Source: Planctomycetota bacterium
GTDB lineage: Bacteria; Planctomycetota; PLA2; JAEUHO01
Length of the DNA: 64,000 nucleotides
Direction: 5' to 3'
Assembly (NCBI GenBank): GCA_965222115.1
Contig: CBDCTJ010000007.1
Coordinates: 2,016,001-2,080,000, forward strand
In this document: positions 1 through 64,000 of the stretch, piece after piece
Position numbering within the stretch: position 1 is the stretch's first letter
Layout of the letters: each line of letters begins with the position of its first letter
Position numbers and translations under genes: made by a program
The notes under the pieces: generated by a model
Told to the model about the DNA's origin: nothing
What the model saw: the letters and a program-made list of their open reading frames with translations, nothing else
Databases searched by the model: none

Positions 1-1
1 T

Positions 2-754
2 CTGTCGGGCCGGCTCACGGGACTGCCTCTGACTGATGTGGATCTTCGACGAATGCGAGTGTTCACCACGCTAGCAGGAGTTCAATACTACGCGAAGTTA
101 GAACGCAAACATGGTTTGATTACGTATCGATTCGATGGCCTGCCGCCTGCTTCGTACGACATCGTTGCCGTCGCGGATGAACCCTTGTTTATAGGCGTGC
201 GCCGTGGCGTGCGCGCGCCCTCGGAAGGTGTAGAAATTCGTGTCCGCGTTCCAACTGGCACGATTGTGGGCACTGTTGATGTATCGCTGATCCCGATCCA
301 CACGAATGTAAGAGTTCGGGCTTACTCAGAAGACGGGCTTGCGTTGGGGCACTCCACGACCTACGACTTGCGGGAATTTCGCCTCGAACAACTTCGTACG
401 GATGTGACCTATACCCTTGTTGCCCAGCCCAGCATGTCTTCGTTCGATGGCGGTGAAGCCGTGGCTATGAAGCGCGGCGTGCGGGCGGGCGACACCGTGC
501 ACTTGGTGCCGGTCGTGGGTTCGTACGTAGAGGGTCGTGTGGTGAGTGCGGCCGCACATATTGACTACATCAAAGCCGCGAACGGATCTGCCGAGTTTGA
601 GGCTTACATCGATGAATCTACGGGCGGGTTCTGGATTGGCCCGCTTCCCCCGGGAACGTACTCCATTATTGCGGAAAACTCGGACTTGGGTGTCGTCAAG
701 CGTATCGACGGCGTCACACCTGGTACCGACGAAGTGCTTTTGATCGAACGATAA
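2..754 (+). CDS. Carboxypeptidase-regulatory-like domain repeat protein (5'-truncated by window edge)
   Basis: Frame open from position 2; beta-sandwich motifs (YRFDGLPPASY, IGPLPPGTYSI); C-terminus aligns by eye with the next gene. Confidence 0.7.
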   Translation: MSGRLTGLPLTDVDLRRMRVFTTLAGVQYYAKLERKHGLITYRFDGLPPASYDIVAVADEPLFIGVRRGVRAPSEGVEIRVRVPTGTIVGTVDVSLIPIHTNVRVRAYSEDGLALGHSTTYDLREFRLEQLRTDVTYTLVAQPSMSSFDGGEAVAMKRGVRAGDTVHLVPVVGSYVEGRVVSAAAHIDYIKAANGSAEFEAYIDESTGGFWIGPLPPGTYSIIAENSDLGVVKRIDGVTPGTDEVLLIER

Positions 755-877
755 TGTCACGCTCATCGTGACCATCGTACGTGCCTTAAGCAACACAGAT
801 GATTGTTCAATGCGAATTCGTTAGAATCATTCCGTTGGCTCATCACACCGTTCCCCATGATCAAAGAAGGGTTTCAC

Positions 878-3877
878 GTGTCAAAACATGCGGCTGCAGT
901 AGTGATCACTCTACTCGTGGTTAGTTGCCTGTTCCTGCTCCTACGTGACTCCCGCAGCGAGCGACGGGTCCATCCTGAGACCCAAAGCAATGCATCGGTT
1001 GAGCTCAATCGAGCAGAGCAAAAAGGCGGAGCGCTGCAAGCGGCACTCACTGAGCCGTCGAAACCTGCGCTGGCCGAACGAGATTGGTCGCCAGAGTTGT
1101 TGGCGGCGTCACTTGGCGATATCGCGGTGTCCGGCATTGTGCGGGACGCTGGGACGAGGAAGGGCGTAGCCAACGTCAGCGTCGTTATTCAGGGTGACGA
1201 AGACACAGAATCGACCCGAACGGTGACAACGGGTGAGGATGGAACGTTTGCGTTGCGCGTGCCGTATTTCCAGGACGCGAAGAAGAACAACTGGCGCGTG
1301 TTTCCGGTGCATCAATCGTATTTCTTGCCCTATTGGTTCGAATATTTCACGCACCAACTTCGGCAGAATGGGATGTCCATTGGCGCGTTGGTTCGTGATG
1401 GCGCAGAAGGCGCAGGCCTGTTCATTCGAATTGACGCCGACGATCCCACGCCCCAGTCCCTCTCGATAGATCTGAAGCGAGGGGCGCGCGTCGTCGGGCG
1501 TGTCGTGGATGCGAGCGGAACACCCATTTCCGGTGCAAACATCATCACCCATCTCACGCAGCACGACATGATGACGCGATTGATCGATAAGTACGCGTCT
1601 CGTAGCAAGGTGCCGCCGGTCGTAACGCGTGAGGATGGCTCGTTTGAACTGGCCAACATTCCTACGTCCGTCGCTTCATTTGAAATTGCTGCGACGCATC
1701 CCGAGTGGGTGTCACGGTGGCATGGGCCGTTTGAGCCTTCAGACGACACGAACGTAGACATCGTGATGCAGCGCGCGGCATCCTTGGAAATCGATCTCAA
1801 AGGGGTATGGGAAGCGCAAGTTGACATCCAAACGAAGGGCGCTGGACGTTGGGCAGATTGCGAGTCGTCCACATGGTCTGACATCGGCAAGACGGCAGTC
1901 GTTAGGCGTGTACCACCGGGCGATGTCTCCCTTCGTGCGAGATTTCTAAACACCGAGGACACATCCAAATCGATCACCGTGCATGACCTCAAGCCTGGAG
2001 AGAGGCGGCGCGTTTCTCTTTCGCTGGCCGAGTATCACCAGATTGCGGGATCATTGGTAGACGAGAAGGGCGGTGCGATTGCGGAGGAGTCACTTGAACT
2101 GCGGCTTGATGATGGGCGTCGAGTCGTCGGTGAGTGTAGTACGGGAGACGCGGGGGAGTATCAGTTCGACGGGCTCACCGAGCCGGGACACTACTCGCTT
2201 TGGATCGTTACTGCGAATCGAGTCGAGCAGATCAAGGATCGTGTTTCATTGGGTCATGGCCATCGCGTCACTACCACGCCCACGCCTCTAACCACAATCC
2301 GCGTCAGTATTGAAGATTCCCTTGGGAAGATTGTGAAGGGCGCTCACCTGAGACTGATGGGGCTCGAGGGCCATGATGTAGAGAAGCGAAGCGACAGAAC
2401 ATCGCTCGATACTCATGTTCACACGGTGAATTTTCTGGGCGTTGTACCGATCGTTGTCTGTGCGTCCGTGCAAGAAACGCAAGACACAAGAGCGCCCGAT
2501 TGCTATTCCACGTGCGTCGTCATTGATCGCGTGAGTGCCGAAGCTGTCACCATTAGGCTTGCGAATGCGCCCACGCTCATGGGTCGAATCGTTGATTGCC
2601 GCCAAGTGCCCGTGGCGAGTGCGCGAATTGCGCTATCGAACGGCGAATCCGTAGTGACCGACGTGCGTGGGCACTACCGTTACGTGTGGCCCGAAGGTCA
2701 AAGCGTGTCGGGTGAAGCGCAAGACGACATTACCGCAAAGCTCTCGGCGCCTAGGGATGTTCGAGTTGACGGTGATGAATTTGATATTTCCTTCGATCGT
2801 TGGAATTGCCTAACGTTGTATCGCGGCGGTCGAACTATCACCGGTCGCCTGGTGGGTGAGGCCATGGCGAATCGAGGGGATCTATCGAGAGTTGACGTTG
2901 TCGCCGAATGGAAGGGCGATCGGGATCCGCGTTTCTCCGAAGGCATCTTCGAAACAAGAACAGATAAGGCGGGTGCCTTTGCTTTGCCCGTAATGCCTCA
3001 TAAGACTGTTGAAGTGTGGGTAGACAAACACGAATTGGCGAGGCGCGGGTTTCGTGCCAATCGTCAAACTATGGTCGCATTACCTGGTATTAATGCTCTT
3101 GAGTTCAGGTTGGAACGAGGTGTTTCGGTCTCCGGGTTCTTGACCGGCAGCGAACTCGACGCGACCGACTTGAGCAGGATTCGCATAGAAGCTCGTGCGA
3201 AGGACTTCTCAACCGCCGTGCATCCCGTACGCGAAGCGGGCCGTTTGTCGTTTCGTTTCGAAGGCCTTCCTCCCGGCCCCGTCGATCTGCTCGTCTCTGA
3301 AATGGGCGGGCCTCTGTTGGGCATGAAGTCTGCCGTGCACGCTCCGTCAAGCGACGTGACCATTCCACTTGACTATCCGAACGGACGAATCTCAGGAACG
3401 TTGGATCTCTCGGACGTCCCGCTGGACTGCAGGATGTTAGTGATGGCGTTTCCTCATGACGATCTTGAGTGGCCTCACTACGAGTACAGTGATCCGAAGG
3501 CGTTCACGTTCACAGGCCTTCGCAAGGAGACGACCTACACGTTGTCGGTGCAGCCGTCGGAAATGAGCGCCGGCCACAACGTGGTGGCGTTGAAGCAGGG
3601 TGTTCGCGTAGGTGAAACCGTCGAGCTTAAGCCCGTCGCGGGTGAATACATCACCGGTCGCCTTCAAGGCGCTGCGACGTATGTGTCGTCGGTTCAGGCC
3701 ACCATTGGCGTTGTGTCCTACGGTTACACGCCAGAAGGACCCGAAAGGACGTTTCGACTGGGACCCCTAGCGCCCGGTGTGTATACGATTGAAGCACGCG
3801 ATGAGAACTACGATTTGTTGGCGAGCAAGGCGGATGTGCGCGCAGGGGAGAACGACGTCGTGCTTGTGCTCAAGTAG
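878..3877 (+). CDS. Membrane-anchored carboxypeptidase-regulatory-like repeat protein (~1000 aa)
   Basis: GTG at 878 after GAAGG; N-terminal hydrophobic helix; repeated GxVxD..G.P..GA and T..DG.F motifs. Confidence 0.75.
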   Translation: MSKHAAAVVITLLVVSCLFLLLRDSRSERRVHPETQSNASVELNRAEQKGGALQAALTEPSKPALAERDWSPELLAASLGDIAVSGIVRDAGTRKGVANVSVVIQGDEDTESTRTVTTGEDGTFALRVPYFQDAKKNNWRVFPVHQSYFLPYWFEYFTHQLRQNGMSIGALVRDGAEGAGLFIRIDADDPTPQSLSIDLKRGARVVGRVVDASGTPISGANIITHLTQHDMMTRLIDKYASRSKVPPVVTREDGSFELANIPTSVASFEIAATHPEWVSRWHGPFEPSDDTNVDIVMQRAASLEIDLKGVWEAQVDIQTKGAGRWADCESSTWSDIGKTAVVRRVPPGDVSLRARFLNTEDTSKSITVHDLKPGERRRVSLSLAEYHQIAGSLVDEKGGAIAEESLELRLDDGRRVVGECSTGDAGEYQFDGLTEPGHYSLWIVTANRVEQIKDRVSLGHGHRVTTTPTPLTTIRVSIEDSLGKIVKGAHLRLMGLEGHDVEKRSDRTSLDTHVHTVNFLGVVPIVVCASVQETQDTRAPDCYSTCVVIDRVSAEAVTIRLANAPTLMGRIVDCRQVPVASARIALSNGESVVTDVRGHYRYVWPEGQSVSGEAQDDITAKLSAPRDVRVDGDEFDISFDRWNCLTLYRGGRTITGRLVGEAMANRGDLSRVDVVAEWKGDRDPRFSEGIFETRTDKAGAFALPVMPHKTVEVWVDKHELARRGFRANRQTMVALPGINALEFRLERGVSVSGFLTGSELDATDLSRIRIEARAKDFSTAVHPVREAGRLSFRFEGLPPGPVDLLVSEMGGPLLGMKSAVHAPSSDVTIPLDYPNGRISGTLDLSDVPLDCRMLVMAFPHDDLEWPHYEYSDPKAFTFTGLRKETTYTLSVQPSEMSAGHNVVALKQGVRVGETVELKPVAGEYITGRLQGAATYVSSVQATIGVVSYGYTPEGPERTFRLGPLAPGVYTIEARDENYDLLASKADVRAGENDVVLVLK

Positions 3878-3922
3878 GCGTGGGCCCATACGATTGGGAC
3901 CGCGCAGCGGACACGTGAGCAT

Positions 3923-4009
3923 TGGTGGCCTCGGTGGGAGTCGAACCCACACTCCCTTTACGGGAAACGGATTTTGAATCCGTCGCGTCTGCCATTCCGC
4001 CACGAGGCC
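3923..4009 (-). tRNA. tRNA-Leu(CAA)
   Basis: Acceptor GGCCTCG/CGAGGCC, anticodon arm ACGGA-TTCAAAA-TCCGT, long variable arm, GTTCGA T-loop, encoded CCA. Confidence 0.97.
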
Positions 4010-4119
4010 GTGTTGGAAGCGCCACAGAGTAGCGACAGCGCCCAGCGAATCCAGCCCTGCGGGCCAGAAAGGAGGTGAACCCACTCCCGGTATGATCGTT
4101 TCTACCACTGGAGGCACGC

Positions 4120-7100
4120 ATGGAATCGCGCTTCGCAGCTCTGCTCATCGCGCTCGCGGTGGCAGCCCTCGGTTGGTTTCTCCTACTTCGGGGCGATGTG
4201 ACGCCAGGCACGGACCAAGTTCAGAACTCCGAGGGACCAGGCAGTACAAGGACAGCGAGCGACTTGGACAGCCCCACACTTCAATCGGCGCGAGATGACC
4301 GGCAGGTGCTTCCGGCAGACGTTCAGGAAATCGAGGAGCCTGCCATACGCGCCGAGCCGCGACTGGTTGAGTTTTCTGGCGTCGTAATCGACACCCATCA
4401 ACGACCGGTCCCGAACGCTACGGTCGAAGCCAAACTATTTGGCAAAGTGATTGCCACGATGGACACCGACGAGCAAGGGCGCTATTCGTTTCGCCATTCA
4501 GTATCACCCATGGACGATCGATTCTCTGGTGGAACGGTTGTCGCGCGAGGACCCGCGGGCGAAGTGGGTTACGAGACGTTTTATTACCGCGATGTCATGG
4601 CGGATGCCCCGGATGAGGGTGGAAGCGACGAAAGCATCGAACACGAGAACATCTCGCCTATTCTCTTGCGTGCAGGTGGATCCATACGTGTTTCTGTGGC
4701 GATGTCATGTGACGACTCACTTCCCGCGCGCGTTTGGATTGTGAAACGCGAGCGCGGGCATTCGCGGGACGATGTCATCGCAGTGGACTACACCAACGAG
4801 CGTGGGCAACTCAAGTTCGATGGGCTCGAACCGGGGCGCTATCGGGTTGTGGCGGCCACAAAGACTTGTGGGCGAGACTCGGCGTGGGTCGAAGTCGAGC
4901 GAGAAGATGTCGTGAATGTGGCGCTCAGAATTCCCGAGTCCCGCACGTTGGAGATCCGCGTTCTTGAGAAGGACACCCAAAAGCCTATCGCTGGCGCGCG
5001 CGTTGTAGCCCAAGAGGTTCAATCGCGAGGTCGCGACGATGCTGCTCAGGAAGGAACGTACAGTTTCGTCTCCACGCCAAGTCTTGTTGCGACCGATCGA
5101 TCCGGCGTTGCCAAATTCCGTGGATTGGGGAATCGCGAGCGGATTCGCGTGCGCGTGAGTGCGCCGGGTCACATTGTTCCCATGCGCGAAGGCAAGGAGT
5201 CGGCGCAGGACTTGAGTTCTCTATCCCCTGAGACAACCGCCGCAACGGTTTACTTGCAAGGGCCTCGAACCGTGACGTGGAAGATTCTTGAGGGGGGACT
5301 CGATATGCCTCCCGACAATACGCGTGTTTCGATAAACGCCCTTGATGGTGTCGGCGATCAGTATATGCCCGACGCGGGTGTCATTCGCGCCGGCGTTCTT
5401 TCGGTTTCGGGATGGCCGCCGCACGTACAGACGGCCCGAGCCCAACTTCGAATGGGCGACGGTACCCGGATCGCGTCTGCCACGCTTCACGTGGGCCGCA
5501 ATGCAATCGCAGGGTCGCCCATCTCCTTTGTCGCGCACCGCACGTTACGCATCCACGTCCAAAACGATGACGGGACGCCTGCGGAGAGTGTCTGGGTTTT
5601 GCTTGACGACGGGACAAACGGCATGATGCCAAATGCCGTAACTGACGCGTCAGGCTTCGCGGCCATCGAGGATCTACCGAGTGATTCCGACACGTCATTA
5701 CCTTGCTATGTCTCGTATACATCGCGTCTGCAAGACGGTTGGCTTGTTGGCAATGTCCAACTCCATGCGGAGGATCCAGAACTCACGTTTACAATCCCCG
5801 GCCCGCGGACCGTGCGCTTCACCTTGATTCTAAACGGGAAACCTGCCCCTGCCGGCTTCAACGGAACGCTCTCGGTATCGACGACGCCAAAGGCGCTGGT
5901 GAAGATGGGCCCGACCGGCGCGATTGAGTTTGAAACCGATGGCCGAGGGATGTTCGAAGCGCCATTGCAGATTGCGAGCGCCGTGCGTTCGCTTCAGCCC
6001 AACATACGGGCCGTAGGCACTCGACAGACGGGGTACCCAACGATTCAGGTTCCGGCGGCTGGTCCGATTCAAGCGACTATAGACCTGAGGCGTGGATTCC
6101 CCGCAAACGTGCAATTGCGATTGGCGCAAGAAAGCGGGCCATTCTCCATGGTCGTTCATCGAAAATCGCCGGACGGGTTACGCTGGGAATCGCTGGCGCC
6201 GAAGGAACTTACGGTTGAGTATCGCGGCAATCCGAATGGGTCCGCCTATCGGTTGTGGTTGCCGACAAAAGGGACGTATCGCGTACTCGATGGACAAACT
6301 GAAATTGCTACGCCATCGTTCGAAGTAGGCCCAGCGATTGAAGAGCCTTCTGTCGTATTGGATCTCTCCAAGACCGCATGGGTTTCCGGTCGGGTCGTAT
6401 TGCCGGAGGGATTTCATCACATTGGCACGTCCGTTTCCCCAGTGGGTCATTCCATCAATCGCACGGCCACACGATGGGCGCCTCCTATTTCCCATAGAGG
6501 CGTCGGACGAGTCCAGTCACATGATGGGAGCTTTCGAGTCCGCATTGACACGAGTCGAGAAACGAAACTGCGTGCCTACCATCCCACGTTGCGCCCACAC
6601 GCAACTCGAGGCTACGTTATCGTCCGAGGGGCTCGATCCGACGTCGAACTTCATATGGAAGCGGGTGGGGTTGCGCGACTGTCTCTCGACAAGCCGATCC
6701 CCACGCTCGACCGCTATACCGGGCGCGTGCGTGTCGTCATTACGCCGGTGGACCGACCCCATGAACAGGAGGTGCTAGTTGGATTCATCCATGCAAATCG
6801 CAATCGTATTGACCTCCGTGGCTACCTGCCGGGGCGCTATCACATGTGGGTGGACACGCTGGCATTTTTGCCGCTAGAGTTGCGAAACATCTCGTTGGGG
6901 GCAGGTGACACCGACCTTGGAACATTTGCCGCTCAGCGTGGAACTACCCTCCGCGTGCGCGTGAAAGATGAAAGCGACAAAGCAACTTTCAGTGTCGTCA
7001 CAGTTATGGCGGTGTACCTCGGTGACCTTCCCTACACACGAATCGCTCGCTCGCACGGCGACGTGATAGAGTTGTCCGGATTGGGAGCTGGCCGCTTTCA

Positions 7101-7197
7101 TGTAACTTCTTCGTACACACCCACGAGCGGGCGAGGCATCGATGAGATTATCGAAACCGATGGCAAGTCTTCGCTGGACATTGGTCCTCCCAAGTAA
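4120..7197 (+). CDS. Membrane-anchored carboxypeptidase-regulatory-like repeat protein
   Basis: GGAGG RBS; N-terminal TM; FSGVVIDTHQRPVPNATV, TDEQGRY, GLEPGRYRV motifs; paralog of 7252..10302. Confidence 0.78.
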   Translation: MESRFAALLIALAVAALGWFLLLRGDVTPGTDQVQNSEGPGSTRTASDLDSPTLQSARDDRQVLPADVQEIEEPAIRAEPRLVEFSGVVIDTHQRPVPNATVEAKLFGKVIATMDTDEQGRYSFRHSVSPMDDRFSGGTVVARGPAGEVGYETFYYRDVMADAPDEGGSDESIEHENISPILLRAGGSIRVSVAMSCDDSLPARVWIVKRERGHSRDDVIAVDYTNERGQLKFDGLEPGRYRVVAATKTCGRDSAWVEVEREDVVNVALRIPESRTLEIRVLEKDTQKPIAGARVVAQEVQSRGRDDAAQEGTYSFVSTPSLVATDRSGVAKFRGLGNRERIRVRVSAPGHIVPMREGKESAQDLSSLSPETTAATVYLQGPRTVTWKILEGGLDMPPDNTRVSINALDGVGDQYMPDAGVIRAGVLSVSGWPPHVQTARAQLRMGDGTRIASATLHVGRNAIAGSPISFVAHRTLRIHVQNDDGTPAESVWVLLDDGTNGMMPNAVTDASGFAAIEDLPSDSDTSLPCYVSYTSRLQDGWLVGNVQLHAEDPELTFTIPGPRTVRFTLILNGKPAPAGFNGTLSVSTTPKALVKMGPTGAIEFETDGRGMFEAPLQIASAVRSLQPNIRAVGTRQTGYPTIQVPAAGPIQATIDLRRGFPANVQLRLAQESGPFSMVVHRKSPDGLRWESLAPKELTVEYRGNPNGSAYRLWLPTKGTYRVLDGQTEIATPSFEVGPAIEEPSVVLDLSKTAWVSGRVVLPEGFHHIGTSVSPVGHSINRTATRWAPPISHRGVGRVQSHDGSFRVRIDTSRETKLRAYHPTLRPHATRGYVIVRGARSDVELHMEAGGVARLSLDKPIPTLDRYTGRVRVVITPVDRPHEQEVLVGFIHANRNRIDLRGYLPGRYHMWVDTLAFLPLELRNISLGAGDTDLGTFAAQRGTTLRVRVKDESDKATFSVVTVMAVYLGDLPYTRIARSHGDVIELSGLGAGRFHVTSSYTPTSGRGIDEIIETDGKSSLDIGPPK

Positions 7198-7251
7198 CAT
7201 TCGATGCCACCGCGTCGATCCAGCACTACCGCATGGCGGCGGTAGAGAATC

Positions 7252-10200
7252 GTGACTCGCTGGATTCTACCCCTGGCCGGTATCGTGACGGTCGCAGCCA
7301 TTATTCTCCTTTTCGATGGCCACTCGAGTCAAAACGATGTGCCTGAGACAACCGACTTTGAGCATGTTGCAGATTCTACACGTGCGCCCGAACTTCAAGG
7401 CACACTTGTTGCGGAGCCAGACGGCTACATCTCCAGCGAGTATGTCCAGGAGACGCAAACCAAGTCGCCCATGCGGGCCAAGTTCTTTGGTTCGGTCGTG
7501 GATCGCAAGTTCACGCCGGTGGTTGGCGCCGACATCACGGCAAGAATGCGCTCGGGCGTCGTTGCGACCACAACGACAAAGGGCGACGGATCGTTTTCCT
7601 TTGAGACCGAGGTTGTTCCGGGTGGTAATCGATTTGATGTCGGCACTGTGATTGCGCAAGACGCTTCAGGCGCTACGGGGTATGCCGAGTTTGAGGCGCC
7701 CGCACCTTGGCTCGTGCCGGAGATGGAGGGAGAGCGCGGTATTGCCATCCCAACGATTCGCCTTGAAGAACACGAAGGAGTCGTGTCGATTCGTGTGACG
7801 ACGTCATGCGATGGTGGGTTACCCGCCCGCGTGTATGTGGATGCGGGTGTAGGGCAACGAAGTTCGTTCGCTGCCCATTGGACAGATGCCGAGGGTCAAC
7901 TCACCATCCGCGGACTGGCACGAGGCAGTTATCGCTTCATAGCGGCGGCGCCAGGCTGTGGACGGGCGACTGCTTCCACAGTCATCGAGGACGACGAGCA
8001 TCGTCAGATGGACTTGAACATTCCTGTAGCTCGGACGGTTGTCGTTCGCGTCGTTGAGACGGGGACCGATACACCGGTTACCGACGCGCGCATTGCTGTG
8101 AATGAATGCACGGGACAGGAAGTCGCCAGTGGGACAGCGCGTATCTTGCCACTGAGCCCAAGCGTGTACGCCGATGAACATGGTGTTGCACAGATTGAAG
8201 GACTGGGTCCAAACGACTGTTTGTGGCTGCGTGCGTCGTCGGAGTCTTCTCGCGTAACGGCGGAGGAATGGACCAAGGTCGACGCGCACGCCACCGATGT
8301 CACGTTGGAACTACCACCGAAGCGCACAATCACGTGGGCGTTGATCGATGGGGGACACGGCATGCCGCCCGATGGCTCCAACGTGTCGCTGCTCAAGAAC
8401 GACCTCTCCCCCAAACCGACCTATCCCGATTCAGGCCTTGTTGAGGGCAATACGATTACGGTGACGGGATGGCCGCCCGGTGCCATCGAGGCCCAGGCGT
8501 ATGTTCGAGGCTTTGGCGCGGCACTCTTGCGTGCCGACGACGGTAAGGATCGAGGTCACAACGCGGCATTTTATCCATTGCGCACGATTCAACTCCTGGC
8601 GAAGGAAGCCGATGGATCGCCAGCGAAGGGTGCCACGTTCTTCGTTCGCTCCATGGGGCTCGCTGGGGGGACGTCCCAATCCCAGACCGACGATCAAGGG
8701 CGTGCCAAAGTTGAGGGCCTCTTTGGTGGTCCCGGAGCCATTGCGTACTGGAATGTGAGTCGCAGTAGCCTTCGTCGATCACCGCAGGCGCCTGTACGCG
8801 ATCACGTATCGATGGAACGCGGCGACGCCTCGGTCACCTATACGTTTCCCGCCAAGCGACGTGTGGTGGTAACGCTGCGCGTGGACGGTAAGGCGCCGCC
8901 ATCCGACATTGTGGGCACCGTGAATGTGTCGGCTCTCTACGCGCCGGGCAGTGGCTCTTCATCGAGTGTGACCCAACCCATTGAGGGCAGTAGCGCGGTT
9001 GACGTAGCGTTTGCGGTAGACGAAGGCGCCACGGCGTTTGTCGTTTCTGTGAGAGCACCGGGATACCAGCAAGCCGAAGCATGCGTTGTGCCGGTAACAC
9101 CGGACCTCGTCACGTATGCCGTCGTAGATCTCGAGCCTAGATTCGAAGCCGTCGTGCATGTCGAGACGCCCGAAGACTTCATGTTTCGGATTCAATCGAT
9201 GCCCTATCCCAAAGGGAAGAGTACGCCGCCGGTGATTCCGCAACCGACGTTTTGGTCCAACCGAACGCGTCGCACAAGTCCCCGAGCGGGAACGAAACAC
9301 GTTATGCGGCTCGAGGGGTTGGTCCCGGGTCGTCACATTGCCTACGACGCGTTGTCCGGCAAGATAAGTGAGCCGTTCGTCGTCGGAGGTGGCGGGAAGC
9401 CGCCCGAGGTGTCACTCGACTTGAGCCGTGCAGGATGGATCATGGGCAGAGTGATTCCACCGCCTGGCGAGAAGCTTGGGCATACCTCGGTTGCCGTGAT
9501 TGAGCGTCAGGTTCTTGGTGCCATACCCGGATTGAGACAGCCGCAGCCCGGCGCCTTCGTGAATCCGCAGACCGGGGAGTTCAGAGTGCGCTCCGATGGC
9601 GAGCGCCCGATCACACTTACCGCGCAATCGTCAAAGTATCGTCCGCATTCAACGCACGGACGCGTCACGGTTCGTGGACCTCGTACCGGTGTAGAACTTC
9701 GACTAGCCAAGGGTTCGCGTGCGACGATCCGCTTCGATCGCGTGCTGCGAACCGTACCGTTTTATTCGAGCAATCCGAGGGGAATCGTTTTCGCTGGCGA
9801 TAACCATCGCGACGCCGCGGGCCAAACCATTGCCACCCATGTCAGCGTCGTACTCACGTTCAGTACGGGTGAAACAAGACAGATTCGAGCAGACGTTTCC
9901 AAAGACGGTCGCAGCATCTCCTTTGGTGGCTACGCTCCGGGTCGTTACTCCCTCTGGATCGACGCCGCTCCGTTCAAACCGTTAGCTCTTTCGCGCATAG
10001 AACTCACTACGTCGGACCAGGATCTGGGCACGCATTCGCTTTCAGAAGGCGCGAACGTCGCGATCGACATTCCAAGCGACGAATTCGACAAGTACAAACC
10101 CTTCATCGCCCGCGCCATATCGACGACCGCGCCCTACTACATGCGTAATGTCTCCGTATCCGACGTCCCTCGCATCTCGCTCGCGGGTCTCGGTCCCGGC

Positions 10201-10302
10201 ACGTTCCGCCTTTCGGTACACAGCAGCTCCCGCCCCGACATCGCCCTCAATGAGACGATCACCGTCAACGGCTCCGAAACCATCGAGCGCACCCTCAAAT
10301 AG
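7252..10302 (+). CDS. Membrane-anchored carboxypeptidase-regulatory-like repeat protein
   Basis: N-terminal TM; collinear similarity to 4120..7197 (SCDxxLPARV, GWPP, LDLS.xGW..GRV, GYxPGRYxxWxD). Confidence 0.78.
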   Translation: MTRWILPLAGIVTVAAIILLFDGHSSQNDVPETTDFEHVADSTRAPELQGTLVAEPDGYISSEYVQETQTKSPMRAKFFGSVVDRKFTPVVGADITARMRSGVVATTTTKGDGSFSFETEVVPGGNRFDVGTVIAQDASGATGYAEFEAPAPWLVPEMEGERGIAIPTIRLEEHEGVVSIRVTTSCDGGLPARVYVDAGVGQRSSFAAHWTDAEGQLTIRGLARGSYRFIAAAPGCGRATASTVIEDDEHRQMDLNIPVARTVVVRVVETGTDTPVTDARIAVNECTGQEVASGTARILPLSPSVYADEHGVAQIEGLGPNDCLWLRASSESSRVTAEEWTKVDAHATDVTLELPPKRTITWALIDGGHGMPPDGSNVSLLKNDLSPKPTYPDSGLVEGNTITVTGWPPGAIEAQAYVRGFGAALLRADDGKDRGHNAAFYPLRTIQLLAKEADGSPAKGATFFVRSMGLAGGTSQSQTDDQGRAKVEGLFGGPGAIAYWNVSRSSLRRSPQAPVRDHVSMERGDASVTYTFPAKRRVVVTLRVDGKAPPSDIVGTVNVSALYAPGSGSSSSVTQPIEGSSAVDVAFAVDEGATAFVVSVRAPGYQQAEACVVPVTPDLVTYAVVDLEPRFEAVVHVETPEDFMFRIQSMPYPKGKSTPPVIPQPTFWSNRTRRTSPRAGTKHVMRLEGLVPGRHIAYDALSGKISEPFVVGGGGKPPEVSLDLSRAGWIMGRVIPPPGEKLGHTSVAVIERQVLGAIPGLRQPQPGAFVNPQTGEFRVRSDGERPITLTAQSSKYRPHSTHGRVTVRGPRTGVELRLAKGSRATIRFDRVLRTVPFYSSNPRGIVFAGDNHRDAAGQTIATHVSVVLTFSTGETRQIRADVSKDGRSISFGGYAPGRYSLWIDAAPFKPLALSRIELTTSDQDLGTHSLSEGANVAIDIPSDEFDKYKPFIARAISTTAPYYMRNVSVSDVPRISLAGLGPGTFRLSVHSSSRPDIALNETITVNGSETIERTLK

Positions 10303-10384
10303 CGTACGCCTGCGTGCCTGGCACAACTGTGTATGGTGGGCTGTCGAGAGTCGTCCAACGGTGTGCTACTCTCCGGATACCGAC

Positions 10385-11812
10385 ATGAACGAACGCCGAA
10401 CCGTATGCGCGCTCGCGATCGTAGCGCTACTGATCATAGGACTTGCGTGGCTATTGATGCGGGATGATGCGGTCGAGGTGCCCGAAGTCGTGACATCAGA
10501 CGTCGCGAGCGAACCCGCGGAACAACCGGTCGAGCTACTGTCCGGCGTTCCTGATGCACTTCGTAAGCAGAAGAAACCACCTGCGGAGAAGGCGCCCAAG
10601 AGTGCAAAGGAGACAACAAACGAATTGATGGGCATGTTGGGGGAGAAGCAGACCCCGCGCGTGCAGCCAGTGCCGAGCAAAGAACAACTCGACGAGATTT
10701 CGCTGTATGAGCCTGCGCCGCCCGGCGTGCTTATTGGCGCCGTGTTCGACGGCAAGGAACCGTTTTCGGACGGCGAAGCCGTTGTTTGGATGCAAGGAAA
10801 GAGTTTCGGCGCCAATGGGATTCCTGCAGGTGAGAAGCCTATTCGTGCTGTATCCCTTGGCAGCGACGGCGTGTTTCGCGTTGATGGGTTGGAGCCGGGC
10901 TACTACTACGTTGGCGTGCGTGCGCGCGGTGGGCCGCCTCGTCTTGGATTTCACAAACTTCTCGTTGGTCCGAAACCATCGCCGAAAGCGCTGTTCGTTC
11001 TCGGTACCGGTAGGCTGTTTGGAACGGTGTATGACGATCAGGGTCGTCCAGCGACCCATGTGTGGGTGCGTGCGTCTATGAGCGGAACCGCTGGGCGACT
11101 TGAGAGTACGTCGATTCAGCAGGTCCGCACCGATCGCGATGGCTCGTACTCGTTTGATCTTTTGCGTGCAGGCGGCGGTTGGCTTTCGGTTGCGTACTCC
11201 GGGAACTTCAATGACGACGCCACGACACCCTCACGGAAGTACTCGCTTCGCGTGGGACAGGAAAGACGGATCGACATCGGTACGCCACACGGCCTACGTA
11301 CGCTACGCGGGAACATCGTTACGGCGGGCGGCGTTCCCTTTCGAGGTCCGGGGAAGATCATAATTTCCGGTGGCGCGTCTCGGGGCTACGTCGTTACGCG
11401 CTATGCAGAAGATGGAACCTTTTCGCAAAAGCTCGCTCCCGGTGAATACAACCTCGCGGTGATGTTTCCCGACCCGACACGCCAACCCACGTCGGGCGGC
11501 AGATTCAACGTGAGGATTGGTGAGGAAGACGCAAGCACGACGATCACCATTCCGGGTACCCGGCTCACCGGTCGCGTCCATGATCGCGGCGGACGTGCCC
11601 CCCGCGCGACGAACGGTGTCACGTGGCGCACGCCCAAGAGTGCTTCTCTTCGCCTACGAGGATCTGCTCGTATTCGGGGCGACGGCACCTACACTATTGA
11701 CGGGCTCCCTCCCGCAACCTATCTCCTTCGTGCGCCCGGAAATGAAGTGGAAGTCGAAGTCGTCATTCGACCGGGCGATGAACGTGTAGCGCAAGACCTG
11801 GAAACACCGTAA
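10385..11812 (+). CDS. Membrane-anchored carboxypeptidase-regulatory-like domain protein
   Basis: ATG 10385 precedes a TM helix; GTVYDDQGRP, TDRDGSYSF, DGLPPATY motifs. Confidence 0.75.
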   Translation: MNERRTVCALAIVALLIIGLAWLLMRDDAVEVPEVVTSDVASEPAEQPVELLSGVPDALRKQKKPPAEKAPKSAKETTNELMGMLGEKQTPRVQPVPSKEQLDEISLYEPAPPGVLIGAVFDGKEPFSDGEAVVWMQGKSFGANGIPAGEKPIRAVSLGSDGVFRVDGLEPGYYYVGVRARGGPPRLGFHKLLVGPKPSPKALFVLGTGRLFGTVYDDQGRPATHVWVRASMSGTAGRLESTSIQQVRTDRDGSYSFDLLRAGGGWLSVAYSGNFNDDATTPSRKYSLRVGQERRIDIGTPHGLRTLRGNIVTAGGVPFRGPGKIIISGGASRGYVVTRYAEDGTFSQKLAPGEYNLAVMFPDPTRQPTSGGRFNVRIGEEDASTTITIPGTRLTGRVHDRGGRAPRATNGVTWRTPKSASLRLRGSARIRGDGTYTIDGLPPATYLLRAPGNEVEVEVVIRPGDERVAQDLETP

Positions 11813-11958
11813 TCAGGCCCAACGCCCCGATAAATAGGCCTTTCGTGGGCAATTCGGGACCTGATTCTCAGGAACCCCGTGTCCCTCCCTCTCCAACCCC
11901 TTGCGCAGGGCAGGGAGGCGGAGATAGTGGGGGCGTCACTCTCGGACGAGGATTTCTA

Positions 11959-12984
11959 ATGAATCTCAAGAAGCTGGTTGGCGCCTCGGCGCTCGCGCTC
12001 CTCATGGGCGCAGGAATTGTGTATGCGAAGGCAGAGGTGGGGGACGAAGCCACCGATGTCACCGCAGGCGACTTCATCAACATTGAACCCACTACGATGT
12101 TGGGCTTGAAGGGCCGCGTCATCTTTTTCGAGCTCTTCGGTACCACCTGAGGTCCGTGCGTTGCCCAGGTTGGGCATCTCAACAAGCTTCAGGAAGAATA
12201 CGACGCCAAGGGCTTTACCGTGATCGCAGGATCGGGTGAACCCAAGGAGAAGATAGAAGCCTTCGTCGCAAAGCACGACGCGAAGTATCCGATCTTTTGC
12301 AGTACGAAGGTCAACGACTATAGCGGGACCGGCATACCCCGCGTCGCGTTGATTAGCGCCGATGGGAAAGTTCTTTTCGTTGGTAGTCCGAGCGGTGTCA
12401 GTAACAGCATGATCGAAAGGGCGCTCAAAGACGTCAGCAAGCCCAATCGCATCAGCACTTGGGCCTTCACCATCAATAAGGCGCTCCCCGACGTTCCGGA
12501 AAAGATGAGTGCCGTGGTTAAGGATCTCGCCAAGAAGAAGTTTGGCGCGGCGCTCAAGCGTGCCGAGGGCATCGCCCCTAAGCTCGAAGGTGACGACAAA
12601 GCCAACGGTGATACGGTTGTTGAGTGGATTCGAAAGCGCGCCACCGACAATATGGATCAAGCCGCCACACTTGTTTCGGAAGGCAAGATTTTCGCTGCCC
12701 ACAATCTCTACGAGACGATTGAAGATGAGTTCAAGGGCCACGCATTGAGCAAAGAAGCGAAGGCCGCGTGCAAGGAACTCTTGTCCGACAAGGCCAACAA
12801 GCTTGAGGTCAAGGCGGGCGAGAAGTTTGAAGCACTTAAAGCCGAGGCTCGCAAGGAACGCACCGCCGAAAAGAAGATCGATGTTCTAAAGGCCATGCTT
12901 TCCAAGAAGTATGCCGAGACGGAAGCGGGCAAAGCCGCCGCCAAGCTCATCGAGAAGATCAAGGCAGGACCGAAGAAGAAGTAG
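11959..12984 (+). CDS. Exported TlpA/redoxin-family thioredoxin-fold protein with UxxC motif (probable selenoprotein; TGA at 12148-12150) and a Lys-rich helical C-terminal domain
   Basis: ORFs 11845..12150 and 12220..12984 share a frame; read-through gives LFGTT-U-GPCVAQVGHLNKLQEEY, with TGA at the first Cys of CxxC; cis-Pro loop GIPR; GAGGA RBS; signal peptide. Confidence 0.82.
12151..12180 (+). promoter_or_regulatory. Putative bacterial SECIS element
   Basis: Hairpin TGCCCA-GGT-TGGGCA (12162-12176) starting 11 nt after the in-frame TGA, with G in the apical loop. Confidence 0.65.
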
Positions 12985-13033
12985 TGTATCGAGCCCATGC
13001 GCGACGCTCGCGTCGCAACCGTCCATAAGAAGA

Positions 13034-13060
13034 CGGGGCCGACGAAAAACGTCGGCCCCG
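13034..13060. terminator. Probable bidirectional intrinsic terminator
   Basis: Perfect 11-bp stem CGGGGCCGACG-AAAAA-CGTCGGCCCCG between convergent genes, short T-tracts on both sides. Confidence 0.75.
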
Positions 13061-13096
13061 CTTTGGGTTTTGAGGATGGGTTGCTACGCGCGGCCG

Positions 13097-14932
13097 CTAG
13101 ACACCTCGGAGTATCTTGATTTTGGTCCCTTTGAGGACCTTAGTGCCTGCCGCGGTGAACTGCTTCTTGATCTTGAAGCCGCCAAAGCCCAAGAGTTGCC
13201 ACTTGAGGCCCTTGGCGAGCAAGGCTTGCTTGGCTGCCGCCACAGTCATGCCTTTGACATTGGGCACCTTGACTTTGATCAGTTGACCCGGGATCAAGAC
13301 GAGCTTGAACTTGTAGGTCATCTTGACGGTCTTGCCGATTTTGAGCATGGTGCCAGGCGCGGGGCTCTGCGTCTTGACGACCTTCACACCCACACCGTTC
13401 GCGGGACCGAAGAACTGTGTCTTGAAGCCGGCAGCGACAAGCTTGTTCTTTGCCTTTGTGGTCGACAGACCAATCACGTTGGGCACCTTCTTTGTTAGGG
13501 GCAGGATGATCATCTTGAACTTATAGGTCATCTTGACGGTCTTGCCGACCGCAAGCATGGTTCCAGGCGCAGGACTTTGAGTCTTCACGACCTTCACGCC
13601 GACACCATTGGCGGGCCCAAAGAACTTCGTCTTGAAACCAGCGGCAATCATGATGTTCTTGGCCTTGCTCGTGCTCTTGCCAATGACATTCGGCACGGGC
13701 TTCTTGAGCTGCAAGATCAACGGCTTGTTCTTGTAGACAACCTTGACGTTGGATCCCTTAGCTAGGTAGGTACCCGCCGTGGGAAGCTGCGAAATGACCT
13801 GCGTGGTGAACATTGGCGAGGGCGCGGGACCACTCAAGACGGGCTTGAGCGACGCGGCCTGAACCTTCTGCTTTGCGGTGATCTTCTTGAGGCCGATCAC
13901 ATTCGGCATCTTCGCGACGTACGGAAGATAGAACGTGATGCGTGTTCCGGGATTGACGAGCGATCCAGGGGCACGACTCTGCTTGAAGATTCGCTTGATG
14001 TCGCGATTGGGACCAAGCGCCTTACGCTTCTTGTAAAGCAGGCCACGGGCAAGCAACGCCAAGCGCGCTTCATTGGGCTTCATGCCACTCAGATTGGGAA
14101 CTTTGGACTTAGCCATGGACGGGGGCTTGACCGCAACAATGATTGTTACATCGCTACCGTAGCCAACAATCGAACCCGAAGCGGGCGACTGCGAGAACAC
14201 GCGCCCCTTGGGCCAGTTCGAGATTTTGCGAACGATGCTCACGCCAAAGCCAAAGGCTTCCAAGTGCGACGCCGCCGCAGCTTCCGACAAACCGCGCACG
14301 TAGGGGACTCGTGCTTGCGTGGGAATCTCAATCGGCTTGGCGATCTCAATGCGCACTTCGGTGCCAAGCGGAAGTTCGGTGTTGGGCGCCTGATCCTGGG
14401 CGATCACAGTGTTGGGTGTGCGATCGGCTGCCGAAACGAGGAAAAAACGTGGCGTGAAACCAAGTTCAACCAACGCGAGCTCAGCATCGGCCATGGAACG
14501 ACCCAAGAGATCGGGCATGACCGCCATGGCCAAGTCGCCTTCGTCTCCAGGCAGTTCCGGATCAGGAAATTGATCTTCGCCGCCCGGTACGGGGGCTCCG
14601 CCATCCGGTGCACCGGCATGTTCAATCACTCGCAAGACTACCTTTGAGCCGCGCAGTATCTCGCTGCCACTCTTGGGATCTTGACCAATGACCGTACCGG
14701 GCGCTGCCACGTCATCATTGACGTGAACGATCTCGGCTTCGAGTTCTCGCTCGCTGAGGAGGGTGAGCGCGTCGGCTTCACTCTTCCCAATGAGCCCGGG
14801 GACTTCGGTGGTGTTGTCTTCACTCGCGTGAACGGGGTGAATCACCAGGGTTAGTAAACACAGTGCTGCGAGTGTCGATGTAACGGACTTTCGCAGCGCG
14901 AAGGATCGAGTCGGGGTATTGAGGCGGGACAT
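13097..14932 (-). CDS. Exported multi-PASTA-domain protein (8 PASTA repeats)
   Basis: Signal peptide ending VHA; eight (V/M)PxxxG..xxA repeats with Q.P..G signatures; GGAG RBS. Confidence 0.85.
   Translation of the reverse strand: MSRLNTPTRSFALRKSVTSTLAALCLLTLVIHPVHASEDNTTEVPGLIGKSEADALTLLSERELEAEIVHVNDDVAAPGTVIGQDPKSGSEILRGSKVVLRVIEHAGAPDGGAPVPGGEDQFPDPELPGDEGDLAMAVMPDLLGRSMADAELALVELGFTPRFFLVSAADRTPNTVIAQDQAPNTELPLGTEVRIEIAKPIEIPTQARVPYVRGLSEAAAASHLEAFGFGVSIVRKISNWPKGRVFSQSPASGSIVGYGSDVTIIVAVKPPSMAKSKVPNLSGMKPNEARLALLARGLLYKKRKALGPNRDIKRIFKQSRAPGSLVNPGTRITFYLPYVAKMPNVIGLKKITAKQKVQAASLKPVLSGPAPSPMFTTQVISQLPTAGTYLAKGSNVKVVYKNKPLILQLKKPVPNVIGKSTSKAKNIMIAAGFKTKFFGPANGVGVKVVKTQSPAPGTMLAVGKTVKMTYKFKMIILPLTKKVPNVIGLSTTKAKNKLVAAGFKTQFFGPANGVGVKVVKTQSPAPGTMLKIGKTVKMTYKFKLVLIPGQLIKVKVPNVKGMTVAAAKQALLAKGLKWQLLGFGGFKIKKQFTAAGTKVLKGTKIKILRGV
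13304..13696. repeat. Intragenic 210-bp-period tandem duplication (PASTA 6 and 7)
   Basis: FFGPANGVGVKVVKTQSPAPGTML..GKTVKMTYKFK occurs twice; DNA near-identical at offset 210. Confidence 0.9.
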
Positions 14933-15114
14933 GGCCGGTGCTCCTTGAGGGTGGGTTCCGGGATTGGCCCTAGGAATCGCAAGGAGTGTGCCGAACTCGC
15001 GCGGGCTCGTCGTAAATATCTGTAAAATAAATGGTTACGAATATTTGGCGCGCTCTAATGTGGCGTCCGTTGTCTCTGGGAGAGACGGCCTGAGTCCCCA
15101 GAAGGCGACCGTGC

Positions 15115-16821
15115 CTATTCGATGTAGCGGCGCGAATCGAGGGCGTCGAGCAGGAAGGAGACTTCGCTACGCATGGTGGGGTCGAGCTTGGCCGCGTAGG
15201 TCTCAAACGCCTTCGTAAAGTCCGTTTCAACTTCACGCTTAGGCGCTTCGGTCCACGAGTCGTGGGCAGTACGCCATGATTGGAAGCGAGATTCGACCCA
15301 GGCCTTTGATCGCGGCTCATGATGGGTGGCGGCAAACTCAATCAAGCTGGCGAGCGGTGCCCAGTTGCCCTTTGCAAGCAACGCCTCCAACGCGTGCTTT
15401 CGCACGTGTGCAACCGGCGACGTACGCACCAGGCGTCGAAGGTGTGAGGCCGAGACCATGTGTGGGTGCTCTCGAATGACGTCAAGTGCTGTGTGACTTA
15501 CACGCCCCGACTCATCAGAGAGTGCTTCCAGAAACACATGGCTTGAGTCAAGTGGTTTGAGTGCTCCGATGCCCGTAATTGCACTGGCGCGCACACGTGA
15601 CCGCGGATCCCTTACGTGCTCAAGTATGAAGGACGCATCGCTACCGGTCCCCACTTCACGGAGTCCATCGAGGGCCGCCGCAAGGGTGCGCGCGCTATCC
15701 GCCTTGATGGCCGCATCGCGATAGAGCGTGGCGAGATCGTTGTCGCTTCGATCGAGTAGTTCTCGTTGGCAGTAGCCTCGGATCCGTGGCGAAGCGTCAA
15801 TCAGTAGTCGACTGAGGGAACGGATGGCAGCATCGTCACTTGCATGAGCTGTACGGTAGCCCAATGCAACGAGTCGGTTGCTCTCGCACGGGTCCGTTTC
15901 CAATGCATCAAGGACGTGATCTCGCTCCTTGAGCGTGAGGGACGAGGTTAGCGCCTCAATGAGGTAGCGGCGAACACGCGCTTCCGATCGATGAAGGGCA
16001 GTATGCAAGAGTTGATCGCGGTCCTCGGCTTGCGGGCTAAGGCGGATGGTCAATGCCTGCATGGCCACGTGCGGTGGTGCAGATTCGATATGATGCCGCA
16101 TGGCGTTGCTTCGCGGTTCACGCGCCAGTCGGGCTGTTGCCTCGAGATAGAGGTCTTCGTGTGCATGTCTCTTTGCACCGCGTAAGCGCAAGAGAGAAGG
16201 AAACGCCAAGGCCCAGTCTTCAATACACGCGTGCGCGAGCATGTCGTCAATGGAATCTCGCGCGATATCGCGCACGTTATCGACCCAATCATTGAGTCGC
16301 AAGAGCGTACAGCCTAGTGCGTGACGACTTCGCTCGTCGTGCGCCGCCTTTGCGATACCTCGCAGGCCGTGCTCACGTATCCAGCCACTTGGATGCATCG
16401 CAGCCAAGACGTTGAGCGTGGGCTTCGGAAGTCCAAGCACGTCGAGATCTTCGATGGCCTTGGCATCGTGCCACGTGGAAGCGAACGGGCCGGTCTCACG
16501 CATCTTGCCGTCGAGATCAACAACGAACGCCGGATCAAGCGCTTCAAGCGTCTTGGCAATGAACCCAGGATCAACCTTGCGCGCGAAACGCATGGGGCGC
16601 GTGACGTAGGTCCACAAGGTATGGATCGCGTCCTTGCCCACCGGGATCGGTGTTGAGGAGACCTTTGGGATTTCCGTTTTGACCGGGGGCGGTAGTGGAG
16701 GTTGGACTACCGGCGTAGACGGCTCGACCGAAACGGGGGGCGCGGATGACGGATCGCTCCTACGCTCGACCGGTTTGGGCCGAAACAGCGAAACGAACCA
16801 CCGGTACATGCGCCGAAACAT
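15115..16821 (-). CDS. HEAT-repeat protein
   Basis: Repeated DxxxxVRxxA-type helical motifs (NDWVDNVRDIA, DPRSRVRASA, DESGRVSHTA). Confidence 0.7.
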   Translation of the reverse strand: MFRRMYRWFVSLFRPKPVERRSDPSSAPPVSVEPSTPVVQPPLPPPVKTEIPKVSSTPIPVGKDAIHTLWTYVTRPMRFARKVDPGFIAKTLEALDPAFVVDLDGKMRETGPFASTWHDAKAIEDLDVLGLPKPTLNVLAAMHPSGWIREHGLRGIAKAAHDERSRHALGCTLLRLNDWVDNVRDIARDSIDDMLAHACIEDWALAFPSLLRLRGAKRHAHEDLYLEATARLAREPRSNAMRHHIESAPPHVAMQALTIRLSPQAEDRDQLLHTALHRSEARVRRYLIEALTSSLTLKERDHVLDALETDPCESNRLVALGYRTAHASDDAAIRSLSRLLIDASPRIRGYCQRELLDRSDNDLATLYRDAAIKADSARTLAAALDGLREVGTGSDASFILEHVRDPRSRVRASAITGIGALKPLDSSHVFLEALSDESGRVSHTALDVIREHPHMVSASHLRRLVRTSPVAHVRKHALEALLAKGNWAPLASLIEFAATHHEPRSKAWVESRFQSWRTAHDSWTEAPKREVETDFTKAFETYAAKLDPTMRSEVSFLLDALDSRRYIE

Positions 16822-16993
16822 CTCGAAGTTTTTATCGACTAGCTAGCCCAAGAGATAGCGCGTGGTCTCCGGTTTCAATTACGAACAAAATACGTACGAT
16901 AGGCCTCCCGGTGCGGCGCGGCATCCCTTGAGTCCTCCAATGCTCGCGATCACCATCTCTCGCGGGGCCCCAACCACGTCCGGAGCCAACTCG

Positions 16994-17800
16994 ATGAACC
17001 GTTCGTTCTCTTTCGTCCGCACGAGCGCGATCCTCGCCGCCGTCCTACTTCTACTCGCTTCTGCGTGTGGAAGCCAAACTCGCGATCCATTCGCCAACGA
17101 GCTGGGCTGGGACTTGCGCGCTTTGCCGAGCTATGGCACTGTGCAGCGGGAGATCAAGACGCCCGGGGATGGCCTCATTCTGGTAACGCAAGATGGCGAA
17201 GGTGAGCCTGCCGGTCCATCCACACCACTCACTTTGCATTATCAGATCTATACCGCCGACGGCGTGCGGCGTGACCGTGGTGTGTTTGAGGGGCTCACGA
17301 CGGCGAGCAAGCGTGAGGGAGAGGGATTTCGTCAGGGATTGGCAGGTATCAAACGTTGGGAGCGAAGGCGTATTCTTGTTCCTGCGGCATTGGCGCGAAA
17401 ATCCTCGAAATCGCGTCGCTACGTGCCCTCAGACCAAGATCTTGTATACGACATCCAATGGGCGGTGCTTCGCATCGAAGACCAAACAGTTGGAACCGGC
17501 GAGATCCTCAACGAAGGAGACGTGTTCGAGGCCGACTACCGACTCACGCTGGACACCGGTGAAGAAATGGCCAATAGTTTCAAGGATGGCCAGCGAATTG
17601 AGAATAGCCCGCTCAAAGCCCCCGGACTCATTGAGGGTTTCGTTGAGGGGGCAAAGGGCATGCGCGTGGGCGGGCGCAGGACGTTTTGGGTGCCGTGGCA
17701 TATTGGCTATGGGGCAAAGGTAAGCCGCAAGATTCCCGCCTACTCCAACCTCACCTTTGAATTGGCGCTCCACGCCGTGAAGAAGCCCAAGGCCAAGTAG
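16994..17800 (+). CDS. FKBP-type peptidyl-prolyl isomerase lipoprotein with two FKBP domains
   Basis: Lipobox LASAC; LIEGFVEGAKGMRVGGRR..VPWHIGYG..IPAYSNLTFEL; first domain degenerate. Confidence 0.85.
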   Translation: MNRSFSFVRTSAILAAVLLLLASACGSQTRDPFANELGWDLRALPSYGTVQREIKTPGDGLILVTQDGEGEPAGPSTPLTLHYQIYTADGVRRDRGVFEGLTTASKREGEGFRQGLAGIKRWERRRILVPAALARKSSKSRRYVPSDQDLVYDIQWAVLRIEDQTVGTGEILNEGDVFEADYRLTLDTGEEMANSFKDGQRIENSPLKAPGLIEGFVEGAKGMRVGGRRTFWVPWHIGYGAKVSRKIPAYSNLTFELALHAVKKPKAK

Positions 17801-18020
17801 CAACGATTGAAGAAATCGCTAGCGCGTGAACCAGACCGCAGCGGGCACGAGAATGCAGTTGAGTGCGAGTAGGATGAAGCGCAGTCGTGCGATACTCATG
17901 TGTCCCCATTTTCGTCCGCTTGGCGTCTGGACCTGCGGAGAAATTTACGTCAGACCGATTTGGGCGGGTCGGTCGATCCTCGTACCGTGATTTGACGCGC
18001 GACTCGCTGGGTGGCCGCCA

Positions 18021-19538
18021 GTGAAACGGAGCAAGCGAGCACCCGAAGTCCGTGCGGTGCTTGGCGTGGATCTCGGTACGACGTCGGTCAAAGTAGTCGC
18101 GTGTGCCCTCGACGGCAATCCGCTCAGTTCGACAGGGGCAACCATACCGCTGATAGCGCAAACACCGCTTCAAGCGGAACAAGATCCCGCGGCGTGGTGG
18201 GACGCGACACGTCGCGCCATGGCCTCCTGTGTTTCGGAGTTGCGAAGCGTCTCACCGAATGCAAGTGTTGAAGCGATTGGGCTCACCGGGCAAAAGCACG
18301 CACTGTTACCGCTCGATATTGCGGGCGTTCCACTCTCCAATGCGTTCTTGTGGGCGGATGGTCGCGCGGTCGAAGAAGCGATTGAAGTGCGCAATGTGTA
18401 TCCGGCGATTCGACGCCGTTCTGGTTCACACGCACTTCCTGGATACATCATTCCCAAGTGGCTCCGTTGGATGCGCGCACATCCAGTCGTGGCAAGTGAG
18501 ACCGCCCATCTTTGTTTCGCAAAGGATTGGATTCGCTACAAGTTGTCAGGGAGCTTCGCCACCGATCGCACGGAGGCATCGGCAAGTCAGATTTATGACT
18601 TCCGATCCAACAGTTGGGCCACGCCGCTTGTGACGGTGTTTGAAGTACCGCCCGATGCCTTACCACCCGTGCTGCCATCATCGGGGCGCGCGGGTGTCCT
18701 GTCAGAAGATGCTGCCGACGCCCTTGGCTTAGAAGCCGGCATACCCATTGCGGCGGGCGCGGGAGACAACGAGGCGGCGGCACTTGCAGCGGGCGCAATC
18801 GACGACGGAAACGTCGCGGTTATTCTCGGCACGTCAGGAACGGTGATTGGTTGGGGCAAACGCCGCGCGCCCGCGGGTGGTTTGGTGTGGTGTCGCCACG
18901 TAATTCCACAGGGCTATGCGGCTACGGGCACCGTACTCAGTGCCGGACGGGCATTAAACTGGGCGCGTCATACGTTTTTCCCCGAAGGCACGCGCATGGT
19001 GATGGCGCTCCAAGAGGCGGAACGCTCCCTCCCTCGCGGCGCGGCGCCCATCTGCCTCTCGTCGTTGGTTGGCGAGCGCAGCCCAACGCCCGATCCGCTT
19101 GCGTCCGGGTGCTTCTTCGGCCTGCGACCAGGTCACACACGTGGCCATCTAATTCGTTCCGTGCTCGAAGGTGTCGCGGTTCAAATCGGCGACATCGTTC
19201 GTCTACTGCGTGGTGTCGGCGTGGACGTAAGCGAGTTGCGATTGACCTCCGGTGGCGCGGCTTCACCACTCTGGCGTCGATTTATCGCGGCGGCCGCGGA
19301 TGTGCCGGTCCGGATGTTTCCCCAGGCCCGCAGCGGCCCGGCGCGTGGTGCGGCGTGCATCGCCGCAGCGATGGTGGAGGGCGCGCGCGATCTACGATCG
19401 TGGTCAACGCAGTGGGTCAATCCCGAGGCTCTCGAGGAGCCGATTCCAGCCGAAGTGTCGCGCTTCCAGGAGATTGGCGCAATTCAACGCAGCGTGCGCA
19501 TGGCACTGCGCGGCGTGCCTTCCGCCCCTCGCGAGTAA
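18021..19538 (+). CDS. FGGY-family sugar kinase (xylulokinase-like)
   Basis: LGVDLGTTSVK, EQDP..WW, GAGDNEAAA, ILGTSG, GERSP, SGG motifs. Confidence 0.85.
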   Translation: MKRSKRAPEVRAVLGVDLGTTSVKVVACALDGNPLSSTGATIPLIAQTPLQAEQDPAAWWDATRRAMASCVSELRSVSPNASVEAIGLTGQKHALLPLDIAGVPLSNAFLWADGRAVEEAIEVRNVYPAIRRRSGSHALPGYIIPKWLRWMRAHPVVASETAHLCFAKDWIRYKLSGSFATDRTEASASQIYDFRSNSWATPLVTVFEVPPDALPPVLPSSGRAGVLSEDAADALGLEAGIPIAAGAGDNEAAALAAGAIDDGNVAVILGTSGTVIGWGKRRAPAGGLVWCRHVIPQGYAATGTVLSAGRALNWARHTFFPEGTRMVMALQEAERSLPRGAAPICLSSLVGERSPTPDPLASGCFFGLRPGHTRGHLIRSVLEGVAVQIGDIVRLLRGVGVDVSELRLTSGGAASPLWRRFIAAAADVPVRMFPQARSGPARGAACIAAAMVEGARDLRSWSTQWVNPEALEEPIPAEVSRFQEIGAIQRSVRMALRGVPSAPRE

Positions 19539-19705
19539 GCCCTGCATCGCGAGCGATCCGACCACTTGTAGTTCTGTCGATGGCGGCTCGGGGGCTTACA
19601 ATCCCGCCCGTTCGCCGCGGGCCGGCTCGCACCAACGCGAATGAAATGGGCGTCGTTGTTGCCCGTTTCCCCACGGTGCTGGGCCACGTACGAGATCTTC
19701 GAACC

Positions 19706-21550
19706 GTGACGCAACAACCACCTGCGCCCAAGTCGCAGCCCAAGCAAACCGCCACAGCAGAACCCGTCGTCAATCGACTTTCGATTCAAATGGCCACAGT
19801 CAATGGATCGGGGAGCCAGACGGCCAATCTGACGCTCTTGCGTTCATTATTCCAAATGGGCATTCCTGTATCGGGGAAGAACTTGTTCCCGAGCAACATT
19901 CAGGGACTACCAACGTGGTTCACGATTCGCGCCAACGCGGATGGCTATACCGCACGACGCAAGGAGATCGACGTCCTTGTGTGCATGAACCCCTCCACCG
20001 TGAAGGAAGACATTTTGGGCGTGCCACCGGGCGCCGCCATCGTTCATGAGCAGTCGCTCAAAGTGGATGGCATACGCGACGATGTCGATTTTTATCCGGT
20101 GCCGTTTGCTAAGATGGTGAAGGAGGTGTGCCCGGCCGTAAAGCTCCGCAAGCTCGTGGTCAACATGATCTACGTCGGTGTGTTGGCCGATCTTATTGGC
20201 ATCGAGATGACCGAAGTGGAGCGCGCGCTTGAGAAAGCGTTTGCGAAGAAGCCCAAAGCACTTGGCGTCAATGTCGATGCTGTACGTGCAGGCAAGGCGT
20301 GGGCAGAAGAGCATATCGAGCGTCGCCCGCGCTTTCGCGTGGAACGCATGGATAAGACCAAGGGGCTGATCCTGGTCGAAGGCAATGCCGCTACTGCAAT
20401 CGGCGCACTCTTTGGTGGCGTCATGTTTGCCGCGTGGTATCCGATTACGCCGTCCAGTAGCGTTACCGAATCATTGATTTCCTACGCAGCAACGCATCGA
20501 GTCGATGAGAAAACGGGCAAGAGCAAGATCGCCATTGTGCAGGCCGAGGACGAACTCGCGGCGATTGGCATGGTGTGTGGTGCGGGATGGGCGGGCGCGC
20601 GCGCCATGACCAGCACTAGCGGACCCGGCGTGAGTTTGATGTCGGAGTTCATCGGCCTTTGCTACTACGCCGAGATCCCATCGGTGATTGTGAATGTGCA
20701 GCGTACGGGGCCCAGCACCGGATTGCCCACGCGCACCATGCAGGGTGACATCTTTTTCTGTGCCTATAACTCCCATGGCGACACCAAACATCCTTGCCTC
20801 TATCCCGCCGATGCCACGGAGGCCTACCAGTTTGCGGCGGAAGCCTTGGACTTGGCCGAGCGCGTGCAGAGTCTCATATTTGTAGTTTCCGATCTCGACT
20901 TGGGCATGAACCTGTGGATGTCGGAACCCTTCGAGTACGCCGAGAAACCCTTGGACCGTGGCAAGGTACTCGATGAAGAAGATCTGAAGAAGGTCGAAGA
21001 CTGGGGTCGCTACAAAGACGTTGACGGCGATGGCATTCCCTACCGAACGCTTCCGGGAACGCCCGGTGGTCTTGGTGCCTACTTCACGCGGGGTTCGGGC
21101 CACGATGAATACGCCAACTACACGGAGAGTGGCGAAGTCTACGTTCGAAATCTCGACCGCTTGACGCGCAAGATGGAGACCGCGGCACGATTGGTACCTC
21201 AACCCGTGATTGATGATTGCGGTTCCTCGGTTGGGTTGATTGCATTTGGCACTAGCCATGCGGCCGTGGAAGAGTCGCGCGATCAGCTTCGTCAGGAATC
21301 GGGCATTGAAGTCAACTACCTGCGACTGCGCGCGTTCCCCTTTGCCGAGTCGATCAAGGACTGGATCTTGAAACACGACCATGTGTACGTCGTGGAACAG
21401 AATCGCGACGCACAGATGGCCAAGATGCTCACAATCGAATTCCCCGAGGTTGCGGCCAAACTTCGATCGATCCTCCACTACGACGGCATGCCACTTGATG
21501 CCCGCAGCGTGACCGATGCCGTGCTTGCCGGCGAGAAGGGTGGTGCGTAA
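19706..21550 (+). CDS. korA: 2-oxoacid:ferredoxin oxidoreductase alpha subunit
   Basis: FPSNIQGLPTW, WYPITPSSS, QAEDELAA, TSGPG, QRTGPSTGLPT; start estimated at GTG 19706. Confidence 0.9.
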   Translation: MTQQPPAPKSQPKQTATAEPVVNRLSIQMATVNGSGSQTANLTLLRSLFQMGIPVSGKNLFPSNIQGLPTWFTIRANADGYTARRKEIDVLVCMNPSTVKEDILGVPPGAAIVHEQSLKVDGIRDDVDFYPVPFAKMVKEVCPAVKLRKLVVNMIYVGVLADLIGIEMTEVERALEKAFAKKPKALGVNVDAVRAGKAWAEEHIERRPRFRVERMDKTKGLILVEGNAATAIGALFGGVMFAAWYPITPSSSVTESLISYAATHRVDEKTGKSKIAIVQAEDELAAIGMVCGAGWAGARAMTSTSGPGVSLMSEFIGLCYYAEIPSVIVNVQRTGPSTGLPTRTMQGDIFFCAYNSHGDTKHPCLYPADATEAYQFAAEALDLAERVQSLIFVVSDLDLGMNLWMSEPFEYAEKPLDRGKVLDEEDLKKVEDWGRYKDVDGDGIPYRTLPGTPGGLGAYFTRGSGHDEYANYTESGEVYVRNLDRLTRKMETAARLVPQPVIDDCGSSVGLIAFGTSHAAVEESRDQLRQESGIEVNYLRLRAFPFAESIKDWILKHDHVYVVEQNRDAQMAKMLTIEFPEVAAKLRSILHYDGMPLDARSVTDAVLAGEKGGA

Positions 21551-22575
21551 TGGCCAAGACGAATCGACTCGGACTTGAACAAAAGGTCTACAAGGGTTCA
21601 CCCTCGACGCTCTGCAAGGGCTGCGGCCACGATGTGGTCACCAACACCATTGTGGCGGCGTTCTGGGAAATGGGCGTTGAGCCCCACATGGTGTCGAAAA
21701 TGTCGGGCATTGGCTGCTCGTCAAAGACGCCCACGTACTTCTTGAATGGTGCATGGGGATTCAATTCGGTCCACGGGCGCATGCCGTCGGTGGCCACCGG
21801 CGCGGCGCTTGCCAATCGCAAGTTGATCTCCATTGGAATCAGCGGCGACGGTGATACGGCGTCTATCGGCATTGGGCAGTTCATCCACATGATCCGCCGC
21901 AATGTGCCGCTCATGTACATCGTCGAGAACAACGGCGTATACGGCTTGACCAAGGGGCAGTTCTCGGCCACGGCGGACGAGGGCAGCAAGTCGAAGGGTG
22001 GGGCGGTCAACGAGCTCCCGGCGATTGATCTGTGTACGATGGCGATTGAACTTGGATGTGGCTTCGTGGCGCGCTCCTTCTCGGCCGACCGCAAGCAACT
22101 CCTGCAAATTTTGAAGGCCGCAATCGCCTACGAAGGCACCGCGATGATCGACGTGATGAGTCCGTGTGTGACGTTCAATGACCACGCGGGATCAACCAAG
22201 TCTTATGACTGGGGCCGCGAGCACGAGGGCCCGGTCCATGAGCTTGGCTTCGTTCCCGCGTGGGAAACGCCGTCGACCGAGTTCAAAGACGGCGAGTCGA
22301 TCGAAGTGCCCATGCCCGACGGCGGATCGATTTTCGTGCGCCGTTTGGAAGACGATCGCCATGACCCGCGTGACAAAAAGGCCGCCCTCGACCTGTTGCG
22401 CCGCGACTATGAAAACGAGGACGAGTTCCTCACCGGGCTCTTCTATGCCGCGCCCGAGAAGCCATCCATCTTCTCCGCGCTCAACATTCCCGATGAACCG
22501 CTCTGCCACATGGACGCCAGCGACCTGCGCCCACCCAAGTCCGCCCTCGACGCCATCAACGACAGCCTTCGCTAG
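21550..22575 (+). CDS. korB: 2-oxoacid:ferredoxin oxidoreductase beta subunit
   Basis: LCKGCGH, SGIGCSS, HGR, GDGD TPP motif, YGLTKGQ, SPCVTFN; 1-nt overlap with the alpha gene. Confidence 0.92.
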   Translation: MAKTNRLGLEQKVYKGSPSTLCKGCGHDVVTNTIVAAFWEMGVEPHMVSKMSGIGCSSKTPTYFLNGAWGFNSVHGRMPSVATGAALANRKLISIGISGDGDTASIGIGQFIHMIRRNVPLMYIVENNGVYGLTKGQFSATADEGSKSKGGAVNELPAIDLCTMAIELGCGFVARSFSADRKQLLQILKAAIAYEGTAMIDVMSPCVTFNDHAGSTKSYDWGREHEGPVHELGFVPAWETPSTEFKDGESIEVPMPDGGSIFVRRLEDDRHDPRDKKAALDLLRRDYENEDEFLTGLFYAAPEKPSIFSALNIPDEPLCHMDASDLRPPKSALDAINDSLR

Positions 22576-22577
22576 TC

Positions 22578-22610
22578 GTGCGCCGAAACTACCAGGTATC
22601 TCTGGCGCAC
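22578..22610. repeat. 33-bp imperfect palindrome, copy 1
   Basis: GTGCGCC-GAAAC-TACCAGGTA-TCTCT-GGCGCAC. Confidence 0.85.
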
Positions 22611-22640
22611 GCGCCTTGTCGGATGTGAGAGGCGTTGCGC

Positions 22641-23405
22641 ATGGATATGTGGCGCTACTACGAGATTACGCACGGGCGTCATGACGTCATGAATCCATCG
22701 TCGCCTGAGCGACTTGATGAGATGGGCCGCATGCTTCGACTGCAGCCTGGGCAGCGCATGGTGGATGTGGGATGCGGGCACGGCGAGCTGCTACTGCGGT
22801 GGCATAGGAACCACGGTATTTCTGGCATAGGAATCGATGCTTCCCCGTATCACGCAAAACGCGCAACGGAGCGGGTCGAGAAAGCGGGAGCGACAGACGC
22901 GATCCAGATCCTTCATCAGAAGGGCGAAGCGTTTGAATCCGACGAGACGTTTGACATCGCCGCATGCCTAGGGGCGTCGTGGATATATGGGGGGCATGGA
23001 GGAACACTCGACGCGCTGCGTCGTACCTGCAAACCAGGCGGGTTGATTGTTGTGGGGGAGCCGTACTGGATCGAAGAACCGCCGCAGGCCTATCTGGATG
23101 CTGAGGACTTAACGCGTGACCAGTTCACTGACTTGGTGGGATGTTATGACGCCGCAACGAAGCGTGGTCTTGAGCTCGTGTGGATGACACGCTCCAGTTC
23201 ACGGGACTGGGATCGATACGAGATGTTGCAATGCGCAGCGCTCGACGAGTACGCCGCCACACACCCCGACGACCCTGATCTCGACGACCCTGATCTCGAC
23301 GAAATTCGGCGCACGCGACACAAGTACAACGAGAGTTACTTTCGTTGGGGCCACGCGTGCCTCGGCTGGGCACTCTGGGCATTCCGCACACCTACGAGCG
23401 TGTGA
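22641..23405 (+). CDS. Class I SAM-dependent methyltransferase
   Basis: VDVGCGHG motif I, GIDAS, FDIAACLGASW, KPGG.IVVGEPYW. Confidence 0.88.
   Translation: MDMWRYYEITHGRHDVMNPSSPERLDEMGRMLRLQPGQRMVDVGCGHGELLLRWHRNHGISGIGIDASPYHAKRATERVEKAGATDAIQILHQKGEAFESDETFDIAACLGASWIYGGHGGTLDALRRTCKPGGLIVVGEPYWIEEPPQAYLDAEDLTRDQFTDLVGCYDAATKRGLELVWMTRSSSRDWDRYEMLQCAALDEYAATHPDDPDLDDPDLDEIRRTRHKYNESYFRWGHACLGWALWAFRTPTSV
23268..23302 (+). repeat. Perfect 15-bp tandem duplication in frame (DDPDL x2)
   Basis: GACGACCCTGATCTC x2 plus GACGA. Confidence 0.9.
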
Positions 23406-23476
23406 GCCAAAAATACCAGGTAAATCTGGCGCATAGGGACGCGGTGCGCCACAAATACCAGGTATTTTTGGCGCGT
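23402..23476. repeat. 33-bp imperfect palindrome, copies 2 and 3 (42-bp period)
   Basis: GTGAGCC-AAAAA-TACCAGGTA-AATCT-GGCGCAT (23402-23434) and GTGCGCC-ACAAA-TACCAGGTA-TTTTT-GGCGCGT (23444-23476). Confidence 0.85.
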
Positions 23477-23477
23477 C

Positions 23478-24242
23478 TTAGGGGGCGAAGTCGGTGGGCG
23501 GGGCGGTGCGGCCTGCGCGGGCGGCGCGGCGGAGGAGCCAGATGAGGAGTATGCCGAGGACGAGGATGCCGGCGGCTTTGAAGTACCACGGGGTGGTCTC
23601 GAGCGCCTTGCCGACCCAGTCGCCAAACATGGCGTAAAGCGTGCACACGATGACGCCGGAGATGGCCACGATCAAGAAGGTCGAGAAGCGGCGCATGCCA
23701 AGCAAGTGACCAATGATACTGCCACCCAACGCTCCCGATCCTGGCAGGGGGCTCACGACAAAGAAGCCCACGCCTAACGCGGAGAGCCTGCGGATCCATG
23801 GACGTTGGCGAAGCGTGGATGCGGCTTGGGCGCGTACGTTTCGCAGCCACGGGCCGACGCCAGGTAGCCGTTGCGCGAGGTCGAGGTTGTAGGTGTACCA
23901 AAACGCACTCGCCGCATTGACCCACATCACCGTGTAGGCAAGGTCCCAGGTGCCCAAGTGAATCGAATCAATCCACTCCGCAGGAATGAACGGCAATTGC
24001 TGCATGACGACTTTGCCGAGCACCACGCTGGTGCCGAGGAACAGCAGGCTAGCCAGCCCAGCAATCATGATTTGCGACGTGTAGTCCCAGCCGCGCAGCA
24101 GATAGATCACCAGCAGAACCATCGCAGTGAGCACAATGGGCGCAAGCAGCAGCACCAACCGCCGCACAAGCCGACGATTCCATTCCATGAGGCGCTCAAA
24201 CCAGGAAGCCCGGTCCGCGTGCGCGTGTTGAGCCCCGGTCAT
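23478..24242 (-). CDS. Putative small multi-drug export family membrane protein
   Basis: Multiple TM helices; FVVSPLPGSGALGG motif; GGAGG RBS. Confidence 0.7.
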   Translation of the reverse strand: MTGAQHAHADRASWFERLMEWNRRLVRRLVLLLAPIVLTAMVLLVIYLLRGWDYTSQIMIAGLASLLFLGTSVVLGKVVMQQLPFIPAEWIDSIHLGTWDLAYTVMWVNAASAFWYTYNLDLAQRLPGVGPWLRNVRAQAASTLRQRPWIRRLSALGVGFFVVSPLPGSGALGGSIIGHLLGMRRFSTFLIVAISGVIVCTLYAMFGDWVGKALETTPWYFKAAGILVLGILLIWLLRRAARAGRTAPPTDFAP

Positions 24243-24326
24243 TGTTGCTGGCCGCCTCCTTGGATGTCTGCGGTGGTTCCTTGAGCGCGCGATTGTACGT
24301 GGTTGGGCGCCCCGGGAAGAACACGA

Positions 24327-26876
24327 TTACCGGTTGATGCGTACAATCTCCGAGACGGATCCGTCGCTGTAGGTGAGCCGGACGGTCGCATACGTCGTAG
24401 CCGCCGGGACCGTGAGATAGAGCGTGGCCTTGGTGGGGTCGATCGCCATGGGATTCTTGGGATCGACGGGGGGAATAGGGAAGTCCTGGCTCGGGTCCCC
24501 GTTGAGGCCGTACTCGATGCGTTTGAGCGACGCGCGATAGCTCATCAGCATCGAAAAATAGAGCAACACCCTGCCATCATAGTCTCGAAACATAAGCCAT
24601 GAGTTCTTCATGGATTCGAGAATGTTCTTTTGATTTTTGAGCTGGTGTGCCTGTGGATTGAAACGGATCGCAAAAGGCCCTCGCTCACGATCGCGCGCAT
24701 CGACATACTTGACGTACAGCGTAGTGGCTTTCGTGTCCATAGGTAGCGAGATGAGTAGGTTGGGCTGCGGTTTTCCGGTGCGCGCGTCAGGCGTATTCGA
24801 AAGGCCCGTTACCTTGTATGGGCCGTCTTTCGTGCCCTGGCGCCAGGACATCGTCTTGGCCAACTCTGAGATAACAAAGTACACCGACCACCCCGCGTTA
24901 CTCTGGGTCGTGGTGATCGAAACCGGGGATTCGAACAACGTGGCAGGTATTGCGCGCAACGTCGCGAGGCGAACCTGTGCATCTTGTATGTGTTTCGCTG
25001 CCTCGCTCTGATCCAAGTAGTGTTTCAGGAAGGCGCCTTCATCGCGAAGTTTGAAGAAGTTTTCCAGGTACTCCTTTTCTTTGCCCTTTTCCCACAGCGT
25101 CTGCGAGCCGAGGCGCGCCGCCGAATATTCCCTACTGAGTTCGTATTGTGCAGGTGCAAATGTGGGGTGCTTGGCCGCGTAGTCTTCGAGTGCCTTCGTC
25201 CTTCCTTCCGCAGGCAACAAAAGCATCCACGCAAACTCGGTAACCGGGTTCTTCGATACGTCTTTCATGGCGGAATACACTTCGCGCGCTCCCGCCGGTC
25301 CCTGCTGCACTTTCAGTAAGCTCTGATACTTCAAGTGCGGGTCCACGAATCCGAGGTCCGGAAACGTAAAAAACTTGCGATACGACTCCATGGCTTTCAC
25401 CGTGTCACCTCGACTCTGATACACACGCGCGTTGTGATAGTGAGCCGACGGTCGGTTAGCGTCCGCAATGACGCCGCCTTCTTTGAGCAGTGCCGCAAAG
25501 CCGGTTTTTAGTTCGTCGAGCGATTCCGCCACGCGCTCGCTGGTCTTGGCGGCCGATTCGGCGGCAGTCTTCGCAGCATCCGCAGCCGCCTTGGTCTCAT
25601 CGCTCGCCGCTTTCATCGTTTCTGCAGCATCGGCAACGCCTTTGCGAGTTTCCTCGGCCGCCTTCTCCACACGATCGGCGGTTTCTCTGCTGGTGGTGGC
25701 GGCGTCGGCTGCGGCCTTGCGTGCTTCCTCGGCCTTGTCTCGTGTCTCATTCGTGGCGACTTCCGTACGCTCACTCGCTTTGCGCGCATCCTCGGCACTC
25801 TTCTTCGTTTCGTCGCCCTTGATAAATAGGAAGTACGACACGCCCAGCAACGCCAAGATGCCCGCTGCAATGCCCCACAGCTTTGCGTCCATGCCTTTGG
25901 TTCGCGCTGCGACAGTCTTTGTGTCTTCAGCGATGCCGTCGAGTCGTCCTTCAACCGACGAGCGAAACGCGGCGATGTCATCGCGCACTTCTTGCACATC
26001 CTCGCGCAAGTTCCCGATGTATTCCTCCAAGATATCGTCGCTTACATCGAGGTAGGTGGAGGGATCCACCTTCACGTCGCCTTGATCATGAGCCGTCTGA
26101 ACCGGGCCGACGATTTCCTCGTAGTAGAGATCCATCAGTGACAGTTGGGTGGGCGTAACCTGCTTGTTGTGCGCCATGGTATTTCGAATGCGTCGCACGT
26201 CGTCCAAGAAGTAGCGAATCGTCTTTCTTCGTTCTTTCAGAAGGGTCAAGAACGGCGTGTCTTCATAAATCGGTTCGTAGCGTTCAAACTCCTCTTTATT
26301 GACAAAAAGCGAAGCTAGATCACTAAACGAAAGTCCGCTCAAAATGTCATTTGGATCGGCCTGCTGGATACAACGCTCGGCAGCTTTGCTGCTCAGTGCC
26401 TCACGAAGTCGATCCGTGAGTTGGTCTTGGTCGTTGTAGCTATCGGTAATGAGCGAGCGCACAATGAGCTCGAGCGCGCGCACCTTCTTTTGGCCAAGAT
26501 TTTCCGAGATCAATGCATCAATCGACGCGTCCACAAATTGCTTGGAAGAAGCCCGTTCTGCAGTTTCCAGCCAAGACAACAGTCGAAATCGAGCCAGCCG
26601 TCGATTCCGTGCCGACGCCGCGGTCCCCTTGCCTTCGTGGGCCATTTCCGTGCGCTCGGCATCGCGCATCGCGGTCTCCAGGCCCTTCACTTCGTGCTCG
26701 TTCAAATTTAGCGCGTCCGCCGGTTTCGCGGTTCCGGATTCTCCCTTGGTGCGAAAGTAGCCACGTACCGCATCCGGAATACTCGACGCCACCACGGCCA
26801 TTTCTGGGGCGAGCGCAATCGTGAGTCGGTGAATGGCCTTGACGATGAGCGGCTCGATCGTTTCAGAGGAAGACAT
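24327..26876 (-). CDS. HEPN (STY4199-like) domain protein with TM helix, coiled-coil stalk and extracytoplasmic TPR-like/beta domains
   Basis: R-x4-H motif RNTMAH (26169-26186) in context FLDDVRRIRN; TM LWGIAAGILALLGVSYFLFI; Ala/Glu/Lys/Thr-rich stalk; ATG 26876 with GGAGA RBS. Confidence 0.72.
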   Translation of the reverse strand: MSSSETIEPLIVKAIHRLTIALAPEMAVVASSIPDAVRGYFRTKGESGTAKPADALNLNEHEVKGLETAMRDAERTEMAHEGKGTAASARNRRLARFRLLSWLETAERASSKQFVDASIDALISENLGQKKVRALELIVRSLITDSYNDQDQLTDRLREALSSKAAERCIQQADPNDILSGLSFSDLASLFVNKEEFERYEPIYEDTPFLTLLKERRKTIRYFLDDVRRIRNTMAHNKQVTPTQLSLMDLYYEEIVGPVQTAHDQGDVKVDPSTYLDVSDDILEEYIGNLREDVQEVRDDIAAFRSSVEGRLDGIAEDTKTVAARTKGMDAKLWGIAAGILALLGVSYFLFIKGDETKKSAEDARKASERTEVATNETRDKAEEARKAAADAATTSRETADRVEKAAEETRKGVADAAETMKAASDETKAAADAAKTAAESAAKTSERVAESLDELKTGFAALLKEGGVIADANRPSAHYHNARVYQSRGDTVKAMESYRKFFTFPDLGFVDPHLKYQSLLKVQQGPAGAREVYSAMKDVSKNPVTEFAWMLLLPAEGRTKALEDYAAKHPTFAPAQYELSREYSAARLGSQTLWEKGKEKEYLENFFKLRDEGAFLKHYLDQSEAAKHIQDAQVRLATLRAIPATLFESPVSITTTQSNAGWSVYFVISELAKTMSWRQGTKDGPYKVTGLSNTPDARTGKPQPNLLISLPMDTKATTLYVKYVDARDRERGPFAIRFNPQAHQLKNQKNILESMKNSWLMFRDYDGRVLLYFSMLMSYRASLKRIEYGLNGDPSQDFPIPPVDPKNPMAIDPTKATLYLTVPAATTYATVRLTYSDGSVSEIVRINR

Positions 26877-26878
26877 CG

Positions 26879-28870
26879 TTATTTCTCCGTGAGTGCGATT
26901 GCGCCATCCCAAGAATCGGAAGGCGGATCGTCTCGATAGGCTCCGGCTGCCTGTGCGTGGAGAGTGTACCCCTTTTCACCGGGCTGACCACGCCGTTCGA
27001 ATGCAAGGGCTTGAAAGCGCTCTTCGGCCCTCTCGAACGCCCCTGAATAGAAATCACGAAACGCGTCGTCCGCTCGCAATGCCAGCGCGGTGGCATTCGT
27101 ATCGTCGGCAACAAAGAACACTTCGATGGGTGCGTTGCGTCCAACGGCCCGGTACTTGCCCAAGGGGACGAGCTGGCTACGAAGCGGCTCACCTGTTGCA
27201 CGCGCGACTTCATTCGTAACAAGAATCGGCGCGCCCAGCGCTTTGGTCATGCCCTCAAGCCGCGATGCAGTGTTTACCACATCGCCCAACACGGTATACG
27301 AGCGGCGCTGTGGTGAACCCACGAGTCCGGCAATCACGTTGCCCGTGTGCACGCCAATGCCCGACCGGAACGGCCCCACGCCATCGGTCAAGAACCGATT
27401 GAAACGTCGCAGTTCTTCTTGCATAAACATTGCGGCGTGCAAAGCGCGATCGGCGTGGTGCATCGCGTCGTCACTTGCAGGAAAGAACGCCATCACGGCA
27501 TCGCCGATGAACTTATCCACCCGCCCTCTGTAGTACTCGACGCAGCGCGTCATACAACCGAAGTAGCGATTGAGTGTTGACACCAGCCGCTCGGCTGGCA
27601 AGCGTTCCGTAATCGTTGTAAATCCGCGCAGGTCGCAAAAGAGCACGGCCGCCTCTTCGCTGTGACCTTGAAACCCGTCTTGTCCGCCCTCCGTGAGCAG
27701 GCGTGCAATTTCCGCATGACCCACAAATCGACCGCTGCTATGTAGCATCCATGCATGCCGGTCAAAGGCTTTGAGCTTCTCATCGAGCCGCTTGCGCATT
27801 TCGTCGGCCGATGTCGCATCCAGTTCACGCAGCGCTTCGCGGATCAAGTCGGCTGCCAAACGTGCATCACCCGCGCGCATTGCCACATCGGCATTCGCCG
27901 CCAAGAGCGTCGCGCGATCGATCGGCGTAGTTTGGATCGCACGAGCGAAATGCGCGCGCGCTGCATCGAATGCGCTCAACGCTTCATCAATCTGCCCGAC
28001 ATCGGCAAACAGCGCCGCTCGTACTTGACTCGCCATTCCGCTCACATGGGGAAGGTCTGCGACGACAGCGCGATCTAGCTCGTCAAGTGCGTCGATATGT
28101 TCTCTTGCCTCTGCCACTCGACCCACGCGCTGCTCAAGGATGGCCAAGTGCACACGTGCAAACGCTTGCGATACCTCATCGCCTGTCGACTCCGCCAGAT
28201 GTTGGGACGCCGTCAACGCGTCGCGCGCGACATCGTGTTCGTGGCACTCGTAGTTGGCTACACCGATTTGTGTAAGGAGCGTGCACTTCAGTGATGTTGC
28301 GTCTGGCGCATGCTCAGCGACATGACGGTAGTCGTCTTCCAAATGCTGAATCGCGGCAGGGAAATCGCCAACCGCCATACACAACCGCCCCAGGTTCCCT
28401 TGCGTTAGCGCGATCCCGTGGATGTCACCCACGCGCCCCTTGGTTGCGAGTGCACGTTCAAAGGCGCGGCGCGCATCGTGAAGTAGCCCTTGGTGATGGA
28501 GGAGTTGGCCCATAGTGTCAAGCACGCGTCCCGCGTAGGCATCGGCGTATTCGGTTTCGTCCTGATCCAAGAGTTCCATACTGCGATTCAAAAACGTTGA
28601 AGCCGACAACACATTGTTTCCAGCGCGCCACGCCGCGGTTGCGCGCAGATGCATGACGACGCCGCGTGCGAACGGTGTTGACACAGCACCCGCACGTTCC
28701 GCGTCATCAAGGAAAGGCAGCAACACGGTTGTGGCGAGGATTGGATCACTGGCGATGGCGAGTGCGGCGCGAATCCGTTCGTCGAGCGATGCGACCAGCG
28801 GATCGTTGGCGTTTGTGAGTCGTTCGCAGACGCGGACGCGCGTCCGAGCGTCGATGCCAAGTTCCGTCAT
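26879..28870 (-). CDS. TPR-repeat class III adenylate cyclase
   Basis: LFCDLRGFT, DKFIGDAVMA, GIGVHTG, YTVLGDVVNTASRLE (Lys/Thr specificity residues indicate ATP); N-terminal TPRs; start uncertain (28870-28954). Confidence 0.88.
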   Translation of the reverse strand: MTELGIDARTRVRVCERLTNANDPLVASLDERIRAALAIASDPILATTVLLPFLDDAERAGAVSTPFARGVVMHLRATAAWRAGNNVLSASTFLNRSMELLDQDETEYADAYAGRVLDTMGQLLHHQGLLHDARRAFERALATKGRVGDIHGIALTQGNLGRLCMAVGDFPAAIQHLEDDYRHVAEHAPDATSLKCTLLTQIGVANYECHEHDVARDALTASQHLAESTGDEVSQAFARVHLAILEQRVGRVAEAREHIDALDELDRAVVADLPHVSGMASQVRAALFADVGQIDEALSAFDAARAHFARAIQTTPIDRATLLAANADVAMRAGDARLAADLIREALRELDATSADEMRKRLDEKLKAFDRHAWMLHSSGRFVGHAEIARLLTEGGQDGFQGHSEEAAVLFCDLRGFTTITERLPAERLVSTLNRYFGCMTRCVEYYRGRVDKFIGDAVMAFFPASDDAMHHADRALHAAMFMQEELRRFNRFLTDGVGPFRSGIGVHTGNVIAGLVGSPQRRSYTVLGDVVNTASRLEGMTKALGAPILVTNEVARATGEPLRSQLVPLGKYRAVGRNAPIEVFFVADDTNATALALRADDAFRDFYSGAFERAEERFQALAFERRGQPGEKGYTLHAQAAGAYRDDPPSDSWDGAIALTEK

Positions 28871-29048
28871 GAGATTGTCAAGTGTCTTCACAACGCGAAG
28901 CCTAATCGTCCTAGCCGCAGTTCCGTCACATTCGTCTTGTACGCCGCGTCCCACCGCGTCCGCGAGAGGCTATTTGTCGTAGGCTAGGTGTCTGCCAACG
29001 AAGGAGAGCTCCGTGATCACCATTAGGATCGAGTCAAAGCGCGCGAAA

Positions 29049-30599
29049 ATGGCCTCGCCGCTAATTCGAACATGTGTCCTATTTCTAGCGCTCATTGCGA
29101 TCTCCATCGGATTGCCAGCGTGTGGGGGCGGTGGTGGTAGCGACACGACTGAATTGCCAATTGGGGAGCTGCGCGTGTTTGGCATGAGCGGGGAGGCGTT
29201 GCCGGGCCCGACAGCTGGAAACTTTGCGCCGTTTCCTGCCCAGCCGGTGATGGCCGCGGCGGAGAACGGATGGTCGGCACTGGTCGCACCGACAGACGTT
29301 GTGGCCGCGCCCAATGTGTTGCTCGTCATGGAGCCCGATGGCAATGTCGTTGAAGTTTGCGCGGAGGGTGACGCGGCATTGGCGCCCAGCGACGGAACAA
29401 TATCAGGCTTCCTCGCGGTTTGGATGGCGCCCGATGGTCGCGTCACCGCGTTGGTCACGATCACTGGCGATTCGCTTGTTGCACCGGGGCCACGTACGTT
29501 TGCGGTCATATCGGCAGAGATCGCGGGTGGTGTGGTGATGAACAAGATGGCCGTGATCACCGAACACGACGACGTCAACACTACACCCGACACCCTCGTT
29601 TCGATTGATCCATCGACGATGGTTGTTAGTGATCTAGGCGAGCTGTGGTTCATGGGCGTTACAAGCGCCGACGCCGACCAGGATCTGTTTGCGGTCAGCG
29701 CCGACGGCGCAACGATTCGCGAGATGGCCGTCGTGGGGGGATCGCTACCGAGTGGCGCGGGCACAATCCAGTCGGTGGACGCGTTTGGCATTGATCGCGA
29801 AGCGAAGTTCGTCGCCTTCGTCGCCGACGCGTCACTAGCCGCGGAACGACGACTGTATCTGACCGACGCAACAGCCGGCGGCGCTCCGGTCTACGACGAG
29901 CTGGCTCAGGACGGAGAGTTGCTTATCAACGAACCGGGGTCGATCAACGACGTCCACACGGGCGGGCCGATTCTCCTCGACTCGCTCGGAACAGTTGCAT
30001 GGCTGGCCGAAGGCACGCAGGGTGCCACGGATGACATGATATTGCTCACCAATGCCGTTGCTGCTGGCCCCGGTGTATTCGCCAGGACGGGTGACGAGGC
30101 ACCTCTGACCGCGGGTGGGACTTTTGGCGACTTGAACCTGCTCCGGCAAAGTCCCAATGTTTCTCTGCCCACGTTTACCGCTGAAGTCTCAGGCGGCACG
30201 ATTGACTTCGCGACGTATCAGCTCATATCCCAAAACAGTGCAGTTCCCCCCGCGATTTCAATATTCGATGGGCGCCCCGCGCCTGGACCCGTCAACGGTG
30301 GACTGTTTGGGACAACGTTTCCCGGACTCGATCAACCGCCCTATCAACACGTCGCTCGCAACGGTTCCTTTGCCTTTGCGCAGGTATTAACGAACGGCGA
30401 GACGGGGCTATTTTGGTTGGTGCCATTCGTGGGACTCTTCGACATTGCGATCGAGGGCCAGCCATCGCCGGTTGCAGGACAGACGTTTGAGACCTTTAAT
30501 GCCGCGCCGCCCCAGGGCGCCACCACCGCGAATGGCCAGGTGCTTTTCCGCGCAGAACTAACCGGCGGGCTGACGGGCGTTTTCCGCCAGGGCCCCTAA
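29049..30599 (+). CDS. Acidic lipoprotein, probable beta-propeller repeats
   Basis: Lipobox LPAC followed by Gly linker; repeats ending NGSFAF, NGQVLF, GTVAW. Confidence 0.65.
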   Translation: MASPLIRTCVLFLALIAISIGLPACGGGGGSDTTELPIGELRVFGMSGEALPGPTAGNFAPFPAQPVMAAAENGWSALVAPTDVVAAPNVLLVMEPDGNVVEVCAEGDAALAPSDGTISGFLAVWMAPDGRVTALVTITGDSLVAPGPRTFAVISAEIAGGVVMNKMAVITEHDDVNTTPDTLVSIDPSTMVVSDLGELWFMGVTSADADQDLFAVSADGATIREMAVVGGSLPSGAGTIQSVDAFGIDREAKFVAFVADASLAAERRLYLTDATAGGAPVYDELAQDGELLINEPGSINDVHTGGPILLDSLGTVAWLAEGTQGATDDMILLTNAVAAGPGVFARTGDEAPLTAGGTFGDLNLLRQSPNVSLPTFTAEVSGGTIDFATYQLISQNSAVPPAISIFDGRPAPGPVNGGLFGTTFPGLDQPPYQHVARNGSFAFAQVLTNGETGLFWLVPFVGLFDIAIEGQPSPVAGQTFETFNAAPPQGATTANGQVLFRAELTGGLTGVFRQGP

Positions 30600-30706
30600 G
30601 AGAGCCCTATTGGCGCGTCTCCAATGGACGCGAATCCAACAAGACTGCGTTGGTCGCCAAATAGGCAGCGATCGGTAAGGACTCGGCTATTCTCTGGAAC
30701 CCTCGC

Positions 30707-30796
30707 GGAGAGGTGGCCGAGCGGTCGAAGGCGCGTGCTTGGAAAGCACGTATACCCTCACGGGTATCGCAGGTTCAAATCCTGTTCTCTCCGCCA
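30707..30796 (+). tRNA. tRNA-Ser(GGA)
   Basis: GGAGAGG acceptor, anticodon arm CGTGC-TTGGAAA-GCACG, long variable arm, GGTTCAAATCC, encoded CCA. Confidence 0.97.
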
Positions 30797-30848
30797 TTTT
30801 CTCTCAGCCGATTCAAGCAGCGTCCCGCCCCCTTTTTGACGCCAGGGG

Positions 30849-31976
30849 ATGAAGCGAGTCCTTGATACTGCACAGGTGAAGACCGAAGGACAGAACGGCC
30901 GGCACGCGCGGGGCCACGGCCGATTTGCGCACTGGATCGTCGAGCGCATTCTGCACCTGCGCCTCGCGCATCTGCTCTTCGCTGTTGCCTGCATGGTTGT
31001 CTTTGGAACGCTGGGCTACATGGCCTTTGCCGGCATCGGCCCCATGGATGCGTTGTTTCAAGCGGTCAATGTCGTTACGACGGTCGGGGCGGAGAACTTG
31101 GCCGACAGTGCGTGGGGACGCGCATTCGGGATCGTTTATTCGCTCTTGGGCGTTGCCCTTGCATCGCTGACACTTTCGGCGATAGCAGCCGCCATTGTCG
31201 AGGGTCGTATTCGCTCCGTCATCGGGAGACGTCGTATGGATCATGCAATCTCGGAACTTCGCGATCACGTGATTCTCTGTGGTTACGGGCGCTTCGGTCA
31301 ACTGACGGCGTCGGAGCTTCGACGGGCAGGTGTGCCTTTCGTCGTGATCGAGATCGACCACAAACATGTGGAAGCCGCGGAGACCCACGAGATGCTCGTG
31401 ATGGAAGCCGATGCCACGGAGGAAGCCACGTTGCGCCGGGTCGGCATTGAACATGCACGCGCGCTCCTTTGTACGTTGCCGTCCGATGCGGAAAATCTCT
31501 ACGTGATTCTCACGGCTCGCGACATGCGCGCAGGCGCGGCCAATGACTTTCCCATTGTTACGCTTGCTCGGGCTCCCAATGCGAATCGAAAACTCAAGCG
31601 CGCGGGTGCAACACACGTCGTGAGTCCCTACGCCATTGGTTCGGTTCACATGGCGCGTCAGATTCTCTCGCCTCATTTGGTGGAAGTGCTCAACTTCGCG
31701 CGTAGCGGAAGCGACGGCTTGCAGAAAGCGGGCGTGTTTATGGAGGAATTCCGCATCCAACCCGACTCATCGCTTGTTGGACAGTCACTTGTCGATTCAC
31801 CGCTTCGGCGCGAGTGGAATGTGATGGTCGTGGCTGTGATCGGAAATGAGGACACGCCCATCTATTCGCCGCGTGCCGACTATGTCTTCCGCGCTGGCGA
31901 CGTGCTCGTGAGTGTGGGGCCCGATGAAGGACTCGCCAAGCTCGCCAAGGCCAGCCGAGATGGGGGCGAGACATAG
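30849..31976 (+). CDS. 2TM potassium channel with RCK (TrkA-N/TrkA-C) domains
   Basis: TM-pore(TTVG)-TM; HVILCGYGRFG; ADATEE; C-terminal TrkA-C with GDVLV. Confidence 0.88.
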   Translation: MKRVLDTAQVKTEGQNGRHARGHGRFAHWIVERILHLRLAHLLFAVACMVVFGTLGYMAFAGIGPMDALFQAVNVVTTVGAENLADSAWGRAFGIVYSLLGVALASLTLSAIAAAIVEGRIRSVIGRRRMDHAISELRDHVILCGYGRFGQLTASELRRAGVPFVVIEIDHKHVEAAETHEMLVMEADATEEATLRRVGIEHARALLCTLPSDAENLYVILTARDMRAGAANDFPIVTLARAPNANRKLKRAGATHVVSPYAIGSVHMARQILSPHLVEVLNFARSGSDGLQKAGVFMEEFRIQPDSSLVGQSLVDSPLRREWNVMVVAVIGNEDTPIYSPRADYVFRAGDVLVSVGPDEGLAKLAKASRDGGET

Positions 31977-32029
31977 CAACCGCGCGACCCGCGTCGACTT
32001 CGGGAGCGCGTGCCGCGGCGTGGGTTGCC

Positions 32030-32926
32030 GTGGGTGCGTTGCTCATCTCGTTTGCACCCGTACTCGTCAAAGTGATTGTGCCCCACGACATGGGGCCCAC
32101 AGCGTGCGCGTTCTATCGCGTTGCATTCGGTGCCGTTTGCCTATTTGGACTGGCTTATTGGGTAGGCAAGCAGATCACGCTCGCCAAACGAACGCTCACG
32201 CTGGCCGCAATCGCCGGTTTGGTGTTCGCACTCGATCTTTCGAGCTGGCATCGATCGATTTTACTCTTGCCGCGCACGGGTACGGGACTCGCAACTGTAC
32301 TGGCCAATACGCAAGTCGTATGGGTGTCGCTGGTGGGCGTACTTATTCTCGGTGAACGAGGCGGTTGGCGCACAGCGCTTTGTGTCGTGCTAGCACTCTT
32401 GGGCGTGGCGTTTGTACAAGGGGTCATTGGCGCCAGCACGATTGGCGTGTCCACCGCAGGCGTCCTCTTCGGACTCGCCACGGGCGTGTTCTACGCCATC
32501 TACATTCTCACGCTACGAAAAGCCCAGGCACCGCCATCGCCCGCACCGGTCATCGCATTCATGGCGTGGACGTCTCTGTTTTCGGCACTCTTCCTGGTTC
32601 CCGGTGTGCTGCTTTCAAATGAGTCATTCACGATTCCAAATGTGCGCTCGTGGATGTGCCTATTGGCGCTCGCCATCGTGGCGCAAACGATTGCGTGGAT
32701 TCTCTTGACGACCTATTTGGCGAAGATCCCTGCAAGTTTGGGTGCTCTATTGCTCATGTTGCAACCCGCCTTCGCGACCTTGTGGGGCGTGTTGTTCTTT
32801 GGTGAATACCTGACCGTCTATGAACTGATCGGTATGGCGCTGTTGATTGCTGCGATGTATGTCGGACTATCACGTCCCACTCGCCGAAGTACCGAATCTG
32901 TCACTGAATCTGAACCTTTGGCCTGA
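32030..32926 (+). CDS. DMT/EamA family transporter
   Basis: About 10 TM; ISFAPVLVK, AFYR, LQPAFATLWG..FFGE. Confidence 0.88.
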   Translation: MGALLISFAPVLVKVIVPHDMGPTACAFYRVAFGAVCLFGLAYWVGKQITLAKRTLTLAAIAGLVFALDLSSWHRSILLLPRTGTGLATVLANTQVVWVSLVGVLILGERGGWRTALCVVLALLGVAFVQGVIGASTIGVSTAGVLFGLATGVFYAIYILTLRKAQAPPSPAPVIAFMAWTSLFSALFLVPGVLLSNESFTIPNVRSWMCLLALAIVAQTIAWILLTTYLAKIPASLGALLLMLQPAFATLWGVLFFGEYLTVYELIGMALLIAAMYVGLSRPTRRSTESVTESEPLA

Positions 32927-33430
32927 CCCGTTCCCGTATCCGCTTCGGGTTCAGAAGAGCATTTTGAGCACACACCCAATTCTCATCCAAAGTGCTCAGC
33001 GTCGTTTTGATGAGGACGGCCACGATATCCAAAGACATCGAGAGGGCGCCCTTAGGGCTGCTTCCGTCAGGACCTGACCCGGTTCGAGGCCATCAACCCT
33101 CTGGGTCGTGACCGTCCTCTACAAAACGAGTGGGGTGACATTACGACACCTGAGCATCCTTGTCCCATCCGGTCGCAGGTGAACTTGCTGCCACAATCGA
33201 GGCCACTTGACCCCTGCGTGACACCGGGTGACACCGAAAATTGGGGATTTAACACCCAAATGGGCTCTTAGAGAGCCAATTCCCTGGATCTGTGTCCCGA
33301 TCGTGCGCTACAGTGAGGATTGCGGCCACTCATCTAGGGCTCAATTGAGCGCCAACCGGTGCCTGTAAGCACATGGTAAGTTGTTTTTACATAGCAACTT
33401 ACGAAAATGACCCTTCCTGGGGTTTCCAGG

Positions 33431-33459
33431 TTGTCAAAATGTGTCACAGGGTGTAATCT
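33431..33459 (+). promoter_or_regulatory. Putative sigma70 promoter of the dcw cluster overlapping 10-bp-periodic candidate MraZ boxes
   Basis: TTGTCA-17 bp-TAATCT; TTGTCA/GTGTCA/GTGTAA at 33431/33441/33451. Confidence 0.55.
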
Positions 33460-33519
33460 CCTCCCAGACCGCAGTTCTGATCAGGCGATCAGGGCAGGAG
33501 GAGACGGCCAAAGCCGCAT

Positions 33520-33960
33520 ATGACGCTGTTTACCGGCCAACGAGACCACAGCATTGACCCCAAGGATCGGGTCGTAATCCCCTCAACTTTTGCGGACTCC
33601 ATCCGCAAGACGAGTGATGGGGTGGTCTATCTGGTGCCGAGCGAGGGCGATCCGTGTGTGGAGGCCTATCCTGCGGCGGTCTACGAAGCCATGGCCCGGC
33701 AGCAAGTGCCCAATCGATTCGAAGGGGATATGCGCGCAAAGCGCCTGTTCTTTGAGAATGCCGAGCGGGTCGAGCTAAAGGGGCCCGGGCGTATCACGCT
33801 CGCCAAGCGCTTCCTGCCGTACTTCCCGCATCGCAAGGTGCGGATTGCCGGTCTCAATACCTACCTCGAACTCTGGGACCCCGCGACGTGGGAGAAGCAT
33901 GTGGCCGGCAATGGCCCTGTCTATCCCGTGCCAACGTTGTCCATAAAGCGCGAGGACTGA
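33520..33960 (+). CDS. mraZ: Transcriptional regulator MraZ
   Basis: FTGQRDHSIDPKDRVVIP, GRITL, LELWD; first gene of dcw. Confidence 0.9.
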   Translation: MTLFTGQRDHSIDPKDRVVIPSTFADSIRKTSDGVVYLVPSEGDPCVEAYPAAVYEAMARQQVPNRFEGDMRAKRLFFENAERVELKGPGRITLAKRFLPYFPHRKVRIAGLNTYLELWDPATWEKHVAGNGPVYPVPTLSIKRED

Positions 33961-33963
33961 CTC

Positions 33964-34887
33964 ATTAGCACGAGTCGGGACGATCTTTCTCATCCTCATG
34001 TGCCTGTCATGGTGTCCGAAGTTCTCGAACACCTGCTCGTGGATCAATCGACACGTGGCGTGATTGTGGATGGCACCGTTGGTGCTGGTGGTCATGCGCA
34101 AGCGATACTTGAGGCCGCGCCTCAGATCACATTGCTCGGAATCGATCGGGATCCCGCCATCCTCGCGATTGCGAAAGGACGGTTAGCGCCCTTTGGCGAT
34201 GCCATTCGTCTTACGCACGGTAGCTACGCCGATGTTGAAGCGCACGTAGCGCAACACGGTTTGTCGCGTCCGATGGGCGTGTTGCTCGACGTGGGGGTTT
34301 CCTCGCTTCAGCTCGACACACCGGAGCGTGGCTTCTCATTTGGTGATCCGAACCAACCGCTCGATATGCGGTTTGACGCGACGTCATCCGATGAAACGGC
34401 CGCCGACGTGCTCAATGGCGCGTCGTGGCGCGAACTCGCTGATGTGTTCTTTCATTACGGTGACATCACCGCATCGCGTCCCCTGGCGCGCGCCATTGTT
34501 GATGCTCGTCCGGTGAGAACTGTTGGCGAGTTGCGCGCGGTTGCCGAGCCGATTGTGAGTCGGGGCCGTCGTCACGATGCGATGACGCGCGTGTTTCAAG
34601 CCCTTCGCATTGCGGTGAACAAAGAACTCGAGCACCTCGAACGTGGACTGCGCGAGGCGCTGCGTGTGTTGCAGCCCGCGGGTCGCCTCGTGGTGCTGGC
34701 GTTTCAGAGCGGTGAAGAGCGTGTGATCAAGAAGGTCTTTCACGAGCATCGCAAGACGCATGGCGGTCGCGTATTGACCAAGAAGCCACTACGACCGACA
34801 CCGGCCGAGGTTGCTCGCAATCGACGCGCGCGTTCCACGCGTCTGCGTGCCTTTGAAGTTGCTCCAGATACCACGACAAGCACATGA
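33964..34887 (+). CDS. rsmH: 16S rRNA m4C1402 methyltransferase RsmH (probable ATT start; first canonical start GTG 34000)
   Basis: HVPVM, DGTVGAGGH, DVGVSSLQLD..RGFSF, PLDMR, FQALRIAVN.EL. Confidence 0.92.
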   Translation: MSTSRDDLSHPHVPVMVSEVLEHLLVDQSTRGVIVDGTVGAGGHAQAILEAAPQITLLGIDRDPAILAIAKGRLAPFGDAIRLTHGSYADVEAHVAQHGLSRPMGVLLDVGVSSLQLDTPERGFSFGDPNQPLDMRFDATSSDETAADVLNGASWRELADVFFHYGDITASRPLARAIVDARPVRTVGELRAVAEPIVSRGRRHDAMTRVFQALRIAVNKELEHLERGLREALRVLQPAGRLVVLAFQSGEERVIKKVFHEHRKTHGGRVLTKKPLRPTPAEVARNRRARSTRLRAFEVAPDTTTST

Positions 34888-34960
34888 GTCGCGACACGAA
34901 CCAACAAGACTAGATTCCGAAACACCAACGCCTTAAGGACCCCGAGACAACACCGCCTTC

Positions 34961-35449
34961 ATGAACTGGGCCACGATCATCGCCGTACTGCTTGCCACCG
35001 TTGCCACGGCCATGGTGGCGGTATGCGAATTCACCGAGATTCGGCGCATTCAATATCAGTCCTATAAGGTGGAGCGCCGCAGCGAACAAACCGAACGACG
35101 CATTCTTCGGTTGCGCGGTTCGATTGAGGCACTGACCACGCCGAGGCGCCTACTTGAGCATTTGGATGCGCCGGCGCCACCCGCGACTTCCATGCCCATG
35201 CCAAATCTCGGGACGCCCACCGTGACGGAAGTGCGTGGCGCATTGTCCGATCCCACACCACCGACTGAAGTACTCGACGAGGCCGCACGTCTTCGACTTG
35301 AGGAATCACAACGACGTGAAGAGGAGCGTCGCCGTACAGCTCCGCAATCGTTTGGCGCTGGACTCCCGCACGGCATGCAAGGGGCTGAGCACTTTGAATC
35401 GAATCGATCCGGCGCAAATCGCTCGGCACCCACAAGGCGGTCGCGATGA
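34961..35449 (+). CDS. ftsL: FtsL-like cell division protein with Pro-rich C-terminal extension
   Basis: TM plus coiled coil ending LTTPRRL; position between rsmH and ftsI. Confidence 0.6.
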   Translation: MNWATIIAVLLATVATAMVAVCEFTEIRRIQYQSYKVERRSEQTERRILRLRGSIEALTTPRRLLEHLDAPAPPATSMPMPNLGTPTVTEVRGALSDPTPPTEVLDEAARLRLEESQRREEERRRTAPQSFGAGLPHGMQGAEHFESNRSGANRSAPTRRSR

Positions 35450-37392
35450 GTCGGCGCAACACCCCAACCCGTTTGCCGCGCAGCGTGCCGCTGACGGAGT
35501 ACCGCCGCACGCTTGCTGCAACCCGTCGTTTCCGCACCAACTTTGTGTTCGGGATGTTGTTGGCGTTCTTCTGCCTCATGCTCTTGCGACTTGGCAAGTT
35601 GCAGATTGTGGATGCGCAGATCTATCGCGAGAAGGCACTGGCAAGCCAGTTCGTGTCGCATAAGTTCCGTCCCCGGCGGGGGCGCATCTTGGATCGCCAC
35701 GGCCACGTGATGGCCACGGGACGGCCTGCATTGCGCGTGGACTTGGATCCGCGCACGATTGTGGATCCCGACAACAAGACCGATCCCCGTACGTTTTCCG
35801 TGCTCCTTTCCGATTTTCTCGGCGGCGATCCGAGCCCCGACACCATTTTCCGTCGCATCGATGACGCTCGTCGCTTTGCTCGCGCGAAGGGCACCAAGGT
35901 TACACAGTACGCGCCGCTTGTGGCCAAAGTCGAAGATCCCTTGATTGTTGACCGGCTTGAAGCGTTTCGTTTCACGAGCCGCAAAGGCAAGCAGGCCATG
36001 GGACTGTATGGCGCCGTGGTGTCGACAGTTGAGGGTCGGCTCTATCCCAATGGTTCTTACGCGGCTCACGTCATTGGCAAAGTTCCCCAAGGCAAGAAAG
36101 ACGCGCGAGTAGGTATTGAGGGTACCTATCACGATCTACTTCGCGGTGAAGTGGTGCGTCGGCGCATTGGTCGCGATGCCGGTTGGCGTCGAATGGCCAC
36201 GCCTGCGGACATGCGTGGACATCAGTCACGTGGCGAAGACGTCATCCTCACCATCGATCTTGTTGTTCAATTCTATCTTGAGAGCGCGCTCGATGAATTG
36301 ATGGCCGAGCACAAGTCGTTTCATGCCTGCGGCATTGTGATGGACGTGAAGTCGGGCGAGATCTTGGCAATGGCTAGCCGTCCAACGTTTGATCCCAACA
36401 CGCAGGGCTTCTCAAGCATGAACTACGCGATTCAGGGCATGTATGAGCCCGGTAGCGTGTTCAAGCCTTTTACCGTTGCGCTTGCGCTGCGCGACAAGAA
36501 AGTCGGGCCCAACCAAAACATTGCCATGCCCAGGCGTCGTTCGTTTGAAGGTGATCCCCATCCAATCAGCGACTCCCATCCAGTGGGTGACGGCACCGTC
36601 GAGCGTCTGATTGCACACAGCAGTAACACCGGCGCGGCCGAACTTGGTCATCGCCTCGGTGCCAAACGCATGCAGCAATGGGTGCGCTATCTCTTCCAAC
36701 CGGCGCAACATACGAAAAACAAGCGTGGGACAGGCTTGGGATTGGCCTACGAGAAGGGCTTCCGTCCTGAGCGTTCTCGTTGGACGCTGCACAACGCACA
36801 CCGGGCCTCCTACGGTCAGGGGTTTGACGTAACACCGATTCAGGTGGCGATGGCGTTCTCCGCATTCGCGCGAGTTGATGGGTGCATGGTTCGACCGCGC
36901 ATCGTGTTGACGACGGATCCGGTTCAGCGAGCGGCCCAGCCCGTGGTGGGGAAGCGCGAGCGCGAAGTGATTCAACGTGGACTTCTTTCCTGCACCACGG
37001 AAGGCACGGCGGCAAATGCGTTTGCCGGATGTCTCTACAACGTTGCGGGTAAAACCGGCACAGCGCAGCAGACGGGCCGGTTGCAGGCACATGAGGTCAA
37101 GCTGCGCGGCGAGGGCATCGTCGGCGCCTACAGCAGGTTCAATATCTGCAGCTTCGCGGGCTATGCACCTGCTGCACATCCTGAGGTGCTCGTGTTTGTT
37201 CTCGCCAAGCACCTGAAAGAAGACGAGAAGAGCGGTGGCAAAGTCGCCGCGCCTGCGGTACGCGAAGTGATTGAGAAGACGCTCGCCTATTGGCGTGTAC
37301 CGGCTCGTCCGACGGTTACGGCAGAGTTCGCGCGCGGTGCGAATCGTGATGCGCACCAAGACGTGTTGCCTGCCTTGAGGGGAAGCCGATGA
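35446..37392 (+). CDS. ftsI: Class B penicillin-binding protein (FtsI/PBP3-like)
   Basis: RGRILDRHG, R.YPNG, GIEG, EPGSVFK (SxxK), SSN, GKTGTAQ. Confidence 0.9.
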   Translation: MSRRNTPTRLPRSVPLTEYRRTLAATRRFRTNFVFGMLLAFFCLMLLRLGKLQIVDAQIYREKALASQFVSHKFRPRRGRILDRHGHVMATGRPALRVDLDPRTIVDPDNKTDPRTFSVLLSDFLGGDPSPDTIFRRIDDARRFARAKGTKVTQYAPLVAKVEDPLIVDRLEAFRFTSRKGKQAMGLYGAVVSTVEGRLYPNGSYAAHVIGKVPQGKKDARVGIEGTYHDLLRGEVVRRRIGRDAGWRRMATPADMRGHQSRGEDVILTIDLVVQFYLESALDELMAEHKSFHACGIVMDVKSGEILAMASRPTFDPNTQGFSSMNYAIQGMYEPGSVFKPFTVALALRDKKVGPNQNIAMPRRRSFEGDPHPISDSHPVGDGTVERLIAHSSNTGAAELGHRLGAKRMQQWVRYLFQPAQHTKNKRGTGLGLAYEKGFRPERSRWTLHNAHRASYGQGFDVTPIQVAMAFSAFARVDGCMVRPRIVLTTDPVQRAAQPVVGKREREVIQRGLLSCTTEGTAANAFAGCLYNVAGKTGTAQQTGRLQAHEVKLRGEGIVGAYSRFNICSFAGYAPAAHPEVLVFVLAKHLKEDEKSGGKVAAPAVREVIEKTLAYWRVPARPTVTAEFARGANRDAHQDVLPALRGSR

Positions 37393-38975
37393 GTGCCGCG
37401 GTGGCCAGCCCCCAAACGCTTGGCGATGTCCTCGACGTTTTGGATGTTCCCAAGACGCAAGGCGTAGATCGTTCGATCGTTGTACGTCAGCTTGCCGATG
37501 ATTCGCGGGCGTGCATCGAGGGCACGGTGTTCTTTGCACGTCGCGGTACGACGAAGGGCGGGGCGGCCTACGTTGAGGACGCCGTCGCCCGAGGCGCTAC
37601 GTTAGTGATCACTGAAGCGTCCTTGGACGCATCCATTCCTCACGTCGTTGTGGACTCGGTGGACGACGCACTTCGGTGCGTAGCCGATCGTTGGTTTGGC
37701 GAACCGCAGACGCGGTTGCAGTTGTTTGCGGTGACGGGAACCAAGGGAAAAACCACGGTGGCCCACCTGCTCGCATCGGGCTTGCGTGCGTGCGGTGTAA
37801 AGACGGCCATGATCGGAACCACGGGACACGACGTGGGTGATGAGGCGATGATCGCCGCCAGCAACACGACGCCCGGCATCCTACAACTCCGCGAACTCTT
37901 GGCGCGCGCCGTCGAGAACGGATGCGAAGCCGCTGTGCTTGAAGTGTCGAGCCATGCCCTCGATCAGGGACGCACGGAAGGACTCGATTTCTCTGCAGCC
38001 ATCTTCACCAATCTCACCAGCGATCACCTCGACTACCACAAGACGCGCGACGCGTACCGCGACGCGAAGCTGCTGCTTTTCAAGGGTCTTGCACCCGACG
38101 CCCACGCCGTTCTCAATCGCGACGACCCCGCCTTTGGTGCCTTTGCCGAGGCCACTCGCGCGGTGGTTACGAGTTTTGGTCAGGATCCACGAGCCGATGT
38201 ACTGGCCTCCGAGCTTGAGCTCACCGCAACACACTCCACGTTTCGCGTGACGGGGTTGGACCATCCGATGCCCGCCTACACGACGAGGTTGGTGGGGCGA
38301 CACAATGTGAGCAATGTGCTGGCCGCGCTTACTTGCTTGCACGTACTTGGTCACGACATGGAGCAAGCGGCGACAGGCATCGCGTCACTATCGTTGGTAC
38401 GCGGACGCTTGGAACGCGTTGAAATTGATGGCACCGAGAGTGACGTTCATGCATTCGTGGACTACGCCCATACCGAAGATGCACTTCGTCAAGTCTTGGA
38501 GTTCCTGCGCGGCGTCGGCGCCCATCCGATCACCGTCGTTGTTGGCTGCGGTGGCGATCGCGATACGACCAAACGTCCGCGTATGGCGCGCGTGGCTGCC
38601 GAGATTGCGCACGCCGTCATTTTCACCAGTGACAATCCGCGGAGCGAGGATCCGCAATCGATTCTCGACGACATGTTGCGCGGGCTCAATCACGTATCTA
38701 GCGGTCCAAGTGGGCGCGTCATGACAATTGTCAATCGCCGCGAAGCGATTGAGCGCGCCATTCTCGATGCACCCGCCGGTTCCACCGTGCTCGTGGCCGG
38801 CAAAGGACATGAGACTTACCAGATCATTGGCAACGAACGCTTGCCATTTTGTGACGTCACCGAAGTGCGGCGCGTACTAACGCTGCGCGCCGGATTATCA
38901 GGCGGTGACGACGACGAACGAGGCGGCGAAAAGAACCGCCGCGATGGGGATCCCCCCAGGGATAGTGAGGTATAG
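37389..38975 (+). CDS. murE: UDP-MurNAc-dipeptide--DAP ligase MurE
   Basis: VTGTKGKTT, EVSSH, DHLDYH, DYAHT, GGDRD, DNPR (meso-DAP type), AGKGHE. Confidence 0.95.
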   Translation: MSAAVASPQTLGDVLDVLDVPKTQGVDRSIVVRQLADDSRACIEGTVFFARRGTTKGGAAYVEDAVARGATLVITEASLDASIPHVVVDSVDDALRCVADRWFGEPQTRLQLFAVTGTKGKTTVAHLLASGLRACGVKTAMIGTTGHDVGDEAMIAASNTTPGILQLRELLARAVENGCEAAVLEVSSHALDQGRTEGLDFSAAIFTNLTSDHLDYHKTRDAYRDAKLLLFKGLAPDAHAVLNRDDPAFGAFAEATRAVVTSFGQDPRADVLASELELTATHSTFRVTGLDHPMPAYTTRLVGRHNVSNVLAALTCLHVLGHDMEQAATGIASLSLVRGRLERVEIDGTESDVHAFVDYAHTEDALRQVLEFLRGVGAHPITVVVGCGGDRDTTKRPRMARVAAEIAHAVIFTSDNPRSEDPQSILDDMLRGLNHVSSGPSGRVMTIVNRREAIERAILDAPAGSTVLVAGKGHETYQIIGNERLPFCDVTEVRRVLTLRAGLSGGDDDERGGEKNRRDGDPPRDSEV

Positions 38976-38977
38976 AC

Positions 38978-40408
38978 ATGGAAGCCATTCGTCACTCAGA
39001 CGTGCTGCGCGCAACCGGTGGTGAGCCGGCAGGCCCCGTCGTGGGCGATCCGATGATTCGCGCAGTGACCACGGACAGCCGCGACGTTCCGCCGGGCGCG
39101 CTATTCGTGCCGATTCGAGGTAAGCGTTACGACGGCCACATTTTCGTCGAGCAGGCGTTCCTCAAGGGCGCTGCATTTAGCCTCGTGGCACGCGATGCAG
39201 GATTTACGCGCATTCCTCCCAATGCGATCGTGGTGGGGGACACTACCAAGGCGCTCGGCGACTTGGCGCGTTGGCATCGAAGTCGTTTCGACGTGCCCGT
39301 CGTGGGCATTACGGGCTCGTGCGGCAAGACCACGATTAAGGAAATGCTGCGTCCCATTCTTGGTGAGCGCGTCGTGGTGAGCCACGCCTCGTTCAACAAT
39401 AGCATTGGTGTACCGCTCACCTTGCTGCGCATGAATCGTTCGACACGCGCTTGTGTCGTGGAGATTGGAACCAGTGCGCCGGGCGAGATTGCCTACCTCA
39501 GCAGTATTGCCCGGCCCACCGTGGGCATCCTTTCCAATGTCGAAGAGGCACACCTTGAGGGCCTCGGCAGTGTACGCGGCGTCATGCGCGAGAAAGCTGC
39601 GCTGTTGCGCGCCGTTCCAGAGAGCGGCGCAGCGATCCTCAATGCCGACAACTACTATTGCCGCGAGATCATGTCCACGCTGCGCGGCCCTGCAGTCATC
39701 TCCTTTGGCACATGGGAAGACGCCGACGTCTACGGTCTCGAGGCGCGTCCCACGCGCGATGGCTTTGAGGTGTTGTTGTTTGGCCGAATGCCCATTCGCG
39801 TGCCTGCGCTCGGTATGCACAATGTGTCCAATGCCCTGGCGGCTGTGGCCTGCGGGTTGTGGTTGGGGCGTTCACCGTCACAAGTTGCAAACGGATTGGC
39901 GCACTACAAGACGCCCGCCATGCGCATGAGCCGCGAATCGGTTGGCAGTGTCACGTTGATCAACGACGCCTACAACGCCAATCCCGGAAGCATGGAAGCG
40001 GCGCTACGCGAGTTGGCACTGCGCGATTGTGGCGGACGACGTGTTGCGGTCCTTGGCGACATGTTGGAACTTGGTGACGAGACCGAGCGATTGCATCACC
40101 GTCTCGGTATGCGTGCCGCGCACAAGGCGATTGATCTCCTATGGGCCATCGGTCCCCATGCTGAAGTTGTCGCGTCGGCGGCGATGGACCGCGGCATGCC
40201 CGCCGATCGTGTTCGTTGGCATCAGAGTTTGAAAGAAGCCATGGCCGATCCTGCGTTTGAACCGGAAGCCGGTGACATGTGGCTCTTCAAAGCGTCGCGC
40301 GGTATGGCACTCGAGCACATTGTGGATTTGGTTCGCGAACGCGCCCGCAAAGTGCAGTCGATCCGTGCGCCACAGGGACTGAGTCGCATCAACAAGCCCG
40401 CCGGCTAA
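38978..40408 (+). CDS. murF: UDP-MurNAc-tripeptide--D-Ala-D-Ala ligase MurF
   Basis: GITGSCGKTT, SFNN.IGVP, NDAYNANP, LGDMLELG, KASRG. Confidence 0.95.
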   Translation: MEAIRHSDVLRATGGEPAGPVVGDPMIRAVTTDSRDVPPGALFVPIRGKRYDGHIFVEQAFLKGAAFSLVARDAGFTRIPPNAIVVGDTTKALGDLARWHRSRFDVPVVGITGSCGKTTIKEMLRPILGERVVVSHASFNNSIGVPLTLLRMNRSTRACVVEIGTSAPGEIAYLSSIARPTVGILSNVEEAHLEGLGSVRGVMREKAALLRAVPESGAAILNADNYYCREIMSTLRGPAVISFGTWEDADVYGLEARPTRDGFEVLLFGRMPIRVPALGMHNVSNALAAVACGLWLGRSPSQVANGLAHYKTPAMRMSRESVGSVTLINDAYNANPGSMEAALRELALRDCGGRRVAVLGDMLELGDETERLHHRLGMRAAHKAIDLLWAIGPHAEVVASAAMDRGMPADRVRWHQSLKEAMADPAFEPEAGDMWLFKASRGMALEHIVDLVRERARKVQSIRAPQGLSRINKPAG

Positions 40409-40476
40409 CACGCCGCAAGGCATCGTACGCACTCACTAGGTACGACGCGCGTGGATTCACCCTTGAGGGAGCTTGC

Positions 40477-41913
40477 ATGCTCTATCACCTATTCGGACTC
40501 CTGGCCGATTCGCTGCCTGGTGCCCGTTTGGGTCAGTACATTGCGTTTCGGGCCGCGTTTGCTGCCATCTTAGCGTTTGGCGTCTCCGCGTGGTGGGGCA
40601 AGGGATTCATTGAAACGTTGCGCGAGCGAAAGATCGCGGGCTATGAATCCACGGGCAGCGCGAGTGTGGACGCCAGCCGGCAGCTCAAGGCGAATGTGCC
40701 CACGATGGGTGGTGTGATTCTGCTCATTGGCGTGGGTATATCCGCCTTGCTCTTTGCGCGTTTGGATCTTGCCTTTGTGTGGATACTGCTGCTTTCGTTT
40801 CTAGCTTTCGGTGCGCTGGGTGCTGTAGACGATTGGAAGAAGCTCACCGGAAAGGGCGGACGCGGGTTGCGTGAGCGCCACAAGATGGGCGCGCAATTGG
40901 CCATTGCACTAATTGCACTGTCTTCGATTTATGCGCTCGGCAATATGGAAGACGGCACGTCCTGGCTGCGTGGGCCGAGCATGAAGGAGAATCCCTATCA
41001 GCCCAAGTGGGTAAAGCGCCATGAGGTGGACCCCGGCGAGTCATGGAACTCGATGGCGGCTAAGTACTTAGGCGATGAGCGACGGGCCGCAGAGCTTGCC
41101 GAGCTTAACGGCCTTCCCCGTGAACGGCTCACGCCGGAGATCCTTGCTGCGCCGTGCGACACAAGTACGGGTCCAGCGCTTACGTCACCCACACTGCTTC
41201 CGCCTCTTGGGCGCGAAATCCGTATGAAGGCCGCATGGCCCAATCCGCGCGACCATCACCGCGCCGATGTGCAGATTCCGTTTGCAAAGAAGTTCTGCTT
41301 TGACTTGGGAATACTGTTTATTCCATTGGGCATACTCGTGATTGTCGGCGCGAGCAATGCGGTGAACCTCACGGATGGCCTCGATGGCCTCGCGATTGGA
41401 TCCACACTCACCACTGCCGGATGCTTCGCGGTGATTGCCTACCTTGTGGGGCGCGTTGACTTTTCGCAGTCGCTCTATCTGTTCTACATTCCAGAAGCAG
41501 GTGAACTTTCGATCCTCTGTGCAGCGCTCGTGGGGGGGGCGCTGGGTTTCCTGTGGTTCAACGGATTTCCCGCTGAAGTCTTCATGGGCGACACGGGGTC
41601 ACTGAGCATTGGCGGGTTCTTTGGTGTGTTGGCTGTCATGTTGCGCCATGAGTTTACGCTGTTGATTGCGGGTGGGTTGTTTGTTGCCGAAGCGCTTTCG
41701 GTCATCATCCAGCGCGGCTACTTCAAACGCACCAAACGAGCCGCCATACGACGCGGTGACCCAAATCCCACCGGCAAACGTGTATTTTTGTGTGCACCGA
41801 TTCACCACCACTTCCAAGAACTGAAGTGGCACGAAAATAAGGTCACCATTCGCTTTTGGATCATCTCATTCATCTGTGCGATCGCTGCGCTGGCATCGCT
41901 GAAGGTGCGGTAG
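40477..41913 (+). CDS. mraY: Phospho-MurNAc-pentapeptide transferase MraY with an inserted LysM-like domain
   Basis: PTMGG, GAVDD, SNAVNLTDGLDGLA, GFLWFN..PAEVFMGDTGS, APIHHHF; GAGGGA RBS. Confidence 0.93.
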   Translation: MLYHLFGLLADSLPGARLGQYIAFRAAFAAILAFGVSAWWGKGFIETLRERKIAGYESTGSASVDASRQLKANVPTMGGVILLIGVGISALLFARLDLAFVWILLLSFLAFGALGAVDDWKKLTGKGGRGLRERHKMGAQLAIALIALSSIYALGNMEDGTSWLRGPSMKENPYQPKWVKRHEVDPGESWNSMAAKYLGDERRAAELAELNGLPRERLTPEILAAPCDTSTGPALTSPTLLPPLGREIRMKAAWPNPRDHHRADVQIPFAKKFCFDLGILFIPLGILVIVGASNAVNLTDGLDGLAIGSTLTTAGCFAVIAYLVGRVDFSQSLYLFYIPEAGELSILCAALVGGALGFLWFNGFPAEVFMGDTGSLSIGGFFGVLAVMLRHEFTLLIAGGLFVAEALSVIIQRGYFKRTKRAAIRRGDPNPTGKRVFLCAPIHHHFQELKWHENKVTIRFWIISFICAIAALASLKVR

Positions 41914-41916
41914 TCA

Positions 41917-43083
41917 ATGGCGGGATCTACCAAAGCCTCACGGCCACTTTCTCCTGCGGCACTCGACCGCAATGCCAACGCTGCGTATGCCGGTCACGCG
42001 GTCTTGACCATTGCTGTGGGACTCGTGAGCCTCGGCCTGTTGATGGTCTATTCAACGAGTTCTGTCAAGAGCGCCTTCTCCGATAGTCACACACAGGTCT
42101 ATACGCTCTCTCGGCAACTTCAGTGGGTCTTCATCGCTATCGTCGCAGGCGGCATCGCGGCGTGGGCGCCAACTTCGCTCCTGCGCGCTATCGCGAAACC
42201 CGCCATGTTGATTTCGCTCGCTCTCTTGGCCGCAACGCTTCTGTTTGCGCCCGAACGCAACAAAGCCAAGCGATGGCTCTACATCGCGGGAATCAGCGTG
42301 CAGGCTAGTGAGTTCTTCAAGATCGCCGTGCTGTTATTCCTCGCCGATCGCTTGTCGCGCCGAGAACGCGCGCAGTCCTTTGGCGATTCCATGCCCTTTG
42401 CGCCGGTGCTCCTACCGTTGGGCGTGGGGGTGGTATTGGTCCTCCTCGCGCCCGATCTCGGTATGAGCTTGTTCTTGGTTGCTGAAATCGTGGTCTTGTT
42501 GGGGCTTGGCGGCGTGCGCCCCACACGCTTTGTCCCATTGCTGCTCACGTCGCTGCCGCTGATCGTGTTCTATGCCTACACGCGCTTCGGCCACGTGCGC
42601 AAACGTATCGAGCTTTTCTCCAACAACGAAGGCAACAGCCAAGTCCGCGAAGCGCTCATCGCCATGGGTAGCGGTGGGCTCATGGGCGTAGGGCTTGGCG
42701 AGGGCAAACAGAAGCTCGGCTACATCGCCGAGGCCCACACCGACTTCATCTTCGCCGTCATTGGCGAGGAACTCGGTTTCCTCGGCTGCGCCGGCGTCGT
42801 CCTCGCCTTCATGGCCTTCATTTGGTACGGCCGCAAAGTCGCCTGGCACGCCCGCGAAGTCGGCGGCGACGGCTCCCACGGCTTCTACCTCGCCGCCGGC
42901 GCCACCTTCATCGTCTGCTTCCAAGCCCTCATCAACATCGCCGTCGTCACTGCCACCGCTCCAACGAAGGGCGTTTCTCTGCCGTTCATTAGCGTCGGAG
43001 GTAGCAATTTGGTAGTGGCATGTACGTGTGTGGGGCTGATTGTAAATGTGTCGCGGAGGTCGGTGAGGAGGGGGAGGCGGTAG
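41917..43083 (+). CDS. ftsW: SEDS peptidoglycan glycosyltransferase FtsW
   Basis: KRW, QASEFFK, PDLG, GSGG, EAHTDFIFAVIGEELG, LPFISVGGS. Confidence 0.93.
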   Translation: MAGSTKASRPLSPAALDRNANAAYAGHAVLTIAVGLVSLGLLMVYSTSSVKSAFSDSHTQVYTLSRQLQWVFIAIVAGGIAAWAPTSLLRAIAKPAMLISLALLAATLLFAPERNKAKRWLYIAGISVQASEFFKIAVLLFLADRLSRRERAQSFGDSMPFAPVLLPLGVGVVLVLLAPDLGMSLFLVAEIVVLLGLGGVRPTRFVPLLLTSLPLIVFYAYTRFGHVRKRIELFSNNEGNSQVREALIAMGSGGLMGVGLGEGKQKLGYIAEAHTDFIFAVIGEELGFLGCAGVVLAFMAFIWYGRKVAWHAREVGGDGSHGFYLAAGATFIVCFQALINIAVVTATAPTKGVSLPFISVGGSNLVVACTCVGLIVNVSRRSVRRGRR

Positions 43084-43112
43084 ACTTGGGGAACCCCTCG
43101 GTTTGGAAGGTG

Positions 43113-44282
43113 ATGAGCCCGGTGACGATTTCCCCATGGCAGTTAGTCGTCGTTGATGGACCCGACGCGGGCACGAGCTTCGTGTTTGATCGCGAAGCGG
43201 TTGTGTTCGGGCGTGCGGGAACACCCGATCAGGAGCTTCGAACGCCCTCGGATGCACGCATTAGCCGAGAACATGCGGAACTTCGAATCACGGACGATGG
43301 ACTGACATTCTCGTGTCGAGAGGGGCGTGCGCCGTTCGTGGTCGATGGCGAGGAAGTGATGCAGGGGCGCGTGGAATGGGGGCAAGCGTTTGGCGTTGGC
43401 GTGAGCGAGTTGCGCCTTGAACGACGTCATGAGGCACGCGGCGATCGACGCGGCACGTGGCTTCCCCGACGCACACTCGATGAATTTGAGCTCGGCGACG
43501 AGGTTGGCTCTGGCTTGTCGGCGCGCGTCTATGAGGCGGTAGATCGCATGACCAGCAGACCTCTGGCGATCAAGGTGTTTCGACCTGAAATGGCGTTGGT
43601 GGAGCCCATCGTATCGTTATTTTTGAGAGAGTCAGAACTACACGCGGGTCTGCGGCACCCAAACATTGTTCGCACGGTGTGCGTGGGTCGAGATCGCTCA
43701 GAGTTGTTCATTGGCATGGAGTGGATCGATGGATGCAATCTTCGCGAACGCGTGGATGCCATTGGACTCTTGTCGCCGCGCGAAGCTACAGATCTGGCAC
43801 TCGCTATTTTGCCCGCACTGGCCTATACGCATGAGCGTGGCGTCATTCATCGCGATGTAAATCCCAGTAACATCATGCTTGCAGGTGATGAACCTCGACG
43901 TGCAAAGTTAATCGATTTCGGTATGGCTCGATTCCATCAAAATCGAACGAAGGATCAGACGATAACCAACACAGGTGAAGTCCGCGGTACGCTTAGATTT
44001 TCAGCGCCCGAATGCCTCTTAGATGCAAAGCGCGCCGGCCCTGCCGCTGATGTGTTTGGAGTCGGCACGACCCTCTACTATGCGCTTACGGGTAAACCTT
44101 GGTTTGACGATTCGGGTAACAATGAAGATTTTCTTCCAGGGGTGAGTACCGCACGTGTAGTCCCCACACGCGAGCGCGTTCCAGGCGTGCCTAACAAACT
44201 GGCGGACGCAATTGATCGTGCAATACAATTGATGCCGAACGACAGGTGGGACGGGGCCAAGGAAATGTGTGAAGCGCTTTGA
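43113..44282 (+). CDS. FHA-domain Ser/Thr protein kinase
   Basis: FHA motifs FGR and ISREH; kinase motifs GSG, AIK, HRDVNPSN, DFG, APE. Confidence 0.88.
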   Translation: MSPVTISPWQLVVVDGPDAGTSFVFDREAVVFGRAGTPDQELRTPSDARISREHAELRITDDGLTFSCREGRAPFVVDGEEVMQGRVEWGQAFGVGVSELRLERRHEARGDRRGTWLPRRTLDEFELGDEVGSGLSARVYEAVDRMTSRPLAIKVFRPEMALVEPIVSLFLRESELHAGLRHPNIVRTVCVGRDRSELFIGMEWIDGCNLRERVDAIGLLSPREATDLALAILPALAYTHERGVIHRDVNPSNIMLAGDEPRRAKLIDFGMARFHQNRTKDQTITNTGEVRGTLRFSAPECLLDAKRAGPAADVFGVGTTLYYALTGKPWFDDSGNNEDFLPGVSTARVVPTRERVPGVPNKLADAIDRAIQLMPNDRWDGAKEMCEAL

Positions 44283-44305
44283 AATGACCTGTGTGAACAC
44301 GCGCG

Positions 44306-45382
44306 TCAGTATAAGAACCTAAAGGCGATCTGCGGAGCGATTGCTTTGGAGGCCGAGTAGTTGGTGTCGTCATTGATTGTGGTCGACTGGGATGAAGACT
44401 GCGCGCTCTGTATGAGTTTGATTCCCGCGAGTTCGAGTGCAGGCGCTACCGATACGGTCCGAATGTTTGCGCCGATTGCGCCAAGTGTTGGAGTCTGCAC
44501 TACGATAAGCTCTGACGCCAAATTCATGATCTTGCTATAGGAGAGGAGCTCGCTGTTGGGCAAATCAAGTATACTGAGGATTGCAGCAGTAAACAGACCA
44601 TGTTTCGGTCCCTCAAACGCGAGTTCATTTTCCGCTGCTGCAGACATTGCAATGAGGTTTGCCTGAATCGGAATGAGTCTCCCGCCTCTTCTAATGGGGC
44701 CTGACGGAATCTTACCTTGCAACAAAAGCGACGCGATTGCGTCGTCCGCGGCCCGCGTTAGCGGCGCCCGTGGGATCGCAGTCCCGCTTTCGTCGATCCC
44801 CGTCATGAGCAGATAGTTCTTAGTCGCATCTATTCCTCCAGGAATTCGAACAGGCGGTCGCTTCGCAATCTGATCGAAGTCGATTGAAATTCCTCGATCC
44901 TGTGGAGCTGCTCCCGTGAGTTGAAGGGGACGCCTCTCATCATCAATAACACCGGCAGCGAAACACGCGTCAGTCACAACAACTACTTCACAATCTTTGG
45001 GGATCGAAACAAGTTTGTTGTGTATAACGTCGTCGAGCAGGACGCCATCGTGGAGACACCAGGCTTCGTCCCAGCCATCTCTGTCTGTGGCCACACCACG
45101 AAGGCTCAGTCCGTGACCCGCGAACGTAATCATCAACAAGTCACCTGGAATTAGCCGCTCGATTGTCGCGTCAATGACATTCTCTACGTTTTCTAGAGTC
45201 GCGTCGTCGCCAAGTACAACCCGAGCTGAGCATCCGACATCATTCGCCCAGTCGCGCATTGCCCGCGCGTCGTTCTCCGCTGATGAGAGTGAAGGCAGAT
45301 AACCCAAGAACACATCGTTAGACACCTCGTTTATACCGATGTGAATCGACCGGCCTTCGTTCCAGGACTGTCTGCGGCTCAT
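44306..45382 (-). CDS. Metacaspase (peptidase C14)
   Basis: IGIN, NDA, AT, FAGHG (His), DEAW, TDAC (Cys), p10 motifs SAA..E.A.E..HGLFT, QTP. Confidence 0.88.
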   Translation of the reverse strand: MSRRQSWNEGRSIHIGINEVSNDVFLGYLPSLSSAENDARAMRDWANDVGCSARVVLGDDATLENVENVIDATIERLIPGDLLMITFAGHGLSLRGVATDRDGWDEAWCLHDGVLLDDVIHNKLVSIPKDCEVVVVTDACFAAGVIDDERRPLQLTGAAPQDRGISIDFDQIAKRPPVRIPGGIDATKNYLLMTGIDESGTAIPRAPLTRAADDAIASLLLQGKIPSGPIRRGGRLIPIQANLIAMSAAAENELAFEGPKHGLFTAAILSILDLPNSELLSYSKIMNLASELIVVQTPTLGAIGANIRTVSVAPALELAGIKLIQSAQSSSQSTTINDDTNYSASKAIAPQIAFRFLY

Positions 45383-45447
45383 CGTTTTTAACTTCAAGAG
45401 CGACAGTTCGGGATGTGGTCAAATTTCGCTAGTCTTGCCTTCATCGA

Positions 45448-45735
45448 CTAGACCTTCACTACAACTAGAGTGTAAGGCCCAGCTTTGCCATTTGATCGAA
45501 TTACCTCTAGAACTGAGTGCGCAGCCACCGTAACGTCGTAGCTGTGCTTCTTAGCATCTCCTCCCACAAATTCATAAATATTTTCTTCGTCAAGAGTCAT
45601 CTGCACGTCCACCTTTCTGTTGCTGTTGAAATACTTTATTCGTACATTTGTATCTTCCCCTAGATCATTTTGCCAAAGCTCGTGTTCATCGTTGTCATCG
45701 GTCTTAACTCTGAGCGTATTTAGTATTTCTGACAT
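45448..45735 (-). CDS. Small hypothetical all-beta protein (95 aa)
   Basis: ATG with GAGGGA RBS; AT-rich ORF co-oriented within the operon. Confidence 0.7.
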   Translation of the reverse strand: MSEILNTLRVKTDDNDEHELWQNDLGEDTNVRIKYFNSNRKVDVQMTLDEENIYEFVGGDAKKHSYDVTVAAHSVLEVIRSNGKAGPYTLVVVKV

Positions 45736-45751
45736 CTTTGGTGTCCCTCTC

Positions 45752-46582
45752 TTATCGGTCTTTGAAACCGTAGTCGATTAGAATTGGCTCGTCTTTGTCA
45801 GGAGTCGGGCTGTCGCTATGAAGCACGGCGTACTTTCGAAATTCATTGACTGAATAAGGCAAGTCGTGAAGGCCCCAAGTGGCGAATTCCACGTCATCGG
45901 GTCTCCATTGGGTAAACACGAGCCTGGTTCTCACGTATTCAGTGGCAGGAGTAGGAAGCCCCTCGGGCGATGAGCCAGGCGCGGCGTATCCGTTGATTTG
46001 GCCGGGTCGATAATGAAGCCAAATCTCTCGTCCGCCCTCATCCGGTACCCATACCCAAGCTGTTAGCTTCTTATCGTCCGGGCCGAACAGGGGGAGTTGA
46101 TGAACTGCATACGCTTGTCCCTTTTCGAGCTTGTGTCCGTCTCGATTGCCGCCAGGAAATGACGGAGCGGAGGGCCTAGCTACCGTGCACGTCCAGTTGG
46201 CAGAGTTATCATCTACGTTGTGCTTTAGTTTCCATTCCTTCGACGCGTGTGCGCAAAATGCTTCAAGAGTCTCCGCATCTGTAATGGAATGTCCGCTTGG
46301 TATCGAAAACGCATTCGAGTCTGCGACCTTGTCTATGTAAAGAGCTTCACCCGAGGACACATTCGAAAATCGGGATGCCGCGCCGCCCGGATCCTGTGTC
46401 CTATACGCCCATAGTTCGTCCGAAGTTATCGGTCCGTCTGACCAGGCCATTGCTGTATAGAATTGGGGGCGCGGGTCATTTGAGGGGCCTACGCTCAGTT
46501 CGAAGATCCCCTCGTCGATTTGCGGTCCCCGAGCGTCGTCGGATGCGCTACCACGAGCGCGATAGGTAGGGAATTTCCTCAT
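45752..46582 (-). CDS. Hypothetical protein with an apparent internal duplication
   Basis: ATG 46582 with GAGGA RBS; TAMAW..DELWAYR vs TAWVW..REIWLHYR. Confidence 0.7.
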   Translation of the reverse strand: MRKFPTYRARGSASDDARGPQIDEGIFELSVGPSNDPRPQFYTAMAWSDGPITSDELWAYRTQDPGGAASRFSNVSSGEALYIDKVADSNAFSIPSGHSITDAETLEAFCAHASKEWKLKHNVDDNSANWTCTVARPSAPSFPGGNRDGHKLEKGQAYAVHQLPLFGPDDKKLTAWVWVPDEGGREIWLHYRPGQINGYAAPGSSPEGLPTPATEYVRTRLVFTQWRPDDVEFATWGLHDLPYSVNEFRKYAVLHSDSPTPDKDEPILIDYGFKDR

Positions 46583-46613
46583 ATTCGAGTCCTCATGCTC
46601 CAGATCGTTCAAA

Positions 46614-49600
46614 TCAACGATAGGGCGGCAGCATACTCAAGACCTCTGAGGGAGTCAACACTTCACGGCGCGTGTGTTTGTGTTGAGCCGCATGGGCCCA
46701 CGTGTTTGCCCGCTGTATGATGCCTGGATGCAAATGCTCGTGCTCTTGGGCGACGCACATGAGGGCGGCAGTTTGTGAGGCAATTCCGGGGGGGTGATCT
46801 GACCAGTGTTCAAGAACACGTTTACGTACGAGATTCATGTCTGCAGGAGATCTCCTCTGGCAAACCAGTAAAAGTGCCAAGGCAATATTCTGAAGTGCCA
46901 AACTGCCTGCGGCCCTTCTAAAGCACTCAGCCGCAGTCTGGCAATGATTGCTCGCTCTAGCGTTGCGGCCAGCGCGCCAAAGTATCGCCGCTTCGTTCAG
47001 GAGTATCGCACCGCGGAGTAGGTCGCGGTCCAGCAAGTTGGCGGCGCGAACCAATTCCTTGTCCTCGCAGCTCTCCACATTGCGTCGGTATTTTACCACC
47101 CTGAGTAGCCGTTCGATTCTGGGAATGTTTGCGTGATCTCTACGCTTGCTTGCCAAGACGAACGCTTCGTTCACCAGCGAATCCGCAGTCCCCAGTTCTG
47201 CTGCTTCAGTTGCCGCGATTGCCGCATTGCACAGTGCGGTGACTCTCCCTCGATCCGAAATTGCTCGCCTAGCGGCTCTTCGGTGGAGCCCTACTGCAGA
47301 TTGGTAGCGACCTTCGTGAAAGCGAAGCCAGCCGGTCCAGGCCGCGATCCGATATCTAAGCGCCGGGTTTGGGCCTCTTCGAGCGTATCGTACTGCACTA
47401 GCGATCGTCTCTCGCTGTTGGTCGATCGAATCGCCCCTCCGCGCTGATAGGTTAGAGACTGTGAGGAACAACTCGGTTTGTTTAATCGATTTGTCGCCGG
47501 GGACGTCGTCAAGGGAGTATTGGCGTTCTACCGATTGTTCTTGAAAAGTCGCTCTTGCATGCCGAATGAGATGCTTCCAGAAATTCAGTGAAGATGACGT
47601 GTTCGTGGCTAACTCTAAATGGTACATCGCCACGTCGAGCGATCGAATAGTCGTCAGTCCCAAGGAGGCTTCTACAAGCTCGGGCCAGATCTGCGGTGTT
47701 TGAACGCGAGAGTGTTTTCGCTGTTCACACAGTGCAAGGTTGATCAGGGAGAACGCGGTGCCATATTCGCCAGTTAGAATTCTCCGTTGCGCCGCTACCT
47801 TTGCAGATTGGACTAAGGCGTGTGTATCACCCATCGCCATATATAGGAGAGGTGCTTCAATGGAATCCAGAGGTAGGAGAGTCGCGATCGCCCTGCACCA
47901 CCGATTCTTAGTTTCAGAATCAACTGAGGCCAGATCTGGGCATGGCACTGCAATCCACGCTTTGCGTTCTCGGTCCAAGTCTACCGCCGAAATTCCCTTT
48001 AGTTCGCATATCGCTGAGCGGACGTGCTCCTTGGACATTGAAACGAAAGTCTCAATGTCGCTAGGGTTCAGTCCCGTACCTGCCAAAGTAAGGAACGCCC
48101 ACACGTCCCGTGCGTCAGCACTAAGGTTTTCGACACGCTCTCCAAGTGTCGGTACATAGGCGGGCGGCGACGACACAATGCGTCGTTGCGCACGTGGATC
48201 AACGTACAGCCCATCGTCCCAGGTGGCCAATCCCGCTGCGATCCAACGCTCAATTTCGTGCAGAATCGTCTTGGGGCGGCCTCTGGAGTGCTTCCAAAGC
48301 ACCTCGGAGAGTTCATCCTGTGTAAAGAAGAAGCGGTTGGAGCTCTTAATGAGCGGCCGGATGTCATCTTCGGATAGATAGTGACATTCTTTCGAATTTG
48401 AGCCCTGAGGCGCAACCGTAGACGTCACGAGGCAGGCGAAACCGGAACTCTGTGCAAGCCGTTCTTGCTCGCGTGGGTCCAAGCGATCGAAATCGTCGAC
48501 GAAGAGCGCCGTTGCGGAGTTCAAGGCGCCTATGGCAGAGCCGGGTGCGTGCCACCGAGTTGAAACGCCACTATTCGAGAGCTCATTTGCAGCTTCTTGA
48601 AGCGTTCGGGTTCGTCCTGAACCGGGTCGCCCATAGACATTGATGCTACGTCCCGCAGGCACGGCATCAACAACAGCTTGTATGATGTCTCGCGGGCCCA
48701 GGAAGGGAAGCTCTAGTGTGTGCTCGACACCGAGTGCGCGTTGCAACTCCCGAACGACCGTGTCCATGCTATCTGGACGACGATTGGCGTCGGCACGCAC
48801 CATAGAACCCAGCACATCGCCAATGCCGTCCGGCAGTTCCTTTAGTAGCTTGATACTCTCCAACATCTCGGTGACGGGATCCGTGTCGCCCTGCCCGCGA
48901 CGAAGTCTGCGAATCGCTGTGAGTATCGTCATACCCGCTGCGTAAATGTCGCTGGCTGTGTCGGCGACGGCCCCCGCCATACGTTCAGGAGACATATAGA
49001 GCGGCGTGCCAATAATCACCGCATACTCGCGGTACTTGTCCGGATCGGATTCGTCTTCGGCAATGCCGAGATCCACAATGGTCACTTGTCCATGTTCATC
49101 AACGAGCACATTGCTCGGTTTGAGATCGCGATGCACAACACCCGCAAGGTGGAGTCGGCGCAACGCCTCCATAAATGAAAGCACGCGAGGGAGAAGCGTC
49201 TCTGGATCGTATCGATCGAGGTCGCTCCCAGGAAATCGGGAGCCCTCAACGAGGTTCATGACGAGAAACGCCCAGCCTTCGTGGCGACCATCATCGAGTA
49301 ATTTCACAATTCCGGGAACACGGGCGCGTCGCAGGGTGGCGAGTTCGCGGTCGTAGCGTTTTGACTGACGCTCACTCGTTAGCGCAACGAACTTGACGGC
49401 GACATCCACATCGTCAATCCGATCGTGTGCTTCGTACACCGTACCGAAGGCACCACGGCCCAATTCTTGCTTCAGGGTGTATCGCTTCGCTACAACATCG
49501 CCCGTGGTCGGAAACGAGACGCGGAGTTGCTCCATGTCGCCAGTGCCAGGCGTCTTGAGTAGTGTTTGATCTTCGCTGCCCGCCACGTGTTTAGGGGCAG

Positions 49601-49787
49601 CAGGATCTCGAGTGGCTTCGTCGCGGCGTTTTACCTGATCTTGAAGCGCAAGCAGGCGCAGCGTTTCGCGGCATGTCGATTCGTCGTTGCCACATGCGTT
49701 TTGAACAAAGGCCTCACGCGCATGAACCGCGACGGATTGAGCAGCATCGAGAACCGAAGCTACGCGTTCCCAGTCGGCCTGATCCAT
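46614..49787 (-). CDS. Ser/Thr kinase fused to a P-loop NTPase-like domain and a TPR-like helical region
   Basis: GRGAFG, VAVK, HRDLKPSN, DLG, GTPLYMSPE; Walker A-like GRPGSGRT, Walker B-like LFVDD; helical C-terminus. Confidence 0.85.
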   Translation of the reverse strand: MDQADWERVASVLDAAQSVAVHAREAFVQNACGNDESTCRETLRLLALQDQVKRRDEATRDPAAPKHVAGSEDQTLLKTPGTGDMEQLRVSFPTTGDVVAKRYTLKQELGRGAFGTVYEAHDRIDDVDVAVKFVALTSERQSKRYDRELATLRRARVPGIVKLLDDGRHEGWAFLVMNLVEGSRFPGSDLDRYDPETLLPRVLSFMEALRRLHLAGVVHRDLKPSNVLVDEHGQVTIVDLGIAEDESDPDKYREYAVIIGTPLYMSPERMAGAVADTASDIYAAGMTILTAIRRLRRGQGDTDPVTEMLESIKLLKELPDGIGDVLGSMVRADANRRPDSMDTVVRELQRALGVEHTLELPFLGPRDIIQAVVDAVPAGRSINVYGRPGSGRTRTLQEAANELSNSGVSTRWHAPGSAIGALNSATALFVDDFDRLDPREQERLAQSSGFACLVTSTVAPQGSNSKECHYLSEDDIRPLIKSSNRFFFTQDELSEVLWKHSRGRPKTILHEIERWIAAGLATWDDGLYVDPRAQRRIVSSPPAYVPTLGERVENLSADARDVWAFLTLAGTGLNPSDIETFVSMSKEHVRSAICELKGISAVDLDRERKAWIAVPCPDLASVDSETKNRWCRAIATLLPLDSIEAPLLYMAMGDTHALVQSAKVAAQRRILTGEYGTAFSLINLALCEQRKHSRVQTPQIWPELVEASLGLTTIRSLDVAMYHLELATNTSSSLNFWKHLIRHARATFQEQSVERQYSLDDVPGDKSIKQTELFLTVSNLSARRGDSIDQQRETIASAVRYARRGPNPALRYRIAAWTGWLRFHEGRYQSAVGLHRRAARRAISDRGRVTALCNAAIAATEAAELGTADSLVNEAFVLASKRRDHANIPRIERLLRVVKYRRNVESCEDKELVRAANLLDRDLLRGAILLNEAAILWRAGRNARASNHCQTAAECFRRAAGSLALQNIALALLLVCQRRSPADMNLVRKRVLEHWSDHPPGIASQTAALMCVAQEHEHLHPGIIQRANTWAHAAQHKHTRREVLTPSEVLSMLPPYR

Positions 49788-49905
49788 GAAACGGCGGTGC
49801 CCCACGAGCGTTGATTCGAGGCACGTACGGTTGGCCCCGACAGATCACATCGAGGCGTGATTGTGTTCAATTGAAGCCTTTAGAGCAAGAGGGTTGTGGG
49901 ATCCG

Positions 49906-51750
49906 TTACCCACCACCCGTCGAAGGGCCTGAGGGCGTTGATCCGGGCGCCGAAGGCGGCGTCTGCACCTTGGGGCCCTTGGATTGGCTGGGTGCTTCAC
50001 GATCGGGACGACCTGGTGAGCCCCTTGGGCGCCAATCGAGGCGGTACGTAAACACGCCATTCTTACGAACAAGCTCACCGAAGGGTGTGCCGATGTACTT
50101 TCGCAAGTGCGTCTTGCGCGCTTCGGTGATCTTCTTGCCGCGGGCCTTGTCGTAGAGCGGCACATTTCGGGGATGTACGTCCTTCGCGTCTTTCGCGGGA
50201 TCTAGATACCACACCGAATCGAGCAGCGGCGTGAGGTCCTTGTTCTTCCATGCATCCTTCGGCAGTCCGACTGCCGCCGCGTAGGCCTCGCCCAGTTGAA
50301 AGCGTTTGACCGAAAGTATGTGATGAAGCAATGCTGCGTCGGCGTAGTAACGACGCTCCCTATCGTCATCGCCCACCGACTCGGCGAATGGCTTGAGCCG
50401 CGTGATGGCGGCGTCGAGTGCGGGAAGTGCTCGTTCGGCGCTCTTCAAGAACTGTTTGTAGTCTTTCTCGTCATGAAACGAAAACGGCATTTCGTTGTCG
50501 CCGCGTACCAATTCCATCTCTCGCGCGGTCCTATAGTTTTTCTCAACGGGCGCGCTGTAGGTGGCGATGCGGACTTTGTGATTGGCAATACGGTGCCACG
50601 CATCGAGTAGTGCGCGGGCGACGTCGCTCCGCGGAATGTCTGAACGTATGTCACGGCGTGAGCGGAGATCGGGCGCAAACATATTGCAGCGGCTGTAGTC
50701 GTAACGGATTTCCGTCCGTCCTGACTTGTTCCATGACCAGAGAATGTAGCGACCGCCGGTCAAGCCCGCGGCGCGCATGAGCGACCACGAGCCAAAGCTT
50801 GACGCCAATGGAAAGAAGTAGTTGTGCAGTGCATCTTCGCGTTGCTTCTCATGGCGGCGATCTTGAAGATCTTCATGCTCACCGGATTCGCCCTTTTTGT
50901 CGCTCTTCTTGCCCTGTTTGCCGTAGCGCGGCTTTTTCGTTGTCTTTCGCTTGGGCGGTGCTGGCAGGCGGGCATGAAATTTCGTCGCCCAATGTGTGCC
51001 GCGATAGCGAAACGGAATATGCGGCCACGCCGTATCGCCACCGTGCCACGGACGATCGTCGTCTTCGGGCCCGAAGGGGCTACGGCTAATGTGGTCGGCG
51101 TAGAGGCGAGACGTGCCATCGGGCATTCGCTCATTGAAATTGGGGGGATAGAATCCGTCGCTCCAGCCGCGTCCGAAACATGCCTCGCTGCCAATCACGT
51201 GGAGCGCATGCCCCTTTTGTCTGAGTAGGCGGTTGAGATCTTCAAGCCCCGCGGTGTCTTCGAAATGCCAGTCGGCAAAGTAGATGATGGTTGCCTTTGA
51301 GTCTCTCAGCTTTGCGATGGACTTTCGAAGCGCAGGGAGCGTGGCAATAACCTTCGTGTCTTTCGCGAGTACGCTCGCGAGGCGCGGCGTGAGTTTGGAT
51401 GGCGTGTTGACGGCCGTTCCCGGTGTCTTGCCAAGTCGGGTCATTCGCCAACGCAGGACTCCATCTGCGTGTTGATCCAATGCGAAGAGTGCGCGGGCAA
51501 TTTCGGGCTCAGCGTGCGCCGTGTAAGGCGTAACGTCCACAACGAAAAGCACGCTCTTACGTCGAGGTTCGAGCGCCACGCGAATCGCCCGCGATAAATC
51601 TTGCTGACCGCGCACCATGACCTTGGCCGCATCGGGCGCAACGCCGCCGCCCTTGGCATCTACAAACGTCGCAACGCGTTCACCGAAGACGGCCGAGGGC
51701 GCAAACGCTAGAGCGAGAACCGTGACACTACCTAAGACGATTCGGCGCAT
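49906..51750 (-). CDS. Exported vWA-like domain protein
   Basis: Signal peptide; VLFVVDVT, IIYFAD, LHVIG, TGGRY motifs; GGAGG RBS. Confidence 0.6.
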   Translation of the reverse strand: MRRIVLGSVTVLALAFAPSAVFGERVATFVDAKGGGVAPDAAKVMVRGQQDLSRAIRVALEPRRKSVLFVVDVTPYTAHAEPEIARALFALDQHADGVLRWRMTRLGKTPGTAVNTPSKLTPRLASVLAKDTKVIATLPALRKSIAKLRDSKATIIYFADWHFEDTAGLEDLNRLLRQKGHALHVIGSEACFGRGWSDGFYPPNFNERMPDGTSRLYADHISRSPFGPEDDDRPWHGGDTAWPHIPFRYRGTHWATKFHARLPAPPKRKTTKKPRYGKQGKKSDKKGESGEHEDLQDRRHEKQREDALHNYFFPLASSFGSWSLMRAAGLTGGRYILWSWNKSGRTEIRYDYSRCNMFAPDLRSRRDIRSDIPRSDVARALLDAWHRIANHKVRIATYSAPVEKNYRTAREMELVRGDNEMPFSFHDEKDYKQFLKSAERALPALDAAITRLKPFAESVGDDDRERRYYADAALLHHILSVKRFQLGEAYAAAVGLPKDAWKNKDLTPLLDSVWYLDPAKDAKDVHPRNVPLYDKARGKKITEARKTHLRKYIGTPFGELVRKNGVFTYRLDWRPRGSPGRPDREAPSQSKGPKVQTPPSAPGSTPSGPSTGGG

Positions 51751-51944
51751 GAAGCCTCCCGTTCAGATGGATGAAGCTGCCGCGCCGAGTGCACACCACG
51801 GGGTATGTCACCGTTGCCGGTCGGAGGAGCCTCGGTGGAGGGGTTGCCAACCCTTGGGTTTGTGTTGATATGGGAAATGCCCCGTCGTGGCCACGACGTC
51901 GAGACGAACGTTGGTGTGCAGGCGCCGGACGCCTGGAGGTTGAA

Positions 51945-52607
51945 ATGCTGTACATGATTGAGAACGCCAACCGGACGTCGATGTTTCATCGCGGGATGGG
52001 ACTTGTCCTGGGATGCCTCGGTGCCCTGGCACTCGTCGTGTGCATTGGATGTGGCGACGGCGACAAACATGGGGACCATGATCACTCGCATGGCGACCAC
52101 CATCACGGAGACCATGACCACGAGCATGGCGATCATGATCATAAGCATGCGCACATGGAACACGGTCCGCACGACGGTATGGTGGCCGAGCTCAGAGACG
52201 GGGACGGCAAGAGCGTGGGCTATGTCGAGTTGAAGCTCCACGATGACAAGGGCGATTTGGAACTCTGGATCGCGAAGGACAAGGCCATGAAGAAGCCCAT
52301 GTGGTTTCCGCTTGATGCCAATGTGAACGTGACGTTCGTAAACAAGGACGGTGGCCGATCCGCACGGCTCGCCGTACGTGATCGCGAATCCAATCCCGAT
52401 GAGGATGGCCATTCCCACATCGATGGGACCAACACCGATTACTTCATCTTCCCCGGCGACTCGGGTCAGGACAGCAAATGGCTCATGGGCAAGTCGTTCA
52501 GTGCGCAAGCCACCGTACTGATTGGCTCGGGCGATACGCAATTCCGTTCCGTGACGTTCAAACTCGTGCCGCACACGCATGCAGAGGGTGAGCACGCACA
52601 TAAATAG
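51945..52607 (+). CDS. His-rich putative metal-binding lipoprotein
   Basis: GGAGG RBS; lipobox-like CIGC; HGDHDH repeats; HGPHDG, VELKLHDDKGDLELW. Confidence 0.72.
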   Translation: MLYMIENANRTSMFHRGMGLVLGCLGALALVVCIGCGDGDKHGDHDHSHGDHHHGDHDHEHGDHDHKHAHMEHGPHDGMVAELRDGDGKSVGYVELKLHDDKGDLELWIAKDKAMKKPMWFPLDANVNVTFVNKDGGRSARLAVRDRESNPDEDGHSHIDGTNTDYFIFPGDSGQDSKWLMGKSFSAQATVLIGSGDTQFRSVTFKLVPHTHAEGEHAHK

Positions 52608-52845
52608 GCCTCATACGAAGGCAAGTCTATTGGCGCCCAGCGCTTGAACTCGTGGCGTCCAATGGGACGGGGCTATGTACTCCCGGATCGAAACGCGTTG
52701 AAAGTGGGTAATTTGTGCCCGAATTCGGGTCTCACGGTGCGACTGATTCTCAGTGTAAGATCGCCACGGCAGCGATTCGAGGCGCGAGGGATAACGTAGC
52801 CGTGCGCGGCGTCCTTCCGTCCTAACGCTGCCGTGGAGGCTATGG

Positions 52846-55800
52846 ATGGTCAAGTGGGCCCTTGATCGGCCGCGCAGCGTGCTCGTGCTCGTGCTTGCCG
52901 TTTGCGTGCTCGGATGGGTCGCCATTCAGCGAACGCCCACCGACATTCTTCCCATGTTCAAGAAGGCGGCCGTCCAGGTCGTGACCTTTTATCCCGGCAT
53001 GCCCGCCGAGATCATGGAGAAGGACATCACCAGCCGCATCCAGCGGTGGACCGGCCAGTCGGTGGGAATCGAACATCAAGAAGCCAAGTCCATGCTCGGC
53101 GTGAGCATTGTGAAGGACTTCTTTCACGAACACGTAGACCCAAACTCCGCCATTTCGCAGGTTACGTCGTATGCGATGTCGGACTTGTTCTACTTACCGC
53201 CCGGTACGGTCCCGCCTATGGTCATGCCGTTTGATCCCACGGCGACGTTTCCCCTGTGTCTCTTGGCCGTGAGTTCCGAGGCCGACTCCACCGGGAAACT
53301 CAAGTACGACGAAACTGCGCTGTATGACATCGCCTACTTCAGCCTGCGCAATAAGGTGCAGTCGATTTCGGGCGTCGTGGCGCCTGCGGTGTACGGCGGT
53401 AAGTTGCGCCGTATTCTCGCGTATCTCGATCCTCAGCGCATGGCCGCCCGTGGCCTGTCTTCCATGGATGTAGTAGACGGCATTCGCGAGAACAACGTGT
53501 TCATCCCGGTGGGGGCGGCGCGACTCGGCGGCGTCGACTACCTGCTCGACTCCAATGCGCTGCCGCCCGCCGTGGAAGACATGAACGACTTTCCGCTCAT
53601 GGCCAAAGACGGCCGTGTGGTACGTGTGCGCGACGTTGCCGATGTCCAGGACTCGGCGCAGTTGCAGTCAAATATTGTGCGCATTGATGGTGCGCGCCAG
53701 GCCTACATCCCCATCTACCGGCAGCCGGGTGCCAACACGTTGGCGATCATTGCCGGTGTCAAAGAAAAGCTTGAGCCCATCAAGGAGCGCTTGCCTGCAG
53801 GCGTAAATCTCGACGTCATCTTCGACCAGTCGGTCTTTGTGCGCAAAGCAATCGACAACCTGCTGCTTGAAATGGCCATTGGCGGTTTGTTGGCCGCTCT
53901 CATGATCCTCGTGTTCTTGCGCAGCGTGCGCACCACGGTCTTTATCTTGCTCCAGCTCCCTATTTCGATTGTTGCCGCACTCCTTGGCCTTTGGGCCACA
54001 GGCCACACCATCAACATGATGACGTTGGGCGGCCTCGCCCTGGTCACGGGCATGATCCTCGATGAGGGCATTGTGTCGGTGGAAAACATCGCTCGACATT
54101 TAGAGATGGGCAAATCGCCGCGACAAGCCGCGCTTGATGGCATGGAGGAGATGGCGCGTCCACGCCTGTTGATTATGGTCACCGTAACGGTCGTGTTCTT
54201 CCCGGTGATCTTCTTGACGGGTGTAGGAAAGTTCCTCTTTACGCCCATGGCCGTGTCGGTCGCGTTTGCGATGCTGGCGTCCTACATCTTCACCATGACG
54301 TTCCTGCCCATGCTTGCGTCGCGGTTCCTCAAGGCGCACAAGGACGAGAATCCTATTGCGCGAGTATTCAAAGGCCTGCTGGACGGACTGACCAAGGTGT
54401 ATCGCGGCCTTTTATCGGCGGCGCTTACATTGCGGTATCTCGTATTGATCGGGGTCGCTGCATTGATGGCGTTTGCTTTCCTCGTGTTGTTTCCCAAGCT
54501 CGGCCAGGAGCTCTTTCCCCAGGTGGATTCGGGTCAGTTCATGATTCGAGTGCGGGAAGAGCCTGGGCTCGCACCGCAAGCCACAGAAGAAACATGCGCA
54601 GGCATTGAAAAGGCGATTCAAGAAGTCATTGGCGACGATCTCGTCAAGATGATTACCAATATTGGCGTGCTCAATGACTGGCCCGCCGCCTATACGCCCA
54701 ATTCCGGTCCCAGCGATGCATTTGTGAGCATTCAGTTGACCGACGACACGTCTCGCCGATCGGTTGCGGAGATTGTCGAAGAGCTGCGCCCGCGACTTCT
54801 GCGCGACTATCCGGGCATCGACTTCAGTTTCGATACCGCCGGGATTCTCACGGCCGCCGTGAACAACGGCGTGCCCGCGCCGATCAATGTGCAGATCGAC
54901 GGTAAGAAGCTTGAAGTCGCCCGCACACTGGCCGAAGAGATTCGTGGCCGCATTTCCGCGCTTGAGGGCGTGCGCGATGCCCGCATTCAGCAGCAGCTCA
55001 ACACGCCGTCCTATAAGATTGAGATCGATCGTGAGAAGGCGTACCTGCTCGGACTCAATGCCGGTGACATTGTAAAGAACGTGGTCACCAATTTCCGGTC
55101 GTCGATCTCGTTTGCCAAGTCCTTCTGGCTCGATCCGGGCAACGGAAACCACTACTTCGTCGGTGCGCAGTACAAGCAAGACGACATGGACTATCGTCAG
55201 GCGCTTGAGGAAACGGTCATCAACCCCGGTGCCGGTGCGCGGCCCATCCAGCTCAAGTCCGTCGCCACGATTGAGCGCGACATCGCACCCTCGGAAGTCA
55301 CGCACTTAAACATTACGCGCGTAACGGATGTATACGCCAACGTCGCTGGCCGCGACCTCGGCAGTGTGGCGAGCGAGGTGGATGAGATTCTTGAGGACAT
55401 TCGTGCCAGTGGCCGCGTGCCTAAGGGCTACGCGATTCACAATCGCGGCGAAGTCACCATTATGCGCGAATCCTTCCGCGGTCTGACGCAGGGACTGATT
55501 CTGGCTGCGATACTCGTCTATCTCGTTATGGTGTTGCAATTCCAGTCGTTCTTGGATCCGTTCATTGTCATGTTCGCGGTGCCGCTGGGATTCGTGGGCG
55601 TTGTGCTCATGCTGCTTTTCACCGGCACAGCACTCAATATTCAATCGATCATGGGCATCATTATGATGGTCGGTATCGTGGTGGCGTTTTCGATTCTGCT
55701 CGTGGAGTTCGCCAATCAACTGCGTGAGAAGGGCATGACCACCCTCGATGCGGTCAAGGAGGCGTCGGTCCAGCGACTGCGCCCGATTCTTATGACATCG

Positions 55801-55977
55801 TTGGCCGCGATTCTTGGTCTCACGCCGATGGCGCTTCATGGCGGCGCCAACATTCCACTTGCTCGCGCGGTTATTGGCGGGGTTGCGGCTGCCACGGTGC
55901 TCACCCTGTTCGTCGTGCCAATCCTCTACGTGATCTTCAAGGGCAAAAACGCGCCCGCGCCAAAGGAGGCGAACTAA
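52846..55977 (+). CDS. RND efflux permease (AcrB/CzcA superfamily)
   Basis: 1043 aa; NMMTLGGLAL, LDEGIVSVENI, RLRPILMT. Confidence 0.93.
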   Translation: MVKWALDRPRSVLVLVLAVCVLGWVAIQRTPTDILPMFKKAAVQVVTFYPGMPAEIMEKDITSRIQRWTGQSVGIEHQEAKSMLGVSIVKDFFHEHVDPNSAISQVTSYAMSDLFYLPPGTVPPMVMPFDPTATFPLCLLAVSSEADSTGKLKYDETALYDIAYFSLRNKVQSISGVVAPAVYGGKLRRILAYLDPQRMAARGLSSMDVVDGIRENNVFIPVGAARLGGVDYLLDSNALPPAVEDMNDFPLMAKDGRVVRVRDVADVQDSAQLQSNIVRIDGARQAYIPIYRQPGANTLAIIAGVKEKLEPIKERLPAGVNLDVIFDQSVFVRKAIDNLLLEMAIGGLLAALMILVFLRSVRTTVFILLQLPISIVAALLGLWATGHTINMMTLGGLALVTGMILDEGIVSVENIARHLEMGKSPRQAALDGMEEMARPRLLIMVTVTVVFFPVIFLTGVGKFLFTPMAVSVAFAMLASYIFTMTFLPMLASRFLKAHKDENPIARVFKGLLDGLTKVYRGLLSAALTLRYLVLIGVAALMAFAFLVLFPKLGQELFPQVDSGQFMIRVREEPGLAPQATEETCAGIEKAIQEVIGDDLVKMITNIGVLNDWPAAYTPNSGPSDAFVSIQLTDDTSRRSVAEIVEELRPRLLRDYPGIDFSFDTAGILTAAVNNGVPAPINVQIDGKKLEVARTLAEEIRGRISALEGVRDARIQQQLNTPSYKIEIDREKAYLLGLNAGDIVKNVVTNFRSSISFAKSFWLDPGNGNHYFVGAQYKQDDMDYRQALEETVINPGAGARPIQLKSVATIERDIAPSEVTHLNITRVTDVYANVAGRDLGSVASEVDEILEDIRASGRVPKGYAIHNRGEVTIMRESFRGLTQGLILAAILVYLVMVLQFQSFLDPFIVMFAVPLGFVGVVLMLLFTGTALNIQSIMGIIMMVGIVVAFSILLVEFANQLREKGMTTLDAVKEASVQRLRPILMTSLAAILGLTPMALHGGANIPLARAVIGGVAAATVLTLFVVPILYVIFKGKNAPAPKEAN

Positions 55978-57477
55978 ATGGACACCACGAAAATGACGCG
56001 CCAACGCAAAGTTGAAGTCGCAGCCGTGCTGTTGCTGGGGACAGTGGTTGCCGGCGCCACCATCTATCACAGCAAGACCGCGCGCGTCACGCGCTATGCG
56101 GAGGCCAAAGATGGTGGGGACGCCGCCACGTCACGTGCGCCCGTCCGTGTGAAAGTGATCAATCCGTCCACCGACAACATTACGCGCATGGTGCGCATTC
56201 CGGCCGAGGTCATGCCCTACCGCGAGGTGATGATCAAAGCCAAGATCGCCGGCTACGTCGCCGTGCCGCCGCTTGAAGTGGGCACGCGCGTCGATCCCAA
56301 GGGTGTGGACGGCAAGCAAACGTTGCTAAAGCTCAATGTGCCCGAGCTCGATGCGGAGCAAGCCACGGCAGAGAGCAGAATCGCAAAGGCCAGTGCGGGC
56401 ATCACCGAAGCCGAACAGGGCGTGACAACCGCGACCCAAGCCGTTGCCCAAGCTCAGCAAATGGTCGCACAAGCAGAGGCGACGCGTGCGAAAGTCGAAG
56501 GTCGCATTCGGCAAGCACAGGCCAATGTGACTGAGGCGCAAGCCGAACTACAGATGCGCGGGATGATCCATTCGCGGCTTGCAGATATCATTGCTAAGAG
56601 CCCCAATCTTGTTGCACAAGACAAGGTCGATGAGGCGAAAGGCAATCTTGAGATCGCCAAGGCTCGGGTCGAGGCCGCGAACGTCGCCGTGCAAGGGGTA
56701 CGCGATGAGTTGCGCGTGGCCGAGGCCGCGGTACGCGGTGCCAAGTCCAAGGTGCTCGCCGCAAGGGCGGATGTCGAGGCGGCCCGCGCGGCGGTGAAGG
56801 CCGTTGAAGCAGGCAAGTCGCTCGAGAGTGCCAAACAGCAGGAAACGGCTACGGTCCTCAAGTACGCAACGATTGAAGCGCCATTCAAGGGCGTGATTGC
56901 AGAGCGCATGGTGGAACTTGGCGAACTCGTGCTCGATGCTTCGAGAAATAGTGGTGCCAAAGCGCTCTACCGGGTCGTCGCCGACGACAAGCTGCGCGTT
57001 CGTTTCTATGTGGCTGCGCCCGATGCGCCCGTGTGCAAGGTCGGTAACGCTGTTGAAATCTACTTTGAAGAACTCAAGATGGAGCCTATCAAGACAAAGA
57101 TTACGCGCATCGCCGACGCATTGGACCCAAGTACGCGCACAATGGAGGTCGAGATCGAGATCGACAATCCGCGGGGTAAAGACGGGGCGCGCATGCTGCG
57201 TGCGGGCATGTTTGCCAAAGTCCACGTGTTCTTGGAAACCTACGAGAACGCATTGGTGGTGCCGGCTCGCTGCGTAACGACGAAGAAGCGAAAGAGTTCC
57301 GTACTTGTGGTGGATAGCGAAAACAAGGTGCGCAAAATTCCCGTCAAGATCGGTGTTGATGACGCGCTTCGCATTCAGATCCTCGATGGCATTGATGCAT
57401 CCGCACGCGTGATTATTGCGGGCGGGAATCTCGTGGCGGATGGTGATGCGGTGGAAGCCGTTTCCGCGAACCAGTAG
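55978..57477 (+). CDS. RND periplasmic adaptor (membrane fusion protein) with long alpha-hairpin
   Basis: IKAKIAGYV, IEAPFKGVI, DPSTRT, LRAGMF. Confidence 0.92.
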   Translation: MDTTKMTRQRKVEVAAVLLLGTVVAGATIYHSKTARVTRYAEAKDGGDAATSRAPVRVKVINPSTDNITRMVRIPAEVMPYREVMIKAKIAGYVAVPPLEVGTRVDPKGVDGKQTLLKLNVPELDAEQATAESRIAKASAGITEAEQGVTTATQAVAQAQQMVAQAEATRAKVEGRIRQAQANVTEAQAELQMRGMIHSRLADIIAKSPNLVAQDKVDEAKGNLEIAKARVEAANVAVQGVRDELRVAEAAVRGAKSKVLAARADVEAARAAVKAVEAGKSLESAKQQETATVLKYATIEAPFKGVIAERMVELGELVLDASRNSGAKALYRVVADDKLRVRFYVAAPDAPVCKVGNAVEIYFEELKMEPIKTKITRIADALDPSTRTMEVEIEIDNPRGKDGARMLRAGMFAKVHVFLETYENALVVPARCVTTKKRKSSVLVVDSENKVRKIPVKIGVDDALRIQILDGIDASARVIIAGGNLVADGDAVEAVSANQ

Positions 57478-57496
57478 CCGCGTAGGAGCACGAGCG

Positions 57497-59002
57497 ATGT
57501 ACGACTGTCCTTTGCGCCACCGAGTTCTTCGCGCAGTTTGTGGTGTCGTCGCACTGATCGCGCTCACCCTTAGCGGCTGTCAAACGGGTGGCGTGCGGCT
57601 CGCCGACCGTATCGGTGCGGGTGCGTCCGTTGCGCAAAGCTGCCCACGCGGCAGTGGCTACGGTTGTCAGATCGGCAACATCATTCGCAACAACTACATG
57701 CTGCGGCAACCTCCCGGAAGCCGCACCCGGCCCGTATTGGGCGCGCCCATTCCCGCAGCACTCGATGTGACCGGCCGTATGCCCATCGATTTGCCCACGG
57801 CGATGCGCTTGGCCTCCGAAGGCAATCTGAATGCTCAGTATGTGCGCGAAAAGGTTCGCGAGGCCCACGCGCACCGAGTACAGGCGGGCCAATGGTGGTT
57901 GCCCACTATTAAGGCAGGCGTCCGATTCAATCGGATCGACGGCGAGGTGCAGGGAACCGAGGGCAACGTCGTCACCGTCCACAAGGAGAACTTGTGGGGT
58001 GGTGTGGGAATCAAGGCCCATTGGGAGCTTGGCGAAGGCAAGTTTCGCGAACTCGCTGCTCACCGTCGCGTCGAAGCGGCCAATATGGCCTGGACGGCTG
58101 GCCAGCGCATTGCCGCGCTCCGCGCCTCCGAGGCCTACGTTGATCTATTGAAGGCGCAGGCCGCGGAGCAAGTGGCCGCCGAATCGGTACAGCTCTTTCA
58201 GAACGTTCTCGGGGAAATCCAAGCCAAGAAAGATGCGGGGGGAGGATTCGAAGGTGACGTTGTGCGGGCGCGCGCGCGTGTTTCACGAGCGCGTCTCCAC
58301 GTGCGTCGTGCGCAGGAGTCTCGACGCGTGGCGTCGCTTCGATTGGCCGAAGTTCTCAATCTTCCCAGCGGCACCGCGCTCTTTGCAACGGAACCATCGC
58401 TGGTTCAGTTGCATCTCGTTCAGGTCCATGTTCCGGTACAGCAACTTGTGGCGCAAGCCGTTGCAACCCGACCCGATGTACGCGAAGCAATCGTTTTGGG
58501 TTCCGCCGCGCGTGCCGAGCAACGCGCGACAACCGAGGGTGTGTATTACCCCGATGTCACATTCGGCTATGAGTCGGGCCTGTTTGGAGATCGCTTCGAT
58601 GGATTTGGCGGTCAAGGACGCTTTGGACTCGCCGTTGAGTGGGAATTTGGCCCCGGCGGCATCGGGGATCGCGCGCGCATGGCCGCGGCAACGTCCCGCT
58701 ACCGCCAGTCGATTCTTCAGCAGCGGCAAGTCGAACAAAAGGTCGCTACCGAAGTGCATGTTGCTCACGCACAAGTGCATGAACGCGCCCAGGCTGTGCA
58801 GATCGCCCAGCAAACGGTTCGCGAAAGCGAGCAAGCGCTATCGCTCTATCGCGAGCGTCAAAAAATTGGTGTCGGTGAACCTCTCGACGCCATCTTGGCC
58901 GAGGAAGCGCTCACCGAAGCCCGCATGGACTACATCAATGCCGTGGGAGGCTACAACAAGGCCCAAGTGCGACTGCTCTATGCGACGGGGCGGTCGCCGT
59001 AG
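57497..59002 (+). CDS. TolC-family outer membrane efflux lipoprotein
   Basis: AGGAG RBS; lipobox LSGC; WWLP/YYP OEP motifs; C-terminal LLYATG. Confidence 0.88.
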   Translation: MYDCPLRHRVLRAVCGVVALIALTLSGCQTGGVRLADRIGAGASVAQSCPRGSGYGCQIGNIIRNNYMLRQPPGSRTRPVLGAPIPAALDVTGRMPIDLPTAMRLASEGNLNAQYVREKVREAHAHRVQAGQWWLPTIKAGVRFNRIDGEVQGTEGNVVTVHKENLWGGVGIKAHWELGEGKFRELAAHRRVEAANMAWTAGQRIAALRASEAYVDLLKAQAAEQVAAESVQLFQNVLGEIQAKKDAGGGFEGDVVRARARVSRARLHVRRAQESRRVASLRLAEVLNLPSGTALFATEPSLVQLHLVQVHVPVQQLVAQAVATRPDVREAIVLGSAARAEQRATTEGVYYPDVTFGYESGLFGDRFDGFGGQGRFGLAVEWEFGPGGIGDRARMAAATSRYRQSILQQRQVEQKVATEVHVAHAQVHERAQAVQIAQQTVRESEQALSLYRERQKIGVGEPLDAILAEEALTEARMDYINAVGGYNKAQVRLLYATGRSP

Positions 59003-59026
59003 CTGCACGGCGAACGTTCGAGACGC

Positions 59027-60628
59027 CTAGTTCAACCCGCCGATGCCGTCCGGCGTAGCGAGCACGTGTGTCCATGTGCCGGCTTCAACCGTGAACTCGA
59101 GGCGAACGATGGGGTTCGGGCTACCCGACTCGATGATGGTCGCTAGCGTGGGCCAGCTATTCGCGTCGTATTCGATCGACACGGTGCGTTCGTATAAGTC
59201 GTCGCCGTCATCGTCGTGGTCTTCCATCAGAACGTTTCCGTTGGCGTCGAACACATTGCGCCATTGCTCAGAGATCTGGCCCGACGTCTGGTAGTCGATG
59301 CGAGTCGCATACGTAGCCAAACCCAGATACGTGTTTTTCCGACGCGTGCTGGTGCCACCGATGAGATCGGCAATGACGCTCTCCAATCGACGTCCGTCGG
59401 CATCATAGGTAAATGTCTCACGCGACTCGAGGCCCAAGCCGCCAACCTCTTCGTGTTCGCGCATCGTGAGCAAGCATGCAGCATTCCACGTCATGGTCCG
59501 GCGCTGCTCGACAGAACCATCGTTTCCTTGATCGACTTCGACCATCGTCGGGTTTCTGCGCGTGTCGTACGTAGTGGTCTCCTTCGTCACGCTCCCCGGA
59601 TTGTTGAAGAAGTGAATGTCACTGAGAAGAACGCCAATCGAATCGTAGACCCAGGAGCGCGATTGGGGATCGACTGGACTCCCCGGTTCCTTGAGCGTTG
59701 CAAGGATCGGATACCCCCATGCGTTGTAGCTTGACACGAGCGTGTCCACCACGGCACCGCCGTCCTTGCGTGTTCGCGTCGTGGGGTGACCATTGGACTC
59801 GTAGGTGTAGCTGTACGTCTTACCTTCGGGTGCCGGCTCTTGAAGTACGCGGCCACCAGGTCCGTAGACCCAGTTTTCCACGCGTACGATGGACGAGGTA
59901 CTGAGATCAATGACTTCTACATGTATTCGATTTCCGAGCGCATCATAGGTGCGAGTATCTCGGAAGTCCGCCGTGTCATCATCGTCGATGTCGGCCGTAC
60001 TTTCGCCAATGCGATAGAAGCGATGCTGCACACCCAGATCTCGATAGAGTTGATCAAGCACGACGCCGGTGAGCGGGATGGGGTGTCCTGCACCTCCCCA
60101 TACACCAAGCGCCAGTCCGTCTTTGCGAAGCGTGCGCAGCGCAAGGCTTGAGCGGAACTTGTCTACGGGGAGCGTCAAGTCGAGACCCGCGCCATCGAGC
60201 AGCGTGGAGACCTGAATGCCATTGGAAGGATTGCTGTCGACGTCGAGGAAGTAGATGAGTGTGGCAAGATTGGCGAGTTTGATGAACGCGCTATCGTGTC
60301 GAATCGCATTGCGCGCGTGTCCGTTGGTGAGAGGCAACGTGACGCCGGGACAGAGGTCGAGCAACGTGAGTGATCCGCCTGCGGGAACGCTTCCAAGATC
60401 AAGCGTTCCGACTCGAAAGGTGATCGTCTCACCCGGCATGTAGGTGTACTCACCGGACGCGCCGGTGTGGCCCTGCTGGGTTGGTGTTTCGTAGACCAGC
60501 CCCTCGATCGAGACCCCCGACAACGTGCCGATGGGCGGGCCATCACCGCCACCGCCCCCGCCGCCACCGCAGCAGGGAAGTCCGATGGCCAACGACAATG
60601 CAAGTACGACCCGAGTGGCTAAATTCAT
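59027..60628 (-). CDS. Lipoprotein with YD-like beta-hairpin repeats
   Basis: Lipobox followed by poly-Gly; TYDALGN, TYDADGR, FDANGN repeats with DxDxDG-like loops. Confidence 0.7.
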   Translation of the reverse strand: MNLATRVVLALSLAIGLPCCGGGGGGGGDGPPIGTLSGVSIEGLVYETPTQQGHTGASGEYTYMPGETITFRVGTLDLGSVPAGGSLTLLDLCPGVTLPLTNGHARNAIRHDSAFIKLANLATLIYFLDVDSNPSNGIQVSTLLDGAGLDLTLPVDKFRSSLALRTLRKDGLALGVWGGAGHPIPLTGVVLDQLYRDLGVQHRFYRIGESTADIDDDDTADFRDTRTYDALGNRIHVEVIDLSTSSIVRVENWVYGPGGRVLQEPAPEGKTYSYTYESNGHPTTRTRKDGGAVVDTLVSSYNAWGYPILATLKEPGSPVDPQSRSWVYDSIGVLLSDIHFFNNPGSVTKETTTYDTRRNPTMVEVDQGNDGSVEQRRTMTWNAACLLTMREHEEVGGLGLESRETFTYDADGRRLESVIADLIGGTSTRRKNTYLGLATYATRIDYQTSGQISEQWRNVFDANGNVLMEDHDDDGDDLYERTVSIEYDANSWPTLATIIESGSPNPIVRLEFTVEAGTWTHVLATPDGIGGLN

Positions 60629-60836
60629 GATGAGGGGGTCTCCGGAAGAGAGGAACGAAATGAGACGGATGCACTGTTCTTGAGTCGCGTGTCGTCCAAC
60701 AATTTCAAAGAAGTCGAGCGTACGCGTGGGACTTCGTTTGAAACGTGAAGTGACTGGGATGGTGGCGGTGGTCGAAATGCTCACGCGAACGAAATGTGCC
60801 CCTTTGTATCCGGGGTTTGCGAGCTAGCATTCACGC

Positions 60837-62096
60837 GTGATTGCACCCCCCGAGACCTCAGACGCATCGGCAACGACGAAAGGCGTGCGGCCCTGCCGTG
60901 TCCTGTTTGTTGGTGGCGGTACGGCGGGTCATTTGGCGCCCGGGTTCGCACTGAGCGACGCGCTTCAGGCGCTTGGCGTGGAAACGCTGTTCGCCACGCC
61001 GGGCGAGGGTCGAGAGACCGCATGGTTTGCGGGTCGTCCGCCCCCGATTCGTTTGCCGGCTTCGCGCATTCCCCGCACGTGGATGGGCAAGGCTGGATTT
61101 CCCGCGCGCTTTCTCACACAGACGATTCGTTGTGGTCGCTCATTGGGGCGACTCGAGGTTGATTGTGTGGTTGCGTTGGGGGGCTGGCCGTGCGCCGCAC
61201 CTGCCCTTGCGGCATCACGTGCTGGCATTCCACTTGTGTTCGTCGCCGTCGATGCCGTACCGGGCAGAGTCGTGCGCTGGTTGGGAAAGCGTGCCGATCG
61301 CATCTACGTTGCGCATGAGAGCACGCGAGACATCCTGGCATTGGGGGCGCGCGTTGTCGTAACAGGGCCCCTCATTGACACAGATCGACTTGCCTGTCAA
61401 CCCGACACTGCCGCGTTCGGCCTGTCTTCGACCAAGCGGACGTTGCTAGTTACAGGTGGCAGCCTTGGCGCGCTCACGCTGAATCGACGCGTTGTTGCGG
61501 GTCTTGAGCATGCACTGTCGCAAGACGCCTCGCTCATTGATCGACTTCAGGTCATTCATCAAGTGGGTGGCGAAGATAAGGAAACGGAGGCCCACTATCA
61601 GCGTCTCGGCATCCAGCACTTTGTTCGCCCCTTCTTGAGCGATGCGAGCGATCAGTCTATGGGGGCCGCATATGCCGTTGCCGATCTCGCCCTTGCCCGT
61701 GGAGGCGCGAATACCGTGGGCGAGTTGATTGCCACGGTGACACCCGCGGTCGTTGTGCCCTATCCGTTTCATACGGATCGACAACAACACCGAAACGCAG
61801 AGATGCCGGTCGCCGCCGGTGGCGCCATCCTTGTGGAGCAAGCGGACCTATCCCCTGACCGAATTGCGGACGAAATCGTGCCCCTTTTGCTTGATGAAAA
61901 TCAGACCGGCGTGATGCGTGCCGCTCTTGAGGCCCTGCAGGCAAATCGTACGTACAAAGACGCAGAAAAATGCGACGTAGCGAGTGAAACCGCGCGCGAC
62001 TTGATCCGATTCCTAGACATGGGCCCGGAGCCAACGGGAAAGCCCAAGCAATTGGCCCAGCACGCCTCGGGATCGGGAGCCACGAATGTCGGATGA
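60837..62096 (+). CDS. murG: MurG glycosyltransferase
   Basis: GGGTAGH, GGSLGA, RGGANT..EL, VPYP..Q..NA. Confidence 0.92.
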   Translation: MIAPPETSDASATTKGVRPCRVLFVGGGTAGHLAPGFALSDALQALGVETLFATPGEGRETAWFAGRPPPIRLPASRIPRTWMGKAGFPARFLTQTIRCGRSLGRLEVDCVVALGGWPCAAPALAASRAGIPLVFVAVDAVPGRVVRWLGKRADRIYVAHESTRDILALGARVVVTGPLIDTDRLACQPDTAAFGLSSTKRTLLVTGGSLGALTLNRRVVAGLEHALSQDASLIDRLQVIHQVGGEDKETEAHYQRLGIQHFVRPFLSDASDQSMGAAYAVADLALARGGANTVGELIATVTPAVVVPYPFHTDRQQHRNAEMPVAAGGAILVEQADLSPDRIADEIVPLLLDENQTGVMRAALEALQANRTYKDAEKCDVASETARDLIRFLDMGPEPTGKPKQLAQHASGSGATNVG

Positions 62097-63630
62097 AGCA
62101 CGCATCATCGTGGGGCAACAAACCGATCGGCATGCCGCCGACCCCATGGATGTTCGACGGTCCGATCCCGTGCCCCAACCCACGCCTACACGTGCAACAC
62201 GCTTTGCCCCGGTACGCCAATCGCGCCCGGCCGGTCCCGACGTCCGCCTGTCCGACGTAAAAAGCGTCTATTTGATTGGCATCGGCGGTGTGGGCATGGG
62301 CGGCGCGGCACGCCTCTTGGCGGCGCGCGGCATTCGTATACAAGGCAGCGATCGCGACCAGGCGCGAGGCGTAGAGAATGTAGCGTCGCTCAGTTTGCGC
62401 GAGCCGGTGCCGGTTCATGCCGAGGCCCAGACGCTCCCCGGCGATGTGGACTTGGTCGTGTTCTCAGCGGCCGTTCCCGAGGTCCATCTTCAACTTCAGC
62501 AGGCCCGCGAACGAGAGATCCCCACTTGGAAGTATTCCCAACTCGTGGGCGCCTTGATGGAAGACCGCTTTGCGATTTGCGTGGCGGGTAGTCATGGCAA
62601 GACCACCACGTCTTCACTGATTGCCTCGGGACTCGTGTCGGTCGATCTCGACCCCAGCTTCGTAATTGGCGGCACGCTGCGGGCATTCGGTTCGGGCGCA
62701 CGTCACGGAAAGGGCACGGCCTTTATCGCCGAGTCTTGCGAATTCGATCGCTCGTTCCACAACCACTTTCCAAGCGTGGCCGTCATCACCAACGTGGACC
62801 AAGATCACCTCGATTACTACGAAGATCTTGCTGAGATTCAGGAAGCCTTCCGGGTGTTTGCCGCACGCGTTCCGGCGGGTGGCAAAGTGATTGTCAACGA
62901 AGCGTTCGCGCCTCTATTCCTGGACGACGATCGCATCCAGGCGCGTATTGAGACGTTTGGCTTCGGTGACGATGCACGCTGGCAAGCGCGCAACCCCCAG
63001 CTCTGTAACGGCGGCTGGCAAACCGAGTTTACGCTCGCGCACGCCGGCATGGATCTTGGCCGCGTGCGCATTCCCTTGCTCGGTCGTTACAACGTACTCA
63101 ATGCCACTGCGGCCGCCGCGGCTATGGCGTCTGCCGATCTGTCCGTGAAACAGATCGCCGATGGCCTAGAGGCCTTTGGTGGCGTGGGCCGTCGCCTGGA
63201 ACTCGTCGCCGACGTCGAAGGCGTGCGCATTCTTGATGACTACGGCCATCATCCGGCCGAGATTCGCGCGGTGATTCGCGCCTTACGACGCCGATACCCT
63301 GAGCGTCGATTGATTATCGTGTTTCAGCCCCACCAGGCGAGTCGCACCCGCTGTTTGATGACCGACTTTGCGGCGGTCTTGGCTGAGGCGAACGAAGTGT
63401 GGATGCCGCCGATTTACTTTGCCCGTGACAGCGAAGAGGAACGTCGTCGTGTGACGTCGGAAGACCTGGCCGCCCACATTCGCAACGAAGGTGGGGCGTC
63501 ACGTACGTTGCCCAATCTGGGCGCAGTGATCGATCACGCGTTACGGCATCTAAATCCACGTGATGTCCTCGTCACCATGGGTGCCGGCAACGTAGATGAG
63601 GTGGCACGTGGTATTGCCGAGCGTCTTTGA
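62086..63630 (+). CDS. murC: UDP-MurNAc--L-alanine ligase MurC
   Basis: IGIGGVGM, GSHGKTTT, DHLD, DDYGHHPAEI, FQPH, MGAG. Confidence 0.95.
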   Translation: MSDEARIIVGQQTDRHAADPMDVRRSDPVPQPTPTRATRFAPVRQSRPAGPDVRLSDVKSVYLIGIGGVGMGGAARLLAARGIRIQGSDRDQARGVENVASLSLREPVPVHAEAQTLPGDVDLVVFSAAVPEVHLQLQQAREREIPTWKYSQLVGALMEDRFAICVAGSHGKTTTSSLIASGLVSVDLDPSFVIGGTLRAFGSGARHGKGTAFIAESCEFDRSFHNHFPSVAVITNVDQDHLDYYEDLAEIQEAFRVFAARVPAGGKVIVNEAFAPLFLDDDRIQARIETFGFGDDARWQARNPQLCNGGWQTEFTLAHAGMDLGRVRIPLLGRYNVLNATAAAAAMASADLSVKQIADGLEAFGGVGRRLELVADVEGVRILDDYGHHPAEIRAVIRALRRRYPERRLIIVFQPHQASRTRCLMTDFAAVLAEANEVWMPPIYFARDSEEERRRVTSEDLAAHIRNEGGASRTLPNLGAVIDHALRHLNPRDVLVTMGAGNVDEVARGIAERL

Positions 63631-64000
63631 GCCAGCGCGCCTGTCGGCGCCGCCCTTGGCGACCCGCACGTCACTCAAGATCGGCGGTCGTCCGGAACTT
63701 TTCTTCGAACCTGAAACACGGGACGAAGCCGCCGAGATCATTCGTGCGCTCCGTGAGCAGGGAGTGCCCATCCACTTTTTGGGCGGCGGCTATAACGTGT
63801 TGGTTCGCGACGGCGTGCTGCCCGGTGCGGTCATTACCTCGCGTCGCTTGACCTATACGCGGCGTGAGCGCGACTGCGTTGTGGTCGGGGCCGGTATTTC
63901 GTTTCCGCGTTTGGTACGCAACGCTGCGGCGTGGCACATTCCAACGATCTCCGGTTGTCCAGGCATCCCAGGCCAAGTGGGCGGCGTGATTGCCATGAAT
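63608..64000 (+). CDS. murB: UDP-N-acetylenolpyruvoylglucosamine reductase MurB (3'-truncated by window edge)
   Basis: Manual translation: PLATRTSLKIGGRP, LGGGYNVLVRDG, GAG, GIPGQVGG..AMN. Confidence 0.9.
   Translation, partial: MVLPSVFEPARLSAPPLATRTSLKIGGRPELFFEPETRDEAAEIIRALREQGVPIHFLGGGYNVLVRDGVLPGAVITSRRLTYTRRERDCVVVGAGISFPRLVRNAAAWHIPTISGCPGIPGQVGGVIAMN

Follow-up and report, generated by a model that had tools for sequence, protein, structure and literature searches.

The window analysed here, a 64,000-nucleotide stretch of a Planctomycetota contig, carries two neighbouring genes on its minus strand, to which all feature coordinates below refer. The first (26879..28891) encodes a TPR-containing class III adenylate cyclase of 663 aa if translation begins at the ATG at 28870. 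Translation may instead start 7 codons upstream, at the GTG at 28891; we keep this codon as a possible start because the resulting 670 aa equal the size of the closest listed homologue (P0181). The second gene (24327..26876) encodes an 849 aa single-pass receptor with a HEPN domain of the STY4199 type. The junction (26876..26888) has the operon-like layout described in an earlier note on this DNA: the cyclase stop codon TAA (26881-26879) is followed by 2 nt and then by the receptor ATG (26876), and a GGAG (26888-26885) sits within the final codons of the cyclase, 8 nt ahead of this ATG. Such a layout suggests translational coupling of the two genes. The terminal Glu-Lys of the cyclase, which is conserved and provides the GGAG, was dropped as evidence for coupling, as it also ends the L008 cyclase, whose gene is the downstream one of its pair. 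Promoter and terminator scans remained at chance level. A mobile island was rejected: GC content is ordinary, and relative to a nearby tRNA gene both genes are found on its 5' side.

In the structure model, the receptor starts with a cytoplasmic helical bundle (residues 1-112, 26541..26876), which was found in every STY4199 protein seen and for which a structural search returned generic helical-bundle matches only. The HEPN domain follows (about residues 119-269, 26070..26522). The earlier note had named a HEPN profile search in advance as a check on this assignment, and Pfam HEPN_STY4199 (PF18729) matched residues 55-272 with an E-value of 5.3e-39 (134.7 bits against a gathering cut-off of 25). 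The top structural match was the HEPN structure 2hsb, with a middling Z of 8.3 (rmsd 3.0, 99 residues aligned); Foldseek with the HEPN model gave no match at E <= 0.001. This domain is the most conserved region of the receptor (0.79 versus 0.44-0.66 elsewhere). Its R231-x4-H236 catalytic motif (26169..26186) is intact, as had been read from the sequence, and nearly invariant in the homologue alignment: the Arg and the Asn are present in 56/56 aligned homologues and the His in 54. The receptor HEPN domain, whose motif and fold are intact, is a predicted RNase.

The modelled HEPN domain is followed by a long cytoplasmic juxtamembrane helix (residues 280-329, 25890..26039), likely a coiled coil, and by a single transmembrane helix in N-in orientation (residues 334-352, 25821..25877), located by hydropathy and charge bias. 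In 52 of 53 homologues, the N side of this helix carries the more positive net charge, so that the HEPN domain is predicted to be cytoplasmic, in agreement with the receptor topology first proposed. On the other side of the membrane, an extracytoplasmic stalk rich in Ala, Glu, Lys and Thr (residues 353-458, 25503..25820) leads to the ectodomain; the distance from the end of the transmembrane helix to the first conserved ectodomain motif ranges from 50 to 159 aa across the 53 homologues.

The ectodomain was expected to combine TPR-like and beta elements, and the structure model (pLDDT 97) contains both. Its helical part (residues 459-650, 24927..25502) gave TPR structural matches with Z of 10-12. 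It is followed by tandem beta-sandwich domains (residues 652-739 and 762-848, 24330..24923), which we assign with moderate confidence to the fibronectin-III/Ig-like type. Foldseek on the ectodomain model retrieved EPO, IFN-gamma and other cytokine-receptor ectodomains with E-values of 1e-4 to 1e-3 and TM-scores by target of 0.3-0.43, together with phage FnIII proteins. The fibronectin-III label is drawn from Foldseek only, since TPR matches fill both VIA lists and the beta domains were searched only jointly with the TPR part. No significant repeat was detected when the sequences of the beta domains were compared with each other (E 0.17), and the ectodomain matched no Pfam family at the Pfam cut-off. 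When solved structures were searched by sequence with the receptor alignment, only weak TPR and coiled-coil matches came up. In Atlas searches with homologues, the ectodomain matched unnamed clusters (0.98 and 0.96), and the HEPN receptor gave nothing above 0.75.

The cyclase has a cytoplasmic TPR array (about residues 69-370, 27761..28666; Pfam TPR_12, E 3.6e-13, and TPR_MalT) that is homologous in a Pirellulaceae cyclase only 24% identical to it; a single weak hydrophobic segment occurs at residues 36-54, and no other. The catalytic domain (residues 404-578, 27137..27661; Pfam Guanylate_cyc, E 1.2e-21) contains the key residues D413, K453, D457, T526, N533 and R537. The metal-binding D413 and D457 and the transition-state N533 and R537 are conserved in 54/54 members of the cyclase family. 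The ATP-specifying pair is kept in 52 (K453) and all 54 (T526) of them, and aligns with the same residues of the solved adenylyl cyclase 5x4t. Lys at the first of these positions is a mark of adenylyl cyclases and Glu a mark of guanylyl cyclases (PMC4215837). These residues bear out the earlier reading of an ATP-type class III cyclase, with cAMP as its predicted product. The best 120 matches listed include 50 near full-length relatives (P0181-P0230).

The pairing is not unique to one genome, a possibility that the earlier note had singled out for checking. Besides the window, the two genes adjoin in 11 of 28 genome loci, with the cyclase first in 7 and the HEPN gene first in 4. The intergenic gap is -4 to +4 nt in 10 of these loci and 51 nt in the remaining one (L001), and their cyclases are only 22-46% identical to that of the window. 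The flanks differ: the pair represents the sole genes in common within 10 kb in 5/10 locus pairs compared. Linkage of the cyclase and receptor genes thus exceeds chance. Six further pairs of HEPN and cyclase clusters have longest contigs of equal size, an indirect sign of linkage. One may still regard the pair as two independent signalling genes that have a promoter in common and are co-inherited, with no mechanistic coupling. Ten of the eleven linked loci belong to Planctomycetota, so that descent explains much of the pattern, and members of either family also turn up with no known partner, among them 33 related TPR cyclases. However, the link persists where the gene order has changed and the flanks are completely reshuffled, it is present in the gammaproteobacterial record L008, and cyclases elsewhere are fused directly to the same ectodomain; we therefore consider this reading decidedly unlikely. 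The cyclase and receptor trees have 9 of 14 splits in common and are largely congruent, which may merely reflect common descent.

Association with the cyclase is not obligatory. The cyclase is absent from 17 of the 28 loci, indicating that the receptor is able to exist alone. As an example, eight loci of alphaproteobacterial type encode a complete ectodomain and an intact motif without such a cyclase in the locus DNA searched. One locus without a cyclase (L003) falls inside the cyclase-linked clade, but its contig ends within the gene. Linked and unlinked receptors differ at only 4 conservative cytoplasmic positions, and a search for residues that mark the linked receptors revealed no dedicated cyclase-docking patch in the cytoplasmic part. 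Complex prediction with HEPN residues 1-330 and the whole cyclase scored 0.00 in two runs with no folded controls, and counts neither way. HEPN toxins usually come with a partner gene. The pair could accordingly resemble a toxin-antitoxin system in which the TPR-cyclase would bind and restrain the membrane HEPN RNase, cAMP reporting its release or being incidental; start and stop codons that overlap or nearly so in both gene orders would suit the fixed stoichiometry of such a system. The existence of intact receptors without a cyclase argues against this possibility. Furthermore, the partner is not an MNT nucleotidyltransferase as in HEPN-MNT pairs but a TPR class III cyclase with invariant cyclase residues, and the catalytic His is not followed by the tyrosine that we take to be the AMPylated site in those pairs. 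A toxin-antitoxin relationship is very unlikely.

A feature overlooked by the earlier note, and newly recognised here, is the distribution of the ectodomain. In a set of 149 representatives, it follows a membrane helix in proteins with kinases (25), HEPN (10), TIR (5), DUF4062 (4) and cyclases (2), and 11 are fused to caspases. A transmembrane helix separates enzyme and ectodomain in 45/46 representatives with a cytoplasmic enzyme; caspase and CsgG fusions, mostly with signal-peptide-like N-termini, also place the ectodomain outside. In three proteins (P0153, P0176 and P0365) the same ectodomain is joined through a transmembrane helix directly to a class III cyclase, indicating that signalling from ectodomain to cyclase recurs. 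Judged from these architectures, the ectodomain appears to be a widespread and swappable sensor.

TIR, caspase and HEPN, which also make use of the ectodomain, are enzyme types commonly met in conflict systems, and this speaks for a role in defence or cell death. In an antiphage abortive infection system, the TPR array or the ectodomain would sense phage, the cyclase would make cAMP, and the HEPN RNase would kill or arrest the cell, triggered either by phage directly or by cAMP bound at a so far unrecognised site of the N-terminal bundle. Several observations fit such a role besides the use of the ectodomain by TIR, DUF4062 and caspase domains. A wide structural search of the HEPN model also lists AbiA, AbiF, Csm6 and HEPN toxins; a NERD-helicase is encoded some 5 kb upstream in one locus; and the cyclase domain matches PADLOC PycC at 6.4e-26, although this score reflects generic class III homology through the shared domain (our cyclase tree contained no PycC sequence). 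In the parts of the literature consulted, regulation by adenine derivatives is suggested for a CBS-HEPN defence protein (PMC13092281), and a Myxococcus defence island is controlled by a periplasmic TPR sensor (PMC11506125). The genomic data point the other way. The flanking genes are housekeeping genes; 9 of 117 flanking proteins match PADLOC, mostly through generic methyltransferase, ATPase, helicase and aminotransferase families, and neither the window nor any of the 10 loci scanned showed the context of a defence island. Plasmid and phage collections contain no full-length relative, only the enterobacterial HEPN type, and no match to the ectodomain was found among plasmids. Neither gene evolves faster than its neighbours, and the ectodomain is conserved. 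GC and codon position values, which match those of neighbouring genes, likewise weigh against abortive infection, as does the lack of a cNMP-binding domain by Pfam. We regard abortive infection as unlikely, and a phage defence role for the pair is not supported. The antiphage role is the part of the earlier interpretation that found no support, with generic flank matches, congruent trees and ordinary rates all against it; the operon, the topology, the HEPN domain, the ATP-type cyclase and the distinction from Pycsar all stood.

That distinction follows from domain content. No cNMP-binding Pfam family matched either protein at E <= 1, and none of the fold searches of receptor residues 1-330 and 454-849 listed a cNMP-binding fold. 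The gene next to the cyclase encodes neither a CNBD-TIR nor a 3TM effector but the HEPN receptor, with no PADLOC effector match. As no cNMP-binding domain was found in these searches, the pair is not classed as Pycsar. Pycsar and Pucsar (PMC11224242; bioRxiv 10.64898/2026.08.12.744502) likewise pair the gene for a class III cyclase with that for an effector that may be toxic. In contrast to the window pair, their effectors are of the CNBD-TIR or 3TM type and are activated by cCMP, cUMP or cGMP, their cyclases differ in the base-specifying residues from the window enzyme with its TPR array and ATP-type Lys/Thr pair, and the window context is no defence island.

Taken together, the predictions describe what appears to be a single-pass inner-membrane protein, with HEPN inside and a TPR and two-beta-sandwich part outside, that has long been coupled to a soluble TPR adenylate cyclase. 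The reading we favour, to which we give about an even chance, is a conserved two-gene module for envelope sensing, in which an IRE1-like receptor RNase and a cAMP output would belong to the same pathway. The nearly invariant catalytic residues of both enzymes count for such a module, and flanks of housekeeping genes, trees that largely agree and rates in the ordinary range are in line with stable signalling. In HEPN RNases, the dimer forms a composite active site. In the periplasm, the ectodomain would bind a ligand that is a protein or belongs to the envelope; binding would dimerise or rearrange the receptor through the stalk, the transmembrane helix and the juxtamembrane helix, and the HEPN dimer would then build its active site and cleave RNA at the membrane, with slower growth or altered expression as the outcome, in the manner of IRE1. 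The cyclase would provide a second output, cAMP, of the receptor pathway. Either the receptor or a common cytoplasmic partner would most likely switch it by way of the TPR array, and the cAMP would act on cellular cAMP receptors and not on HEPN. The cyclase would be an accessory component, some lineages keeping only the receptor. As the trigger, a general cue from the envelope or from cell contact is more likely than phage specifically.

A broader proposal, which we put forward tentatively and consider possible but rather doubtful as a whole, is that the locus represents an undescribed family of bacterial single-pass receptors. One conserved ectodomain, with its TPR part and tandem fibronectin-III-like domains reminiscent of cytokine receptors, would be wired interchangeably to HEPN RNase, Ser/Thr kinase, TIR, DUF4062, nucleotide cyclase or secreted caspases. 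The window locus would be its IRE1-like member, turning an outside ligand into RNA cleavage inside and into cAMP via a docked TPR cyclase, and all versions would read one common signal of envelope damage, contact or invasion. If true, bacterial signalling would gain a modular receptor class that parallels IRE1, Toll-like and cytokine receptors, and in Planctomycetota the sensing of the envelope would be linked with RNA decay and cAMP. The cyclase, TIR and kinase fusions would allow ligand and activation screens through cAMP, NAD+ loss and phosphorylation, transferable to the RNase version.

Several known systems share elements of this organisation. Eukaryotic IRE1 (lumenal sensor, transmembrane helix, kinase and KEN/HEPN RNase) is likewise a single-pass protein that has its sensor on the outer side and a HEPN-fold RNase in the cytoplasm. 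It has a kinase within its chain, whereas Pfam finds none in the window receptor (where the ectodomain is combined with a kinase, this is in other proteins), and its sensor is unrelated to the window ectodomain; the likeness is one of analogy, not orthology. The EACC1 two-gene system also combines a transmembrane component with a partner carrying a caspase or, in fewer cases, a cNMP cyclase. Its transmembrane domain is small and the C-terminus of its partner highly variable, whereas the window pair has a large receptor-enzyme as its transmembrane protein and a cyclase of constant architecture; no EACC1 Pfam match was obtained at E <= 1 in the window proteins. DdvA of Myxococcus xanthus, as far as described in the portion of PMC11506125 consulted, is also a single-pass sensor with a periplasmic TPR-containing domain and is dimeric, but it contains a CHAT domain, lacks both RNase and cyclase, and acts through the release of a sigma factor by proteolysis. 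The DS-11 CBS-HEPN defence protein is a HEPN RNase with proposed adenine nucleotide regulation; it has a CBS ligand-binding domain, and no membrane helix or cyclase partner was found in the part of PMC13092281 consulted.

The closest relatives are the STY4199-like membrane HEPN proteins (PF18729), which share the helical bundle, the HEPN domain and the single transmembrane helix with the window receptor. In the sections of PMC3710099 consulted (Anantharaman et al. 2013), this family was predicted to consist of inner-membrane RNases responding to surface stimuli, with an analogy drawn to Ire1, and section 15 predicts stimulus-dependent RNA decay. The outside part of these proteins is different and about 200 aa long, against about 500 aa in the window receptor, and no cyclase partner was found described in the main text of that paper, as far as consulted. 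We found no experimental test in the literature of RNA degradation driven by surface signals for this family; with its intact RNase motif, high-confidence ectodomain model and conserved cyclase partner, the window locus offers a clean test case. Upstream of four enterobacterial STY4199 genes, no sigma-28 motif occurs within 300 nt, the start used for one of them (L027) being too far downstream. The proteins encoded by these four genes have lost the catalytic His (replaced by Q, Q, V and A), which is kept in the clade of the window receptor.

Both open reading frames of the pair lie on the minus strand of the window, the cyclase gene ending at 26879 and the receptor gene running from 26876 to 24327 (849 aa), with a stop-to-start spacing of 2 nt, in agreement with an earlier note that had described two minus-strand genes with such a junction. 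An alternative GTG start at 28891 may apply to the cyclase; the resulting 670 aa equal the length of the closest homologue among the matches listed. The earlier note had proposed a HEPN profile comparison, and Pfam HEPN_STY4199 matched the receptor at 5.3e-39; the cyclase matched TPR repeats and Guanylate_cyc (1.2e-21). No whole-protein name was found for either protein in NCBIfam or PADLOC, and the PADLOC PycC match to the cyclase was confined to the shared catalytic domain. A 528-aa lipoprotein-like gene (29013-30599, plus strand), divergent from the cyclase and about 120 nt away, had no match in Pfam, NCBIfam or PADLOC and no relative in the compared loci.

Residues 1-330 of the receptor were modelled (pLDDT 88.5) as a helical bundle, the HEPN domain and a 50-residue helix directed toward the membrane. 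In a wide structural search with this model the top match was a HEPN protein (Z 8.3, rmsd 3.0, 99 residues aligned), and AbiA, AbiF, Csm6 and HEPN toxins were also retrieved; Foldseek returned nothing significant. HEPN is the most conserved region of the receptor, R231 and N232 being kept in 56/56 aligned homologues and H236 in 54/56, so that the R-x4-H motif is intact as first described. A single TM helix is predicted, its N side more positive in 52 of 53 homologues, consistent with the cytoplasmic HEPN previously proposed; stalk length ranges from 50 to 159 residues among these 53. In enterobacterial STY4199/STM3604 genes (L027:10007-11485, L028:9845-11485, L029:7596-9182 and L030:7593-9182), which occupy a core site of the chromosome close to yhjD, R-N is kept and the catalytic His is replaced by Q, Q, V or A (4/4 examined). 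To judge from sequence, these proteins are possibly pseudo-RNase receptors; the family was classed as active in 2013.

The metal-binding and transition-state residues of the cyclase are invariant in 54 family members. The ATP-type Lys and Thr singled out by the earlier note hold (K453 in 52/54, T526 in 54/54) and recur in the solved adenylyl cyclase that is the best PDB match (4.3e-27), with which the catalytic residues agree. The product is likely to be cAMP, as read from these residues and the available part of PMC4215837. Upstream-type cyclases form one supported clade (25 rows). Another 33 TPR cyclases of this family (within P0194-P0230), one of them named from a myxobacterial-type record, fall outside this HEPN-linked clade and may be paired with other receptors.

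Scanning the species genomes once for receptor homologues gave 28 loci. Synteny, which the earlier note had suggested examining, proved not to be unique to this genome: in 11 loci the receptor gene directly adjoins a gene for a related TPR cyclase, which lies upstream in seven Planctomycetota and downstream in three Pirellulaceae and one Sedimenticolaceae record, with an intergenic gap of -4 to +4 nt in ten and 51 nt in one. The Pirellulaceae cyclase is 24% identical to that of the window, yet homologous across the TPR and catalytic parts. In 5/10 compared locus pairs, cyclase and receptor were the sole genes in common, as judged from codon-score gene calls that may miss some genes; the other five were close relatives with common flanks. 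Indirect signs of linkage come from six further HEPN/cyclase cluster pairs whose longest contigs are of equal size and from one frameshifted record reading from cyclase into HEPN. The cyclase is absent at 17/28 loci, which disfavours obligate coupling: 11 are alphaproteobacterial-type (8 with a complete ectodomain), 3 Rhodospirillales-type with a plain TPR ectodomain, 2 enterobacterial, and in one, L003, the contig stops within the gene. For 17 pairs, of which 12 were observed side by side and 5 were matched indirectly by longest contig, the two gene trees had 9/14 splits in common, which shows co-inheritance, not co-evolution, because kin share genes. That the two genes are co-inherited and uncoupled seems quite improbable to us; direct cyclase-TM-ectodomain fusions exist, and this is our best argument for placing the neighbouring cyclase in the receptor's pathway. 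An antitoxin-like restraint of HEPN by the cyclase appears more doubtful still. A few records may be mislabelled: L010 and L013, Flavobacteriaceae by label, cluster with alphaproteobacterial loci and have neighbours in common with them, and L003, labelled Miltoncostaea, is placed within the Planctomycetota clade.

What is most novel here is the modular ectodomain. Residues 454-849 were modelled (pLDDT 97) as TPR-like helices, with TPR structural matches at Z 10-12, and two beta-sandwiches, reproducing the outer TPR-like plus beta domain described earlier. The sandwiches resemble cytokine-receptor and fibronectin-III domains in Foldseek with modest scores, so this model-based label is provisional. 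Residues 463-675 gave 422 matches among 1.84 billion representatives; the best 150, apart from P0003, were classified, and 148 of these 149 were scanned with Pfam. Cytoplasmic enzymes were carried by 46 (25 Ser/Thr kinase, 10 HEPN, 5 TIR, 4 DUF4062, 2 class III cyclase), with a TM helix before the ectodomain in 45 and the whole TPR plus two-beta unit in 43. An N-terminal multi-TM anchor only was present in 48/149, and the others comprised 11 caspase, 1 CsgG, 1 DUF1353 and 42 other proteins or fragments. A second search yielded 215 proteins, including many from Mesorhizobium and a Chelatococcus cyclase fusion; an Atlas search gave unnamed clusters only. Swapping runs both ways, since HEPN occurs with different ectodomains.

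In the enzyme-less carriers (P0034, P0325, P0375 and relatives) the conserved N-terminal anchor consists of two or three TM helices. Such carriers are frequent in Mesorhizobium, where they bear the name methyl-accepting chemotaxis protein although they have no listed Pfam domain; they are possible co-receptors or decoys. Three loci (L024:609-4593, L025:5173-13850, L026:9821-13925) encode an STY4199 HEPN-TM protein whose long ectodomain is plain TPR, and in each of them a small gene and an M48 peptidase come next; L025 also has an AAA_16 ATPase upstream and a 303-aa gene overlapping the HEPN start.

The earlier note had suggested a phage challenge; the genomic data do not support an antiphage role. 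The window flanks are housekeeping (2-oxoacid oxidoreductase, methyltransferase, TrkA, EamA, dcw cluster), GC is ordinary around the pair, and its closest named homologues come from Planctomycetota. Among 117 flank proteins (7 from the window, 110 from 10/11 linked loci, L011, almost identical to L007, being omitted), nine matched PADLOC at 1e-5; Pfam identified seven of these as a methyltransferase, permease, ABC ATPase, aminotransferase, DEAD helicase, PASTA protein and a NERD-helicase; the last, found in L006, may be a genuine defence gene. The pair evolves at its neighbours' rate, with identities of 96-97% vs 88-97% in L007/L011 and 61-67% vs 48-73% in L002/L006; a preprint, in its accessible part, reports faster evolution of immune than of physiological cyclases (bioRxiv 10.64898/2026.08.12.744502). 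The ectodomain showed no hypervariability in the locus comparisons, and no full-length relatives were found in the plasmid or phage collections searched. Together with the listing of the Salmonella relative STM3604 under motility and chemotaxis in one row of a table (PMC11000858, available part), these data favour stable signalling. The range of enzymes partnering the ectodomain keeps a defence role open, and we consider an antiphage system unlikely.

We give about an even chance to the pair being a receptor RNase that senses the envelope and is coupled to a cAMP output. The architecture, the motifs and the gene linkage are shown here; in the proposed mechanism the ectodomain would bind a ligand, the receptor would be activated as a dimer, its HEPN would cleave RNA and a signal would pass from receptor to cyclase. 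In line with the earlier note, Pfam detected no cNMP-binding domain in either protein. No cyclase-specific patch was seen on the receptor's cytoplasmic part. STY4199-family membrane HEPNs are predicted to be Ire1-like, stimulus-dependent RNases (PMC3710099, accessible text), and the pair is a new version of this already predicted receptor type. By the tests in the available parts of PMC11224242, PMC7159879 and PMC8195603, the locus is neither Pycsar, as the earlier note had recognized, nor HEPN-MNT nor EACC1; DdvA and DS-11, in the accessible texts, offer analogy only. In listings and partial texts that cover few subscription journals, the literature on STY4199, STM3604 and HEPN/cyclase/TPR/membrane/Planctomycetes gave no description of this pair or ectodomain.

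Elsewhere in the window, a single minus-strand run (44306-49805) encodes a caspase, a 286-aa protein without assigned function and a 1063-aa Ser/Thr kinase, a possible conflict system. GC is lower (about 0.52) at 44-47 kb within this run, which lies inside a 17-kb stretch that interrupts the dcw cluster, with ftsW (43083) on one side and murG (60837) on the other. A plus-strand run at 38-11812 encodes five large proteins that carry CarboxypepD_reg repeats, including two paralogues (28% identity); a 611-aa protein at 13097-14932 (minus strand) has an N-terminus resembling a signal peptide, together with eight PASTA repeats. Two tRNA genes and a small SRP RNA occupy 3926-4009 (minus), 30707-30793 (plus) and 33015-33113 (minus).
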